Made by a program: the position numbers and the translations under genes | The notes under the pieces: model-generated | What the model was told of the DNA's origin: nothing | Database searches by the model: none | Seen by the model: only the letters and a program-made list of their open reading frames with translations | Shown here: piece by piece, positions 1 to 64,000 of the stretch | Numbering within the stretch: position 1 is the stretch's first letter | Layout: the number at the start of each line of letters is the position of its first letter | Origin: Desulfatiglandales bacterium | GTDB lineage: Bacteria > Desulfobacterota > DSM-4660 > Desulfatiglandales > Desulfatiglandaceae | NCBI GenBank assembly: GCA_963662465.1 | Contig: OY759599.1 | Location: forward strand, 2,112,001 to 2,176,000 | Direction: 5' to 3' | DNA length: 64,000 bases

Positions 1-198
1 ACGAAATAAGAAATGTGCATGGTTGGATAAGAATCTCCAAGCATAACAGGATGTATGGGTAGCCGGCAATAGATCAGCGAGACGATCCATCATGTCATTT
101 CGATCTTTGCTGTCTCTAAATATTTTCCGGCGCTCTATTCCACGAATAATGACGTTATGAACGGACCCTGGGGCATCTAATCTGGCTAATCTCGGCAA
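1..198 (-). CDS. Y1/HUH transposase of the REP-associated (RAYT, IS200-like) type, 5' part only; runs off the left edge
   Basis: Not in the ORF track. Manual translation from TTG at 198 gives LPRLARLDAPGSVHNVIIRGIERRKIFRDSKDR...CYAWRFLSNHAHFLFR, which has the typical RAYT N-terminus and the HUH motif (HAH). Confidence 0.8.
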   Translation of the reverse strand, partial: MPRLARLDAPGSVHNVIIRGIERRKIFRDSKDRNDMMDRLADLLPATHTSCYAWRFLSNHAHFLFR

Positions 199-481
199 GC
201 ATAGCAATCAAATAGCAAATCGTATTTGTAGGGCCAAGTTATTTAATTACAGATGGACATCCCTCATACCCTGGCCTCCGATACTCCCCAGCCCTTACCC
301 ACGGCATTTAACCGACAGCGTTTTGAATAACAGAGTCGTATATGAGCTTCTTTCGGCAAGATAGCCGATCTGTGCGCCTCGAAAATACCGGTGCGATGCC
401 ATGGGTGGCAGGTGATTGGGGCTGTGCGACGGTGCTAATGCGAAATTAATGGCAGCGGTGGCGCCTGTGGAGTAGCAATAT

Positions 482-565
482 TCAATATATCTCAACCATG
501 CCAGACTTGAGATATCGAATATATATCTCAGGTTTACCCAGTTACCCCGATTTGAATATATCACA
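482..565 (+). repeat. att-like site 1: core TCAATATATnTCA plus right arm
   Basis: Matches 14824-14909 at 66 of 86 positions in a manual alignment. Contains the inverted repeat TGAGATAT-N7-ATATCTCA at 508-530. Confidence 0.7.
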
Positions 566-769
566 AACTTTTTGACCCACCAATATATGGGGATATTGTC
601 AAGCTATTCCCGGTCCCAATTCATCCTTTTGATCTGCTAAATAGAAATCAGCGACCGAATTTTTCGAATTCTTTCCTAAATTGTAAGGCTCTGTCTTGGG
701 CAGGATAACTCAAAGCCCTAAAGGGCTCAAGAGATGTGACGAAAATGTCGCTTACTTCCGATTCATTTA

Positions 770-2815
770 TTACTCACTGAGTGCCTTGAGCAGGGCATCT
801 TTTGCATCCGCATAATAAACGACAATGACTTTAGTAGCCAAATCGTCGGGCAATTCAAAGAGTTGCTTCCGCGCAGAGACGGGGATGAGCACTTTTTGGG
901 CGCCTTTGTCAGCAGCCAGTTCGACGATGCTGACGGCGTTATAAATGGGCTCAATGGAACCACCTAAATTGAGTCCGCCGACGATGACCAGTCCACCTTC
1001 CAGGCTCCTTTCAACGAGCGCGGAACTCATGGCTAACAGGATGGGTATTCCTGTGGCAGCGGCGCTCTTGCAGGCATCAAAAGCGCGAAACTGAATAGTG
1101 AACTCATGGGCACGCGGATCACGATCACCCACCAACTCCTTTGATCGGGCATAGAGATTCTGTTCGGCGCAGCGCACGCTTTCCTTGAGTGGCCCGGGAG
1201 GGCTCTGGTTGAGGATCTTGACTCCGCTTCCAGGCCCTTCCGTCACCTCGATCCGGAACAGTCCGGGATTTTCATCCGGCCCGCCTGGAGACAGCGCCCA
1301 GATCTGTCCGGCCGGGAGCGGGTCCGTTCCGATGCTGTTTTCGCTGTGAAGCTCAGGAGTGGAGACGAATTGCTCCATCCCATCCGGGATCATCGTGAAG
1401 CTGAAATGGGTGTTTCGGAATTCGGCGGCCCCTATGCGCTTTTGTTGTTCCTTCACTCGCCGGCGACATTCCAGAGCGAGTCTGGTAGACCACTCGATGG
1501 CTTCTTCAGGGATTTCGGTTTCGGGATCTGGATACATGAGTTTTAGAAGGCCACTGATCGTCTTTTGTGTGGCGGTTGTGTCGCGTCCGCTCAAGGCGCC
1601 ACCGAATTGAATACGACCCTGCAGATGATTGATCCGGCTTTGTGAACGCAGATGGTTCCAGCAGGATGAAAGAAAATCGCTGACCAGGCCAAAATGCTCG
1701 GTCAACAGGTCGCGACTGACCTTCGGTACGTTCCAGCCGGGAATATAGGCATGGATGCGGTCCATAAAGGCAGTATCGTCGCGCATCTCCGGTGGGAGAG
1801 GTCCAAGGAGGTGGCCAATGCGCTGCTGATGTTCCACATCCACTTCGAAGTTGCCTACCATGACGATACCACCGAAGCCGCGAATGCTCTCCTGACCTCT
1901 GCTGAATTCTCCCGACTCCATGTAGCCTTTCATAATGTTTACACCGTCCTTCTGATCGAAGGAGATGCCCGAGACTTCGTCGAAGCAAACCACATCGTAT
2001 TGGCAGACGAGGCCGCGTTGACCGTTAGCGTTGTTGACGAACATCTTTGCCACGGTGGCCTTGCCGCCCGAGACAAGATGGGCATAAGGTGAGACCTGCT
2101 GGTACAGATGGCTCTTGCCTGTTCCTCGGGGGCCAAGCTCCACCGCATTGTAATTGTTTTCCACGAATGGGACCATGCGAAGGAGCATGACGTCGCACGT
2201 TCGCTCACCAAGGGCCGACGGTTCCAGTCCCACACTCCGAAGGAGTAGATCCTTCCATTCCTTGAAGGTAAAGAACGATCTTCCCCGGCACAAGGTTTCC
2301 AGCACGTCTCGCTTGGAGAGCTGGATCTCGCGCAGGGACTCAATGCCGAAAGGCCGCCCATTTCTTTCTTCAGCAATGGTAGGGTCGTAGGTAAGGTCCA
2401 CCTCCGCATAAAAACCCCCTGTCAGCATTCTGTCGTGCGTGTTAACCAGATCGTCTGCGATGCGGACATCGTTGAGCCGGACGCTGGGCAATTCGGCTAA
2501 AAAACAATCGTTTCGAGCATCCAGACGGGCCTTGATGAGATCGATCAGTTTCACGCGTCCTTGTTCCTTAGCACGGGCCTTAAACAGCTCTTCCTCCCCT
2601 GCGCGGACCGTCCGATTAGCCAGTTGCCGCTGAACAATGGCGAGTCCTTCCTGAATTTCCTCCTCCTCCACGCTGGCGCAGTATCGGCCCAAAAGAAATT
2701 CGGCCACGTAAGTGGGTACCGGGTATTGTCCCTTAAATTCACGTACAAGGTCTTTGCGAACTAGGTATCCCTCAAAGGCTTCGGCGGCAATTTTGTCCAG
2801 GGCGTCGAGTTGCAT
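770..2815 (-). CDS. brxL: BREX Lon-like AAA+ protein BrxL
   Basis: Walker A ELGPRGTGKS, Walker B VCFDE, MKGYMESGEFSRG and a C-terminal Lon-like domain. Last gene of the BREX operon. Likely ATG at 2815, directly after the pglZ stop. Confidence 0.92.
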   Translation of the reverse strand: MQLDALDKIAAEAFEGYLVRKDLVREFKGQYPVPTYVAEFLLGRYCASVEEEEIQEGLAIVQRQLANRTVRAGEEELFKARAKEQGRVKLIDLIKARLDARNDCFLAELPSVRLNDVRIADDLVNTHDRMLTGGFYAEVDLTYDPTIAEERNGRPFGIESLREIQLSKRDVLETLCRGRSFFTFKEWKDLLLRSVGLEPSALGERTCDVMLLRMVPFVENNYNAVELGPRGTGKSHLYQQVSPYAHLVSGGKATVAKMFVNNANGQRGLVCQYDVVCFDEVSGISFDQKDGVNIMKGYMESGEFSRGQESIRGFGGIVMVGNFEVDVEHQQRIGHLLGPLPPEMRDDTAFMDRIHAYIPGWNVPKVSRDLLTEHFGLVSDFLSSCWNHLRSQSRINHLQGRIQFGGALSGRDTTATQKTISGLLKLMYPDPETEIPEEAIEWSTRLALECRRRVKEQQKRIGAAEFRNTHFSFTMIPDGMEQFVSTPELHSENSIGTDPLPAGQIWALSPGGPDENPGLFRIEVTEGPGSGVKILNQSPPGPLKESVRCAEQNLYARSKELVGDRDPRAHEFTIQFRAFDACKSAAATGIPILLAMSSALVERSLEGGLVIVGGLNLGGSIEPIYNAVSIVELAADKGAQKVLIPVSARKQLFELPDDLATKVIVVYYADAKDALLKALSE

Positions 2816-2816
2816 A

Positions 2817-5141
2817 TCAGTTCTCTCCAATAACAATGGATTGCTTGAATATCGGTTGTCCGTTCAGGTCCACAACCACCAGAAAGGCCGCAGTACCAAT
2901 GGCCTCGTCGTCTTCCACCAGGAGGCTGGTCTTGTGACCGTCAGCCGCAGCCGTTGCCGAAGTTGCTGCAAAACTGGTTTCGGCATCCGCTACCTTGCCC
3001 CGAATATCCACAGTAAGACCCTCTGCACCTTCCATGACCACTTTAAGCCTCATTCCCGACCATTTCATCTCTTTTAAAACAACGGCCCTGCTCCCCCCGG
3101 TTTGCCTGGTAGATACGGTCAGACAGGGAATCAGTGCCTCTTGCAATGTGAGACCTCCGTGGTCATATTCCTTGCCGGCGATAAAACACGATACACCAGG
3201 CGCCAGGACAACGGCCTCGGCCGCATCCCAGAACCAGGACGTCATGGGATAGCCGTGCTGGGCGCCGGCGCCTGGAATGGCGCAGCGGCCCCACCGGGTC
3301 TCGGTGAGATGCTTATGCAGTTTAGTTTTAGGCAACCCGCCGGGGAGAAGAAGCCAACCGTGATCCGTAATAATTTTGACTTTCACCCATCCTGCCTGAA
3401 GTAAATCACACACCCGTTGTTGAAGCGCGGAAAGCTCTTCTCCTACCCTCCAAGCCAACTTCGCACCCTGATCATGTCCATAGGTATCGAGGGAACCTGA
3501 CTCAGTCCATGCGCAACCAATTGCTGATCCCATCTCGTCCGATTCCAAAAAGGAGATCCCCAGTTCTGTCAAAAGTTGCTTAAAGCGTGGGTGAACAAGT
3601 GCCTTACCGTTGCCTTGTTCTCTCGATTGAAATCCAGCCCCTTCCAGTGGACCTCCCAGTTTTTCGGCCAGAGGCATCCACGCAGGTTTCGCGGTCGCCG
3701 TAACGGTCGGCAGTGCGGACCATGCATGTTCGAATTTGACCTCTAAGCCTGATGAAATGAGCTTTACTTCCAGCATTCGCGCCAAATCCAGGCGCAGACC
3801 ATCGGCAAAAAGATAGACCGTACCTTCTTCTGCCGGCAGGGTACGGCACGTTCGTGGCTCTCTGACGGGATAAGTATCTGCCAGCGCCTGGGTGAGTGTA
3901 GAAAATTTTTCAAGCCACGGGAGATAAATTGCCCTAATCGCAACCGTTACGGCCTTGGTGGCGGCAGTGGAGCGTGCCGCGTTCAGGGTTTTCAAAACGC
4001 TGCTGTCTGCTTTCCAGCCAAGTGTCGAATAGTAATCAGCCAACCCTTCCCAGGTGGAAGGATTCCCCGACGTCTCTACGATTTCCGCAAGCTCTTGCAG
4101 GTGGCCGATGGCTATCGCCAGAGGTGATTCCCCCAGGGTTGCCCAGACCCATTTGGTGCGTGGGGAGTGCTCACCAGCAAGGCTGTGGATTTTCGCGAGG
4201 GCATCCTTTGGAGATGCCGACGACAGGGTGCCGAGGGCCTTCTCCAGGCGATCCTCCTCCTGCCGATTGAAACTCGGCTTGTATTCGCTCCGTTTGTATT
4301 CACCGGGCGCTTCAAAAATGCTCATTTGTTCCGGCGGTAGGGATTCCAGCAGATCTTTCACCCCTGGATAGGAGCGTGGCGCTTCCTTGTAACGTCCCCA
4401 TACCAATTGCCACGAAGCCTTGGCGCTGCTCAACTTTTCGGCAGCCGTGATCGCACCATCTTTCTCCGGATTGAAGCCGTATGTACTTCGGCAGACGGCA
4501 CAGAAACTGATCCACTCCGATCCTGATTTCTCCAGTTCCATTTTTGTTTTCACTGGATCGCCCATCCAGCGTAAAAGCGTCCGCACAGGGTCCTTTGTGA
4601 CGACAGCGCGAAAGTCCGCAGCTTCCAGCCTGCGACCTTGCAGTGCATCCAGTTCGATTTCCAGTAACTTCGGCATGCTCTCCTGAATCGCTTTCTTCGT
4701 GTCCTGATCGCCAGCCACATCCAGACCCAGACCACCCGTTGGACTGGATAAAAACGCAAAGGGTGTCCAGCTCTTTCCATTCTTCTGGGTCCAGAACTGC
4801 CCCTGGAATTGCAGTGCAAACAAATGCCTGGCCCCATTCGGGCACTGTTCCGCACTGCGGAAAGCAGACCGCCCGATACCCGGCAGGTAGATCACCGGCA
4901 CATGGTCTCCGCTTCGGATCTCTAACTGGTATCGCAGCCAGGCAGCCGGACCTGTCGCTTTGTCGGGATCGTAGTCTCCCAGCGACCACAAGACGGGATG
5001 GTTCGCCCGCAGCAGATCCAGGCATTCGATCCACAGGCGTTCCTCGTCAGGCCACATAATGACCCGTGGAGGAGCCAGTTCATGCCGGTTATACGAAGCC
5101 GCTTTCCGAATCGATTGGAGCATGGATGTAATGATGGTCAT
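2817..5141 (-). CDS. pglZ: BREX-1 phosphatase-family protein PglZ (type B-like)
   Basis: Alkaline-phosphatase-fold motifs LFADGLRLD, LPTVTATAK, ITDHGW and YDHGGLTLQE; operon position. Confidence 0.92.
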   Translation of the reverse strand: MTIITSMLQSIRKAASYNRHELAPPRVIMWPDEERLWIECLDLLRANHPVLWSLGDYDPDKATGPAAWLRYQLEIRSGDHVPVIYLPGIGRSAFRSAEQCPNGARHLFALQFQGQFWTQKNGKSWTPFAFLSSPTGGLGLDVAGDQDTKKAIQESMPKLLEIELDALQGRRLEAADFRAVVTKDPVRTLLRWMGDPVKTKMELEKSGSEWISFCAVCRSTYGFNPEKDGAITAAEKLSSAKASWQLVWGRYKEAPRSYPGVKDLLESLPPEQMSIFEAPGEYKRSEYKPSFNRQEEDRLEKALGTLSSASPKDALAKIHSLAGEHSPRTKWVWATLGESPLAIAIGHLQELAEIVETSGNPSTWEGLADYYSTLGWKADSSVLKTLNAARSTAATKAVTVAIRAIYLPWLEKFSTLTQALADTYPVREPRTCRTLPAEEGTVYLFADGLRLDLARMLEVKLISSGLEVKFEHAWSALPTVTATAKPAWMPLAEKLGGPLEGAGFQSREQGNGKALVHPRFKQLLTELGISFLESDEMGSAIGCAWTESGSLDTYGHDQGAKLAWRVGEELSALQQRVCDLLQAGWVKVKIITDHGWLLLPGGLPKTKLHKHLTETRWGRCAIPGAGAQHGYPMTSWFWDAAEAVVLAPGVSCFIAGKEYDHGGLTLQEALIPCLTVSTRQTGGSRAVVLKEMKWSGMRLKVVMEGAEGLTVDIRGKVADAETSFAATSATAAADGHKTSLLVEDDEAIGTAAFLVVVDLNGQPIFKQSIVIGEN

Positions 5142-5159
5142 AACACGCTGTCCTTCAGT

Positions 5160-5576
5160 TTAATGCTCTCTTCCCAGAAGGGTTTCCATCCGTGCGATAA
5201 AACCGGCGCACTGTTCAAGGTAGGAATTGACCTCCTCTGCCTGAAATATCCGCAGAGGCTGATAATCACCTTCATGTCGACTGTCGAAGATCCTGTTGTA
5301 AAACTTGCCCCACCGAGGTTCCACTATCCCTTCTCTGATAAGATCCTTATGCAAAGCAGCCTTTACCCCGGTATGCTTCTTGAAAGATCGGCCTTCCTTC
5401 AATAACAAGGCGGTAAGCGCGTAGAAAGAGGCATAGTAGAGATTTCTAACGGCGGTCGTAAGTCTCCCTGATTCATATTCACTTCGCCCGGCCGCCAGCG
5501 ATTCATGGGCCTTTTCCATCCAGTAAGCTACAAGGATGGATTTGTGATCCGGCTGGCCGGAGACGTTCGCTGTCAT
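5160..5576 (-). CDS. HEPN-domain protein, toxin of an MNT-HEPN pair
   Basis: 138 aa with LYYASFYALTALL, KHTGV and RIFDSRHEGDY. Its start overlaps the stop of the upstream MNT gene. Confidence 0.85.
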   Translation of the reverse strand: MTANVSGQPDHKSILVAYWMEKAHESLAAGRSEYESGRLTTAVRNLYYASFYALTALLLKEGRSFKKHTGVKAALHKDLIREGIVEPRWGKFYNRIFDSRHEGDYQPLRIFQAEEVNSYLEQCAGFIARMETLLGREH

Positions 5577-5929
5577 CGCATCGCCACCCCCTCCCTGGTG
5601 ATTTCTTCGTAAATCGGGAGGGCGGTACAGATCCCCCCATTCCAGTCATGAAGCGTATTGACGATGATGCTGATCACCACATCATGTTTCATCTCCACCT
5701 CAAAAAGAGCATCGACGATTGCATGTCGCTCCTTCCAATGAAGCGGCTTTTCGGTCAGCAGGAGTAAATCAATATCCGATTCCTGGTCGCTGTCGCCTCT
5801 CGCCTTTGAACCGAAAAGGATAAGCTCTTTGATAGGGAACTGTGTTTTGAGAATCCGCGTCGCTTCTCTGATGGCCGCCTCTTCGTTCTCCTTTAGTTGC
5901 AATTCCTCAGAAGCTCTCAATCCAATCAC
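5573..5929 (-). CDS. Minimal nucleotidyltransferase (MNT) antitoxin
   Basis: Pol-beta NTase motif LFGSKARGD...SDIDLL. A GAGGAGG Shine-Dalgarno near 5929-5935 suggests a start at GTG 5929 or TTG 5920 rather than 6022. Confidence 0.85.
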   Translation of the reverse strand: MIGLRASEELQLKENEEAAIREATRILKTQFPIKELILFGSKARGDSDQESDIDLLLLTEKPLHWKERHAIVDALFEVEMKHDVVISIIVNTLHDWNGGICTALPIYEEITREGVAMR

Positions 5930-5984
5930 CTCCTCACAGTCGTTGTTAAACGTGGATATACAGGATAAACGGGATAAAAACAAA

Positions 5985-6111
5985 TGTGAACCGGCCATTC
6001 TAAAAGGAAACTTTATATGCAAACCATTCGATTTGTTTCGGACACAGCATCAAATAGTTGGCAATTATTCCAGATGCACATAATATTCCGTTTTAGAATG
6101 GCCGGTTCACA
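5985..6111. repeat. Long inverted repeat between pglX and the MNT gene
   Basis: TGTGAACCGGCCATTCTAAAA (5985-6005) is the exact reverse complement of 6091-6111. Imperfect pairing extends inward (to 6021/6075) and outward (to about 5949/6140). Confidence 0.85.
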
Positions 6112-6149
6112 AATCCTGTCCATTTTGTGCATCCATGTTAATCCTTTTT

Positions 6150-9100
6150 TCAAGATATTGCCTCTTTTTTGCGGGCGAGGGTGAGGTGCACGTTGTTCCA
6201 TCGGGCGCCGACGAACTCCTCTCCGCCGATGGGGTCAGTGCCGGGTTCCTCTTCGCACCAGAACCAGGGATATTCCTCTTTAGGTCGGTGGGGTTCTTTG
6301 CCACGATCTTTGTCTTTGAGTTTGAGGGGGACCGCGCGAAACAGGCCCGCTCCCTTTTTCCCTACATCGCCAGCCAGAAGGAAGGGGCGGATGTTCTGAC
6401 GGATACCGTCGTTGAGATCGGGGTGCCAGCCCTGGACCTGAACTTTAAGGGGTTTCCATCGGACAAAGATGTCGAGGGGGGCCTCCCCTTCGAGGATGGC
6501 GGCGAGTCGGTTCTGGAGCGTTTGGGCCGCGCCCAGGCGATCGGCGGCCCCTGGTTTGTCGGCTTTGGCGTCTTCGGACTGTTGCTGAATCCAGTTGCCA
6601 AGGTAGCTGTAAGTGAGCTTTTGCAGCATGGCGTGGTCCAGCTTGTGGTAATTGATCAGGGCGTGGAACCCATCAGGCCGTCCGTCCCAGAGGTGCCAGA
6701 TAAAGGGCCGGTCGTGGAAGAGTTTGGCGTGCTGCGCAAAGAACTCGTCGCGCAGCCAGTCTTCGAGCGTTTTGGATTTGCTCCCCTTGAGTCCGGCGGC
6801 GGCGATGAGGGCGCGTTCGTTAAAGCCGCCAAGTGCCGTGGTGAGGAGTTGACGCAAACGCGCGGCGGCGGGTTGTTCACGGCTGAGCGGCGGCAGACAG
6901 ACGATGCCGTCTTCGTCGGCGAAGGATTCCAACCCGTCGGGGTCGAGGGTGGAACAATCGGGGAAACTGCTCCCGGTCTGGCGCGGCCAACGGTAGTCAA
7001 GCAGCCGGGCGACGGCTACGTGGAGCGGCTGGTCCGAACCTTTGGGATGGCCGTTGAAAAGCCACTGTGTTGGATCGTCACTGTGCGGTTTGGGTAGACA
7101 ATTGGGATATTTCTCGGTAGCGACTTTTTGCCAGTGGGCCAAATCAAAGGGAACCTTTGCTAAATTACCGTTAGTTACTGCTAACTTCTTATCAATTTTA
7201 CGAACTTCCTTTGAGAAAGCATCATCGCTGCAATAGCACCACAAAGCAGGTAATAATTTCTCCTCTTTTGGAATCAAAACACCAGTTGTGTTTTCAAATG
7301 GTTGTCCGGTATATAAAGTGGCTTCGAGTCTCTTCCCCATGAGCTTAAACAATACACCCCTCCTACCCCACACTTGGACGCCAGCTCGCCACACGCCGCT
7401 TTTATAACCTTCTCTTGCCAACGCTTCCATGTACTCGTAGATCTGTCCTTTACCATCTTCCCATAGAACTACCGATTCTCTCCCGCCGTATAAAACCGTT
7501 GAGTTAACAGTTGATTGCAGACAATACCATATTCCTTTATTCACCGTTGGTAGTTCCCAAAAATGGATGATGAATCGAGGCTTATCAAAAGTCTGTAACC
7601 CTCCAGCAGTTTCTGAAAACTCATTTAATAAAGCTACTCCTCCAACATCACTAAAAACGATTCTGCTGTCAGGATTTTGATATTGTTTTTTTTGGTTTAT
7701 GAGCAGTAAAGGCTTTGATTTCAGTGCGCTATCTTTTTGGCCAATTGTGGAGCATTCAGATGTGTCTATAGCTGCAATATTTGACTTATCTGTAGGATTA
7801 TACTTCCGGAAAATAAAGAGTCCAACATTTACAACCTCACCAGAGATTGTTTCGAATGCAGATGTACCGAGAATCGCAATATTGCTGATTCTAATTTCAC
7901 CAATGATTCTTTTTCTAAGAGATAGTGATCTGCTATGAAACATCCAATAATGCGGCATCACTAAAGAAATACATCCGTTCGTAGATGTCAAATCAATACA
8001 TCGTTCCCAAAACACTGTTGCAAGTTCGTCCTTACTATCTGGAAATTGGTTTTGACAGAATTTCTGTAGTGAGTCAGACTGTTTCCCTCGCTTAATGTAG
8101 GGGACATTTGTAATAACGATGGTGAATTTTCCGGCAAGCAGCTCCGCCGCTTTGGTGAGGCCCTGGGCGATGACGGCCAGCTCGACGGTGTCATTTTCGA
8201 ATTTGGACTTTTGATTTTCGCTAGACGCGAGGGCGGCGGTAAGTAGCGGGGCCAATTCATGAAACTCGGCCTCGATAAGATTCCCCCCCTCCGTGCGAGG
8301 GTTGATGAGACTGCCGAGAATGGGAGCGTCTTTGAAGAGACTGTGCAGACGCACCATGCCGTTGCGCGCACGGGAATTGTCTCCGGCCAGCGCCACCCAC
8401 TCCGCTTCCGTTGCACTGGGTGCAAGTCCGGAACAGGCCAGGTTGAGGCTCGGCAGTGCTTGATAACCCGCAATTTTCCAAGCCGTCAGCGCCACATTGA
8501 AGGCGGCGATCTGCGTGCAGCGTTCGTCGATTTCCAGGCCGTGGATGTTGTCTTTGAGGACAGCGACCACAGCGGCTTGAGCGGTGAGCCTTTCTTCCTC
8601 CATGCGCAAGCGGACGAGCAACGGCAGGGCAAACACCAGGAAGTGACCACTCCCCATGCAGGGGTCAAGGAGACGAATCAGGCGTGCGAATTTCGGCCAA
8701 CCGTCAAACGTGCCTGCGGCCGGGCTCCAGGTCTTGGTCGTTTCGTCCTGCACAAAGCGCAAATAGGTCCATGTAATACCGGGAACTCCGTCACGGGCCG
8801 GTAGTGCAACCTTTGCGCGCGCTTCTTCTTCGGTATCCGCCTCGATCGGTCCCATCTTGCCGGCCCACCATGCGCCGATGGTGTTGTGGAGGAGGAACTC
8901 CACCATGTAATCCTCAGTGAAAAGCTGGGTGACAGGCGCGATTTCGTCGGCGCCGATCTTTTTGCCGGATTTATTTACCTCGTCTTTGCGCTGGGCCTGC
9001 CAAAACTGGTAGGTCCAACCGAGGGCATCGTCGGCGCGGAATACTTCCGCCGAAAGAATTGCGAGGAGCTTTCGGAGTTCCACCTGATCATTGAGAGCGA

Positions 9101-9575
9101 TGGGGAGATCGAGTACCGGGTCTCCGCTCCGGAAGACGCCGGGAAGCGTTCGGCCGGCGAATCGGCAGGCAAGGTCCAGTCCGTCGCGGGTGCCCAGTTC
9201 CGGAGCGAGTTCTTCGCATTCCTCCAGCGTCACGGGGACGTTGCCATTGGCCGCGTCGGTAATGAGGAGGTTGTTCTCCGTAAGAAACCGAGTGAACAGC
9301 AACCGATGCCAGTGTTCATAAGCGGCCAGTTCGGTCAGATGACGGATATCTTGAATGCCGGTTCGTTCATCACGCTGATCCCCGAGGGCTCGACCCCGGG
9401 CGCGAAGGCTATTGCGGAGTTTCTTCTGCTGGTCGCTCATGTGGGAACGGAAGGCTTTCTCATGAACCGCCAGGTTTTCCAGCGCGGCCCGGCAGGCCGA
9501 CTCTGCCAGGACGCGGGCAGCGGCGGTGGTCTTTTCAAGAAGTTTTCGATGCTCTTTGGAAAGAGATACGGGCAT
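6150..9575 (-). CDS. pglX: BREX-1 adenine DNA methyltransferase PglX (BrxX)
   Basis: Motif I LDPCMGSGHF, motif IV variant TNVPY, TQLFTEDYMV and the C-terminal PDLNDGIRQNIRP; operon position. Confidence 0.93.
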   Translation of the reverse strand: MPVSLSKEHRKLLEKTTAAARVLAESACRAALENLAVHEKAFRSHMSDQQKKLRNSLRARGRALGDQRDERTGIQDIRHLTELAAYEHWHRLLFTRFLTENNLLITDAANGNVPVTLEECEELAPELGTRDGLDLACRFAGRTLPGVFRSGDPVLDLPIALNDQVELRKLLAILSAEVFRADDALGWTYQFWQAQRKDEVNKSGKKIGADEIAPVTQLFTEDYMVEFLLHNTIGAWWAGKMGPIEADTEEEARAKVALPARDGVPGITWTYLRFVQDETTKTWSPAAGTFDGWPKFARLIRLLDPCMGSGHFLVFALPLLVRLRMEEERLTAQAAVVAVLKDNIHGLEIDERCTQIAAFNVALTAWKIAGYQALPSLNLACSGLAPSATEAEWVALAGDNSRARNGMVRLHSLFKDAPILGSLINPRTEGGNLIEAEFHELAPLLTAALASSENQKSKFENDTVELAVIAQGLTKAAELLAGKFTIVITNVPYIKRGKQSDSLQKFCQNQFPDSKDELATVFWERCIDLTSTNGCISLVMPHYWMFHSRSLSLRKRIIGEIRISNIAILGTSAFETISGEVVNVGLFIFRKYNPTDKSNIAAIDTSECSTIGQKDSALKSKPLLLINQKKQYQNPDSRIVFSDVGGVALLNEFSETAGGLQTFDKPRFIIHFWELPTVNKGIWYCLQSTVNSTVLYGGRESVVLWEDGKGQIYEYMEALAREGYKSGVWRAGVQVWGRRGVLFKLMGKRLEATLYTGQPFENTTGVLIPKEEKLLPALWCYCSDDAFSKEVRKIDKKLAVTNGNLAKVPFDLAHWQKVATEKYPNCLPKPHSDDPTQWLFNGHPKGSDQPLHVAVARLLDYRWPRQTGSSFPDCSTLDPDGLESFADEDGIVCLPPLSREQPAAARLRQLLTTALGGFNERALIAAAGLKGSKSKTLEDWLRDEFFAQHAKLFHDRPFIWHLWDGRPDGFHALINYHKLDHAMLQKLTYSYLGNWIQQQSEDAKADKPGAADRLGAAQTLQNRLAAILEGEAPLDIFVRWKPLKVQVQGWHPDLNDGIRQNIRPFLLAGDVGKKGAGLFRAVPLKLKDKDRGKEPHRPKEEYPWFWCEEEPGTDPIGGEEFVGARWNNVHLTLARKKEAIS

Positions 9576-9587
9576 AATAAGAGCTCC

Positions 9588-12500
9588 TTAGAGGATTACC
9601 GGACCGTCTTTCAGGGCCGCTTCAATGGCATTTCTGGCGTTGTTTAGCCAGTCATCGAGTTCCCCCTGGTTGTGAATGGTGGCGCCGGAAAGGGCGACGC
9701 GGCGGGCCTTGGGTTCGGCTTCGATAATAGCGGCGGCAAGGGCCTTGTCAAACTGGGCAGCCAGGGCATCTGTCTGTGACTGCCAGTTCACCAGGGAACA
9801 AGACTGAAGCGCAGAAAGGAGTTGCACTTCGGAATCCGTAGCGGGAGCGGTTCGTTCAAATGCTCCGGCGCTGGAGAGCAATGAACGGCGTTTTTCTTCC
9901 GACAGTTTCCGCCACGCCGCGTTGCTGGCAATCCGCGCGGTTTGAGCCGCGAACATGTCGGCATAGGCCTTGTGTGCACGGTTGAGACCGGAACGTAGCG
10001 CATTACCTGCCGCTTTTAGAACGTGAGAGACCGGGTCCGGATCATCCAGCAGGGACCGATTGGCGCGAATCGCGGTAAGGGTAGCAGTCCATTCGGCCTG
10101 TTCAGGCAAACCAACTGCTTGAGCCAAAAGCTTTTCGGTCAGGACAAAAGCGGGAAGTCGTTTGGTGATTTCTTCGCCGGTGGCTTTCCATGTGTTGATC
10201 TTAGCCAGCAGGAGATCCCGTTGGTTGTATAGTTCCAGGAGGAGATCATTGCCGGAGAGGGATTCCAGGGCGATGATTTCCGGAGCGGCCGGCGCCATGG
10301 GTACAGGCGCTTCTCCGCCGGCCTGTGCGGAAATGGCTTTGGCGTGATCGATAAATCGGATTGCATCGGAGGGTTCGTTGCCGGGAGTAATCCTGGGTAA
10401 ACCGGCTTCCTGGAAGAGCTTCCGAACAGCGAGCTTTTGAAGGGCGGTAAGCACCGGACTTTCCGTTCGAAATGACGCCTGTCCGAGCTTTTTCTGGTCC
10501 ACTTCAGCCAACGGGAGCGGGTTGGCCCCTATGCGGGCGCTGAGATGACTGCTGGCAAGTAGCGTCGTCAGAACACCATCAATGGCGTCCTGGGGCCAGC
10601 CAAAGGGCGGAAGTTTAAATTTCTTGCGGATATCCAGACCCGTTTTTCCGGCGCCCATGAAAGCGATGATCGCTACCGCCACGGGGTGATTCTGCGGTTC
10701 GCCGGTAAACCCCACCTGCTCCAGTGCGCCGGGAGAGCCTTCCTTGGCTTTCTTGAGAACCTGGGGCCATCTGGCCGAATCTCCATCATTAAACCTTGGG
10801 TATAACCGATTGAGGACCTGTTTGGCCGCATCCTCCACACCTTCCTTGAGTCCGGCAAGAGACTGGTCCTGTCCGCCCGAAAGGAAGAGGCGTGCGCCGC
10901 CGATGATCTGCCCAATGAGATCCTCGATACGCTGGTCTTCGGCGTTCTGTTTGGTTACCACGGACTGCCGGCATTCCTTGCCCTCCCGGGAGGTGGGATT
11001 GCCTTTGAAGTGAAGGGTTTCCTCGGCGGCCTGAGCGGAGGCGATGGCGCTTTTGAGTTCATCTGCATGGGATTTAGGGATAAACAGGTGGAGCGTGGGG
11101 TCATCGGTGCTGAGCTTTTGGATGTCGGCCAGTACAGAGGATTCCAGGGCCGAAAACCCGTCTCGCACCCAAAGCGTAATGGCATCGCTGTCATCCGGCT
11201 TGCTTTCACTGTGGTGGACAATGACCTTGCGGCGTTCCTTGGCGTCGCCGTGGAGCACGGAAGTGCTGCCGAGAGCGTTCATCAGGGCTTTGTTCAGAAG
11301 CTGAGACCGGTTGGAGGCGATCAAAGGATCGTCATTCATTACAGTGGCCCGGCGTTTTCGGAATTCTGCCTCCCAGGCGGCCCCTTCAGTGGTTTGCAGA
11401 CGGTATTCACTGTCCACCTTCATGAGAACGCCGTCCTGCTCCATAAGGTCAATCAATCCGGGAAGCTGCGCTCTGAGTTGGGTACTGCCTGTTACAAGAT
11501 CATCACTGAGCAGGTCAGCCAGGTGTTCGGGTTCGGCCCGGACGCCTTGGTCTGTGCCGTGTTCCCGGGGGAGTTTGTTGATTAGAAAAACCAGTGCACA
11601 AATACGGCTTCGCAGGCCGCCATCGGGTTTGACCTTCTGCTGCTCGATGATTTCCTGAAAGCGCTTCTGCATTTCGCCGCTGGTCACAAGGATGACAGCG
11701 ATCTGGTCGTAAATAAAGTCAGCCGGCACAACAGCACCCAGCTCGGCATCAGCATAGGCCCGGCACGCTTCGTGAACAACGCTGAGCTGGGTGCGCATCT
11801 GTGCGGTCGTACCTGTAGCGTCAACGGAATGAAGAACGGCGTTCCAGAATCTGCGGCGCACGGGAAGGAGAGGATAGTCCGGGATGTAGGCGAGGTCGTC
11901 CTCAGATTGTGTGGCAAGCTTGGTCGCCTTGAGCTGGCGGGTGATCTCCCCTTCATTTTTATCAATCAACTGCTTGATGTGGACTTTTTTGTCTTCACGC
12001 TTCTGCAAAACAACGGTGCGGACCACCTTTTCGACGTCGTTGTCTTTGAGGTGAACCTTGATCGTGAAACGGCCCAGGAGGCGCTGAAGATTCGGCATAT
12101 CGTTGAGGGCGCTCTGGCCGGTTCCAACGATCATGAGTCGTCCGTCCATTTCCTTACTCAGCGCCTCGCTCACTTCCTGTACATCGAGGGCAGTTTGCGC
12201 ATCCTGCCCAACGAATTGCTGGATTTCGTCCAGTACCAGAAGGGTGCAGGGGAGTTTTTCGTTGGTTGAAATCGCTTCGCGTATGATATCCAGCATTTCA
12301 TCTATACTGACATCTGCTACATTCGGGTAATCAGCTCGGAGAAGGTTCCCCACCTGCGAGGGGTCCTTCAGGTGGTCGTAGCACTGTATGTAGGCCTTGG
12401 CCACTGCGCCGGAGCTGTATAACCGACCGAGTTCTTTGCTGAAGTCCTTCCCTTGGGCCTCAATGGCGTTCCTGAAAGCATCCAACATCCCATCCCGCTT

Positions 12501-13004
12501 CAAGTGGATGAGAAACCGGGCGTAGGGATAGCCTTCCGGAAGCCCGACCGATTTGAAGATCAAACTCATGACGCGCAGACGCACACTTCCTGCCCCGGCT
12601 TTAAGGGTGCCCCCGGCCATGTGCAGACCCTCGTGACGTTTGCCAAGGGTTGATATCTCTGTGAGGAGATCGGTGATTTCATCGGGAAGATGGGCAAGGG
12701 AGCGGGCGGTTGTTCCATCCGGAAACGCAAAGTTGGTCCAGAGATATCGCAAAACCTTGGCCAGGTGGGATTTTCCGCTCCCATAGAAACCGCTGATCCA
12801 GGCCGCTTTCTGCTCGGGAGCATTAAAGTTATCGAGATATCCCTGGAGAATGCGGCGCATGCCATTATAGTATTCACCCTCACAAACAAACGAGTCCAGT
12901 TCATATTTAAGCGTTTCGAGGTCTTCGGTATTGTTGCTGGAGACACCCTCGTTAACCAGCTTCCAGGACAGCGGGTCTTTCAAGAAGATTTCTTTGGTTT
13001 TCAT
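9588..13004 (-). CDS. brxC: BREX P-loop ATPase BrxC
   Basis: WISGFYGSGKSHL, LVLDEIQQF and DYPLLP; 1138 aa. Confidence 0.93.
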   Translation of the reverse strand: MKTKEIFLKDPLSWKLVNEGVSSNNTEDLETLKYELDSFVCEGEYYNGMRRILQGYLDNFNAPEQKAAWISGFYGSGKSHLAKVLRYLWTNFAFPDGTTARSLAHLPDEITDLLTEISTLGKRHEGLHMAGGTLKAGAGSVRLRVMSLIFKSVGLPEGYPYARFLIHLKRDGMLDAFRNAIEAQGKDFSKELGRLYSSGAVAKAYIQCYDHLKDPSQVGNLLRADYPNVADVSIDEMLDIIREAISTNEKLPCTLLVLDEIQQFVGQDAQTALDVQEVSEALSKEMDGRLMIVGTGQSALNDMPNLQRLLGRFTIKVHLKDNDVEKVVRTVVLQKREDKKVHIKQLIDKNEGEITRQLKATKLATQSEDDLAYIPDYPLLPVRRRFWNAVLHSVDATGTTAQMRTQLSVVHEACRAYADAELGAVVPADFIYDQIAVILVTSGEMQKRFQEIIEQQKVKPDGGLRSRICALVFLINKLPREHGTDQGVRAEPEHLADLLSDDLVTGSTQLRAQLPGLIDLMEQDGVLMKVDSEYRLQTTEGAAWEAEFRKRRATVMNDDPLIASNRSQLLNKALMNALGSTSVLHGDAKERRKVIVHHSESKPDDSDAITLWVRDGFSALESSVLADIQKLSTDDPTLHLFIPKSHADELKSAIASAQAAEETLHFKGNPTSREGKECRQSVVTKQNAEDQRIEDLIGQIIGGARLFLSGGQDQSLAGLKEGVEDAAKQVLNRLYPRFNDGDSARWPQVLKKAKEGSPGALEQVGFTGEPQNHPVAVAIIAFMGAGKTGLDIRKKFKLPPFGWPQDAIDGVLTTLLASSHLSARIGANPLPLAEVDQKKLGQASFRTESPVLTALQKLAVRKLFQEAGLPRITPGNEPSDAIRFIDHAKAISAQAGGEAPVPMAPAAPEIIALESLSGNDLLLELYNQRDLLLAKINTWKATGEEITKRLPAFVLTEKLLAQAVGLPEQAEWTATLTAIRANRSLLDDPDPVSHVLKAAGNALRSGLNRAHKAYADMFAAQTARIASNAAWRKLSEEKRRSLLSSAGAFERTAPATDSEVQLLSALQSCSLVNWQSQTDALAAQFDKALAAAIIEAEPKARRVALSGATIHNQGELDDWLNNARNAIEAALKDGPVIL

Positions 13005-13016
13005 TTCGGAGCCTCT

Positions 13017-13571
13017 TCATTTATTGGAAAGTATCGGGGTAGCCAAATAATTCCATCCTGTTCGTGCATCCAGAAAACGATAGGTATTTCCCTCCTTCTC
13101 TCCGGGGAAAAAAACAAGCAGGTATCCTGGGAAGGTTTCTTCGAGACTTTGAATCAAGTCGGATACGTGCAGAAAGTCGTACAGATCCATCAATCCAGTC
13201 AGAGCAAAGACGGTGCTCTCTGGTGAGGAGGCGCGGGCCACCTCTTTTTGGAAGAACTCCGTGAGAAGGTCTTTCCATTCGGTTTGGGCATACAGTTCAA
13301 TATCGCCGGGATGTTTGAACCATTCCTCCCGCTCTTTCTCATCCACTGAAGCAAGCCACTGGGCCAGGCTTCCTTTAAGCTCGATTCGAGCCCATGGATG
13401 GCCTGCGTCTTTAGTGGCCATCTCGAATTCGTCAATACGGTTGAGCAGCCTTCTTTCCTCAGCTGCGGGATACACCGCGAACCAGACACGCTGCGATGCG
13501 GGCAACCCGGCTCTTAACGGCATTTGAATGTGACTGCGATAATTTTTGACTAAATGGTCAATGCGATTCAT
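13017..13571 (-). CDS. brxB: BREX protein BrxB (DUF1788-like)
   Basis: C-terminal LLVFFPGEKEGNTYRFLDARTGWNYLA; lies between brxA and brxC. Likely ATG at 13571, overlapping the brxA end. Confidence 0.8.
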   Translation of the reverse strand: MNRIDHLVKNYRSHIQMPLRAGLPASQRVWFAVYPAAEERRLLNRIDEFEMATKDAGHPWARIELKGSLAQWLASVDEKEREEWFKHPGDIELYAQTEWKDLLTEFFQKEVARASSPESTVFALTGLMDLYDFLHVSDLIQSLEETFPGYLLVFFPGEKEGNTYRFLDARTGWNYLATPILSNK

Positions 13572-14343
13572 GAAGTAAAACCTGTTCTGCTTGGGTAAGA
13601 AGGTTGGAGAAATCAAATTCCACAATACCCCCAGCTTGTTTTAGTGAAAGCAGGCCTTTTGCGGAAGCCAGTGAGAGAGCAACCTGTAATTGGGATCGGT
13701 TGGAGGCAACAAGAGCCGCGAATGGTGAGTCGAGCAGCTGTTCTCCACGAAGCCCGGCAAGGTAACCGACAAACATGGCATAGGCAGCAGAAACGGGACG
13801 CGGCTCTGGAAATTGCCGGGTTTTATTCCTTTTGCCTTCAAGGTGCCCGGCAAATGTCCAGGTGGTGTTGACGTTTTGTGCCATCGATTTCTTCATGGCA
13901 GGGCTGAAGCGACCAGGAAAACCGTTTTCCAGATGCTGTTCCATGTCAGCTCTGGCAAGAACTTCGCCGCGCCGGAGCGTGCGTATAAACTCGAAGCTAT
14001 GGCGCAGCTGGGGATCTCGTGCATACGCGCAGACCAGGCAGAGCTGGGGTAAAGAATCGAGATCATCATGGCCCAGATCCCAGAGAACGCGGAACAAGGC
14101 TTTGGAAGGGTCCATGCCATAAAGTTCTCTTAAATGGTGAAGACTCTTCTTGCGGCTGCTCAATGTAGGTTTTTGCAGGACATTTTCATCGATGACGGCC
14201 TTGGCAAAATCGTCCCCGGTGACAGCGAGAGGCATATCAAGAACAAGAGCGCGCATCTCCAGAAACATCATTGACCGTGCCGAATGGCCCCCCCCACTGG
14301 CTTCAGAAAACCCGAATTGAATGTTCTGCATTAACATAGGCAT
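13558..14343 (-). CDS. brxA: BREX protein BrxA-like
   Basis: First gene of the operon, about 260 aa, with GGHSARSMMFLEM and ENVLQKPTLSSR. Start is uncertain (14343 versus 14493). Confidence 0.65.
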   Translation of the reverse strand: MPMLMQNIQFGFSEASGGGHSARSMMFLEMRALVLDMPLAVTGDDFAKAVIDENVLQKPTLSSRKKSLHHLRELYGMDPSKALFRVLWDLGHDDLDSLPQLCLVCAYARDPQLRHSFEFIRTLRRGEVLARADMEQHLENGFPGRFSPAMKKSMAQNVNTTWTFAGHLEGKRNKTRQFPEPRPVSAAYAMFVGYLAGLRGEQLLDSPFAALVASNRSQLQVALSLASAKGLLSLKQAGGIVEFDFSNLLTQAEQVLLHESH

Positions 14344-14685
14344 GAGTCGAGTAGGTCCGGTTTCCCCCGATATGGCAAACTTTTTCGTAGATGCGTTTGC
14401 CTCTTTTCGTAAAATAGGTTCTGGTAAAAATACAATAGATGTCTTAAGTAAATCAACCTGTTTCTCCTGAATAAACTCAAATCCGGCTGCCATGCGGCAG
14501 AATCGTAGTGGGACAGACTTAGGACCAATTATAACACAAGGGTTTGACGGATACGGTCACAACCGGATAACTTTTTTGGAAAACTGATCTGGCTTGATGA
14601 TTTATAGAGAGAAGAGAGTACAACTTTTGAGCTAAAGTGTCACGGACTATTGGTCAAATTTTGCGTTATGTTCCATCTTGCATAT

Positions 14686-14909
14686 CTGCTATGTATTACA
14701 GCCTTAAAAATGATATAAAGCGTTGCAATATAAGTTTATATGTCAAAGGATTCTCAGAGCCAAATGCTTTTCAAAATTAAATGTTTCACAGGTTTTGACA
14801 AAGAGCACTCTCATGGACTATTCTCAATATATTTCAACCAATGCCAGACCTGTAATACGGAATCAGATATCTCGGATTTACTTGATTTACCCGAATTGAG
14901 GATATCACA
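14686..14909 (+). repeat. att-like site 2: left arm, core and right arm; junction between the two cassettes
   Basis: 14794-14836 matches 17966-18008 at 39/43. 14824-14909 matches 482-565. The upstream motifs CTGCTATgTatTACAG and TATATGTCAA are echoed at equivalent spacing before site 3. Confidence 0.7.
14795..14824 (+). promoter_or_regulatory. Possible sigma70 promoter inside the left arm, facing the HK-REC-TIR operon
   Basis: TTGACA-N18-TATTCT; the same element is present at 17967-17996. Confidence 0.35.
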
Positions 14910-15223
14910 GGGTTTTAGGTTGCTGAAACGTTTGATTTCTGGGTAACATCTGTGCCGTGTAAGTCGATGTAATCAAGTAGTCTATTTAGTCCTTTTTCGG
15001 CTAAGGAAAAAAGAGAAAGAAAAAGTCTCCAACGAAAAAGGCGGATGTTAGAATATCTAAGGAAGTCAAAATATATTTATTTTATAATGACTTATTGACT
15101 ATTAACGCATAGGAGTGATAGGTGATAAACTAAGCAAGCTAAGAATCTATCCGAAAAATAATTTTCGGTTAACTTCCTTTTAAAAATCGATGTATTATAT
15201 TGATTCAAAGGAGGAACTTAACC

Positions 15224-15373
15224 ATGCAGAAAAGATTCAAACTTTCCGAGAGCCAAGGCAAAAAAGCCACACCTGCAATGCTAGAGGGCGGAGAGCTTTT
15301 GTTCGTGCTTGGATTTTTAGAGACACGCTTTAGGGCCAGTTTACCCAGCGGCGTTTCTGTTTCCGCTGGCTAA
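15224..15373 (+). CDS. Small 49-aa ORF upstream of the histidine kinase
   Basis: Strong Shine-Dalgarno AAGGAGGA 8 nt before the ATG. Translation MQKRFKLSESQGKKATPAMLEGGELLFVLGFLETRFRASLPSGVSVSAG. Below the ORF-track cutoff. Confidence 0.45.
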   Translation: MQKRFKLSESQGKKATPAMLEGGELLFVLGFLETRFRASLPSGVSVSAG

Positions 15374-15475
15374 GCTCTGCGTTGGAGATAGTTCTTATCA
15401 AAAAGAATTGATCTTAGCTCTTGATTCCTTTATGAGATCATTGCTTTTTGGAATAATGAAAACAGGAGCAATAAT

Positions 15476-16252
15476 ATGGATGAATTAAGGGCACTGAGAA
15501 ATGAAAATGCGCGATTGAAGCAGGAGCTTTCGGAAATAAAGAAAGAAAGCACTCAATATCTTCAAAATGTTGCTCATCAGCTTACAGCACCTCTCGGCGC
15601 GATAAAATGGAGCATTGAGGGCTTAAAAACAACTAAACCCGTTCCAATCGAAACAAGAAAAAGGCTTTTAAGTTCGGTCTATTCCCAAGCGACTATTCTT
15701 ATTCATTTGATCAAGAACTTTGCCCTAATGTCAAATCTGGAAGCAGATCATGAACTAGGACAATTTCGCGAACAGCCAGAGCCTGTAGATATGTTAAGGC
15801 TTTGCATAAACATGGTGAATGACTTCAAACCACAGGCAGTGGATTCCGACAAGAGTATCAAAGTAGAAGATGGATCATTTTTTGTTTACAGAAAGAGGCG
15901 TTTGAAAATAGTAAAAAACCTGATTGCTCAGGCCATATCAAACATCCTCGAAAATGCCGTGAAGTATGCTGACAAGGATTCTGATATAATTGTTAGTGCC
16001 GTGAATGAAGAAGATTGGGTGGGCCTCAGCATTACGAGTCAAGGCATACCAATTGGCGAGAAAGAGTCCAATCATGTTTTTGAGCGCAACTTCAGGGGGG
16101 AAGCAGCTCGTCAAGAAGTTCCAGCCGGGACGGGTATTGGATTGTACTTGGTTAATAGTATAATTAAAATCCATAATGGCAAAATTAAATTACTTCTCAA
16201 TAATAGAGTTGCTACATTCATTCTATTATTTCCTGAGGGAGATTTGGAATGA
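15476..16252 (+). CDS. Cytoplasmic histidine kinase without a sensor domain (HisKA + HATPase_c)
   Basis: H-box VAHQLTAPL, N-box NILENAVKYA, atypical G1 box TSQGIPI, F-box VFERNFRG, G2 box GTGIGLY. Only about 30 aa of coiled coil precede the H-box. Shine-Dalgarno AGGAG. Confidence 0.9.
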   Translation: MDELRALRNENARLKQELSEIKKESTQYLQNVAHQLTAPLGAIKWSIEGLKTTKPVPIETRKRLLSSVYSQATILIHLIKNFALMSNLEADHELGQFREQPEPVDMLRLCINMVNDFKPQAVDSDKSIKVEDGSFFVYRKRRLKIVKNLIAQAISNILENAVKYADKDSDIIVSAVNEEDWVGLSITSQGIPIGEKESNHVFERNFRGEAARQEVPAGTGIGLYLVNSIIKIHNGKIKLLLNNRVATFILLFPEGDLE

Positions 16253-16665
16253 AAAGAACAAAGGATATTGCATTATTTGTTGATGATGAACCTTATCTGC
16301 AACAGGCTTTATTTGCTGTCTTGGATGCCGATGGCATCAGCTGTGTTTCAACATCGAATGTATCTGAAGCAATGGCTTATTTAGAACAAAATAGTGAAGT
16401 CTCTATAATAGTAACAGATATAATGATGCCACCTGGCGAAAGATATGAACATGTTGATTCATCAGGTGCAGGGTTCTTTTTTGTTGATGAAGTGCTAAGA
16501 ACATTTCCCGAAATTCCCATAATCTGCTTGTCAGTGATAGGAGATCAAAGAAAAATAAACCAATTGAAAAGAAAGGGTGTACTTTATCTTAGGAAGGGTG
16601 AAACACCGCTGGATACAGCTATTAATCTAATAAAATCAAAAATACGAGGTTTTGTAAGTTTTTGA
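16249..16665 (+). CDS. Stand-alone response-regulator receiver domain
   Basis: FVDDE, VTDIMMP (phospho-Asp), ICLS and LRKG. ATGA overlap with the kinase stop. Confidence 0.9.
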   Translation: MKRTKDIALFVDDEPYLQQALFAVLDADGISCVSTSNVSEAMAYLEQNSEVSIIVTDIMMPPGERYEHVDSSGAGFFFVDEVLRTFPEIPIICLSVIGDQRKINQLKRKGVLYLRKGETPLDTAINLIKSKIRGFVSF

Positions 16666-16673
16666 GGTAACAA

Positions 16674-17513
16674 ATGAGAAAGGTTCTAGTAGTTGAAGAT
16701 GATTCTTTTTATTGCAGACGGTTGAAAGAAATTGTCATTGATAACGGCTTAGAATGTGTTGTAGCTTCAAGTCTTAACGATGCATTGAAAATTAATTTTG
16801 AAAACATTGATGCAGCAATTGTAGATGTGATGCTACCAAATAGTCCAGAACAAACTGGTATTTCATTAGAGGAAACAAGAGGAAACTTCCTGTCGGGCAT
16901 AGCTCTATGTCGTAAAATTCACAAAATGCATCAGGATTTTCCTATAATTTTAATTTCAGCAGATATTGCCGGTAATGAGGCAAGAACTTGGGCGAAAATG
17001 CGAAATATTCTTTTTGTTTGTAAGACTGAAGGGCCAGAACGTATAGTAAACGGGCTAAGAACTTTTGGGCTTTTAGCTGAAGACACTCCTAGAGCTTTCA
17101 TTGTACACGGACATGATGAAAATGCTCTTTTAGAGCTAAAAAATTTTATTCAAAATTCTCTCAAATGGAAGGAACCTTTTATTCTCCGGGAACAGCCTAG
17201 CTCAGGTAAAACCATAATTGAAAAATTTGAAGAACAAACACCTACTATTGATTATGTTTTCGTTCTGTTAACGCCTGATGATACCGTGTTGAATTCTGAT
17301 GAATCAAACGATCAGAAAAGGAGAGCAAGACAAAATGTTATTTTTGAACTAGGCTTTTTTTATGGACACTTTGGGAGACAGTCTGGTCGGATCTTAGTGT
17401 TACACAAAGGGCTTGTTGAAATCCCTACAGACATATTAGGGATAATATGGATTGATATCTCAAATGGTGTTGATCCAGCAGGTGAAATTATAAGAAAAGA
17501 ATTGGCCTTATGA
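16674..17513 (+). CDS. Receiver domain fused to a Cap12/Pycsar-type TIR domain
   Basis: REC: VVEDD, IVDVMLP, ILIS, VCK. TIR: AFIVHGHD, ILREQPSSGKTIIEKFE, FVLLTPDD, RARQNVIFELGFFYG (putative catalytic Glu) and IPTDILG. Confidence 0.9.
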   Translation: MRKVLVVEDDSFYCRRLKEIVIDNGLECVVASSLNDALKINFENIDAAIVDVMLPNSPEQTGISLEETRGNFLSGIALCRKIHKMHQDFPIILISADIAGNEARTWAKMRNILFVCKTEGPERIVNGLRTFGLLAEDTPRAFIVHGHDENALLELKNFIQNSLKWKEPFILREQPSSGKTIIEKFEEQTPTIDYVFVLLTPDDTVLNSDESNDQKRRARQNVIFELGFFYGHFGRQSGRILVLHKGLVEIPTDILGIIWIDISNGVDPAGEIIRKELAL

Positions 17514-17855
17514 AAATCGAAATTCTACGATTAACCTTTACTCTTTATTAAAACCTAAAAACTGCAATCGCCATCAGCCCTGGGCGGGCGTGGCTCAAGT
17601 GTTGAATCCGGTGACTCCTTTTGAAAGGCATTTTGATACATATATGCCATTGTATCATTACAATATCAAATATTCAACAATAAGCGCCTGCATATTTTAG
17701 GTGCTATATAATTCTGATCATCGCAACCCGGTGATATCATCATTCAGTCGAGCGAATCGAGGGTTGTGATAACGTCATGGCTCTAACAGCTTTTTTAATG
17801 GGCTGAAAGCCGGTTGTATCTCCAACATACAGCGTTCAAGGTGGACCTGTACTTA

Positions 17856-18008
17856 CTGCTATATCTCACAGTCGTTCGGAACCATTAATCACGTGTGATA
17901 TCGGTAAGATATATGACAATCATTTCGTTACTAAAAAGTTTGCTCCCTGCCAAAATTTCGATGGCTTTGACAAAAAGCATTCTCATGGTCTATTCTCAAT
18001 ATATATCA
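17856..18008 (+). repeat. att-like site 3: left arm plus core
   Basis: TTTGACAAAAAGCATTCTCATGGTCTATTCTCAATATATATCA (17966-18008) matches 14794-14836. Similarity stops after the core. Confidence 0.7.
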
Positions 18009-18010
18009 GG

Positions 18011-18265
18011 TTGGCGATGAAAATGCTGACCACAACATCTTATTTTATCAGGAAATTCTTTCCGAAAAATGAATTCCTTATTGAGCAAAAAGGCGAATCT
18101 TGCTTATTCACGGCTTCAGGGGCTTATCGCGTTGGCAAAATTGGCAAAATTTTCTTTGGCAAAAGTATAGAGAGGGCTTTGTCAAGCGTTAAACAGCATA
18201 TGAAAGAAGAAGGTGAAAATCTAAAAAGCATTCTGGAATCAGAATTTGCTAATACCTCCCGGTAG
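18011..18265 (+). pseudogene. Probable 3' remnant of an SRPBCC/START-fold gene
   Basis: FLIEQKGESCLFTA...VKQHMKEEGENLKSILE resembles the C-terminal strands and helix of SRPBCC proteins. No N-terminal half or ribosome-binding site is evident. Confidence 0.45.
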
Positions 18266-18343
18266 GATGTGCCATTCCAAAACCGCCACATCTCTCGGCA
18301 CATATTGCCAGTAACTCCTAATGGCGGATTTCTCCATGTAAAT

Positions 18344-19492
18344 TCACCCTTGCGTCCCCAGATACTCGATGATCGGGATGAGAAACGAGTTTGACGCCTC
18401 ACTTCCGCTACCGTTGAGGTTGAACGAAATGTAGGTATCGCCCTCGACCCAGTAGGCCATCCAGGTCGTCGAGCCGGGATAGCTCCCGTCGTGACCCTCG
18501 ATCGTGATCCCCAACGAGTCGATATGGATGCGCTCGTAGGCAAAGCCGTATCCGGTCGTTGCGTCAATTGGCCTGAACTCTCGCATGGCCTCAAACTGCG
18601 TGGCCCCAACGATCTGCCCGTTTCGCAGTGCGCGGTGGAAATCGTTGAGGTCTCCCATGTCCGAGATGATGTCACCTGCGCCGCGGTCCCATTCGATATA
18701 CATCGTCGAAAAGTCAGTGTACGTTCCCTCGTTATAGGGATCGAAGAGACAGTGCATATAGGGATCGGGCATCTCGCTGACGGGGGGATCGGTCGGCATG
18801 ATGGTACGGGAAAGACCGAGCGGATCGATCACGAGCGATCGAATCATCTGTTCATAGCGCTGCCCGGAGACGGTGTCGATAACCGACGCCAGGAGGAGGT
18901 AGCCCACATTGGAATATTCCCACGATGTCCCCGGTGTGAAGAGCGACCCCGCATTGAGCCCTTGGTAAACGGCGATTTCGGTAGGTATTGGCGTGTCGGG
19001 ATCCGCCATCTGCTGCATGACGAGCGCGGCCTCGTCGTAGTCAGGGATGCCGGCTGTATGCTGGAGTGTTTCGCGGATGGTGATGACATCGGCATTGGTA
19101 AGACGACTCGCGTATTTTTCAGGCAGATGCGTTGCGAGAAGGTCGTCCAGAGAAATCGTTCTGTCCTGAACAAGCTTCATGATCGCTGTCGCCGTGTAGG
19201 TTTTACTGACACTGGCGATGCGCGCGTACATATCGGCGGCCGCTTCCTCCTCCGGATCGAGCGCGGCTAATCCGGCCGCCGACCACCACCTCCACTGCGG
19301 CGTTACAATTTCGATAGTGATCCCGAGATTCGTCGTGTTCGCGATGCCGTCGGCGATGATATTTTGAAGCGCCGCCGCGACGGACACCGGAGGCAGCGTC
19401 TCCTGCGTCTCCTGGGCCGTCTCCGAACAACCCATGAAAAGCACCAGTGAAACAAAGAGGAACCCAAGCAACAAAGCCGGAAATCTATTCAT
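18344..19492 (-). CDS. Beta-lactamase/D-Ala-D-Ala peptidase family serine hydrolase, probable lipoprotein
   Basis: SxxK (ASVSK), YSN and GHDG motifs. Signal peptide MNRFPALLLGFLFVSLVLFMGC from ATG 19492. Confidence 0.85.
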   Translation of the reverse strand: MNRFPALLLGFLFVSLVLFMGCSETAQETQETLPPVSVAAALQNIIADGIANTTNLGITIEIVTPQWRWWSAAGLAALDPEEEAAADMYARIASVSKTYTATAIMKLVQDRTISLDDLLATHLPEKYASRLTNADVITIRETLQHTAGIPDYDEAALVMQQMADPDTPIPTEIAVYQGLNAGSLFTPGTSWEYSNVGYLLLASVIDTVSGQRYEQMIRSLVIDPLGLSRTIMPTDPPVSEMPDPYMHCLFDPYNEGTYTDFSTMYIEWDRGAGDIISDMGDLNDFHRALRNGQIVGATQFEAMREFRPIDATTGYGFAYERIHIDSLGITIEGHDGSYPGSTTWMAYWVEGDTYISFNLNGSGSEASNSFLIPIIEYLGTQG

Positions 19493-20307
19493 GGACCTAC
19501 AATACCTAAGATTTTGCAACACGCATAGCGAACAAAGAGGTAAAACATCCCTTGCCGCCAATTCATCAACATAACCCTTTCGAACTTTTCCGGTATTCTT
19601 CATTTAAGTCTCTCCTCTTGAATAATCTTGAGGGGGGAGTCATACCGTAATGGTACTTGGGTGTAAAGGAAATAACCACAAAACATTGTGGTGGTTCTTT
19701 TTTGGACTGTTAGCCAAAATGTGAAAGATCTATATTGTAGTTGCCTCAAGCAATTTCCCTCCCACAGAACAATACCGCTGCAGTCTTATGTTGTGGGAGA
19801 GGAGGTCCTGGGTCACTAAGCGATTCTCAAACCCGACAACCACGCTTTCCCAATATTGGGCGGTCATACCATATATTGTGGTTCCCGTATTCTTGGAAAA
19901 ATCTGCGGTATCTCCAACGTATCTCAAGCCGGATTTCCGGCACAATAGAACATTGGGTCCACCCGAGAACGTCGATTGTGAGGTGCCTGACGGCCTGCAT
20001 AGTGGTTTCCTGGAAAAACTTACAGCATAACTTACAGTATCATATAATCCAGCATCTCGGAATCATGTTGCGTGGGTCGTTGGTTCCCCGCCTGAGCCCA
20101 AATGATACCTTGCCGGCCCATCCACCATGGCCTGCTGCAAAATGACCATAGACACGGTTTTCAATACGCCGCCCCCCATAACCCCACCCACGGCATTCAT
20201 CCCAGTCGCTTCTTGCCACAATAGCCTTCTATCTGACCGCGACGTTCAAGTTCCGATATAATTTCTTCCAAGAAGCCGTCATGTGCCGGTGCGGAGAAGC
20301 GCTTGCC

Positions 20308-23300
20308 CTAATGTTCATTACAAAACCATAAAATATTTTTGACCAGTTCTTCCTTTTCTTCAAGAATATTAAAATGGTGCCGCTTGATTTGGATGACCTT
20401 GAGGTTCTCTGCGATTTTACCGATATTGTTGTCAGTAAGTTTCGGAATATAGGCATTGATTTGTTTTGTGGTAAAATCATCGAAGCCATGATCCACCAGA
20501 ACGGCTTTGAAAAGAAGCACATTACCGCCCAATTTGCCGGAAATATCACTTCCGGCGATTTTCTTTTCCGGCGCCTGGGCCCATATCACTTTATCAATAT
20601 AATTGTCGGGATATCCGACGGTTCTCAATCTTTCCCTCATCTGTTTTGCGTATTCGTCATCGTTTACCTGATGCCGGAAAGAGGAGATTGTTTCATCCGG
20701 AAGAACGGTATCCATAAGCACCGTATCCGTTTTGATGTTATAATCTTTTTCCAGGATATAGGCCATTTCGAGAGCGACCTGCCCGCCCATGGACCAGCCG
20801 GCAAGAATAAGATGGGATAAGGATATCCCCTCTCTGACCAGGTATGAAATATACCGAAGCGCCAGTTCGTTCAAACTGGATATCTTTTTCTCATGATGCA
20901 TATTGTAATTGTCAATGCCGTAACAGTTGAAATATGCATCGAGCTTCATTGAAAGGGGTTCATATACTTCGCATCCGCCGTCACCGGGATGAATGAATAC
21001 CAGCGTTTTCGCATTTTCCTTGAATTGATTGAGAAGCATGATTTCATGATTCGCTTCTTTTTGGTATTCAGCGGCTATCCGTAAAACTGTTTTCAGGTTG
21101 AATATCTGAGAAACCCGGAAATCGATTCCCAGTTCCTGCGAAATAACATGCGCCGCCTCGATAGCCAGTATCGAATTGCCTCCGATATCGAAGAAGTTAT
21201 CGTTTACGCCGACACGCGAAAGACCCAGCACTTCCCGCCAAACCCGGCACAGTTTTTCCTGTATGTCATTTTCCGGCGCCCGGTAAGCCTCTTCCCCCGT
21301 CACATCCGGCCGCGGAAGTGCATTTTTGTCTATCTTGTACGATGGCGTCAGTTTGAATTTCTCCATTTCAATAAAAGATGCCGGCACCATGTAATCGGGA
21401 AGATGATCCTGAAGATAGGCCCTCAATTGATCCATTTGGGTTTTTCCGGCGCTTTCAGGTTTCAGCGTGTAATAGGCCGCCAGATATTTATGGCCTTCAT
21501 GTTCCTGACACAAAACGACAGCCTGTTTCACCGCTTCATGAGACAGCAGCGTACTCTCGATTTCTTCGAGTTCTATTCGGAACCCGCGCATCTTGATCTG
21601 ATAGTCGTTTCGGCCTATGTATTGCACCTTTCCATCGGGCAGCCACCTGACAATATCACCTGTTTTGTAAATGCGCCGGTTTCTGCCCAGTTTTTTGTCT
21701 TCATCCGAAGCAAAGGGATTTTCCGTAAAGCGCTCTCCGGTCAGTTCCGGGCGGTTCCAATAACCTCTCCCCACGCCGTCTCCGCCGATGTACAACTCGC
21801 CTTTCATGCCGATGGGGACCGGATTCTTGTCCGGATCCAGTATGTACAAACTGGTGTTGTTCAAGGCTCTGCCGATGGGGCAGATATGGGCATCGGTCAG
21901 TCGAACGGTTGTGGCAAAAACGGTTGTTTCCGTGGGGCCGTAAGCGTGGATCAAGCGCGTATGCTCAGACAAGGCGAGAAATTCCCGTACGCGTTCCCGG
22001 TTTGCCGTCTCGCCGCCAAAGATCACTTGCCGCAGTTTGAGAAGCGGATTTTGATCACGCATACTTGCGCAGAGATTGAAAAACGACGTCGTGACAAAGG
22101 CGGTATTGACATCATGTTCATCGATGATCCTTTTAAGCGTTGGAAGATCCAGGAACTCATTTTTTTTCGGGAATACGGTACAACCGCCGTTTAAAAGCAC
22201 CGAAAAAATGTCGAATATGCTCCCGTCGAATGTATAACTGGAAAAGGAAACCGCTCGGGTATCCGCATTCAGAGGACAGTAGTTGTTATTGATGGCGTAA
22301 GCGACAACATTTCCGTGTTCGATCATGGCGCCTTTGGGCTGTCCGGTTGAGCCGGAAGTGTAGATGAGATAGGCCAGATCCCGAGGGGTATTGATGTGTT
22401 CGGGATTTTCAGCGCAATCTGAGGATAGATCATCCGGGGAGAGATGGATGACGGTTATATTTTTATCGGTCAAAAAGCCGGCTTTCTCCCGGCAGGATGA
22501 AGACACAAGAATCATAACGCATTCGCTGTCTTCAATTTTATATCGCAGCCTGTTTTCCGGTTCTTCGGGATCCAGGGGAAGGTAGGCTGCGCCGGATTTC
22601 AGTATGCCGAAAATCCCGGTTACCATAAGAGGAGAACGATCGGTATAGATGCCGATAATCGTATCGCTCTTTATCCCTTCAGCCCTTATTTTTGTATATT
22701 CTTTTCTGATGGCATGCGCAATCCTGTTGGCCTCGCGGTTAAGCTCTCCAAAACTCAGGGCCTTTTTGGAAAATACGGCGGCGGTCTTGTCGGGCGTTTT
22801 CAAAACCTGTTCCTCAAAAAGCTGAACCAGGGTCTTATCCTTCGGATACGGCGCAGACGTCCGGTTCCATTCAAACACGACGGTATCGTATTCTTCCTTG
22901 TCCGTCAGCAGAATGTCTTTTATGAGAATATCCGGATTTGTCGAAATGGTATTTACAATACAGACATAATGCCCGGCCAGGCGCCTTACGGTGCTTTCGT
23001 TAAATAATGCGGCGGCGTAACCCACGATGAATTCCAGGCTTTTTGAATCTTCATAAACATACCCGATCAGATCGAACTGCTGGCTCGTTATCGCCGGATC
23101 GATAGCATCAAAGGTCGCATGATCCAGTTTTAATTTCTTTTCCCCGGCTTCCCACTGGCCGAACATCACATGGAAGAGTGGGTTGCGCCCCGGCTCTCTT
23201 TCAATTTTGAGGCGTTTTACCATCGCTTCCAGCGGATAGGCGTCATTGGAAAGAGCGGATACGACCTTTTCCTTGACGGTTTTTAAATACGCCTTCACCG

Positions 23301-26300
23301 TCATACCCGCGGACACAAAGGTTCTCACCGGCAGAGTGCCGACAAACATGCCGAGGCATCTCATGACATCGTGGCGCTTCCGTCCCAAAGAAGGGATACC
23401 CGTAATAATATCTTCCTCCTGGCTGTATTTGGAAAGCAGGATATGAAACGCCGCCAGCATGATCATGAAAGTGGTGACATTTTCGGATCTTTCCAGGTCT
23501 TTCAGGGCGTTTTTCGACTTCGCATCGAGTTTCAGTTTAACGGATGCCCCTTTATGATCCGACAAAGCGGCACGTTTTCCGTCATAGGGCAACATCAGTT
23601 CGGGAAGTGGGCCCGAAAGCTCACCGAGCCAGTATTTTTCCTGACGCAGGTAATCCTGGGATTTCGAGAATTCCTGTTCGTAAAACGCATAATCCCTTAA
23701 GCGCATCTCCGGCGCTCTTAACGATATTCCCGCGAAAACATCGGAAAGTTCCTTAAGGAAAATCTCCACGGACTGCCCATCGAAAATACTGTGATGAAAA
23801 TCAAAGAGAAGATAGGTCTCCTGACCGTCCTCCCGGCGGTAAACCGACGACCGCCAGAGGGGCGCCTTGTTGAGATCAAAGGGGCGGCAAAAACCGGTGA
23901 GCGCAGACTGCATTTTCTCGGAAGGGACATGCTTTTCTTCAATTTCAAGATCAAATTCAGGCAGTTGCAGGATCTTCTGCCTGATGCCGTTTTTCGTTTC
24001 GATAAAACAGGTCCGTAACGCTTCCTGAGATTCGGCAATGGCCGGAAGCGCTTTCTTCAGCCGGATGGCGTCAAAGTCATCACCAGTTCTATAGATCAGG
24101 GTGATATTATACGCGGTGGTGTTGCCCTCTATTTGATTCACCAGGACCATTCTCCGCTGAGCGTTCAGAACGGGATAATCCGGCATATCGGGCGTTTTTT
24201 CGATGGTAAGCGATGAACTTCGGGCGGCGCCGTCGATCAAATCCGCCTGTTCTTTGATGGTTTTTGACTGAAATAAATCCTCAGCGGAAATATTTTTCCC
24301 AAATTCCGAATTGACTTGGAGCGCCAGCTGAACAACTTTGAGTGAGTTGCCCCCCAGATGGAAAAAGTTGACGTTTATTCCCGGATTTTCAACACCGAGC
24401 AGTTCCTCCCAGAGTTTACAGAGTTTCTTCTGGGTATCAGTGGAAGGCGCTTCGTAATTTTCATCGCTTGCTGAAAAATCCGGCTCCGGAAGCGCTTTTT
24501 TGTCAACTTTGCCCGATATATTCAGCGGCATTTCATCCAGTTCCATAAAAAAGGAAGGGATCATATAGGCGGGAAGACGTTCCGCCAGGTATTCATTCAA
24601 AACGCCTGCCGCGATTTTTCTTCGCTGATCGCTTTTAACGGGATTGTTTGAATAAGCCACATTTCTTTTTCTTTCGGCGTTCATTTGATAAATTGCGTCT
24701 TTGAGGGCATCGCGCCCGTCTTGAAAGAAAACCACATCCAAACCGGACTTGTTATCCAGTGATAAAGAAACCAGAAGGTGATAACCGTGCGCATCGGCAA
24801 TTTGGTATAGATCTTCCAGGGTATGAATATCGGCGTAAATGTCTTTTCGTTTTTCGTATTCGGACAATAGGGTTTCATTGTCGTCGAATAAAAATTCGGT
24901 GACGCCGCATTCACTGATGACGCGTTGATTCGGGAAACCGCGGATCGCTATGGTGTCCTTTCCGGCCGTTAGTCTTTCTTCCAGTGTCATTTCGGGCCCA
25001 TATTCTTCCCAGGGAAGTTCAATGGTTTTGTCCTTCTTTCCCGGACCGACCTCAAGAATCACATCATACCGAAACCGGTTCATTTCATGGGCGCTCTTCC
25101 CTCTTTTGGGCAGTATCTCGGCCCGGCGGACCCTTTCGTTCTTTTCCGCAAACGCCATGAAGAACTCCGGTGAGACGAGAAGTTCTTTGTCATTTTTCAT
25201 ATTCTGCGTCGACGTTTTTCCAATATCGGTATTCTCTGGGATTAAACCGTTTTGGTGTTTAAAGATCTGAACAGCCGTGTGAAATTCGCCGAGCAGTCGG
25301 TAATCCCTGACATCGCCTACGAATAGGAATCCCTCCCCAATCCTTTCAGATGCTTTTATAAGGACGTCCTCGAGGTATTCGATGCTGGGAAAGTATTGAA
25401 TCACGGAGTTTATGACGACCACGCTGTTGCCGTTTTTGTCTTTAAGCGTCCGCGGGATCTGATCGATCTCGTGAGCCCGCCTTTTGAACAAAACGGCGTG
25501 ATCCGCATGGTTTTTTTGCAAACCGAGTTTCAGTTTTTCAATCACCTTGCCCGAAAAATCAATTCCCGTATATCGATCAATATGGGGAAGAAGCGGATAC
25601 ATGAGAAGCCCGGTTCCGCAGCCGATCTCGAAAATGTCCGAAGGATCGAGGGCGAGAATCCTGCTGAGCGTCGTATCTCTCCATTCATGCATTTCCTCAA
25701 GGGGGATGGCCCGGCCGGTGAACGAACTGTTCCAGCCATAAAATTCATCCCGGCTCACGGCTCCCGCAATATCATCATAGGTATCGTCATATATGGACTC
25801 CCAGGACGTCATGAACGTATCGTCGGCTTTGTGTTCATCTGTTTCTCCGGTTTTTTGCCCCGTTTCCTTAACCGTGTAATAGGCCGCGATAGTTTTATCA
25901 TCCTTCTTCTTCCGTACGATAACCGTGCAGGTTTCAATCATCGGGTAGGCGGAAAGTTTGTTTTCGATTTCACCCAGCTCGATGCGGTATCCCCTGATTT
26001 TGACCTGACCGTCATTTCGTCCCATGTATTGGATGAATCCCTCCGGAAGCCATCTGACAACATCCCCCGTCTTGTATATGCGAAGATTCCGGCCGTTCTC
26101 GATGTCTTCGGCTGATGCGAAGGGATTTCGGATGAAACGCTCATGGGTCAGTTCCGGACGGTTCAGATACCCGCGGGCCAGACCTTCTCCCCCGATGTAT
26201 AATTCGCCCGCAAGTCCTTCCGGTACGGGCTGAAGACCCGGATCCAGGATATAAACGGTGATATTGCCGATGGGTTTTCCAATATTCGTATTCAGATCCC

Positions 26301-29300
26301 CTTTTTTGTAGAAATGAAGGGTGGCCACAACCGTGCTTTCGGTGGGGCCGTAGGCATTTACGAACGCTCGGCGCCTGCTCCAGAGATCCATGATGTCGGT
26401 TCTGCATGTATCACCGCCGGTCTGAAGGTTTTTTAACGCCGGTAATTCCTTTTCCGGCATGGCTTCGATGATCACCGGCGGAAGCAGGGTATCCGATATG
26501 TTTTCTTTTTCCATAAAGTCGGCAACGGCGCCCGGATCCTTTCTGATGTCATCGGGGATAATGACCAGTGTGGCGCCTGAAACCATCGCCGGGAAGATCT
26601 CCCAGACCGATGCGTCAAAAGAAGTGGAAGCAAACTGCAGGGCATGTGAATTGGAATTGAGTTTGAAAATGTCTTTTTTGGCAAAAATCATATTGACGCA
26701 GTTTCGATGCGCGATCATCACCCCCTTGGGACGTCCCGTTGATCCGGATGTGTAGATGACATACGCCAGGTCCTCGGGTTTGTTTATGGGGGAAAGGTTG
26801 GTCCCGGGAAATTTCTCTATCTCTTCCCAATAGGCATCGATACTCACGGGGATGGTGTCCGATTCCGCCAGAAAAAGCAGGGCCTCGGACATGTTTCTGG
26901 ATGTCAACACCATTTTGCAGGCGCAGTCATTGATCTTGAATTTGAGGCGCTCTTCCGGGTCGGCACGGTCAAAGGGCACATAGGCCGCACCCGATTTGAT
27001 GATCCCTAAGATGGCGATGATCATCTCCATGGAACGGTCCATATAGATTCCGATCAGCGTATCTCCTTTAACTTTTTCGTTCCAGTTTTCCTGGTATGTT
27101 TGCCTGATCATGTGGGCCAGTTGATTGGCTTTTTCGTTAAGCCGGCGGTAGGTGAGGGTGTTTTGTCGAAAAATAACGGCGGTATTTTCAGGCGTTTTTT
27201 CCACCTGTTCTTCAAAAAGCAGGTTCAGGGTCTTGTCTTTGGGATACGGCAAGGCCGTGCGGTTATAATCAACGATGATTTTTTGGTATTCTTCAGGGTC
27301 CATCAGAGAAATGTCTCGAATGCGCATCTCGGGATCGGATACCATGGCCCTTAAAATATTGAGGTAATGCCCGGCGAAGCGTTCGATGGTCGTTTTATTG
27401 AAAAGCGAGGCGGCATAGCTGAAAACAATATCCGTCATGCCCGCTTCTTCATAAACGTACCCGGTGATATCGAATTTTTCGGTGATGACTTCCTCATTGA
27501 TCCGCAAAAACGTTGCGTTTCCCAGTTTCAGGTTGTCATCTCCCAGGTTCCATAGGGCAAATACCGTATCAAAAAGCGGATTTCGTCCCGCTTCTCTTTC
27601 CATATCAAGGGTGCTGACCATTTCCTCCAGAGGATACAGATCGTTGGCAATAGCGGATAAGACTTTGTGTTTTACAATGTTCAGGTATTCTTCTACGGGC
27701 ATATCACCGGAAATTCGGGTTCGGACCGGCAGCGTGCCGACGAACATGCCCAGGCAGGAAAGCACCTCCGGGCTTTTGCGGCCCAGTGAAGGGATTCCCG
27801 TGATGATGTCTTCGCCGGCGCTGTATCTTGAAAGCAGGATATTAAATGCCGTAAACATCAGCATGAATGTCGTCACATCCCGGCTTCTTTCAATCCGCGT
27901 CATCTTCTCTTTCAAATTCGCATCTATCGTAAGCCTTACAGCCCCTCCCTTATAATCCTTCACTTTCGGGCGTTTCCGATCCCAGGGAAGCAAAATTTGG
28001 GGAAGTTCACCCCGCAGTTCATTGCGCCAGTAGCTTTCCTGCCGGCGGTACGTTTCGGAGTTTGAAAGCTTACGTTCTAAAAACACATAATCTCTTAGGC
28101 GACCCGGGGGCGGGGTAACCGTTTCTTTGCGATAGGCGTGAAACAGTTCTTTCAAGAACACATTCACGGACTGACCGTCAAAAATGATGTGATGAAAAAC
28201 AAAGATCAGATAAGTAGCGCACCCATCCGATTCTTTGAAAATACCCGTACGCCACAGGGGCGCTTTGCTCAGGTCAAACGGGCGGCCGAAATCCGTAAAT
28301 GCCTGTCGCAATAGCGCGGACGCTATCTCCTTTTCTTCGAATTCAAGGTCGAATTCGGACATGTCCGTAATTTTCTGCCGAATACCGTTTCCGGTTTCGA
28401 AAAACCGGGTTCTCAGAGATTCCTGATTGCGGGCAATTTCCGTCAGGATACTTTTCAGCGTTTCGCAATCGAAATCATCGTCCGTCCGATATATCAACGT
28501 CACATTATAGGCAGAACTGTTGCCCTCTATTTTGTTGACCAGATACATTCTTTTCTGAGCATTCAGAACCGGATAGTCCGGCATATCAGGCGCTCTTGTT
28601 AATTTCACGGAAACCCATTTGTCGGCGCGGCCGATCAGCTTTGCCTGTTCTCTTACGGTCTTCACCGCGAAAAGCGCTTCCGGTGAAATATTGGCTTCGA
28701 ATTTCGAATGGATCTTGAGAGCGAGCTGAACAACCGTCAATGAATTGCCGCCCAAATGGAAAAAATTGGTCGTAACCCCGATCTTTGGAACATTCAGAAG
28801 TTCCTCCCAGATGGCACACAGCTCTTTTTCCGTTTCGTTTCCGGGCGCTTCGTAATCCTTTTCATCAACGGTAAAATCCGGCTCGGGAAGCGCTTTTGGG
28901 TCTATCTTACCGGAAGTATTGATCGGCATCGCTTGAAGCGCCACAAAGACGCTGGGTATCATATAGTCCGGAAGCAGCGCCTTTAGATAAGAACGAAACG
29001 CGTCCTGTTTCAGATCCGCCATTTCCGGTCCTTCCCCGTTCGTATAATAAGCGCAAAGATATTTTTCTCCGTTTCTTTCCCGTGCAACAACAGCGCACAT
29101 CAGAACGCCGGGATGAGCGTACAGCTTGTCTTCAATTTCCCCGAGCTCGATGCGAAACCCCCTGATCTTCACCTGCCCGTCATTTCGCCCGACATATTGG
29201 ATGTCGCCGTTCGGAAGCCATTTTACCATATCCCCGGTTTTGTAAATGCGGAGATTTCGGTCGTTTTTCTTGTCCTCATGGGTGGCAAACGGATTTTGAA

Positions 29301-30495
29301 TGAAACGTTCTTTCGTGAGTTCGGGGCGGTTCAGATACCCCCGGGCCGGAGCGTCGCCGCCGATGTATAACTCTCCTTCACAACCGGTGTTCACCGGATG
29401 CTGCGCTTCGTCCAGGATATATACCGTTATATTATCCAGGGGTTTCCCGATATTCGTATTCAGATCGCCTTTCTTGTAAAAATGCAGGGTCGCGCACACC
29501 GTACATTCCGTAGGTCCGTACGCGTTTACAAACAAAAGATTTTCGCTCCACCGGTTCATGGCTTCGGTTTTACAGACATCTCCACCCGTAAGGATGATCT
29601 TGAGAGACGGCAATTGTTTTGCCGGCAGCGCCTCCACCACCATCGGAGGCAGTGTCAGGACCGATATGTTTTCTTTCTTCACCATATTCACTATCGCGGC
29701 CGGATCTTTTCGAATCTCGTCCGGCACAATATACAGTGAACTTCCGGACAGTAAGCTCGGAAATATTTCCCAGACGGAGGCATCAAAAGCGACTGAAAAA
29801 AATTGTGTAACGCGCGAAAAGGAATCCAGTCCCAGAAGTTTCTGATTGGTATGGATCATGTTGATGCAACTCTGATGCATAATCATGACCCCCTTGGGCC
29901 GACCTGTTGACCCGGATGTGTAGATGACATACGCCAGGTCCTCGGGCTTATTGATGGGTTGCGGGTTGGAGGCGGGAAATTTCTCTATCTCTTCCCAATA
30001 GGCGTCTATACTCACGAGGATGGTGTCCGATTCCACCAGAAAAAGCAGGTCCTCGGACATGTTTCCGGATGTCAGCACCATTTTGCAGGCGCAGTCGTTG
30101 ATCTTGAATTTGAGGCGTTCTTCCGGGTCGGCATGATCAAAAGGCACATAGGCCGCACCCGATTTGATGACGCCCAGGATGGCGATGATCATCTCCATGG
30201 AACGGTCCATGTAAACGCCTATCAGGGTATCCCCTTTTACCGCTTCCTTCCAGTTCTCCCGGTATACCTCTCGAATGAGGTGGGCCACCTGATTGGCTTT
30301 TTCGTTCAGCCGGCGGTAGGTCATCCTTTTGTCTTTAAAGACAACGGCGGTATTTTCAGGCGTTTTTTCCACCTGTTCTTCAAAAAGAAGGTTCAGGGTT
30401 TTGTCTTTGGGATACGGGGCCTCCGTCCTGTTTCGATCAAAGACAATATCCTGGTATTCTTCCCGGGTCGGTTTTTGAGGATCTGTTTTGTCCAT
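20308..30495 (-). CDS. Three-module NRPS: A-T-C-A-MT-T-C-A-T-TE
   Basis: Three YTSGSTGxPKG A-domain motifs, three GGNS carrier motifs, two HHxxxDG C domains, a methyltransferase (EIGCGTG) embedded in A2, and a TE motif GWSMGG. Confidence 0.95.
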   Translation of the reverse strand: MDKTDPQKPTREEYQDIVFDRNRTEAPYPKDKTLNLLFEEQVEKTPENTAVVFKDKRMTYRRLNEKANQVAHLIREVYRENWKEAVKGDTLIGVYMDRSMEMIIAILGVIKSGAAYVPFDHADPEERLKFKINDCACKMVLTSGNMSEDLLFLVESDTILVSIDAYWEEIEKFPASNPQPINKPEDLAYVIYTSGSTGRPKGVMIMHQSCINMIHTNQKLLGLDSFSRVTQFFSVAFDASVWEIFPSLLSGSSLYIVPDEIRKDPAAIVNMVKKENISVLTLPPMVVEALPAKQLPSLKIILTGGDVCKTEAMNRWSENLLFVNAYGPTECTVCATLHFYKKGDLNTNIGKPLDNITVYILDEAQHPVNTGCEGELYIGGDAPARGYLNRPELTKERFIQNPFATHEDKKNDRNLRIYKTGDMVKWLPNGDIQYVGRNDGQVKIRGFRIELGEIEDKLYAHPGVLMCAVVARERNGEKYLCAYYTNGEGPEMADLKQDAFRSYLKALLPDYMIPSVFVALQAMPINTSGKIDPKALPEPDFTVDEKDYEAPGNETEKELCAIWEELLNVPKIGVTTNFFHLGGNSLTVVQLALKIHSKFEANISPEALFAVKTVREQAKLIGRADKWVSVKLTRAPDMPDYPVLNAQKRMYLVNKIEGNSSAYNVTLIYRTDDDFDCETLKSILTEIARNQESLRTRFFETGNGIRQKITDMSEFDLEFEEKEIASALLRQAFTDFGRPFDLSKAPLWRTGIFKESDGCATYLIFVFHHIIFDGQSVNVFLKELFHAYRKETVTPPPGRLRDYVFLERKLSNSETYRRQESYWRNELRGELPQILLPWDRKRPKVKDYKGGAVRLTIDANLKEKMTRIERSRDVTTFMLMFTAFNILLSRYSAGEDIITGIPSLGRKSPEVLSCLGMFVGTLPVRTRISGDMPVEEYLNIVKHKVLSAIANDLYPLEEMVSTLDMEREAGRNPLFDTVFALWNLGDDNLKLGNATFLRINEEVITEKFDITGYVYEEAGMTDIVFSYAASLFNKTTIERFAGHYLNILRAMVSDPEMRIRDISLMDPEEYQKIIVDYNRTALPYPKDKTLNLLFEEQVEKTPENTAVIFRQNTLTYRRLNEKANQLAHMIRQTYQENWNEKVKGDTLIGIYMDRSMEMIIAILGIIKSGAAYVPFDRADPEERLKFKINDCACKMVLTSRNMSEALLFLAESDTIPVSIDAYWEEIEKFPGTNLSPINKPEDLAYVIYTSGSTGRPKGVMIAHRNCVNMIFAKKDIFKLNSNSHALQFASTSFDASVWEIFPAMVSGATLVIIPDDIRKDPGAVADFMEKENISDTLLPPVIIEAMPEKELPALKNLQTGGDTCRTDIMDLWSRRRAFVNAYGPTESTVVATLHFYKKGDLNTNIGKPIGNITVYILDPGLQPVPEGLAGELYIGGEGLARGYLNRPELTHERFIRNPFASAEDIENGRNLRIYKTGDVVRWLPEGFIQYMGRNDGQVKIRGYRIELGEIENKLSAYPMIETCTVIVRKKKDDKTIAAYYTVKETGQKTGETDEHKADDTFMTSWESIYDDTYDDIAGAVSRDEFYGWNSSFTGRAIPLEEMHEWRDTTLSRILALDPSDIFEIGCGTGLLMYPLLPHIDRYTGIDFSGKVIEKLKLGLQKNHADHAVLFKRRAHEIDQIPRTLKDKNGNSVVVINSVIQYFPSIEYLEDVLIKASERIGEGFLFVGDVRDYRLLGEFHTAVQIFKHQNGLIPENTDIGKTSTQNMKNDKELLVSPEFFMAFAEKNERVRRAEILPKRGKSAHEMNRFRYDVILEVGPGKKDKTIELPWEEYGPEMTLEERLTAGKDTIAIRGFPNQRVISECGVTEFLFDDNETLLSEYEKRKDIYADIHTLEDLYQIADAHGYHLLVSLSLDNKSGLDVVFFQDGRDALKDAIYQMNAERKRNVAYSNNPVKSDQRRKIAAGVLNEYLAERLPAYMIPSFFMELDEMPLNISGKVDKKALPEPDFSASDENYEAPSTDTQKKLCKLWEELLGVENPGINVNFFHLGGNSLKVVQLALQVNSEFGKNISAEDLFQSKTIKEQADLIDGAARSSSLTIEKTPDMPDYPVLNAQRRMVLVNQIEGNTTAYNITLIYRTGDDFDAIRLKKALPAIAESQEALRTCFIETKNGIRQKILQLPEFDLEIEEKHVPSEKMQSALTGFCRPFDLNKAPLWRSSVYRREDGQETYLLFDFHHSIFDGQSVEIFLKELSDVFAGISLRAPEMRLRDYAFYEQEFSKSQDYLRQEKYWLGELSGPLPELMLPYDGKRAALSDHKGASVKLKLDAKSKNALKDLERSENVTTFMIMLAAFHILLSKYSQEEDIITGIPSLGRKRHDVMRCLGMFVGTLPVRTFVSAGMTVKAYLKTVKEKVVSALSNDAYPLEAMVKRLKIEREPGRNPLFHVMFGQWEAGEKKLKLDHATFDAIDPAITSQQFDLIGYVYEDSKSLEFIVGYAAALFNESTVRRLAGHYVCIVNTISTNPDILIKDILLTDKEEYDTVVFEWNRTSAPYPKDKTLVQLFEEQVLKTPDKTAAVFSKKALSFGELNREANRIAHAIRKEYTKIRAEGIKSDTIIGIYTDRSPLMVTGIFGILKSGAAYLPLDPEEPENRLRYKIEDSECVMILVSSSCREKAGFLTDKNITVIHLSPDDLSSDCAENPEHINTPRDLAYLIYTSGSTGQPKGAMIEHGNVVAYAINNNYCPLNADTRAVSFSSYTFDGSIFDIFSVLLNGGCTVFPKKNEFLDLPTLKRIIDEHDVNTAFVTTSFFNLCASMRDQNPLLKLRQVIFGGETANRERVREFLALSEHTRLIHAYGPTETTVFATTVRLTDAHICPIGRALNNTSLYILDPDKNPVPIGMKGELYIGGDGVGRGYWNRPELTGERFTENPFASDEDKKLGRNRRIYKTGDIVRWLPDGKVQYIGRNDYQIKMRGFRIELEEIESTLLSHEAVKQAVVLCQEHEGHKYLAAYYTLKPESAGKTQMDQLRAYLQDHLPDYMVPASFIEMEKFKLTPSYKIDKNALPRPDVTGEEAYRAPENDIQEKLCRVWREVLGLSRVGVNDNFFDIGGNSILAIEAAHVISQELGIDFRVSQIFNLKTVLRIAAEYQKEANHEIMLLNQFKENAKTLVFIHPGDGGCEVYEPLSMKLDAYFNCYGIDNYNMHHEKKISSLNELALRYISYLVREGISLSHLILAGWSMGGQVALEMAYILEKDYNIKTDTVLMDTVLPDETISSFRHQVNDDEYAKQMRERLRTVGYPDNYIDKVIWAQAPEKKIAGSDISGKLGGNVLLFKAVLVDHGFDDFTTKQINAYIPKLTDNNIGKIAENLKVIQIKRHHFNILEEKEELVKNILWFCNEH

Positions 30496-30515
30496 GATGC
30501 TGTTCCTTATTTGCG

Positions 30516-30917
30516 TTAACTTACAAGGGTAGCGGTTGTAATATTCTGATTATCTTCTCTTTTCCATTCCAGCTTGTGGGCAACTTGTTTTACCAGCATT
30601 AACCCAAGGCCGCCCATTTCAGTTTCAGAACCCCCTTCGGGTTTATGGTGTGTTAACGGATCAAATGGGGCGCCAGAATCGGCAAATTCCATCACGATCC
30701 TGTCCTTATCAATGATCCGAATATCTATTTCTATAAAATTTTCCGTGCCGGCCCTTTCCGAATAGGCGTACTGACTTATGTTTGTCGTTATCTCTTCCGA
30801 AAAAACCAATGCCTTGAATATCAATTCCTCATTGACATGATATTCCGCCAATGTTTTTTTTACATATTCATGAATGGTCTGTAATTCCGCATAATCGGCT
30901 TTAAAAATTTTCTTCAT
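30516..30917 (-). CDS. RsbW/SpoIIAB-like anti-sigma factor (HATPase_c_2)
   Basis: EEITTNISQYAY, DSGAPFDP and GGLGLMLV. Confidence 0.85.
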   Translation of the reverse strand: MKKIFKADYAELQTIHEYVKKTLAEYHVNEELIFKALVFSEEITTNISQYAYSERAGTENFIEIDIRIIDKDRIVMEFADSGAPFDPLTHHKPEGGSETEMGGLGLMLVKQVAHKLEWKREDNQNITTATLVS

Positions 30918-30921
30918 GGAA

Positions 30922-31227
30922 TCAGTCGATCACATTAAACGCATCTATCAGGCCGCTCATTTTCAGGATTTTGAGAGCCGCGGCCCCGGCATTGACAATA
31001 TCGACTTCCATCCCCTCTTTGATTCTTTTTTTCGCAAAAATTAAAACTCTCAGGCCGGAACTTGCCAGAAAAGTGATTTCCTTAAAATCAAAAATAACTT
31101 TTGCGATATCATGATTCGTGTATCCTTCCAGCTTTTTCTGCACGGTTGCGGCAACATTCGCTGTAAAATCTCCGGATATCCTGATCTTCAGGACATCTGC
31201 TTCTAGACTTATCGTATCGTTATCCAT
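30922..31227 (-). CDS. STAS-domain anti-anti-sigma factor (RsbV/SpoIIAA-like)
   Basis: DFKEITFLASSGLRVL with the conserved phospho-Ser. ATG at 31227 follows a GGAGAGG Shine-Dalgarno. Confidence 0.85.
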   Translation of the reverse strand: MDNDTISLEADVLKIRISGDFTANVAATVQKKLEGYTNHDIAKVIFDFKEITFLASSGLRVLIFAKKRIKEGMEVDIVNAGAAALKILKMSGLIDAFNVID

Positions 31228-31321
31228 GATGACTCGACCTCTCCAAAAAGGCAATGCTAAGGCCTTAAAACGATTATTCCTGGGAAGACATTGTTTTGTG
31301 ACAATCTGCTTCAAAAATATA

Positions 31322-32846
31322 CTTGAGTTTTCGAAAAAAAGTAATGGACACGGTAGGAACACTGTGAGAAAATACCTTGGTGTAGTGTTGTCATTTGCTA
31401 TAATACCAGGGGAAACTCATGCAAATTCCGTGTGCCAGACGGCTTCCATTTCTTGTTTCTGGGTTGGCATTTCTACAACCGGCCTTGACGAACGCCCAAT
31501 TCTACAATCTAACGCTGGTTGCAACAGCTTTGGTTTTGGGCGCAAAATTCAGTCTTTCAGCAATCAATCGCATGTGGCTTGAAGAAAAATGCGTGAGCAC
31601 CTTATCGTATTTCTTCTCAGATGCTAAATTCTGCACAGCTGAAATGCAACATCTTTATGCTTTACAAATCATGCATTTATACAAACTTCAAAGTGGCTAT
31701 TACTGTATCGATGACACCATGAAACACCACACAAATTTCTGTAAATGGATCCACGGTGTCTTTGTTTTATTCGATCATGCGCTCAAGACAAACCTCAAAG
31801 CGACCTGTATCGTAGTCCTTTATTACAGCAATGGTGGAATAATCAAATTTCCCATTGCTCATCGAATCTATTACCAGGATAGCAATAAGATGCCTTGGCA
31901 GAAAGGGAAAAAGCATATTTGCAAACCGAAATACGAATTGGCAATTGATATGCTTCAATGGGCTATCGACAGGGGTTTTCCCAGAGGCATCGTCCTTGCT
32001 GACTCCTGGTTCGGGAGCGGTCCATTTGTAAAAGGCCTTAAAGGCTTGAAGTTGAGTTATGTTATTGAAATAAAGTCAACTTTAACCGTAAGAATCCCAT
32101 GCAAAGAGCCTAAACTCACCCCCAAGGGTAAGATATCTAAGAAGCAGCATGACCTTATCAAATTGCCCAATGTTTTTCAGTCTACATCATCCTTCAGCAC
32201 ATGCGGTTTTGCCGCCAATATGGGCATTGGCAAAAAGGAAAAAGTCCTGTATCATACCAAAGTTATCACGGGGAACCTGAACTCTATTGCCGGAAAACAT
32301 AGGATTGTTCAAAGTGTTGACCCAACCAAACAAACCACCAAATATCTTCTCACCAATGAACTCACCTGGGAGGCCACCAAGATTATTTCCGCTTATAGCA
32401 ACAGATGGGTTATCGAGGAATTTTTCAGGAATGCGAAGCAGTTAACCGATATGGAGGGAGCCACTATTAGGAGCGAGCAAGGCGTGACATTAGCGTTATG
32501 CCTGGTGTCCTGGATTGACTCCCTCCTCCATCTGGAAAACTATAAGCAAAGCACTGCTGGAAAATTGCCAAAGGAGCCATTAACGGTTCCTTCGATAGTC
32601 CGTTTGGCTCAATACGATAATCTTGAAACTTTTCTGGATCGACTTCAAAAGGAAGATGGGCTTCTCAAAAAGTGGTGTGATGTTGAACAAAAAGGTTTGG
32701 TCAGAAAGCGGAAGAAATCTAAAGAGTTGATAAAGCTACAAGATTTCTCTGAAGACCGTTCCCGGAAACAATTATCAAAGGCTGCATAAAGCAAATATTG
32801 CGCCAAAAGATCAAATTGTCAAAGAACTATTTTTCGAAAACTCAAG
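31322..32846 (+). mobile_element. Complete IS, IS701-like (DDE)
   Basis: Perfect 17-bp terminal inverted repeat CTTGAGTTTTCGAAAAA (31322-31338 / 32830-32846). Direct repeat AATATA on both flanks (31316-31321, 32847-32852). Confidence 0.88.
31419..32789 (+). CDS. DDE transposase, IS701-like
   Basis: CIDDT, VLADSWFG and RWVIEEFFRNAKQ. Confidence 0.88.
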   Translation: MQIPCARRLPFLVSGLAFLQPALTNAQFYNLTLVATALVLGAKFSLSAINRMWLEEKCVSTLSYFFSDAKFCTAEMQHLYALQIMHLYKLQSGYYCIDDTMKHHTNFCKWIHGVFVLFDHALKTNLKATCIVVLYYSNGGIIKFPIAHRIYYQDSNKMPWQKGKKHICKPKYELAIDMLQWAIDRGFPRGIVLADSWFGSGPFVKGLKGLKLSYVIEIKSTLTVRIPCKEPKLTPKGKISKKQHDLIKLPNVFQSTSSFSTCGFAANMGIGKKEKVLYHTKVITGNLNSIAGKHRIVQSVDPTKQTTKYLLTNELTWEATKIISAYSNRWVIEEFFRNAKQLTDMEGATIRSEQGVTLALCLVSWIDSLLHLENYKQSTAGKLPKEPLTVPSIVRLAQYDNLETFLDRLQKEDGLLKKWCDVEQKGLVRKRKKSKELIKLQDFSEDRSRKQLSKAA

Positions 32847-33279
32847 AATATACGCTCGAAAACACTCCGTCAACGTTTTTCAATGGACGGGGCCGTTGTG
32901 CCGGCGCTGGTTGTGATGTTCTGGTACTTCCTTCGACACGCCGGAGAGGCAAAAGAAAAAGAACACCGCTACTGCAAAACAACGTAACCTGAACATGCCT
33001 TATTTTTTTCAGAAGGTCTCCCTTTCTTATGGGCTTGGACAGGCGTATCGGGCAGCACACGGCAGAGGAGTTCGAGACCGCCACCTCTCTGTTTTCGAAG
33101 AGGTGCTACCCTTACCCAGCACAGGTTCATGATCAATCCGGAGCCGGACGGTAAAATATGATATAAGATCTTATAAGAAATCGCTTTTTTAAAAACGAGA
33201 TGTAACGAAAACGGACTTGGGCGTCACGTCCCCCATGGTCCACCTATGCAAGATGTGACACCAGATTTTTTCCAATGCT

Positions 33280-33330
33280 TATTGACAATATATTATTCAT
33301 TATGATAAAAAAATTCCTATATTGACAACA
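33280..33330. promoter_or_regulatory. Two palindromic candidate operators upstream of the hipB-like gene
   Basis: TATTGACAATA (33280-33290) and TATTGACAACA (33320-33330), 40 bp apart, each containing TTGACA. Confidence 0.45.
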
Positions 33331-33350
33331 TATGATCTCTTAGATGGGAT

Positions 33351-33650
33351 ATGGATTTCGAGTTAAAAACAACCGGAGAAATTGCACAACTACTGGCAAA
33401 GCAGGTTAAAGAGCTGCGCCTCCTGAACAAATGGAAACGTTCCACCATGGCCGAAAGATCCGGTGTTTCCGAGTCATCCCTGCGGCGGTTTGAGCAAACC
33501 GCCAGGATTTCGCTGGAAAATTTTTTGAAATTATTGTCAGCACTTGGGCGACTTGATGAAATGGACGATTTGTTGCTCCCCCCCTCCCCTAAATCAATTG
33601 ACGAACTTGAAACGCGAAAGCATAAACTTTCCAAAAGAGGTTCAATTTGA
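33351..33650 (+). CDS. hipB: XRE-family HTH antitoxin, HipB-like
   Basis: HTH MAERSGVSESSLRRFEQT; overlaps the start of hipA. Confidence 0.75.
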   Translation: MDFELKTTGEIAQLLAKQVKELRLLNKWKRSTMAERSGVSESSLRRFEQTARISLENFLKLLSALGRLDEMDDLLLPPSPKSIDELETRKHKLSKRGSI

Positions 33651-35012
33651 TCCGGCTAAATGTCCTTTTGCGCTTTAATGAAAATACGATGATCCCCGTG
33701 GGTCAGCTTGCCGAGGACCAGCACCGGCTCTATTTTCAATATGATAAGGATTTTTTAACTAAAGAACTGTGGCTGTCTCCCTACAAGCTTCCCTTAAAGT
33801 CAGAGCTCTTTGAACACAAAGACAGAGATTTCAGCCCTGTCTTCGGCTTGTTTGACGATTCATTGCCTGACGGGTGGGGCCTTTTGTTTATATGAAAGTT
33901 TCCGGTTTCCAGTTGACGGTTTCCGGTTCATTCCGTGCTTTTGTGCTATCGCTTGGTACAAATGGACACCAAAAATTTTCATCATTCGTTGTGGCCCGCG
34001 GCCATGGGGGTTAATGGATCGATACCTTAGGAAACAGGGATATGACATTGAGGCCCTGTCTATTTTGGATCGACTGGCATTTCTTGGCAAGAACACCATG
34101 GGCGCTCTGATCTATGAACCTGCCCTGGATATTATTCCCGGCGATAACAGCCCGTTTGATTTGCATGATTTATCAATACATTCACATGACATCCTGTCCG
34201 GCAGGAGCGACGACGTGTTACCACAGCTTATAGCCGCAGGCGGCAGTCCCTGCGGGGCCCGGCCAAAAGTACTTGTTGGCATTTATAATGACAATATGGT
34301 TTCCGGAGAAACAGATCTTGCGGAACATTTCGAACACTGGATTATCAAGTTCCTCTCTGGAAATGACTTCCCTGATGCCGGTCCCCTGGAGTATGCCTAT
34401 TCTTTGATGGCGCGGGATGCCGGTATAAATATGACCGAAACACGCCTATTTAACACAAACCAGGGTGATATTTTTTTCGGCATTAAACGATTTGACCGCA
34501 GTGGCAATAAACGCTTTCATGCCCATACTTTCGGCAACCTCATACATTCAAATTTCAGGATACCTTCTCAAGACTATGATCACTTTTTCAAGGTGGTCAT
34601 AAACCTGACTAAAAACCATCAGGATTTACTCCGGGCTTTCAGGCAAATGGTTTTTAACATACTTGCGAATAACCGGGACGATCATGTGAAAAATTTCGGA
34701 TTCCTGATGGATCATGAGGGCAAATGGTCGCTGTCACCGGCATACGACCTTGTTTATTCAGCCGGCCCCGGGGGGGAACACTCCATGACTGTTTCAGGTG
34801 AAGGGAAGGCTCCGGCTGAAAGAGATATTTACAAATTGTCCGAAAAGCACGGCATAAAAAAAAAGGATGCAGTCCTGATAGTTGAGCAGGTTTCTGATGC
34901 TGTAAATCGCTTTCAAACCCATGCGCTAACTGCCGGTGTCTCCAGATCCACCCGGAATAAAATTAATGCCGGCATCAAAAATAATCTTGATGGATTGGGC
35001 CGGTCTAAATAA
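33647..35012 (+). pseudogene. hipA: HipA-family kinase split by a 124-bp insertion (N part 33647-33895; C part from ATG 34014 to 35012)
   Basis: Removing 33887-34010 restores DSLPDGWGLLLMDRYLRKQG in one frame. Kinase motifs GGSPCGARPK, NRDDHVKNF and SPAYD are intact. Confidence 0.8.
33887..34010. mobile_element. Short non-coding insertion (MITE/REP-like) carrying heptamer repeats
   Basis: Defined by the interruption of hipA. Contains GTTTCCG GTTTCCA GTTGACG GTTTCCG and ATGAAA...TTTCAT. Confidence 0.55.
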
Positions 35013-35035
35013 ACCGGAAGAGTTTGAATGAAATG

Positions 35036-35710
35036 TTAAAGGAACAGATTAAATACCGCCATGGCAATTAAGATGCCGTAATTGACGCTGCACCAGCCCT
35101 TTATCCGCAGGGACCGACTGAGGTAGGCGTTGTTCCTGTAGAGCATCAAAGGCAATATGATGCCCCCCTCCCCTTCTACGCGCAAATAGACGGTTACGGG
35201 CTCTTCGGATTCCAACGGCAAAGTAAAAAATGGGAGTTTTTGACCGGAGGAGCCTGCAACCAAATCGACAGGGGTACCGCCCTCCTCGGTAACCCATCCA
35301 CCCAAATCGCTCCCCGGTGCGCCAACGGATGTGCGGACAAAAAACCTTGTAAAAAGGGTCAACGGCCAATTGACGTCAAGGAGCCATTCGCCAGGAGGCG
35401 AATTGTCACCCGGTACGGTTTCGGCTTGAATCGTAAGCCGTATCCAAAAGGCGGAATCGTTTAACCCCAGGTTCAGGGTCTTTGAGCCAACCGGTTTGAA
35501 TGCTTCAGCCAAGGGGGGAGTAGCGACGTCATCAATACACCACTTACGATCCTTATCCTCCAGGATTTCCGCGTAGGGAGAGACGTCATAGCGGTTCCGG
35601 TCAGACCTGAGCTGAAGCGCGGGAACAGTCCCGGCCCCGCATACCGGCGCCACGAGCAGGCACAGGATCACTACCAGGAGGAGTTGTGGATATGCTGATA
35701 TTTTTTTCAA
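35036..35710 (-). pseudogene. Truncated 7TM-DISM sensor: signal peptide and extracellular domain, ending after the first TM helix
   Basis: LNLGLNDSAFWIRL and VTVYLRV motifs. The ORF ends at YGILIAMAVFNLFL, where the 7TM domain should begin. Confidence 0.7.
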
Positions 35711-35848
35711 AAGAATGCCTTAAAATAACAGGGGTAAAAATAACAGGGTGATCAAAAATTTAAGGGTTACACGTTTCACTTTTTTTTCCTTGAACTGTTT
35801 AGGACGAGCGTACTACAGATCCAATGTCTCTTTTTATTACCCACCGCC

Positions 35849-36961
35849 TCAATCTTTCGGCAATAGCCAGTTTAAAATATAACTGGTACTCCTTCCTCCG
35901 GCATTTGCTTTTGTTAATATTTTCCGTTCAACCAGATTGTTGATATCGCGTAACGCTGTATCCTGTGAACATTTTCCGATTTTGGCCCATTTTGATGAAG
36001 TCAGTTTGCCTTCAAATCCATTAAGCAGTCGATTTAGGATACCATACTGTCTCTCATTGAAGGATTGTCCGGCGTGACTTTCCCAGAAACGTGCTTTGGC
36101 TAAGATGGCTTGCAGTGTCTCTTCCGATTTTTCAATAGCGTGTTTCAGACAGCCCAAAAACCATTTCACCCACAAAGTAACATCAAGTGTCCCTTTTTGA
36201 CACTTTTCCAGGATATGATAATAAGCGCCTCGTTCACGCTGAATCTGGGAAGACATACTGTAAAATCGTTGTGTGCTTTTTTCGGATTTTGCCAGCAACA
36301 TATCCGAAATGGCACGGGCAATGCGGCCGTTGCCATCATCAAAGGGATGAATGGTAACAAACCAGAAATGTGCCAGGGATGATTTCAGCACCGGATCCAT
36401 CCCGGAACTGCCATTAAACCAATGAATAAAACGGTCCATTTCCGCATCTAATCTGTTATAAACGGGTGCTTCAAAGTGTATTTTTTCGCGACCCAGAGGG
36501 CCGGAAACAACTTGCATGACATCGCTTGAAACACCGCGCCAACCCCCAACCGTGATACGGTGCATTCCACTGCGTCCGGTTGGAAAAAGGGCTGCGTGCC
36601 AATCAAAGAGCCGTTGGGCCGTCAAGGGTGTATCGTAATTGCGAGTTACATCCATCATGACTTCCACAATGCCTTCCACATTGCGGGCAACAGCGGAAAA
36701 ATGCGCGATATCAATGCCAAGCCTGCGAGCGATCGAAGATCTCACCTGTTTGGCATCCAGTACCAGCCCCTCAATTTCGCAGGTCTTGACAACGTCTTCC
36801 GTCAGAGATAGAAGTGTGGCATCTTCACACCAGTTAAAACCCAATGCTTCCATGCGCCCAAGCAGCCGGCCCTGCAAATGGCGTGTGTCAGCAAGCAAAG
36901 CAGACACTTCTGCTTCATTCCAGGTAAAATTGGGCCATTCTTTTCGTTCATGAATATACAT
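35849..36961 (-). CDS. Fic family protein (DUF4172-Fic-wHTH type)
   Basis: Canonical HPFDDGNGRIAR motif; C-terminal SQDTALRDI...GGRSTSY. Confidence 0.92.
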   Translation of the reverse strand: MYIHERKEWPNFTWNEAEVSALLADTRHLQGRLLGRMEALGFNWCEDATLLSLTEDVVKTCEIEGLVLDAKQVRSSIARRLGIDIAHFSAVARNVEGIVEVMMDVTRNYDTPLTAQRLFDWHAALFPTGRSGMHRITVGGWRGVSSDVMQVVSGPLGREKIHFEAPVYNRLDAEMDRFIHWFNGSSGMDPVLKSSLAHFWFVTIHPFDDGNGRIARAISDMLLAKSEKSTQRFYSMSSQIQRERGAYYHILEKCQKGTLDVTLWVKWFLGCLKHAIEKSEETLQAILAKARFWESHAGQSFNERQYGILNRLLNGFEGKLTSSKWAKIGKCSQDTALRDINNLVERKILTKANAGGRSTSYILNWLLPKD

Positions 36962-36999
36962 GCAATCTCCTCAAATAATGCGAAGATTATAGCCTCTAT

Positions 37000-39900
37000 T
37001 CACCGCAAACGCAAGACACGTACATTTCCATTGCCCCGGTTCATTGTCATGACAGCGGCGTATTCCGATATCTTCTTCAGAAGGTGTGCCTTTTTCAACG
37101 GTTTGGACAGGTAATCGGTACACCCGGCATCCAGACATTTCTGTTTGTCCTCCACGAGGGCATGGGCGGTGAGGGCAATAATTGGAGTCGCATCTTTACC
37201 GTTCTCCCTTTCCCACTTCCGGATCTCCCTGGTTGCGGTGTAGCCGTCCATCACCGGCATCCGCATATCCATCAACACTAGATCCCAAGCCCCGTCAATG
37301 AAGGCATCATAACCCTCCTTACCGTTTTGGACAACCGTTACGGTGTGGGGCGTTCTCTTTAAGTAAGCCTGGACGACGATTTGATTTTCCCTGGCATCTT
37401 CCACCAGGAGAATATTCATGGGAGATGCAAAGGCCGAGTCAGTCTCTTTATCAGGTTCGGCTTCAGCGGAAGGAACTGGGGCTCTGTCCGGTTCCAGATG
37501 CACGGTAAACGAAAAAGTGCTTCCCCTGCCCGGCTCGCTTTCCACCCGGATACGCCCGCCCATCAGTTCGGTAAGACGAGCACTGATGGTGAGTCCCAGG
37601 CCCGTGCCGCCGTAATGGCGTGTTGTGGAGGCATCGGCTTGAGTGAAACTCTCGAATATGGCCTGTTGCTTTTCCTCAGGGATGCCAATGCCCGTATCCC
37701 GAACGGAGAACTGAAGCTCAACTTCTTCCATTTTGGATTTTGGATCTCGTTTTTGAGATGTTTCATGTTCGATGCCACATTCCGCGTTCCGCATGCCGCA
37801 TTCAAGTGTGATTTCCCCTTTTTCGGTAAACTTGAGGGCATTCCCCAAGAGGTTCATCAGGATCTGTCGCAACCGCACCGGATCTCCTACAAAATGTACG
37901 GGTGTTTCCGGGGCGACATGTGAACTGAGTTGGAGTCCCTTTTCATGGGCCGTGACAGCGATCAAATCGCAGGTCTCCTTGATCAGGGTATGCAGATTGA
38001 AACACGTTTTTTCCAGATTCATGCGACCGGCCTCTACTTTCGACAGGTCGAGGATGTCGTTGATGACGTTCAAAAGGGTTTCGCCGGCATGCTGAAAAAC
38101 CCGAACATATTTTCGCTGCTCATCGTTCAGCGGGGATTCCATCAAGAGATCGGCCATGCCTAAAATAGCGTTCATGGGAGTGCGAATCTCATGGCTCATC
38201 GAGGCCAGAAATTCACTCTTGGCTCGGCTGGCGGCCTCCGCGACCCTTCTGTCCCGCAACGCCTGCTCCTTTTCCCATGTTTCCGTGATGTCTACAACGG
38301 AGCCCTCATAACAGGTTACCCGGTCTTCGGCCTCATGAAAGACGGCCCTGGCACTGACAGACACCCAGAGGCTGGTGTTGTCCCGTCTTTGAACCCGTGT
38401 TTCGAACCCCGACACCTGCCCTCTCGAACTGAGTGCGGAAAAAAGGGTTTTCAATGCCTCAGGCTCAACAAAGCAGCGCTGAACAACATCCGGCATTTCC
38501 TCCAGAAGGGCGTCTGGGGAATCGTATCCCAGGATCCTTGCAAAAGACGGATTCGCATTCAGCAGCCGTCCTTTGGGATCAATTCTAAAAATCCCCTCCA
38601 CCGCGTCTTCATACAGTGAGCGGTATCGGGATTCCGATACCTTGAGCCTCGCATAAAACTCCGAATTGGCAAGGGAGATGGCAGCCTGGGAGGAAAGAAG
38701 CCGCAACACCTGTATCCGTTTTGGTGTGAACACGCCGCCGACCTGGTTGTTTTCAAGATAGAGTATCCCAATCAGCCGGTTGCCGTGCATCATCGGGATG
38801 CACAAGAGGGACTTGGGCAGGTGTTCCCGAATATAGTCATCATTTGAAAACAGGTTCTCAGCGGTGGCGTCATCGAGCACCAGGTCTTCCAGGGTCCGGG
38901 CGACGTAGCGCACAACCGCGGGCGACAGGTCCGGGCAGGTTTCCACGGCAACCGGCTCCGTCAGGATATTCAGGCCTGAGTCCGGGACAGACCGGGCTGA
39001 AATGATGAGTTCCTCCCCCTTATTGAGGATCAGAAACCCTTTTTCCGCGCCTGCATTTTCGATGACCAGCACCATAATCTGGCGGAGCAGATTTTTCGTT
39101 TCCATTTCCTTGGAAATGGCTTGCGAACCTTTCATGAGCGTTTCAATATCAATTTGTCGAGACCGGCTTTCCATTGTGGCGGGCAAGGTGGCGCCGGCAG
39201 TGGCTCCCGGCGTCATCTCATCCAGAATTGGGGAGAATGAATCTTCAAGGTCCTGAGCCTTTCGGACTGCACCCCACTCCCGATACAGGGACACGGCCCT
39301 TTTCATATACGGCGCGGCAAACGCATCCCTCCCCCGGTTCGTCCAGAACCTTGCAGCCAGTTCACAACCCAGGGCTTCCTCCTGGAGGTAGCGGTTCTGC
39401 CCGGCCAGGGCAATGGCCTGATCGTAAAAATCCATGGCCTCTTGATCCCTTGATAAGGCCTTCATGCGCTCCGCCTCCACCAGACAATACCGATGGCGGG
39501 TATTCATGGGTCCGTATTCAGACCATTTTTTCATTTTCTTCTGGTTGTTACGGACCTGCTTCAGTGCCTTCCTGTTGGAAACAGGACCCGGGTGTTCCAG
39601 TATGGCCAGGTGCAGCAGAGAATCATAGAAATGGAATATGACAAAAATAAAGGAGCCCCTGGTCGAATAGAGAAACTGAGCGGCAAGCTGTCTGTTTACC
39701 AGGGCCTCTTCATAACGTCCGAACCAGTAGCATAGAAGAAATTTATGGAAAAAGACGTTGAACATCTCTTCAGGATTACCTGTTAAGGGGTCCTCGGGAA
39801 GGAATGCCGCTTCATCAAAATGGGCGCCCGTAAGCACACAGGGGTCAGGGGACTCACCTCTCAGATTCAACACCGTTTGAAGCAGAATATTCTGGGCCGT

Positions 39901-42900
39901 CAGGCTCTGTTGCTGTCCGAACCGAACCAGCACCTCCTGGTATGTGAGGAGTTCCTTCATCAGATCTTCCAAGGGCCGGCCGACACTGAAGGCGCATTTG
40001 CAGAAGAGGTGGGCGGAATGGGCAATAAATTCACCATCCCCGGTTTCAAGACTGTTCTGATAGCTTTCCAGAAACCCTTTCAAGGATTCATCGACGTGTC
40101 TTTTCCAGTGGTGAACAAAACAATGATAGACCACAAGGGTTCTGCTTTTGTATTCCGTGTGGTCCGCCGTGCTCAGAAGCCGCATCGCCACTTGCCCGTA
40201 CTGATACCCCACATCAATTTTCCCTAAAACGCAGCAGTGCGCCAATGCATAGCTGGCATACGAATAAACAGATCCGGGGGCATTCCCGTGCTTTACGGAC
40301 AGGATCAGGGCTTCAAATACAAAGAGGGGGAGCATGTCCGGATCGGACCTGTAGGCGGCAGACCCCGCGGTCAAAAGAATCCGAAGCGCGGCCCTTTTTT
40401 CCGGGTCTGTCATTTCGGGAAGGGCATGGAGATTCTCCGGTCGCTTTCCCATCAATGCCAGTTTGGCCCTCATCAAGCTCAAGATGATCCGAAGCTTATT
40501 GGATCGTTTGGGCAGCCGGATACCCAGGCGCTTTAGAACCGGCAGAGAGGCCCTCACCACGTCATGGTTCTTTTTCCGGGCCTTCAAGGCCTGGAATTCG
40601 GCTTCATAGACCCTTATCCGGTCCAGGAACACCCCGGCATGTTCATGCACCGTTGATCCCAGGTCATCCATGAGCGGGTATTGCCCGCAGACACATGCGG
40701 CTTCAACGGCATTGACATAAAGCCCCAATGCCAGGTCGTATTGGGTCTGCCACGCATCCGATTCCAGGAGTCCCAGGCCTGTGTTGAAAAATCCCAGGGC
40801 TGCATCAAAAGCGCCGGACCGCCTGGCTTTTATGCCGGCTTCCAAATTCAAGCCGGCCGCTTCAAGTCTTTCTTCACTTGAAAGGCTGTCGGACAGGCCT
40901 AGATCCAAGTGATTCACCAGTTCGAAGAGATTCTGCTTCAGGACACCCGATTTTCTTTTCTTCAGCATGAGGGCGCCGATCTGCCAATGCACGGCTTGTT
41001 TTTCAGTATCCGGAATGAGGTCACATGCGGCCTTTTGAATCCGGTCGTGGCAAAAAGCGAATTCAATCGGCAGGGTCTGGTCCGGCATGTGGATATCCAG
41101 TTCCACTGACTTGTAGATATCGCTTATGGGAAAGAGAAGACCCTGGGAAATAGGAGGCGCCAGTATTTCAAGACAGGCCTTGACGGATATTTCACAGAGT
41201 GGCGCCAAAATCCTGAGATCGAACCGGTTCCCGATACAGGCCGCAAATATCAGGGCCTTCCGGGCATTGGATGGAAGACTGCTGATCTTGCCTGCCATCA
41301 ATTCCGCCACATTGTCAGTGGTCCCCATTTTCCGAATTCGGCCAATATCCCAGCGCCAGCAAGCGTTCCGGTCATCAAACCGGAACAATCCTTCCGAATG
41401 GACTGTTTTTAGCAACTCACCGATAAAAAACGGGTTGCCCAGGGTCTTTTCGAGGACAAGACCGGCAAGGTCCCCGGCATCCTTCTCTCCGCAATCCAGA
41501 GTGTTCCTGACAAACCGGCTGACCTGTTTCAATGAAAGGGGCCCAAGCGGTATCCGGGAGATCCCGGCGGACGTATCTTCAATATCCTTCAGGAAAAACC
41601 ACAGGGGATGGCCCTCATGGACTTCATTGTCTCGAAAGGCCCCGATCAGAAGCAAACAGGTTGTTTTGGGGACCAGCATGTGGCGAATCAGGTTCAGGGA
41701 CGCCGGGTCGGCCCATTGCAGGTCGTCTAAGAGGATCACCAGGGGGCGTTCCGGGCGGTTGAAAATCTGTACAAAGCTTTCAAAGACTCGGCTGAAGCGG
41801 CTTCTGGTCTCAGTTGGGTTGATCTCGGGCATCTTCTCCCGAGGACCGATGATCATTTCAATTTCAGGCATCACCTCAGACATAAGCCCGGCATTGGGTC
41901 CCAGGCTGATCCTCAGTCTTTCTTTCCAATGATCCAGATCTTTCTCGCTTTCAGACAAAATCTGCCGGAACAACCCCCTGAATGCCTCAATAATGGCATC
42001 GTAGGGTTTACCCTTCTGAACCTGATCAAACTTGCCGGAAATAAAGTAGGCATTGATGCTGCTCACGTCTTGAGCCAATTCCCGAACCAGCGATGTCTTG
42101 CCGATTCCCGCACCCCCTGTCACCAGCACCACCTGGGGACGACCCTGGGCGGCCTGTTTCAGACTTTCCCGTAACCGGTCAAGTTCCCTGTCTCTGCCGT
42201 AGAGCAGTTCTGAAATCCGGAACCGGTCCGAGATATCCCGTCTTCCTAAAACGAAGGAGGAAACTTTACCCGTTTCTCCCAGTTGCTGAGCGCAGGTCTT
42301 CAGGTCCAGGGCCAGGCCTGTTGCGCTCTGGTAGCGTGCCTTCATATCCTTGGACATCAGTTTCATGACAATGTCGGAAAGAGGAACCGGTATGGCCGGA
42401 TTGAGGTCATGGGGAGGGATGGGTTGGACCGCCAGGTGGCAGTGCAGCAGCGCCATGGGATCTACTCGCTCAAAGGGCAGGCTCCCGGTCAGAAGCTCGT
42501 AGAAGACCACTCCGAGAGAGTAAAAATCGGTACGATAGTCCAAACATTGATTCATGCGGCCGGTCTGCTCAGGGGAGATGTAGGCCAGGGTGTCTGCCAT
42601 GGAACCCGGGGTGTCCGATGTGACGGTTTCAATGGATTTGAGGGTGGAAATTCCGAAACCCGTGATTTTTACCCGACCTGATTCCGGGTGATGGAGAATA
42701 TGGGTCGCGTTGATGCCCTTATGGGTAACTCCCGCGGCGTGAATCGCTCCCAAATATTCTGAAATCATGACGGCAATCGGCAGAAAAACCTTCGGGTCAT
42801 TATACCTGCCGGAAGCCTTCAGCCGGTCCAGGGATTGACCTCCGAAATCCTCCAATATAAGCACATGGCGATTTTTCAGGGTCAGGGTTCCATGGCGTTT

Positions 42901-43110
42901 GATGATGCCGGGAACATTTAACCGATTCAGCGTCGAGAGGATTTTGCATTCCTGTTTATACCGGGTCATCTCTATAATGGAGGGATAAGCGTTTCTCATC
43001 ACCTTGAGGACCACCGGCAGAGCATCCTCGATCCGACCGGCACGCAGGATCAGGGACGTGTCGCTCTCACATATGGTTTCCTTTACGTCATATCCGGGAA
43101 TTGAGATCAT
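37000..43110 (-). CDS. Hybrid sensor: Ser/Thr kinase-like, AAA/STAND ATPase, helical region, GAF, PAS, HisKA/HATPase, REC
   Basis: [55 protein letters not shown] and LMDMRMP. Confidence 0.92.
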
Positions 43111-43154
43111 CGGGATAACTCAGACAGTTTATAATGAAATGTTAAATTAAATAT

Positions 43155-45362
43155 TTAGGAATGCCTTGACTTCAGAAGTCGTTTGATCCGTGCCAGCAGC
43201 CTGGCCTTGTGAATCGGTTTCTGAATCCAGTCATCGGCTCCCACATTAAGCGCCTTGATCTCCGTCGCCTCGGTATCCGTTGAAGTCAGCATGATAATGG
43301 GGATGACGCTCAGATGAGAATGGTTTTTGAGCTTCTCGATGAATTCAAGGCCGTTCATTTCAGGCATGTTGTAATCCACCACAATCAAATCCGGGGGATT
43401 TTCAAATATCTTGTTTAGAGCATCTTTCCCATTCACAGCGGAAATCACTTCATAGTATTCGGATTTCAGTATCCTCCCCGCATACCGCCTGATGGCTTCA
43501 TCATCATCCACAATCATGATTTTGTCGCGCCTGATGGCTGAGACATCGGACCGGCGCTCTGATGCCGCACTTCCGTCCTGCTCGGAAGAGACGTTTTGGG
43601 GACCGGGCGTTTGTTTAAGCTCGGTTTTGTTCTCATGCCTGGACGGCAGTGAACCTATGGGAGAGGTATCCGAGGGAGGCGCTGTTCTCATGAGTTCTTC
43701 AAGGGTCGTGATGCCTTGACAGGCCTTTTCGAATCCATCTTCCGTCATGGATGTCATGCCGGCCCGGCGGGCCGCCTGAAGAATCTCCCTGTCAGCGGCC
43801 CCTTCGCTGATCAGAGCGCTGATTTCATCCTTGACCACCAGCAATTCATAGATGCCGAGCCTCCCCTTGTATCCGGTCCCCTGACACCCCACGCACCCTT
43901 TCCCCTTCTTGAACTCATGAAAAGGGCTGCCCCCAAACCGGGAAATCAATGTGGAGTTTACCTCCGTGACGGCGCAGCAGGCGTCATGTATTTTGCGCAC
44001 CAGCCGTTGCGCAACCACACCTTTGAGACTGGCAGCGATCACATAGGGCTCAATGCCGATGTCTTTAAGGCGGATAACGGCCCCCACCGCGTCATTGGTA
44101 TGCAGGGTGCTTAACACCAGGTGCCCCGTCTGGGCGGCCTGAAGGGCGATGGCGGCGGTTTCCAGATCCCGGATCTCTCCGATCATGACCACATTGGGGT
44201 CCTGGCGAAGCAAGGATCGCAGACCTTTTGCAAAGGTCAGCCCTCTCGCCGGGTTCACCTGGACCTGGTTGATCCCGTGAATGGCATATTCGATGGGGTC
44301 TTCAATGGTGACAATATTGATTTCCGGCGATAAAAGACGCTTTAACACCGCATAAAGGGTGGTGGTCTTCCCGCTTCCCGTGGGACCCGTCACGAGAATC
44401 AACCCCTGGGGAATGGACAACAACCGCTCAAATTCCGCCAGATCTCTCTCCCGCATGCCAAGTCCTGAAAGCGCCATGGCGTCCTGGCTTTCGAGTATCC
44501 GTATGACGATCTTTTCCCCATAGAATGTGGGCAGAAGTGATATGCGAAGATCGTAAACATTTTCGCCGATCCTCACCCGTGAACTGCCGTCCTGGGGTTT
44601 TGCCCGAATGGTGATGTCCAGGTTGGCCATGATCTTGATCCGTGAGATCACCGCGGCCTGGGCACTTTTGTCGAACGTCATAATATCCCGCAGCATGCCG
44701 TCGATGCGATACCGCACCGCCACATCCTCTTCCTGCGGCTCGATGTGGATATCGCTGGCCCTTTTCCTGACGGCATTTAAAATAATCCCGTTGGTCAACT
44801 GACGGATGACCCCGCCCTTGGCGGCCTTTTCCAGCTTTTCAGGATTGATATCTCCGGGATCCCGGATCTCCTCGATAACATTGATGAGATCGACCTGGTA
44901 TTCCCCCGTTTCAATTTCATCCATATAATCTTCATCGGGAGGGTAGGAACGGACCAGAACATCCAGGATATCCTGTTCCAAAGCTACGGCCACGCGAATG
45001 CGATGCCCGGAAACAAAGCCCACCTCGTCCATGGCTTCGTAGTCGATGGGGTTGTTCATGGCAACGACAAGCCGGCGGTCTTTCAGCAGAAGGGGAACTA
45101 ATCGTCTTTTATAACAGAGTTTTGCCGGGAGGAGACTGAGTGCCTTCGGATCGGCTTTCTTATTTTTCAGGGTGATCATGGGGATGCCGAGCTGTTTGGA
45201 GAGGGTCTGACAGATATCCAGCTCCGATGCCCACCCCATTTCAATAAAAACTTTCCCGATGCGTTTCCCCGTCCGGTGCGCGATCTTCAAGGCCTTCTGA
45301 ATCTGGTCCTCACTGATCAATCCGGCTTCTTGAAGTATCTCGCCAAGCTTTTTGCGTTTCAT
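43155..45362 (-). CDS. PilB/GspE-family secretion ATPase with N-terminal MshEN and C-terminal REC domains
   Basis: KKLGEIL...KRIGKVF (MshEN), ASDIHIEP, GPTGSGKTTT, LRQDP and TGHLVLSTLH. C-terminal IVDDD, VVDYNMP and IQKP. Confidence 0.9.
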   Translation of the reverse strand: MKRKKLGEILQEAGLISEDQIQKALKIAHRTGKRIGKVFIEMGWASELDICQTLSKQLGIPMITLKNKKADPKALSLLPAKLCYKRRLVPLLLKDRRLVVAMNNPIDYEAMDEVGFVSGHRIRVAVALEQDILDVLVRSYPPDEDYMDEIETGEYQVDLINVIEEIRDPGDINPEKLEKAAKGGVIRQLTNGIILNAVRKRASDIHIEPQEEDVAVRYRIDGMLRDIMTFDKSAQAAVISRIKIMANLDITIRAKPQDGSSRVRIGENVYDLRISLLPTFYGEKIVIRILESQDAMALSGLGMRERDLAEFERLLSIPQGLILVTGPTGSGKTTTLYAVLKRLLSPEINIVTIEDPIEYAIHGINQVQVNPARGLTFAKGLRSLLRQDPNVVMIGEIRDLETAAIALQAAQTGHLVLSTLHTNDAVGAVIRLKDIGIEPYVIAASLKGVVAQRLVRKIHDACCAVTEVNSTLISRFGGSPFHEFKKGKGCVGCQGTGYKGRLGIYELLVVKDEISALISEGAADREILQAARRAGMTSMTEDGFEKACQGITTLEELMRTAPPSDTSPIGSLPSRHENKTELKQTPGPQNVSSEQDGSAASERRSDVSAIRRDKIMIVDDDEAIRRYAGRILKSEYYEVISAVNGKDALNKIFENPPDLIVVDYNMPEMNGLEFIEKLKNHSHLSVIPIIMLTSTDTEATEIKALNVGADDWIQKPIHKARLLARIKRLLKSRHS

Positions 45363-45382
45363 AATAAACTCGTAGACGGCAG

Positions 45383-45688
45383 CTAATCGTAAACCACCTC
45401 TACAGCCCCAATATATTTTAGAAGATCCTTTAATGTTTTTCCGATTTCATCCAGATCCCTTTCTTTCGCCGCCTGTTCAAGGGATTTTCCCATTTCCGAA
45501 ACCGCATCGAACCCGAAGGCCTCTCCGCTTCCTTTCATGCGGTGCCCTGCATCCTCTATGGTTTCAAAGTCTTTATCTCCCATGGCCTTTTCGATGGCTT
45601 CCGTATATTCCTTTACCTGTCCCAAATACCAGGGAATTTCATCAGCAATATCGGGGTCTGCATAGACCACGAGTCTTTCTTCTTCCAT
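45383..45688 (-). CDS. Stand-alone Hpt phosphotransfer protein
   Basis: GHRMKGSGEAFGF; 101 aa; GGAGG Shine-Dalgarno. Confidence 0.88.
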   Translation of the reverse strand: MEEERLVVYADPDIADEIPWYLGQVKEYTEAIEKAMGDKDFETIEDAGHRMKGSGEAFGFDAVSEMGKSLEQAAKERDLDEIGKTLKDLLKYIGAVEVVYD

Positions 45689-45731
45689 CGAATTTACCTC
45701 CTATCGGTTACAGAATCCCCGGACATCCCGA

Positions 45732-45808
45732 ATAACCGTCCATCACCGGCATCCGCAGTCCATCAATATGAGGTCATATTTCCCCAACACAAATTTGTCA
45801 ACGCCGAT
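45732..45808 (-). pseudogene. Frameshifted receiver-domain fragment
   Basis: Manual translation gives GVDKFVLGKYDLILMD, then RMPVMDGY after a 1-nt shift. Confidence 0.55.
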
Positions 45809-46223
45809 TCTTTCATAGATCTCTTTTCGCTGACGCCGAACCTCCCTACCCATAAGTTGACCTTATTGATATCATAAATATTTTCACTTTGACATATAGC
45901 CTTTGACCGGCATATACCCTTATTCAATTGGCCGGTTCAACGTCAGCATGTTCCGGTATTTATAAATAGAGATTATTTTCATTACAACATAACTTCCCAA
46001 GCACTTCTTTTTCAAGATTTGATGGGTAAAAAATACATTCATGAACAATAATGATAACGAAAAAGACGTCTTTTCCCGGTTATTTCCGTTTCCCATTTTT
46101 TAAGTTTAATATCCCGCTTCTCTTCATCGGGATTCATAAAGTGTTTTGAATATTTTTTCAACTGCTGCCGACGGTGCTTGCCGTCTATTGTCAACAATCT
46201 CACAAAACAAGGAGGGATAGGGA

Positions 46224-46871
46224 ATGTCACTGCTTTTTACACAACATTGGGACATGATCAGGGGTAAGGAAGCTGCCTATGAGGAGTACGTCGCTAAAAA
46301 ATTTATTCCGGGATGCGAAGCTCTCGGCCTGAAAGCGGTCGGAGGTTATTACGTACAGGTGGGCCAGGGCCCCAGGATCATTTCCGTCAAGGCGGTTGAA
46401 ACCCTGGAGGAATTCTGCGCCGTACTGGGGAACCCGGAATTCAAGGCGCTGGCCGATGGGTTGAAGGAAGTGGTGAAAAATTATCACAGGACCCTTCTTT
46501 CTCCCACGGGAAGGGTAAAGTCGGAAGATTATAAAATCCAAAAGGGGGTCTGGAAATTCAACCAGTACTATGATCTTCTTCCCGGCGTGCGACAGGGATA
46601 CGCCGATTTCGTGATCAACGAATACATTCCCAACCTGAGCCAACTGGATTATGTGGAAATTACCGGCGGCTGGAACGTTCTGATGGGAGGTATCTGCGAA
46701 ATCATTTCGGAATTTACCTTCAAACATCCCGTGGATATCGGTCAACTGCTGGACAGCGAACAGTTCAGGGAACTCACCTTCAAACTGCGCAGGGATTTCG
46801 CCACCAATTACAAGAGTCGCATTATGCGGACGACGGAACATTTTGATGAACCCAGGTGGTTCAGGCTTTAG
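46224..46871 (+). CDS. Conserved hypothetical protein with an internal duplication (NIPSNAP-like alpha/beta barrel), linked to the pps genes
   Basis: Two similar halves (FTQHWDMIRGKEAAYEEYV / FNQYYDLLPGVRQGYADFV); strong Shine-Dalgarno. Confidence 0.6.
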   Translation: MSLLFTQHWDMIRGKEAAYEEYVAKKFIPGCEALGLKAVGGYYVQVGQGPRIISVKAVETLEEFCAVLGNPEFKALADGLKEVVKNYHRTLLSPTGRVKSEDYKIQKGVWKFNQYYDLLPGVRQGYADFVINEYIPNLSQLDYVEITGGWNVLMGGICEIISEFTFKHPVDIGQLLDSEQFRELTFKLRRDFATNYKSRIMRTTEHFDEPRWFRL

Positions 46872-46945
46872 AGCACTTTCTTATATGTGATGGTTTAATG
46901 AGGTCAACGCGGAAGCACAATAACCATTTAATCAAGGAGGCAGCA

Positions 46946-48784
46946 ATGGCAAAATTTTTAGATCCCCATGATGTTCCTGAAATTCCCGGTACCGAAGGCT
47001 GGGAAAGGATGTATCCCTACCACTATCAGTTTACCACCGATGATCCGGCACGCGCTGAAATGGAAAGCAAACAACTCTGGTATTATGATGGTCTTCACTA
47101 TCCCGAACCCCACTATCCCTTTGACCTCATCTGGGATGAAGCCTGGTTTCTGGCCCTTTCCCAGAATAACACGAGAACCTTCCTGGTGCCGCCGGCCAAC
47201 GGCATCGATCACCGCATCGTCAATGGACGGGTGTACATCACCCCCATCGGAATCGAGAACCCGGAAGAAATCGGAGCGCGCATCCCCGTCTTTTCAAAAC
47301 GGGCCGGTTATTATTATGAAAACTGGGACAGCCTTTATGAAAACTGGAAAGTCAAGGTCAACCAGCTCATCAAAGAACTGGAGGCCGTGGAATTCAAACC
47401 CCTCCCCGAAGTGGAGGACGAGTCCGTTGTTTTCGGGAACACGGGCATCGGCAGCGGCTACCATCTCCTGACCCAGTATGACGAACTGATCCACATGGGC
47501 CTCAAGGTCTGGCAATACCATTTCGAATTCCTGAACCTGGGCTATGCGGCTTACGTCACCTTTATCAACACCGCCAATGCCATCTTTCCCGGAATCCCCA
47601 TTTCCACCCTCACCAAAATGGTATCGGGCATCGATGTGGTCATGTACCGACCCGACGCGGAACTGATTCGGCTGGCGAAGCTGGCCATTGAAAATAAAGT
47701 TCAAGACATCATTTTGAAACCGGGATCAGCCGCACAAGTCATGGCGGAACTTGACAACGGCCCCGAAGGCAAACATTGGCTGGCGGAACTGGAAAAAGCC
47801 CGCTACCCCTGGTTCAATGTCTCCACGGGCACCGGCTGGTATCACCATCACATCTCCTGGAACGACGACCTGGACATCCCCTTTGAAGCACTGCGGATGC
47901 ACATCCAATCCATCCAGGCGGGCAAAAAGGTGGGTCGACCCACGGAAAAACTCATTGAAGAACGGGAAAGAATCATCGCGGAATACAGGGATCTCATCGA
48001 AACCGATGAGGATCGGGAATCCTTCGACCAGACCCTGGCCATCTCCCAGCGAGTATTTCCTTACGTGGAAGATCACCTGTTTTACGTAGAACACTGGTTT
48101 CACACCGTGTTCTGGAACAAGATGCGACAGGTGGGCAATATCCTGACGGAAGCCAAATTTATTGAGGACATCGAGGATATCTGGTACCTGAAACGCGGCG
48201 AGATCCGGGATGCCCTTTGGGATTACGTCACCGCCTGGGCCACCGGCACCATTGCACGAGGACCTTCCTACTGGCCCAAGGAGATCGAGTGGCGGAAAGG
48301 CGTCATGAAAAAATTCCAGGAATGGACTCCGCCGCCAGCCCTGGGCACGCCGCCCGATGTGGTGACGGAACCCTTCAGCATCGTCTTGTGGGGCGTTACC
48401 ACGGATGTGTTGAAAAACTGGCTCAAAGGCGTGGAATCGGCTTCCGGCGCAGGCTCGGATGAACTGATGGGGGCGCCGGGATCCTCGGGCATCGTGGAAG
48501 GAAAAGCCCGCGTCATCAAGGACGTGAAAGAACTGGGTCTCCTTCAGGAAGGGGAAATTCTGGTGGCCACCACCACCTCGCCCAGCTGGGCGCCGGCCTT
48601 TACCAAGATCGGGGGTGCTGTCACGGACGTGGGCGGCGCCATGTGCCATGCCGCCATCGTCTGTCGTGAATACGGTCTACCCACGGTAGTGGGAACCGGC
48701 AGCGGCACCGCTGTTATCAAGACGGGTGATCTCATTCGAATTGACGGGGATGAGGGAAGCGTTCGGATTTTGAAACGGGCCTAA
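46946..48784 (+). CDS. ppsA: Phenylphosphate synthase alpha subunit-like protein (phospho-His carrier)
   Basis: IPGTEGWERMYPYHYQF...YDGLHYPEP is closely similar to the Thauera enzyme as I recall it. PEP-utiliser His motif GAMCHAAIVCREYG. AAGGAGG before ATG 46946. The symbol refers to phenylphosphate synthase, not PEP synthase. Confidence 0.85.
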   Translation: MAKFLDPHDVPEIPGTEGWERMYPYHYQFTTDDPARAEMESKQLWYYDGLHYPEPHYPFDLIWDEAWFLALSQNNTRTFLVPPANGIDHRIVNGRVYITPIGIENPEEIGARIPVFSKRAGYYYENWDSLYENWKVKVNQLIKELEAVEFKPLPEVEDESVVFGNTGIGSGYHLLTQYDELIHMGLKVWQYHFEFLNLGYAAYVTFINTANAIFPGIPISTLTKMVSGIDVVMYRPDAELIRLAKLAIENKVQDIILKPGSAAQVMAELDNGPEGKHWLAELEKARYPWFNVSTGTGWYHHHISWNDDLDIPFEALRMHIQSIQAGKKVGRPTEKLIEERERIIAEYRDLIETDEDRESFDQTLAISQRVFPYVEDHLFYVEHWFHTVFWNKMRQVGNILTEAKFIEDIEDIWYLKRGEIRDALWDYVTAWATGTIARGPSYWPKEIEWRKGVMKKFQEWTPPPALGTPPDVVTEPFSIVLWGVTTDVLKNWLKGVESASGAGSDELMGAPGSSGIVEGKARVIKDVKELGLLQEGEILVATTTSPSWAPAFTKIGGAVTDVGGAMCHAAIVCREYGLPTVVGTGSGTAVIKTGDLIRIDGDEGSVRILKRA

Positions 48785-48793
48785 TGACGGCAA

Positions 48794-48837
48794 GGAAGGA
48801 TGCCCCCCGGGAAATGAATTTCAGGCGGCATCCTTCC
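48794..48837. other. Intergenic stem-loop between ppsA and ppsB
   Basis: GGAAGGATGCC...GGCATCCTTCC forms an 11-bp perfect stem with no U-tract. Confidence 0.55.
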
Positions 48838-48878
48838 CGACTCATGCTGCAACCATCCATGAATATTTTGGAGTGATT

Positions 48879-49952
48879 ATGGGAGACATAGAAAAAAGTA
48901 AACGACTGACCCTGTGGTACGAAGAGTTAGTGGGAAAGGATTTTGAACTCGTCGGCAAGAAAAATGCCAATCTCGGCGAGATGATGAAAGGAGACATCCG
49001 GGTCAGTCCCGGATTTGCCTTGACCCTTTACGCCAATGACCTTTTCATCACGGAAACGGGCATCAAAAATGAACTGGAAAAGTATATTAACGCCTTAGGT
49101 GAAGTGACCTATGACAAATGCGTGGCCGCCGGCGAATTTTCGGTAAACCTGATTGAGGAAGCCGCGGTTCCAGCCATTATCGTCGATGAAGTGGGCAGTG
49201 AGTATCAAAAACTCTGTGAGATGGCGAACGTCAAAAACGTCCCTGTGGCGGTGCGATCCAGCGGCGCCGTATCCATGCCCGGCCAAATGGAAACCTACCT
49301 GAATATCCGGGGCGAAGAAGACCTCATCAAATACATCAAGAAAACCTGGTCCAGCGCCTATTTTATAGAAGCCATCACCTATCGCATGAACAAGGGAATG
49401 GGGTTTTTGTTGAACATCGGCGTCGGCATTCCGAAGATGGTCAATTCAAGGGCTTCCGGCGTCATTTTCACCCTGAATCCTCTCAACGGCGACCGTTCCA
49501 AAATTTCCGTTGACGTGAGCTATGGCCTGGGAGAGGCCGTGGTAAGCGGCCTGGTGACCCCGGACAGTTATCTGGTGGACAAGATCACCTTTACCGTGGT
49601 CAAACAGAACAAAGGCAGCAAGGAAATCCAATGCGTCTACAACGAAGACGGCAGCGATATTAAAACCACCGAGGTCCCTGAAGAAGACCGCAAAAAATTC
49701 TGTATCCCCAACGAAGAGCTGATGGAAATCTGCAAAATCGCCAAAGCCATCGATAGATACTACGGCAAACCCTACGATATTGAATTCGGCATCGACGCGG
49801 ACCTGCCCTTCCCCGAAAATGTCATTATTCTGCAGGTGCGGCCCGAATCTGTTTGGAACAAGAAAAAAGAGGTAGCCGCCAAAACCGAAGTCAAGAAAAC
49901 CGCCATGGATCGGATCATCAGTCAGTTGGTGACCGGTGTGAAAGTCAGGTAG
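48879..49952 (+). CDS. ppsB: Phenylphosphate synthase beta subunit-like protein (PPDK_N ATP-binding)
   Basis: VGKKNANLGE, VAVRSS, GQMETYLN, GLGEAVVSG, DIEFGI and LQVRPE; no His domain. Confidence 0.82.
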   Translation: MGDIEKSKRLTLWYEELVGKDFELVGKKNANLGEMMKGDIRVSPGFALTLYANDLFITETGIKNELEKYINALGEVTYDKCVAAGEFSVNLIEEAAVPAIIVDEVGSEYQKLCEMANVKNVPVAVRSSGAVSMPGQMETYLNIRGEEDLIKYIKKTWSSAYFIEAITYRMNKGMGFLLNIGVGIPKMVNSRASGVIFTLNPLNGDRSKISVDVSYGLGEAVVSGLVTPDSYLVDKITFTVVKQNKGSKEIQCVYNEDGSDIKTTEVPEEDRKKFCIPNEELMEICKIAKAIDRYYGKPYDIEFGIDADLPFPENVIILQVRPESVWNKKKEVAAKTEVKKTAMDRIISQLVTGVKVR

Positions 49953-50062
49953 GTAGAACACCCTAATCGGTCGGCCGGGCATCCCGCATCCCAGGCGGGC
50001 GCCCGACCCCCGAACCTTCTGAAGGCCATCAATCTGAAGCTACATTTCTATTCATAAAATCG

Positions 50063-50350
50063 TTAAAATAGTCTTCGTTTTAGTTTATCATAAAAAGTTT
50101 CACGGGTGCCAGTCATGACGACAACAATTAATTCGTCCTTTTCAAAAACTTCATAAATGATTCTGTAAGATGAGCCTTTTAGCGAAAAATGATAGGAACG
50201 CAGTCCCTTAAAACCATAACCCAACTCTTGAGATTGAAAAGGGTTTTCACGGATATTTTTAAAATGAACCGTCTCGATCTCTTTTACAACTTCATGAGAA
50301 AGTTTTTGCATATCTTTTCTGACGGCCCTAACTGTTTTGATTTCAAACAT
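50063..50350 (-). CDS. RelE/ParE family toxin
   Basis: GLRSYHF...SYRIIYEV...GTRETFY. Confidence 0.85.
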   Translation of the reverse strand: MFEIKTVRAVRKDMQKLSHEVVKEIETVHFKNIRENPFQSQELGYGFKGLRSYHFSLKGSSYRIIYEVFEKDELIVVVMTGTRETFYDKLKRRLF

Positions 50351-50552
50351 TTAAAATATCTCCGAAAAGTTCATCTTCTGAAATAAGTTTCCCCTTTTTC
50401 ATTTCAAAAATTGCCTGTTTTCTCCTTTTCATTAGTTCATCCGCAAGCTTTTCATCCGCCATTATAGCAAGCGTTTCTTTCTCAGCATCACTGAGATTTC
50501 CAATTGCTTTAAGGATTTGAAATGGTGTTATTATGGAATTTGATATTTGCAT
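50343..50552 (-). CDS. Cognate antitoxin of the RelE/ParE toxin
   Basis: 69 aa, ETLAIMAD...GKLISEDELF; overlaps the toxin start. Confidence 0.7.
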   Translation of the reverse strand: MQISNSIITPFQILKAIGNLSDAEKETLAIMADEKLADELMKRRKQAIFEMKKGKLISEDELFGDILNV

Positions 50553-50640
50553 TTTAGTTAACCTCGCTTTTAAAGGTTCTTAAGATTTTGTTATTATGAT
50601 GCCATGCACACTGCAAAATAATCAGCGTAATCTAAATGAG

Positions 50641-50668
50641 GGATATCACCCCGTTTAGGTGAGCTCAT
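50641..50668 (-). pseudogene. Possible stub of a MazF/PemK toxin
   Basis: ATGA-coupled to the upstream gene. Reads MSSPKRGDI (MazF-like N-terminus), then loses similarity and stops. Confidence 0.45.
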
Positions 50669-50925
50669 TCCCAACCCTCCAAAGCAATTGGCTCCCATTC
50701 TTCATTGACAGAGCAGTCTTCAGGTTCTGCCTCAGAGCATGCTTCGGCTAATTTTATATCTATTGCTATTCGTTTTAGCTCTTTTATGTAAATCTTACAA
50801 GCTCGATCTAAAAAGTCTTCCCTGGTTTTGAAAGGGTTAACCTCGTCTATCTCTTCAAGTAAGCTCTTTTCAAATAATACGGTGGTTTTTACTTTAGGGC
50901 TTCCCGTGCTATAGTGCGGCTTCAT
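50665..50925 (-). CDS. Ribbon-helix-helix antitoxin-like protein
   Basis: KTTVLFEKSLLEEID...TREDFLDRA with an acidic tail EEWEPIALEGWE. Confidence 0.6.
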   Translation of the reverse strand: MKPHYSTGSPKVKTTVLFEKSLLEEIDEVNPFKTREDFLDRACKIYIKELKRIAIDIKLAEACSEAEPEDCSVNEEWEPIALEGWE

Positions 50926-50952
50926 GGATTAGCCTCCTACCATCCATCTGAA

Positions 50953-50990
50953 AATGAGTACTATTATACTTCTCATTGACCACCCGTCAA
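50953..50990 (-). promoter_or_regulatory. sigma70 promoter with an overlapping palindromic operator
   Basis: TTGACG-N16-TATAAT on the minus strand; ATGAG...CTCAT dyad spans the -10 element. Confidence 0.6.
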
Positions 50991-51048
50991 TATTATTTCC
51001 AACGGGGTTCAATGACCCAAGGGATTTAATCGAAAGGAAACTAATAAT

Positions 51049-53457
51049 TTGAGATATCTGATCCATTTCGAAGATGAGGTTGCCCTGGATCCCAGTGTGG
51101 TAGGGCATAAATTTGCGTCCCTGGCACGGGCGAAGCGTTCGGGATTTGATATTCCTTCAGCCGTTGCCATCAGGGTTGAAGCAAACGAATTTTACCGCCG
51201 GAAGAAATTCCGGCCCAAAGACCTTCAGCGCGAAATCAAGGACGTGGTCAGAGAAATCGGTCTTTCCAAAGGCGTTTCGGTACGGTCATCATCCACACAA
51301 GAGGATCTTGAGGGAAAAAGCTTTGCCGGCCAATACGAAACCTTTCTTGATATACGGGATGAAGATAATTTATGGGATAAGATTGAAAAATGCTGGAAAA
51401 GCGCTGAATCGCAACTTGTTTTTGACTATATTGATGATCCGGCGGACAGAAATGAAACCCCGCCCATGTCTGTCATGATTCAAAGGATGGTTCATGCCAA
51501 AGCGGCCGGGGTTGCGTTCAGCCGGAATCCCATGTACCCACTGAGAGACGAGGTGGTCGTCGAAGGCGTCCTCGGTTTGGGCGATAAGCTGGTCAGCGGC
51601 CATGTCACCCCGTATCGAGTCTTTGTTAAAAGCGGCAGCATCGTGAAAGATAAAACCACATCCCAAATTGACAAATCAGACGGTATGATCCTGGAAAATA
51701 TAAAGTGGCGGGAAATCGCGGCATTGGCCAAAAAGGCCGAGGCGCATGCGGGCGGGAAACCGCAGGACATCGAATGGGCCATTGACGGCAACAGCATGCT
51801 GTGGCTTCTCCAGTCTCGCCCCATTACGACCATTACTAAGACGAATACCAAGGCCCCTATCGGCGCCTGGACGCGAAAGATTGCCGAGGATCTTTGGGCG
51901 GACCGGCTCACGCCCTTACTGGCCGATGCCATGCTTAGAAATGCACCCCGGTTCGATCTCTCAAAGAACTCGGAATTCCTAAAGGTTCCAGTCATTAAGC
52001 CGGCCATGTCCGTCATCAACGGATTCCTTTACGTCAACTGTGAAAGCCTTAAACAGGTTCTGAGCCTGGTTCCGAATAAACTCCGCATCAATGAACTTCG
52101 AAGCCTGTTTCCGCCGGGATTCGAAATCGATGCCGTACCGCCGCCCTCCATCAAAAAGCTGCTTCTATTTGCGGTCCGGGCAATATGCCTCGGTGTTCTG
52201 CAGCCCCAGGGGAACCCGCTATTTTGCCGACATCTCTCCCGCTTGCACCTGAAAAAGCTGAAAGAGAATCTAAACAGAATTGAGCGCTTACCCGATGCCA
52301 CGGCCGCGCAGGCACTCAAAAAAACCAAGGAGTCTATCGAATGCCTCGCGCTTCTTCAGGAAAAAAACCAGTGGCCCTATCTTTACGCCACGGTTTTCAC
52401 CTGGGCGTTGAGATGGGTGGTTATGGACCTGGGAGGGCTGTCGTACTCAGATTTCCTTTGCCTTCTGAGTGCAAACACCGACAATATTACCACCAATATC
52501 GAACTTGAGATGAGGAAACTGACGGAATCGGTTAAAAATAACGAGACGGTTCTTGAAAGGTTTTTAAACCGAAGCCCTGAACAACTTGTGGGGTCTCTCC
52601 CTCGCCCACTCCAGGAAAAATTCGACATTTTCCTTTCGAAATACGGGTGTCGCGCCCGCCATAGAACCCTTTACCTGAAACGATGGGCGGAAGCGCCGGA
52701 GGAGGTTCTCGGGATGATGGCAGCCCTTCTCGGAAATCCGGTGAAAGGGGGTAAGGCGGAAAACGCCAGGCCTGACGACCCCGTGATGATCATACGGCGG
52801 AAATTGCCATGGCGCCTCCGTTTCGTACTCCGACCTCTTTTAAAATTTACCTGCAATTTTTTAAATCTGCGGGAAGATCTAAGATTTTTGCTCGACAAGA
52901 TTCTCTACCTTGTCAGGCAATCCGTGATAACCCTTGGAAAACATACGGGCCTCGGTGAAGGCGTCCTGTTTCTGACCCAATCCGAATTGGACCAGGTGGT
53001 TGACGGCAGTATCGATTTTAAAGATGCAAGGCTGTTGGCCGATGCCGGGCGCGATGCATTCCTGAAGCAATCCGATGTTTACACGTTTTATATTGACGGC
53101 AGGCCAATGGATGAACTCCCGTCAAACGCAAAAATCATGCGGGGCATTGGAACCAGTCCCGGCAGGGCAACGGGAAGGGCCAGAATCGTGGATGATCCAA
53201 CAAAACACCCTATTCAAAAAGGGGATATCCTGGTTGCCAAAAATACCGATCCCGGCTGGACGCCCATCTTACGGATCGTCAGCGGGATCGTTGTCGAAGA
53301 AGGGGGGATACTGAACCACTGCTCTATCGTGGCCCGGGAACTGGGAATCCCGGCGGTTGTCGGCGTCCGACAGGCCACCCGAAAAATACCGGAAAACGCC
53401 CTTATTACCATCGACGGGGGCTTTGGCGCCGTTCAAATGGCACAGGATGCCTCGTAA
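51049..53457 (+). CDS. PPDK_N plus swivel phospho-His phosphotransferase (rifampicin phosphotransferase-like architecture)
   Basis: VRSSSTQED, SFAGQYET, DIEWA and LQSRPIT; C-terminal TDPGWTP and GGILNHCSIVARELGIP. Confidence 0.85.
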   Translation: MRYLIHFEDEVALDPSVVGHKFASLARAKRSGFDIPSAVAIRVEANEFYRRKKFRPKDLQREIKDVVREIGLSKGVSVRSSSTQEDLEGKSFAGQYETFLDIRDEDNLWDKIEKCWKSAESQLVFDYIDDPADRNETPPMSVMIQRMVHAKAAGVAFSRNPMYPLRDEVVVEGVLGLGDKLVSGHVTPYRVFVKSGSIVKDKTTSQIDKSDGMILENIKWREIAALAKKAEAHAGGKPQDIEWAIDGNSMLWLLQSRPITTITKTNTKAPIGAWTRKIAEDLWADRLTPLLADAMLRNAPRFDLSKNSEFLKVPVIKPAMSVINGFLYVNCESLKQVLSLVPNKLRINELRSLFPPGFEIDAVPPPSIKKLLLFAVRAICLGVLQPQGNPLFCRHLSRLHLKKLKENLNRIERLPDATAAQALKKTKESIECLALLQEKNQWPYLYATVFTWALRWVVMDLGGLSYSDFLCLLSANTDNITTNIELEMRKLTESVKNNETVLERFLNRSPEQLVGSLPRPLQEKFDIFLSKYGCRARHRTLYLKRWAEAPEEVLGMMAALLGNPVKGGKAENARPDDPVMIIRRKLPWRLRFVLRPLLKFTCNFLNLREDLRFLLDKILYLVRQSVITLGKHTGLGEGVLFLTQSELDQVVDGSIDFKDARLLADAGRDAFLKQSDVYTFYIDGRPMDELPSNAKIMRGIGTSPGRATGRARIVDDPTKHPIQKGDILVAKNTDPGWTPILRIVSGIVVEEGGILNHCSIVARELGIPAVVGVRQATRKIPENALITIDGGFGAVQMAQDAS

Positions 53458-53642
53458 CATTTTATGGGAACAACGATGATCTGGTCGGAAAATTGATATT
53501 TTTCCCTTCCGCCTCTGGTTTATACCGGCATACGCCTTAAAAAGAGCCGCCCCCAGTGGGCGAACAGGTTCGTTGACAGGCCCCGCCCCTTCGACATATA
53601 GTCTTGGAACACGCCGACAACACGATACGGGGGCTGTGCGCC

Positions 53643-53759
53643 ATGATCAAATTTCCTTACGGAATGGCGGATTTTAGAAAAATCATCACCCAGAGATATT
53701 TTTATGCCGATCTCACCCGGACCATTCCTTTGGCGGATGCTTTGGAAGATAAGAGTTGA
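53643..53759 (+). pseudogene. N-terminal stub of an AAA-ATPase-like (PD-(D/E)XK-associated) protein
   Basis: MIKFPYGMADFRKIITQRYFYAD followed by an early stop. Confidence 0.55.
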
Positions 53760-53765
53760 AAGTAC

Positions 53766-54724
53766 ATGGCAACGGATAAACGCAATTTGGAATTAGACAG
53801 GCTGGTAACTTTTTTTGAGCAGACGCAGAGCGCCATGCAGCGGCAGGCTGCCAGGTCGGTGGATGTTGCTCTGGTGGTGCGAAACTGGCTTTTCGGCCGG
53901 CATATTGTTGAGTTTGAAAATGGAGGGGCTGAACGTGCTGAATTGTATGGAAAAAAGCTGATAAAGAAGCTTTCCGACAAACTTACTCGACAATTAGGGA
54001 AAGGGTTTTCTAAACGGTCTCTTGAGCAATACCGTAAATTCTATTTGAGCTACAAAGAGATTGTGCAGGCACTGCCTGCGCAATCTCTAGAGACGAAGTA
54101 AAGAAATTATCCGCCAAAGGGCAAATTGTCGACAAACCCGCGGATGTAATCAAAAATCCATACATCCTTGAGTTCACAGGGCTGGAGGAACGAACATCCT
54201 ACAGCGAGCATGATCTGGAAACGGCCATTATCGACAAAATTGAGCATTTCCTCCTGGAGCTGGGCAAAGGGTTCTTGTTCGAATCCCGTCAAAAAAGGTT
54301 CTCGTTCGATAACCGGCACTTCTTTGTGGATCTGGTTTTTTACAATCGTCTTTTGCGAGCCTATGTGTTCATTGACCTCAAAATTGGTGATCTAAAACAC
54401 CAGGATTTGGGCCAGATGCAGATGTATGTGAATTATTTTGATCGATTCGTAAAACTTGAAGATGAAAAACCTACAGTTGGAATCCTCCTCTGCCTCAGTA
54501 GGAGTAATGAACTGGTTGAATTAACCCTCCCAAAAAACTCAAATATCTACGCCTCAGAATACCAGCTTTATCTCCCCTCAAAAGAGGACCTTCGTAAACA
54601 ATTGGAAGAAGCACAGAAAGATTGGGTCATGGCTGCAGGGAAGCCGCACAGGAAAAATCACGAAAGGCATCACCATGAATCAACTCACCACCAACCACCT
54701 ACTCAAACACTTGACCCAACTTGA
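53766..54724 (+). pseudogene. YhcG/DUF1016 PD-(D/E)XK nuclease with an internal deletion and frameshift near 54090
   Basis: N part RNWLFGRHIVEFE...GKGFS; C part in another frame KNPYILEF...LLELGKGF...DLVFYNR...IDLK...GQMQMY. The middle segment is missing. Confidence 0.8.
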
Positions 54725-54878
54725 AGCGATTTCCTCTCTCGAAGTAAGGGAGGTAAAAAAAACATCCCGAAACGGACAAAACACAATTCCCAAAAAAATG
54801 AGGAAGTCTTTGATCCATCAGAGTTCCTGGTAAATGACCTTTACGCAACTTAACTGTTTGAAATCGTTATACTGGAGC

Positions 54879-57413
54879 TTCTCATAATTTCGTGTGCATT
54901 TCAGATTTTAGTGCAGCGTAACTAGCTGAAAATATTAGGTGGGGCAAAATATTTTTTTATTGACAAATGAAAACTGAAAAATTATCTTCAGACCATGATT
55001 GTCAAAACAGAAAAAATTAGCGACCTATCCATATGGACCGAGCGGGATTGGAAGGAAAAAATCACTGTTACGGTTTATCATGAGTATCGTCCTGTCGTCA
55101 GTTTCGATCCTGGGAAGATAAATGATAGGAGACTCGCTGCCGTACAACTTGTCGAGCTTGGTTATTGTAAAAACCGGGTTGCCGGTAAAATCTGTGGGTT
55201 TCACCGCAATACGGTTGGCAAACTGCTTCGCACCAAAAGACTTTTAGGTGTTGAGGCCATATTTGAGGACAACCGTGGTCCCAAGGCTCCCTGGAAATAT
55301 ATTGGCAGCATTCGCAAAACCATCAAAAAACTTATCCGCGAGAATCCTGACTGGACTGACCAGCAGATTGCAAATGCCGCGGAAAAGCAAACTGAAACGA
55401 CTATTTCGAGAAGTGCTGTAGCTCGTATCAGAACCGCGGACCAAGATGCAGAAACTGAAAAGCCTACAAAGCATGACTTGGAGCAACTGGCTAAAATTGC
55501 GGATAGTATTGATTTGAAGCAACACGACGAGCGACAGCTTTCTTTCAACTTTGAGGCTGATTCTGAGTTCAAAAAGAAGGTAGATGAATTTGCTGATGAG
55601 GATACACCCAAGCCACAAACCGATACAGATAAAGTATTCCTGGATTATCTTCAACAGGGACAACGCAATGTCTTTGCCGGCATGCTTCTTCACCATCTGT
55701 TTTTAGATCATATCAACTTCCCAAATGCCTTTGATTTGCCTTCTTATTCCAATAATATGTATGATAATTATGAAGTGATGGAAACTGTCCTTTTCGGGTT
55801 GAACATCGGGTTGCCATCTATCGAATCCCATAAGCTGGTCAACAGTAGGGACATGGGGCTTTTGCTGGGACGAACCAGTTCCCCCGATGAGACCACTATT
55901 CGGTTGCGTTTAAAACAGATGGCCGAGTTCAAGCCCTCAGAGAGCCTGATAGATTATTTCGCAAACCTGTTTCTATCGTTGGGGTTCATCAACCCAGAGG
56001 TGTTTTTTATCGATGGGCACTTCCTTCCCTATTATGGACTGAAAGTTCTATCCAAAGGCTACCATACCGTGAGACGAATTGTCATGAAAGGAAACGAGAT
56101 TTATGTTGTCAGCGACCTTGACGGGAAGCCTTTCTTTTCAATTACCGAAGGGTGTGATATCGATTTCAGGCCGATCATCATAAGAGCGGCCGACAAGATA
56201 ATCAGCCTGGGTGTCGACCGCCCCATTGTGGTTTTTGATCGCGGTGGTTATGGTGTTCACTTTTTCAGTCAATTATCGACAAGGGCTGACTTTATTACGT
56301 GGGCCAGGTATGTGAAAAAAGATGAATTGAAAGACTTGGAATATACGAGCTGCTTGATGTTTAATGGGAAAAGATATCTCATTGCCGAGAAAACAAAACT
56401 GATTCGTGAATCGATTTCTACAGCTGCCAAAGAAGGCCGAACAGAGGCAACTTCGACAGAAGTACGTATGGTTGTTTTCAAGGAATTGGACAAGGATAGA
56501 CCTGTAGCAATATATACCAGCAATCATCAAAAGCCTGCTCCTGATATTGCTGCATATATGCTTTCACGATGGGGAGAGTCTGAAAACTTTTTCAAAGAGA
56601 TGATGTCCCTGTACAACTTCAATTATCATCCCGGCTATGATCTTAAAGAACTTGAAGAACAGCCCCTCGTAGATAATCCTGAGGTAAAAACAATCAAAAA
56701 GACGATCAAGGGAATTAAACAAAAGATGGGGCAATTGGCGCTTGCAAAACAACAAACAGAGTCCAAAATAGAAGCACGAAAAGATCTTCGTCTTGAAAAA
56801 AAGCTAAACACGTTCCAGGAAGAGATAGAGAAATACGACAAAGAGCTTGACGGCTTTCAGGCAGCCTTAAAAGAAATGCCTGACAAAGTATCGATAATTG
56901 AAGTGCTGAAAGGCAGACCAATGAACAAGGCAGATCTGGAGAAAAAGAAGCTCTACGACCTGATACAAATGATTGCCTTTCACTCACGCGAGCATCTGGT
57001 TGGCCTGTTCCGTTCATGTTATGATGATCCGCGGGATGTGAAACAGATCCTGACAAAGGTCACAAAACTCCCTGGTTATGTGAAATTAGTCGGGAAAACA
57101 CTTGTTGTGCTTTTAGATTGGATAGAGGACAAAAAGCATCGGAAGGCAGCAACAAGATTTTGCCATCTGATAAACACTATGTCGCCCAAATTGAGAGGTC
57201 GCATGGAGTTCGACCTTTATTTTCGCATCTCCTCAATCCCTCAAGTGGGTTATTGCTGTTAAAGCCTTGCTCATCGTTTCAGCCATCCTACGCAGGGTAT
57301 CGTGTTTCGACCACATGTAGGGGCGCCCAGTTTAAAAAAAGGGTCTTTCGCCCTAATGGCCGAAACAATGATCAAGGCCGCTGTTGAACTAAGTGCACAA
57401 TTTGAATTGAGAA
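54879..57413 (+). mobile_element. Large IS, family unassigned
   Basis: Imperfect terminal inverted repeat TTCTCA-N8-TGTGCA at 54879-54901 and 57391-57413 brackets the transposase. No target duplication found. Confidence 0.45.
54995..57262 (+). CDS. 755-aa DDE transposase with N-terminal HTHs and a coiled-coil insertion
   Basis: FFIDGH, VVFDRGGY and RWGESENFFK. Confidence 0.8.
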   Translation: MIVKTEKISDLSIWTERDWKEKITVTVYHEYRPVVSFDPGKINDRRLAAVQLVELGYCKNRVAGKICGFHRNTVGKLLRTKRLLGVEAIFEDNRGPKAPWKYIGSIRKTIKKLIRENPDWTDQQIANAAEKQTETTISRSAVARIRTADQDAETEKPTKHDLEQLAKIADSIDLKQHDERQLSFNFEADSEFKKKVDEFADEDTPKPQTDTDKVFLDYLQQGQRNVFAGMLLHHLFLDHINFPNAFDLPSYSNNMYDNYEVMETVLFGLNIGLPSIESHKLVNSRDMGLLLGRTSSPDETTIRLRLKQMAEFKPSESLIDYFANLFLSLGFINPEVFFIDGHFLPYYGLKVLSKGYHTVRRIVMKGNEIYVVSDLDGKPFFSITEGCDIDFRPIIIRAADKIISLGVDRPIVVFDRGGYGVHFFSQLSTRADFITWARYVKKDELKDLEYTSCLMFNGKRYLIAEKTKLIRESISTAAKEGRTEATSTEVRMVVFKELDKDRPVAIYTSNHQKPAPDIAAYMLSRWGESENFFKEMMSLYNFNYHPGYDLKELEEQPLVDNPEVKTIKKTIKGIKQKMGQLALAKQQTESKIEARKDLRLEKKLNTFQEEIEKYDKELDGFQAALKEMPDKVSIIEVLKGRPMNKADLEKKKLYDLIQMIAFHSREHLVGLFRSCYDDPRDVKQILTKVTKLPGYVKLVGKTLVVLLDWIEDKKHRKAATRFCHLINTMSPKLRGRMEFDLYFRISSIPQVGYCC

Positions 57414-57544
57414 AAAACGTCATTTACTATGATGTCTGTAGTGTGATAAGACATCTAACCCCGCTTTCTCAATTGCAACGTGAAATTCTAAAACACTTTG
57501 GACTTAGCGCTTCTATATACGATAATTTAGAAGTTATGCAATAG
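57414..57544 (+). pseudogene. C-terminal remnant of another transposase (IS1634-like)
   Basis: RHLTPLSQLQREILKHFGLSASIY resembles IS1634-type C-termini. Confidence 0.45.
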
Positions 57545-57893
57545 TAGAATGTTATCGTCATAGCCCTTATAGGTTGTCACAATTGAAATACAGATTTTAC
57601 GACAATTCATATCATTGTTGGAGATATGGAACGATGGTGTTTTACGCACAATCCATTCCATTTTCTGCCCTATTGTGTTGTTCCAATATTCGACGTGTGT
57701 TATTTTTCAGGCTTTACTAACCCATGGATGCATGTTGCTCAAAAAGACTCCTGGTAGGCTTTCCGGAAATAGCTTTTCCCCCTGCCAAGAGAGGTACCCG
57801 CTACCAGATTTCGAAATTAATCGAAGTGCAAATTTAAAACGCGAACGATAAGCTATCACTGTCACTTAGAAAACTGGGGCTGCAGGTCGCCCC

Positions 57894-58262
57894 TTAAAAC
57901 TCCCCCGAATCCATCGCCCTCCTCACGGCCCCGGCCAGGTCGCTTCCGATCAAAGGCTTCATGATGTAAGCCTTTATGCCCAGATCCCCGGCCCTTTTCC
58001 CGCTCATCTTATGACTGAACCCGCTGCACAGGATCACGGGGATATCCGATCGAATTTTCATGAGTTCCCGTGCCAATTGTTCGCCGGTCATGCCGGGCAT
58101 GTTCATGTCCGTAATCACCAGATCGAATTAATCCGGCGTGTCCTTGAAAAGTTCAAAGGCCTCCACGGGGTTCGTCCTTGCCTCGACACGGTAACCCAGT
58201 GGTTCCAATATCCGCTTTCCCAGTTTCGCAATGGTCAACTCATCATCCACAAAGAGAATCCG
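57894..58262 (-). pseudogene. Receiver-domain remnant of a hybrid kinase with an in-frame stop
   Basis: RILFVDDE...KDTPD*FDLVITDMNMP; TAA at 58128-58130; 5' part missing. Confidence 0.75.
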
Positions 58263-58337
58263 CAAGCGGTAAGCCTTTCGGTAAGCAGAGGACTTCGGAT
58301 TGCATTAGAAAATCACTATGAGATTGGGAACTTATAA
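58260..58337 (+). pseudogene. Possible 3' remnant of a RAYT-type transposase
   Basis: AVSLSVSRGLRIALENHY resembles the C-terminal HTH tail of that family and is followed by an AACGTGCCC motif. Confidence 0.45.
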
Positions 58338-58453
58338 ACTGACGAACGTGCCCGTGCCCCAACCCTTTTTTTCATAGCAAAACCATGTGAGACATGCTAT
58401 GAAAACTTATGGCTGTCGAGTTAATGACTTAATAAGCATAAGGAAGGTGTAAA

Positions 58454-58660
58454 ATGGAATCAATAGAGTTCACTGCGGATATTCAAAACGGGATTATCAA
58501 ACTCCCTGATGAATACAAAAATCTACCGAAAAAAGCAAAAATTAAAATTATGTTTATTCCTTATGAAGTTCAAAAAAGAAAATTAGATAGTCTTTTCGAT
58601 AGCGCCGTCCGGGTTAATAAAATAGATAAATTTGACAGGGATTCCTTACATGAAAGATAG
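58454..58660 (+). CDS. Antitoxin of a PIN/VapC module
   Basis: EFTADIQNGIIKLP...FDRDSLHER; overlaps the PIN gene. Confidence 0.7.
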   Translation: MESIEFTADIQNGIIKLPDEYKNLPKKAKIKIMFIPYEVQKRKLDSLFDSAVRVNKIDKFDRDSLHER

Positions 58661-59078
58661 GATTTTTATAGATACCAATGTGTTGGTGTATATCCATTTA
58701 TTTGACAAAGAGAGTCAAGACAAAAGAAAAGCATTGCAGAATCTTATGCACAGGAGGATTGATGCTGAATTAATTATTAATGTGCAGGTAATAAATGAAT
58801 TTTATAATGTCCTTTTAAGAAAAAATATTGAAGATAATGTAATACAGAAAAAGATACATTCACAATTGGAAATATGCTTAACTTCCGAGTTAAGTTTAAA
58901 AACTGTTTTCAGCGCATGGGAATTAAGAGAAAAATACAAATATTCTTATTGGGACAGCTTGATATTAGCATCAGCTTTGGAAAACAGTTGTTCAATTATC
59001 TATTCAGAAGATATGCAACACGGCCAGGTCATAGAGGATAATTTGAAGATTATAAATCCCTTTGAAATAAGTTTATAA
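58650..59078 (+). CDS. PIN-domain (VapC-like) toxin
   Basis: FIDTNVLVY, QVINEF, YWDSLI, YSEDMQHG and INPF. Confidence 0.9.
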   Translation: MKDRIFIDTNVLVYIHLFDKESQDKRKALQNLMHRRIDAELIINVQVINEFYNVLLRKNIEDNVIQKKIHSQLEICLTSELSLKTVFSAWELREKYKYSYWDSLILASALENSCSIIYSEDMQHGQVIEDNLKIINPFEISL

Positions 59079-59100
59079 GTTTACAACGTCCCCATGCACA

Positions 59101-60568
59101 CTGGATCCGAGTGTGGTGGGGCATAAATTTGCGTCCCTGGCACGGGCGAAACATTTGGGGTTAGCGGTTCCTTCAGCCATCGCCATCAGGGTTGAAGCCA
59201 ACGAATTTTACCGCCGGAAGAAATTCTGGCCCAAAGACCTTCAGCGCGAAATCCAGGACTTGGCTAGGGAAATCGGCCTTTCCAAAGGTGTTTCGGTACG
59301 GTCCTCATCCACCCAAGAGGACCTCGAGGGAAAAAGCTTTGCCGGCCAGTATGAGACCTATCTGGATATACGGGACGAAGTTGATTTAAAGGACAAGATT
59401 CAAAAATGCTGGAAAAGCGCTGAATCGCAACTTGTTTTTGATTATCTTAACGATCGATCGGGTCTAAATGAAGCGCCGCCCATGTCTGTCGTGATTCAAA
59501 GGATGGTCCATGCCAAAGCGGCCGGGGTTGCGTTCAGCCGAAATCCCATGTACCCATTAAGGGACGAGGTGGTCGTCGAAGGCGTCCCCGGTTTGGGCGA
59601 TAAGCTGGTTAGCGGCCATGTCACCCCTTATCGTGTCTTTGTCAAAAGCGGTCGCATCGTAAAAGATAAAACCACTTTCAAAATGAACCCATCAAACGAT
59701 GTGGTCATAGCGAATATAAAGTGGCGCGAAATCGCGGCATTGGCCAAAAAGGCCGAGGCGAATGCGGGCAGGAAACCCCAGGACATCGAATGGGCCATTG
59801 ACGGCAACGACATGCTGTGGCTTCTCCAGTCTCGCCCCATTACGACCATTACTGAAACAGACCTCAAGGCGCCTCCCGGAACCTGGACGCGAAAGATCGC
59901 GGAGGATCTCTGGGCAGACCGCCTCACGCCCTTACTGGCTGATGCCATGCTTAAAAATGCACCCCGGTTTGATCTGTCAAGAAACTCGGAATTCTTGAAA
60001 GTTCCCGTCATTAAACCGGCCATGTCCGTCATCAACGGATTCCTTTATGTCAACTGTGAAAGCCTGAAGCAGGTTCTGACCCTGGTTCCGGACAAACTCC
60101 GCATCAATGAACTTCGAAGCCTGTTCCCGCCGGGGTTCGAAATCGATTCCGTACCGTCGCCCTCCGCAAAAAAGCTGCTTTCATTTGCTGTTCGGGCAAT
60201 ATGCCTGAGCTTCCCGCAGCCCCAGGGGAACCCTCTCTTTTGCCGACATCTCTCCCGCCGGCACCTGAAAAAGCTGAAAGAAAATCTGAACAGAATTGAG
60301 CGCTTACCCGATGCCACGGCCGCACAGGCGCTAAGCAAAACCAAGGAGTCCATCGAATGCCTCGCGCTTCTTCAGGAAAAAAACCAGTGGCCCTATCTTT
60401 ACGCCACGGTTTTCACCTGGGCGTTGAGATGGGTGGTTATGGACCTGGGAGAGCTGTCCTACTCAGATTTTCTTTACCTTCTGAGTGCAAACACCGACAA
60501 TATTACCACCCATATCGAAGTTGAGATGAGGAAGCTGACGGCATCGGTTAGAAATGACGAGACGGTCT
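59101..60568 (+). pseudogene. Second, truncated copy of the 51049-53457 phosphotransferase
   Basis: Long near-identical DNA to about 51085-52550. Lacks the first codons and is cut at about 60569 by an IS21-type end. Confidence 0.85.
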
Positions 60569-60827
60569 TGGGCGCTAACCAAAATGGAACCAGTTTTGCT
60601 ACTCCAAACGGAACCAGATATTGCGCACTGGTCTTTTCCTTTTAGAAGGGTTTTCTTGTAAATTTGTTAGAGGTTGCATGAAAGAGTATATCAGATGGTA
60701 TTTTAAAAATGCTGGTGAGACACGTAGCGTTCTGGTTGAAGAATCAGTGATGAGGATACCATCAATATGGTGATGGCAGAGAAGAGGGGATTAGATTTTT
60801 CGGTTAAGGGCAATGCTTATTGAGGAA

Positions 60828-61025
60828 CTATTTGTCTATGTCATAGTCGTCCGGTAAATTCAGGAGGCCTCCCTTCGCCAATTGATCCTCAATCAAATAT
60901 CCAATTTCCCCGTTTTTTTTCAGCTGTAGAATCATCCATTTGGGGAGACGAATGGTGAGCAGTTCACGTCTCAAATGTTCCGGTTTCTTTCTTCGGCCGG
61001 CGCCTACCCGTTTTCCACCTCTCAT
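60828..61025 (-). CDS. Small basic DNA-binding-like protein
   Basis: MRGGKRVGAGRRKK...LTIRLPKW (AT-hook/RHH-like). Confidence 0.55.
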   Translation of the reverse strand: MRGGKRVGAGRRKKPEHLRRELLTIRLPKWMILQLKKNGEIGYLIEDQLAKGGLLNLPDDYDIDK

Positions 61026-61123
61026 TTCAAGCTCCAAGACAAGGTAATTTCTGATATTCGTGTAACGAGATTCAAACAGACCGGTGATATTCAGACCTCA
61101 AAACCGGCCCTTTGGCGAACATC

Positions 61124-61843
61124 TCATTTTCTGAGGGAAGGACCATCAATATGAATGTTGATGCAGCGATGGTTGAGACGATCCAGCAAGGCATCGACCA
61201 TGTCCTTTGGTTCAAGCAGCGAATACCATTGTTCAGGTTGAAGATTGGTCGTAATAATTGTGGACCGACCGGCTTCATAGCGATCTTTCATGAGTTTAAA
61301 AAAGGCGTTCATCTGCTCTTTTTTGAGGGTCAGGTATCCCAGTTCATCGAGCAGAAGCAGGTCATATCTGCAAAGGGCATTGAGGAGTTTCGGGGTGGAC
61401 CGATCTGCCAAAGACGCATAGAGCTGATCCAGCAAATCCTGAACATTATAAAAACGCCCCCGGTACCCGGCAATAATGGCTTGACGAAGGATCCCCACGG
61501 CCAATCCCGTTTTGCCGACGCCGGTTTTTCCATGGAACACGATGTTTTCTCTTCGGCTGATAAAGTCAAGGCCGGACAACGTCATGATCCGGCTCTTCTG
61601 TATTCCCGGCTGAAGATCAAACGGAAAGGAGTTGAGGGTCCATTCCCATGGAAGCTTTGCAATCTGGACCCGATAGATCATGCTGCGCTCCTGCCGGAAA
61701 CGTAATTCCTCAGCCAGGAGATTGTAGATGACCTCGTGAATGGAAAAACCGTTCTTTTCAGCCGAAGCCAACTGTTCTTCGAGAGCCTTCAGCATGCCTT
61801 TAAACTTCAAATCAATGAGTAACTGTTCAATTTTCTTTTTCAT
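61124..61843 (-). CDS. istB: IS21 helper ATPase IstB
   Basis: GKTGVGKT, LLLLDELGY, IITTNL and ALLDRL. Confidence 0.92.
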   Translation of the reverse strand: MKKKIEQLLIDLKFKGMLKALEEQLASAEKNGFSIHEVIYNLLAEELRFRQERSMIYRVQIAKLPWEWTLNSFPFDLQPGIQKSRIMTLSGLDFISRRENIVFHGKTGVGKTGLAVGILRQAIIAGYRGRFYNVQDLLDQLYASLADRSTPKLLNALCRYDLLLLDELGYLTLKKEQMNAFFKLMKDRYEAGRSTIITTNLQPEQWYSLLEPKDMVDALLDRLNHRCINIHIDGPSLRK

Positions 61844-63222
61844 AGATCAAAAAAGTCTCCCGCGATATAATCGAGAATAATGTTTTCCAGACGCGACAAA
61901 TCAAAAAGTCCATATTTAAGCGCCTGTGTTATGGCTTTCAAAAAAGGTTCCCCGGGATAAGTGCGTTTCAGATGAAGCAACCGACGTAACTTGACCACAC
62001 CGCGACCGTGACTTCTTTTCTTCAGTTCAGCCACATACTCATCCAGGATGGCATCCTCTCCCGTCAACAGCTGTTCTTCTTTTGAAGGGATTCGGGGATC
62101 TTTTTTTCTTCGAATGGGAACATGGTGACCGGGCAGGGTTGTTCGGGTGTTGCGTTTATCCAGTATGCGGTCATGTTCCGCCACTTTTGTGTTTTTGTCG
62201 TAAACGATGACCTTGAGCCAATGTTTCTGTACTTCCAGGGAGTTCCCAATCAGCGCTTCAGGGACTGAATAGCGGTTGGTGTCCAAGTGCACATATCCCT
62301 GAACATCGGCTACCCTGTGTTCTGCCACATAGACTGGCGGCTGGTATGCCGGTAAATCAATGAGATATGGCTTTTCAATGACATAGGCCTCATCCGGCGT
62401 CATCCCTAAAGCCCGTTTAAACTTTTTATCGCTTGTATTCCGGCACCAGTCGATTGCCTGCCGGTTCAAATCCTGCCAGCTAACAAATGTTCTACCGGGA
62501 AGAAAATTGTTTTCCACAAAATGAAAAGGCCTTTCCACACGAGCACTTCGATTGGCGTCTCCTACAGCATGGGCCTCAAACCGGGTTCCATACATATCGC
62601 CGAAGTATTTCATTTCAGGCGCAATCAATGCATCAGGCCCGGTGCCGCCGGCCACAATAACATTGGTGTTGTCAACCATGCACCGGGAACACACCCCGTC
62701 CATAAACTCGAATGCTTTTTTTAGGAAAACCTTGCACTCAAACCGGGTAAAACAGGGGTAATACTGAATAAAAATCCTTCGGCAAAAGGCCAGGGTCAGG
62801 GACGCGCACTGGGTCGACATTTTTTTCCCATTAATGACAACCAGATGGGGTGACGTATCATGCTGCATCTCCTGACCGGGTTTAAAATGGTATTGGCCCG
62901 CCCGTCTTTTTTTACGTTCCCGGATCTCGTACTTTCTCATAATCCAGGTCAGACTCTGATAAGGGATTTTGATCTGTTGGCGGCTTTCCAGTTCCTCGGC
63001 TACTCGCACGGCATTTCCTTTACATTCCTTGAAAAGCTCGCGGATCAACGGGACATGTTCTTCATACCGGGAGTTCCTTTGGGGTACCGCCTCTTCGTCA
63101 TGATCATCTAAAACCTTCGTGACGGTATTGCGACCGGCCTTCAGGGTTTTGGCGATGTCGCGCAAACTCATGCCGGTTTTTTTCAATTCCACAATGGCAT
63201 CTTTTTTGGATTGTCGGATCAT
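61840..63222 (-). CDS. istA: IS21 transposase IstA
   Basis: N-terminal HTH, PGQEMQHD, VDN, RVERPF and NRYSVP. Confidence 0.9.
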   Translation of the reverse strand: MIRQSKKDAIVELKKTGMSLRDIAKTLKAGRNTVTKVLDDHDEEAVPQRNSRYEEHVPLIRELFKECKGNAVRVAEELESRQQIKIPYQSLTWIMRKYEIRERKKRRAGQYHFKPGQEMQHDTSPHLVVINGKKMSTQCASLTLAFCRRIFIQYYPCFTRFECKVFLKKAFEFMDGVCSRCMVDNTNVIVAGGTGPDALIAPEMKYFGDMYGTRFEAHAVGDANRSARVERPFHFVENNFLPGRTFVSWQDLNRQAIDWCRNTSDKKFKRALGMTPDEAYVIEKPYLIDLPAYQPPVYVAEHRVADVQGYVHLDTNRYSVPEALIGNSLEVQKHWLKVIVYDKNTKVAEHDRILDKRNTRTTLPGHHVPIRRKKDPRIPSKEEQLLTGEDAILDEYVAELKKRSHGRGVVKLRRLLHLKRTYPGEPFLKAITQALKYGLFDLSRLENIILDYIAGDFFDL

Positions 63223-64000
63223 AATTGGGTCGCTTTCTTGAGTTCCAGTGCTTGTTTTTCTATCTTTTTCACCCAGGTTTTGAGCGTTTGTTTCTTCAAC
63301 TGATCGCTTTTTGGGTAATGGACATGCGAAACGGTTTTCACCAGACGTTTGAGAACCGCATATACCATTTCAATATCCTTGAACCATTTGCCTTCCGGTC
63401 CATCATGAACTTCTTTGGCTTGTTTAGACTGGGTTCTTTGTTCGAGAACTTTTATGAAAAGGGATGGATTTTCCAGCATGTGGTCTCGAACAGACCGGTT
63501 GCTTTTCTGGTAATGTGCGTAGAAACGGGCCAGTTCCCTTGTGGATAGAGGTTCTTTTTCCAGGTGGGCCAACAGTTTTTGTGCGTCTTCACCGTTGGCG
63601 CGCGCCAACGGCGCCATGACATGGCTGGCAGCCCAGGTTGAAAGTGAGCCTGCAATCACGGTTCTCAAAATATTTTCCGGCAGGGCTTCAACCAGGTCCA
63701 GCCGCCGTTTTACAAAACTCTTGTCGCGCCCTATTCGGGTTGCAATATGGGAGAGGCTGCACCCAAAACGCCGATGTAATTCCTGAAGTAAAACAGACTG
63801 CTCAATGACTTCCCATTGCCGTTCATTGGCCTTGGTTAAAAGCGAAAACATGGCATTTTGTTCGTTTTCTTTTGAGAATTGGACACATATCCGGTCCTTT
63901 CCACAAGCACAAAGCGCTCGAACACGCAGGTAGCCATCAATCAGAATCAGTTTGTCTTTTTCTTCAATAGCCAGGGCCGGAACGATCTGCCCGTAAGTTT
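63219..64000 (-). CDS. ParB/Srx-like protein, 5' end outside the window
   Basis: The frame stays open to the edge: YGQIVPAL...LIDGYLRVRAL, then HTH LSHIATRIGRDKSFVKRRL. Its stop overlaps the istA start. Confidence 0.8.
   Translation of the reverse strand, partial: TYGQIVPALAIEEKDKLILIDGYLRVRALCACGKDRICVQFSKENEQNAMFSLLTKANERQWEVIEQSVLLQELHRRFGCSLSHIATRIGRDKSFVKRRLDLVEALPENILRTVIAGSLSTWAASHVMAPLARANGEDAQKLLAHLEKEPLSTRELARFYAHYQKSNRSVRDHMLENPSLFIKVLEQRTQSKQAKEVHDGPEGKWFKDIEMVYAVLKRLVKTVSHVHYPKSDQLKKQTLKTWVKKIEKQALELKKATQL

Follow-up and report, generated by a model that had tools for sequence, protein, structure and literature searches.

The locus described here raises the question of what switches a TIR domain fused to a phosphorylatable receiver, and whether the operon encoding it represents a new kind of defence system. 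The window, meaning the whole 64,000-nucleotide stretch of DNA that was analysed, carries at positions 15476-17513 three tightly coupled genes in the order kinase (HK), stand-alone receiver (REC) and receiver-TIR fusion (REC-TIR). Calling the open reading frames again returned the coordinates given in the preliminary description of this DNA. The features of the operon are as follows.

15476-16252, plus strand: kinase core (HK), 258 aa, made of a coiled coil, a DHp domain with the phospho-His H34 (15575-15577) and a CA domain
16249-16665, plus strand: stand-alone receiver (REC), 138 aa, with the acceptor Asp D57 (16417-16419)
16674-17513, plus strand: REC-TIR gene, 279 aa (PF00072 and PF10137)
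16674-17063, plus strand: receiver domain of REC-TIR, residues 1 to about 130, with the acceptor Asp D51 (16824-16826)
17085-17513, plus strand: TIR domain of REC-TIR, residues about 138 to 279, with E225 at 17346-17348 and D253 at 17430-17432

The coupling and the AT-richness noticed at the outset were both confirmed: the ATG of REC overlaps the stop codon of HK (ATGA), REC-TIR follows after a gap of 8 nt, and the cassette has a GC content of 37.3%, against 53.8% for the adjacent BREX genes and 48.8% for the whole window. The original domain calls are matched by Pfam, which finds HisKA (3.5e-6) and HATPase_c (4.6e-16) in HK, Response_reg (4.5e-9) in REC, and Response_reg (8.2e-11, residues 4-126) followed by CAP12-PCTIR_TIR (PF10137, 1.5e-32, residues 141-263) in REC-TIR. 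As had also been claimed, no cyclase, STING or cNMP-binding domain is found by Pfam in the operon or in the flanks scanned. The same holds for the related loci, where neither a CD-NTase nor a pyrimidine cyclase is listed among 127 + 94 flank ORFs (Pfam E<=1e-5).

The nature of the output is indicated by the TIR domain. The HGHD, LTPDD and RQNVIFELG motifs and the intact receiver, on which the preliminary description was built, are present and conserved in an alignment of 34 sequences. In the receiver part, E8, D9, D10, D51 and K117 are invariant and S95 is kept in at least 90% of the sequences; in the TIR part, the invariant residues are F142-I143-V144-H145-G146-D148, P201 and D203, together with R216, R217, R219, Q220, N221, V222, E225 and G227. 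Foldseek matches the receiver to those of BfmR, PhoB and CheY (TMt about 0.8), and this domain is collinear with the stand-alone REC (22% identity), both having an insertion after the acceptor Asp. The assignment of the TIR to the Cap12/Pycsar clade holds as well: a phmmer search of the PDB returned Cap12 (9lmq, 5e-5; 7un8, 1.8e-4) and PycTIR (8jsj, 2.6e-3), and Foldseek matched TIR-STING (9lmq_B). Residues R219, N221, E225 and D253, invariant in the family, align with R78, N80, E84 and D110 of SfSTING. On this alignment E225 is probably the catalytic Glu, and D253 occupies the position of the trans-acting Asp. According to the accessible part of the SfSTING report (PMC9402430), D110 of a partner TIR completes the active site and assembly turns the NADase on. 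A predicted REC-TIR homodimer scored 0.32, the mark being 0.42.

Compared with CBASS Cap12 (TIR-STING) and Pycsar PycTIR, the trio thus shares the PF10137 clade, the conserved R, N and E and the trans-acting Asp, and its expected output is likewise NAD+ cleavage through TIR assembly. It differs at the input. The known effectors are switched by a cyclic-nucleotide sensor fused to the TIR and depend on a cyclase gene, whereas the N-terminal domain here is a receiver by both Pfam and Foldseek, and a kinase takes the place of the cyclase. The NCBIfam Cap12 models give REC-TIR only 35 bits, where the cut-off is 450. Among the PADLOC entries, the single-gene PDC-S35 matches the TIR part (1.5e-43), but the match is limited to positions 117-241 in a profile of 264 and to residues 137-267 of REC-TIR, and the N-terminal halves differ. 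Similarly, PDC-M43, a kinase with a partner, resembles the trio through its component B, which matches the CA domain of HK (1.3e-18); the match is confined to that domain (profile 228-320 of 347), and component A is unmatched. REC matched 0 PADLOC families. Neither PDC-S35 nor PDC-M43 was found by name in the literature searched.

The trio recurs in many environmental bacteria. A conserved three-gene neighbourhood, proposed earlier as a check, was indeed found: the linkage is kept in 43 of 81 related loci (with all three genes in view in 36), and the trio is a conserved module. It exists in two arrangements, order A (HK-REC-REC-TIR) in 22 of the 81 loci (19, plus 3 cut by a contig end) and order B (REC-TIR-HK-REC) in 21 (17, plus 4 cut by a contig end). 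REC adjoins the kinase in every complete module (n=36; 19 in order A, 17 in order B), and order A is found in all 20 loci with a REC-TIR sharing 47% identity or more with that of the window (L001, L004-L022). Across the flanks of the related loci there is no fourth conserved gene. Variants with an HPr-like protein in place of the kinase do exist (L025, L099 and the fusion P0204).

The module is also rare. Sampling 401 genomes of the window's phylum gave a full-length match in 1, and sampling 401 of another phylum gave one in 2; a search of genome contigs with the single protein gave one true relative, L001. In a set of 5.8 billion proteins the REC-TIR family counts 1,940 members at E<=1e-3, and identities of 50-60% are seen across proteins from MAGs that are, by their source names, of Acidobacteriota type, Planctomycetes and Dormibacteraeota. 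On plasmids no close full-length REC-TIR was found: 1,145 records matched, 2 of them covering at least 80% of the query (at 31-32% identity), and the best plasmid matches listed align to the TIR part.

The preliminary description had not recognised this arrangement and proposed it as a candidate new system. This part of the claim is not supported. The three-part logic is that of Detocs (DtcA-DtcB-DtcC), a defensive two-component system published in 2023 (Rousset et al., bioRxiv 10.1101/2023.01.24.525353, cited here from its accessible text), and the trio is consequently taken as a variant rather than a new kind. That account and the window agree in a single operon that combines a kinase with a lone receiver and a receiver-effector fusion, and in an effector directed at an essential nucleotide cofactor, which it would deplete in the trio by predicted NAD+ cleavage. 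The window's order of HK, REC and REC-effector corresponds to the lettering of dtcA/B/C. The phospho-His and both receiver phospho-Asp are conserved in the trio (H34 in 36/36, D57 in 38/38, D51 in all 34 aligned sequences). There are differences, too. DtcA has TPR repeats ahead of its kinase and a phospho-His at residue 645, whereas HK is a 258-aa core in which Pfam detects no TPR and whose H-box and G1 residues are non-canonical. The Detocs effectors named in the accessible text are PNP (80%), an REase (PF18742), TOPRIM (PF20469) and a transmembrane alpha/beta-hydrolase, and that of the trio is a PF10137 TIR. That text makes general remarks on TIR domains and names none as a Detocs effector, while its full effector list (Table S5) could include one. 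Judged by this text, the TIR effector and the sensor-less kinase are what the trio adds to the Detocs scheme; they also speak against its membership, as TPR kinase and listed effector types are both absent. The trio looks like a TIR version of Detocs, likened to it through the published description and not through sequence. PADLOC v2.0.0 returned no Dtc match for its proteins. No description of the operon itself was found in the accessible literature on TIR, receivers, histidine kinases and anti-phage defence, and no paper on a REC-TIR fusion was found.

How such a module could be activated depends on the kinase. The claim that it lacks a sensor proved correct and is valid for the entire family. 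Upstream of the H-box there is only a coiled coil of about 25 residues, and the AF2 model (pLDDT 90) shows nothing beyond a DHp+CA core, in which one helix runs unbroken from residue 2 to 51. Among 36 complete family members, measured as longest-ORF calls, 34 kinases are 256-302 aa long and the remaining two 216 and 337 aa. Among longer proteins, the nearest to HK share 28-30% identity with it across most of its length, and all are generic PAS kinases. Two 758-aa TPR+HATPase proteins (P0305 and P0314) were considered as DtcA-like relatives and rejected: both are membrane TPR kinases, their HD and DxGxG motifs are canonical, and the identity is 24%. Since only the coiled coil precedes the DHp domain, the point of action of the activating cue must be the kinase core, the coiled coil or one of the receivers.

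Judged from HisKA kinases and GHKL ATPases, an acidic residue after the phospho-His and the Asp of the G1 box (DxGxG) both matter for ATP-dependent autophosphorylation, and a T or N at H+4 constitutes the phosphatase motif. The best Foldseek matches of the HK model are to HK853 (TMt 0.77), whose H260, E261, T264 and D411 align with H34, Q35, A38 and S188. H34 is kept in 36/36 family kinases, and the two hallmarks of a canonical autokinase are missing: the residue after the His is Gln in 36/36, and the G1 position is Ser in 16, Asn in 20 and Asp in 0 of 36. Position H+4 is Ala in 34/36. The absence of the two canonical catalytic-site residues had been overlooked in the preliminary description. 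Could HK then be a phosphotransferase instead of a kinase? Spo0F-Spo0B-Spo0A and CckA-ChpT-CtrA/CpdR are phosphorelays built around a phosphotransferase derived from a degenerate kinase, and they comprise the same parts as the trio: a lone receiver, a sensor-less His protein resembling DHp+CA and a receiver-output protein. Known relays run from receiver to His protein to receiver-output. By analogy, an unlinked kinase or acetyl phosphate would charge the lone REC, which would pass the phosphate through H34 to REC-TIR, the sensor being elsewhere. The missing hallmarks and the lack of a sensor domain would suit this role, as would the Asn likewise found at the G1 position in two short kinases whose neighbouring REC-TIR genes are more distant (L023 and L026). 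However, Spo0B and ChpT have lost the N-box, the G2 motif and the ATP lid, whereas the kinase family of the trio keeps N-box E159/N160 and the G2 GTG motif without exception (36/36), the ATP-lid segment of HK aligns at full length with that of HK853, and in structure HK comes closest to true kinases. The output also differs, being an enzyme here and a DNA-binding domain in those relays. This explanation is very improbable.

A bolder proposal reads the same residues otherwise. Here aspartyl phosphorylation would do what a nucleotide ligand or a filament-forming sensor does in other TIR NADases, making REC-TIR the first of its kind, and sensing would fall to the bare kinase core. The altered nucleotide pocket of this core, with no G1 Asp and a Gln after the His throughout the family, would read an infection-made change in the cell's nucleotide or phosphodonor pool without the help of a distinct recognition domain, and the HPr-like forms would be a second, PEP-linked His~P feed to the TIR switch. 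This combination is distinctly unlikely.

The stand-alone receiver provides a further link with Detocs. Residues D12, D13, E14, D57, S95 and K116 are conserved in 38/38 members of its family. The accessible Detocs text (bioRxiv 10.1101/2023.01.24.525353) proposes that DtcB acts as a phosphate buffer and reports that mutation of the kinase His or of the effector Asp abolishes defence, while mutation of the lone-receiver Asp renders the system toxic. By analogy a buffer role is proposed for REC, in agreement with the phosphate sink suggested earlier.

The reading favoured here, held tentatively and at a little under an even chance, is that a Detocs-type phosphorelay gates a cell-arresting NADase. 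The kinase core would autophosphorylate on H34, from which the phosphate would pass to D51 of REC-TIR. Phosphorylated D51 would promote receiver-receiver association and bring two or more TIR domains together, so that D253 of one could complete the E225 active site of its neighbour. NAD+ would be cleaved, and growth of the presumably infected cell would stop. The stand-alone REC, through D57, would compete for the same phospho-His, drain stray signal and set the firing threshold. The idea of His-Asp phosphotransfer in place of a cyclic-nucleotide switch, already formulated when the locus was first inspected, is supported, and so are the intact phospho-acceptor and TIR catalytic residues and the absence of a nucleotide sensor. 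The sign of the switch could also be the inverse, in a guard-like logic where a constitutive kinase would keep REC-TIR phosphorylated and OFF, and a phage-induced loss of kinase activity or synthesis would let the phosphate drain, aided by back-transfer to the lone REC, turning the TIR ON. There is indeed no sensor domain to turn the kinase on, and with the H+4 phosphatase motif replaced by Ala rapid dephosphorylation would require a sink distinct from the kinase. Receiver phosphorylation, however, usually promotes association. Moreover, TIR NADases need assembly, as far as the accessible part of PMC9402430 goes, and the Detocs His and Asp mutants, in the text available, lose defence and are non-toxic. 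This inverse scheme is improbable.

Whether the phosphorelay would serve immunity can be examined through the genomic context, for which further features of the window are needed.

770-14493, minus strand: complete type 1 BREX system (brxL, pglZ, HEPN+MNT pair, pglX, brxC, brxB, brxA), divergent from the cassette
14740-14946: small ORF, 68 aa, without counterpart in the other loci
14784-14836, plus strand: left copy of a 53-nt direct repeat, with a promoter-like TTGACA-N18-TATTCT at 14795-14824
15224-15373: small ORF, 49 aa, with a strong RBS and no Pfam family
17956-18008, plus strand: right copy of the repeat, with the same promoter-like site at 17967-17996
18017-18265: small ORF, 82 aa, with no Pfam family and without counterpart in the other loci

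The position directly beside BREX was verified by PADLOC matches of 2e-55 to 0 for BrxA, BrxB, BrxC, PglX, PglZ and BrxL on the minus strand, and by Pfam matches for the HEPN and nucleotidyltransferase pair. This adjacency is one case. The two 53-nt copies are 85% identical, have no further copy in the 8.16-Mb genome and bracket an island of 37.6% GC. Their promoter-like site matches at 10/12 positions, and the left copy, about 650 nt upstream of the kinase start, is a possible promoter of the cassette. Rfam at E<=1 gave for 14300-18400 a chance-level miRNA match only (22 bits, the gathering score being 61). The leader DNA, the tail DNA and the small ORFs have no counterparts in the other loci, the 49-aa ORF giving only self-matches as significant. 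Rare, low in GC and repeat-flanked, the cassette appears to be an accessory element of mobile character.

Among the window and 18 further tight-module loci (19 in all, the HNH-repeat protein of L001 being left uncounted), a PADLOC-listed gene is found in the available flank of 6, toxin-antitoxin (TA) or mobile genes alone in 2, and none of these in 11. Immune-type neighbours include a TIR-TM protein (L031), AbiEi/Eii (L030), a helicase-nuclease resembling Hhe/PDC-S37 (L010) and the S subunit of a type I R-M system, encoded right up to the start of the kinase gene (L013). Enrichment near defence genes, proposed earlier as a check, was not observed: PADLOC (E<=1e-10, with matches to generic ATPase, HTH and RT families included) marked 12 of 127 module-flank ORFs against 22 of 128 in a crude control of seven random 20-kb stretches of the window's genome, one of them a real defence island. 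A match occurred in 7 of 18 module loci against 6 of 7 random regions, and dropping ABC/TrwB ATPase cross-hits (L007 twice, L033) leaves 9 ORFs in 5 loci of the module set.

These results are favourable to a physiological, non-immune two-component switch in soil bacteria, which would lower NAD+ or make an ADPR-type signal on a metabolic or stress cue, for example in dormancy. In the 11 loci the neighbours are housekeeping or signalling genes, for example GGDEF/HD-GYP/STAS (L007), a peptidase and a LuxR regulator (L008) or NorB (L036); another module (G536) sits beside riboflavin and ETF genes, and the HPr-linked variants suggest a coupling to the PEP/PTS state. Against this, the distribution is very sparse and patchy, the GC content is foreign, repeats flank the cassette, and no downstream target gene is conserved. 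The only matches of the PF10137 clade in the libraries used are the immune effectors Cap12 and PycTIR and the candidate PDC-S35, and one HPr-linked variant with a distant REC-TIR (L099) is phage cargo adjoining a DpnII R-M system. Such a switch is unlikely. The phosphorelay-gated NADase draws support from the domain architecture with its conserved residues, the three-gene linkage, the SfSTING-like TIR active site, some immune neighbours, the mobile character, the precedent of the Detocs mutants in the accessible text and the frequency of the TIR clade on (pro)viral contigs (135 relatives). It is weakened by the lack of defence enrichment and by the 11 loci just mentioned, by the non-canonical kinase residues and by the absence of a sensor domain, which leaves the phage activation step with no obvious receiver.

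TIR enzymes of bacteria, plants and animals are switched on by assembly, through ligands or sensor domains. If the proposed mechanism is true, the receiver-fused TIR would add phosphorylation to these switches and offer a small, soluble system, chemically triggerable by BeF3- or acetyl phosphate, for studies of TIR activation. Detocs, with its few effector types, would gain the TIR/NAD+ arm of immunity, and a defensive two-component system could work without a recognisable sensor domain. The family is found mostly in poorly studied soil phyla, and would for this reason be missed by tools trained on enterobacterial systems. Even if its function is non-immune, the module would represent an uncharacterised link between NAD+ levels and His-Asp signalling.

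The trio formed by a histidine kinase (HK), a stand-alone receiver (REC) and a REC-TIR protein is a real finding. The open reading frames, domains, base composition and BREX neighbourhood all agree with the preliminary description, which had reported three coupled, AT-rich genes beside BREX and was therefore correct in every particular checked.

Features of the trio and its surroundings in the window
15476-16252, plus strand: HK, 258 aa, Pfam HisKA and HATPase_c
16249-16665, plus strand: stand-alone REC, 138 aa, Pfam Response_reg, single domain
16674-17513, plus strand: REC-TIR, 279 aa, Response_reg (residues 4-126) then CAP12-PCTIR_TIR PF10137 (residues 141-263, E = 1.5e-32)
770-14493, minus strand, divergent from the trio: complete type 1 BREX (BrxA, B, C, PglX, PglZ, BrxL), from PADLOC
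14784-14836 and 17956-18008: two copies of a 53-nt direct repeat, 85% identical, bracketing a 37.6% GC cassette
20308-30495: 3,395-aa ORF
30516-30917: RsbW-like HATPase_c_2 gene
30922-31362: STAS gene
31419-32789: DDE transposase
33810-35012: HipA-like kinase

The kinase and lone receiver frames overlap by 4 bases (ATGA), and the REC-TIR gene starts 8 bases past the receiver's end. The trio has a GC content of 37.3%, compared with 53.8% in the BREX locus and 48.8% across the window. The composition of the cassette is foreign, with low GC between repeats found at just these two sites across the 8.16-Mb genome. Each repeat copy carries a promoter-like TTGACA-N18-TATTCT, and no integrase lies between the copies in the window; the pair may represent either the scar of an insertion or the duplication of a promoter. 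The cassette surroundings (20308-35012) are rich in accessory genes. Within the BREX operon, with pglX and pglZ on either side, lies a minus-strand pair made of a HEPN gene (5160-5576) and an MNT-type nucleotidyltransferase gene (5573-6022; PDC-S09-like in PADLOC).

The conserved three-gene neighbourhood that the preliminary description had proposed to look for was found, in two gene orders. In a collection of 5.8 billion proteins, 1,940 are related to REC-TIR at E<=1e-3; of the best 120, all carry PF10137, 107 have a precomputed PF00072 match, and 119 align over 98% or more of the query, at 51-100% identity. Against 50%-identity representatives, 267 matches reach E<=1e-30. Relatives of the trio were placed by tblastn in 81 related loci, one from genomes (L001) and the others from metagenomes (L004-L083).

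Gene arrangement in the 81 related loci
HK-REC-REC-TIR, complete: 19 loci
HK-REC-REC-TIR order, contig end at most 550 bp upstream of REC-TIR, receiver alone visible: 3 loci
REC-TIR-HK-REC, complete: 17 loci
REC-TIR-HK-REC order, contig end after the kinase: 4 loci
Cognate kinase or receiver not detected: 38 loci

The 38 partnerless loci comprise 17 matches to the TIR part only and 21 more distant REC-TIR proteins (33-44% identity). Among loci with a REC-TIR sharing 47% identity or more with that of the window (L001, L004-L022), 20/20 keep the window's gene order. No further gene is conserved in the flanks of the related loci, so the trio moves as a three-gene unit. Two genome searches, each scoring just six candidates per genome, gave few full-length matches: 1 among the 401 genomes sampled from the window's phylum, where 8 more genomes matched in the TIR part only, and 2 among 401 from the phylum of L001. 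The trio is rare in this sampling, and it is also a widespread variant.

The assignment of the TIR to the Cap12/PycTIR clade is upheld by PF10137, by sequence matches to solved Cap12 (9lmq, 7un8) and PycTIR (8jsj) structures, and by the fold of the predicted model (pLDDT 84), which matches TIR-STING. In the 7un8 alignment, R219, N221, E225 and D253 of the window protein, all invariant across the REC-TIR family (34 sequences), fall on R78, N80, E84 and D110 of the TIR-STING protein SfSTING. According to the accessible text of the SfSTING study, R78 and N80 contact the substrate, E84 is catalytic, and D110, supplied by the partner TIR, reaches over and completes the site, so that filament assembly turns the enzyme on (PMC9402430). 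The receiver of REC-TIR is likewise intact, as had been claimed: E8, D9, D10, D51 and K117 are invariant in the same alignment and S95 is conserved in at least 90%. In the lone receiver, D12, D13, E14, D57, S95 and K116 are kept in 38/38 family members. The two receivers align end to end at 22% identity and share an insertion directly past the acceptor Asp.

The absence of a sensor from the kinase is also borne out. In the model (pLDDT 90), residues 2-51 form one long helix that continues into the DHp domain; another DHp helix and a CA domain make up the rest. The catalytic core of HK853 can be superposed on this model (TMt about 0.77), which has no extra parts. Of the family kinases, 34/36 measure 256-302 aa by longest-ORF calls, and no close longer form was found in the protein collection, a search that is weak as evidence of absence.

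Kinase site residues (alignment to HK853, counts over the 36 kinases of complete trios)
Phospho-His (HK853 H260): His 36/36
Residue after the His (HK853 E261; H-box at 15575-15586): Gln 36/36
H+4 (HK853 T264): Ala 34/36
G1-box Asp (HK853 D411; 16037-16051): Ser 16, Asn 20, Asp 0 of 36
N-box E159/N160: 36/36
G2 GTG: 36/36

An acidic residue after the His aids autophosphorylation catalysis and the phosphatase motif includes Thr or Asn at H+4; in GHKL ATPases, the amino group of adenine is bound by the G1 Asp. Judged from the alignment, the nucleotide pocket of this family is unusual for a histidine kinase. Two short kinases adjoining more distant REC-TIR genes (L023, L026) have Asn at G1 and keep the acidic residue after the His. 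The window's kinase may autophosphorylate with ATP, draw on another donor or act purely as a relay. With such a kinase, a relay of the Spo0B/ChpT kind, with its true sensor kinase located elsewhere, is to be weighed, bare core and altered G1 box beside intact N and G2 boxes, and is held to be very unlikely. The parts of the trio look functional from their conserved residues, the kinase active site being the one oddity.

The closest known system is Detocs. As described in the accessible report, it comprises DtcA, a kinase bearing TPR repeats, DtcB, a receiver standing alone, and DtcC, in which a receiver is joined to a PNP effector; defence depends on the His of the kinase, the Asp of DtcC and the active site of PNP (10.1101/2023.01.24.525353). 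The same text proposes that DtcB buffers stray phosphate because its Asp mutant causes toxicity that depends on PNP, and gives PNP as the effector in 80% of operons, naming REase, TOPRIM and transmembrane hydrolase for others (10.1101/2023.01.24.525353). Compared by description, the trio has the same three-part logic, by homology or by convergence, in an order that follows the dtcA/B/C naming, but differs from what that text describes by its TIR effector, and also by a kinase with no sensor region and with unusual catalytic residues. The "candidate new defence system" of the preliminary description is therefore not upheld as worded: although no kinase-receiver-receiver-TIR operon was described in the literature searched, the logic was already known from Detocs, and the trio is an undescribed variant, not categorically new. 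No literature was found on "REC-TIR" or on PDC-S35/PDC-M43. A 2025 preprint on systematic TIR-system discovery picked clusters with PF10137, and its accessible text mentions no two-component system, receiver, histidine kinase, response regulator or Detocs; Aravind-group surveys, as far as their accessible text goes, present receiver domains as effectors, without kinases.

Other partners and fusions also occur. In a sister form, an HPr-like protein (PF00381) replaces the kinase: the two genes are adjacent in L025:147-1336, followed by a PIN gene, and in L099:7820-9087, on a viral contig, and P0204 (434 aa) is a single HPr-REC-TIR fusion. This pairing suggests that another His~P donor serves the same TIR switch. 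P0165 (420 aa) is a REC-REC-TIR fusion, as is P0217 (427 aa) by match positions, for which Pfam lists one receiver stretch; P0247 (459 aa) joins a periplasmic-binding-protein-like domain to TIR. A scan of 29 relatives, longer or partial, left 22 with an N-terminal region outside any Pfam family.

The rarity of the trio and the foreign composition of its cassette count in favour of a defence role. Besides BREX in the window, defence genes accompany several modules: in L010 the kinase adjoins a Hhe/PDC-S37-type helicase-nuclease; in L013 the kinase start coincides with the end of an ORF for a type I R-M S subunit, and RhuM genes are also present; L031 has a TIR-TM gene, and L030 has AbiEi/Eii with an integrase. 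(Pro)viral contigs commonly carry the TIR clade (135 relatives), a full-length REC-TIR occurring in L099 only (35% identity), where it lies past a DpnII restriction gene and two methyltransferases in a cargo island between lysozyme/portal and Mu-F genes. Distant REC-TIR genes adjoin NADase-type immune genes in L061:5455-11079 (a 944-aa TIR_2-TPR protein and a DUF4062 protein) and L070:3547-4404 (a TIR_2 protein). In 11 of the 19 tight-module loci (the window and 18 others), the flank examined contains no defence, toxin-antitoxin or mobile gene, the HNH-repeat protein of L001 not being counted as such. The enrichment near defence genes raised in the preliminary description was not seen: with the same ORF caller and PADLOC threshold (1e-10), 12/127 flank ORFs (7/18 loci) matched, against 22/128 ORFs (6/7 regions) in seven 20-kb stretches drawn at random from the window's genome, a crude control from one genome that includes a real defence island and many generic matches. 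That island, L182 (G000:C1:5098890-5118889), is dense: two of its genes are type IV restriction-like, and others are DrmD-like, TmtA-like, DndB-like and DpdF-like. With no enrichment over this control, neighbouring genes are not enough to sustain the defence claim. A non-immune NAD+-linked signalling switch is considered unlikely, the unenriched flanks being read beside a TIR clade whose matches in the libraries searched were confined to immune effectors and PDC-S35, a PADLOC candidate.

The reading tentatively preferred, at somewhat less than even confidence, is a Detocs-type relay ending in TIR-driven NAD+ destruction. Phospho-His34 of the kinase would feed D51 of REC-TIR, whose phosphorylation would associate the receivers and assemble the TIR domains; D253 would then complete the E225 site of the neighbouring TIR, and NAD+ would be destroyed, the lone receiver draining noise. 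An inverse, guard-like logic, in which the TIR would fire on loss of constitutive phosphorylation, is quite improbable, the Ala at H+4 and the Detocs requirement for His and Asp being the evidence to set beside it. The trio offers a testable new way to switch a TIR enzyme, together with a puzzling kinase.
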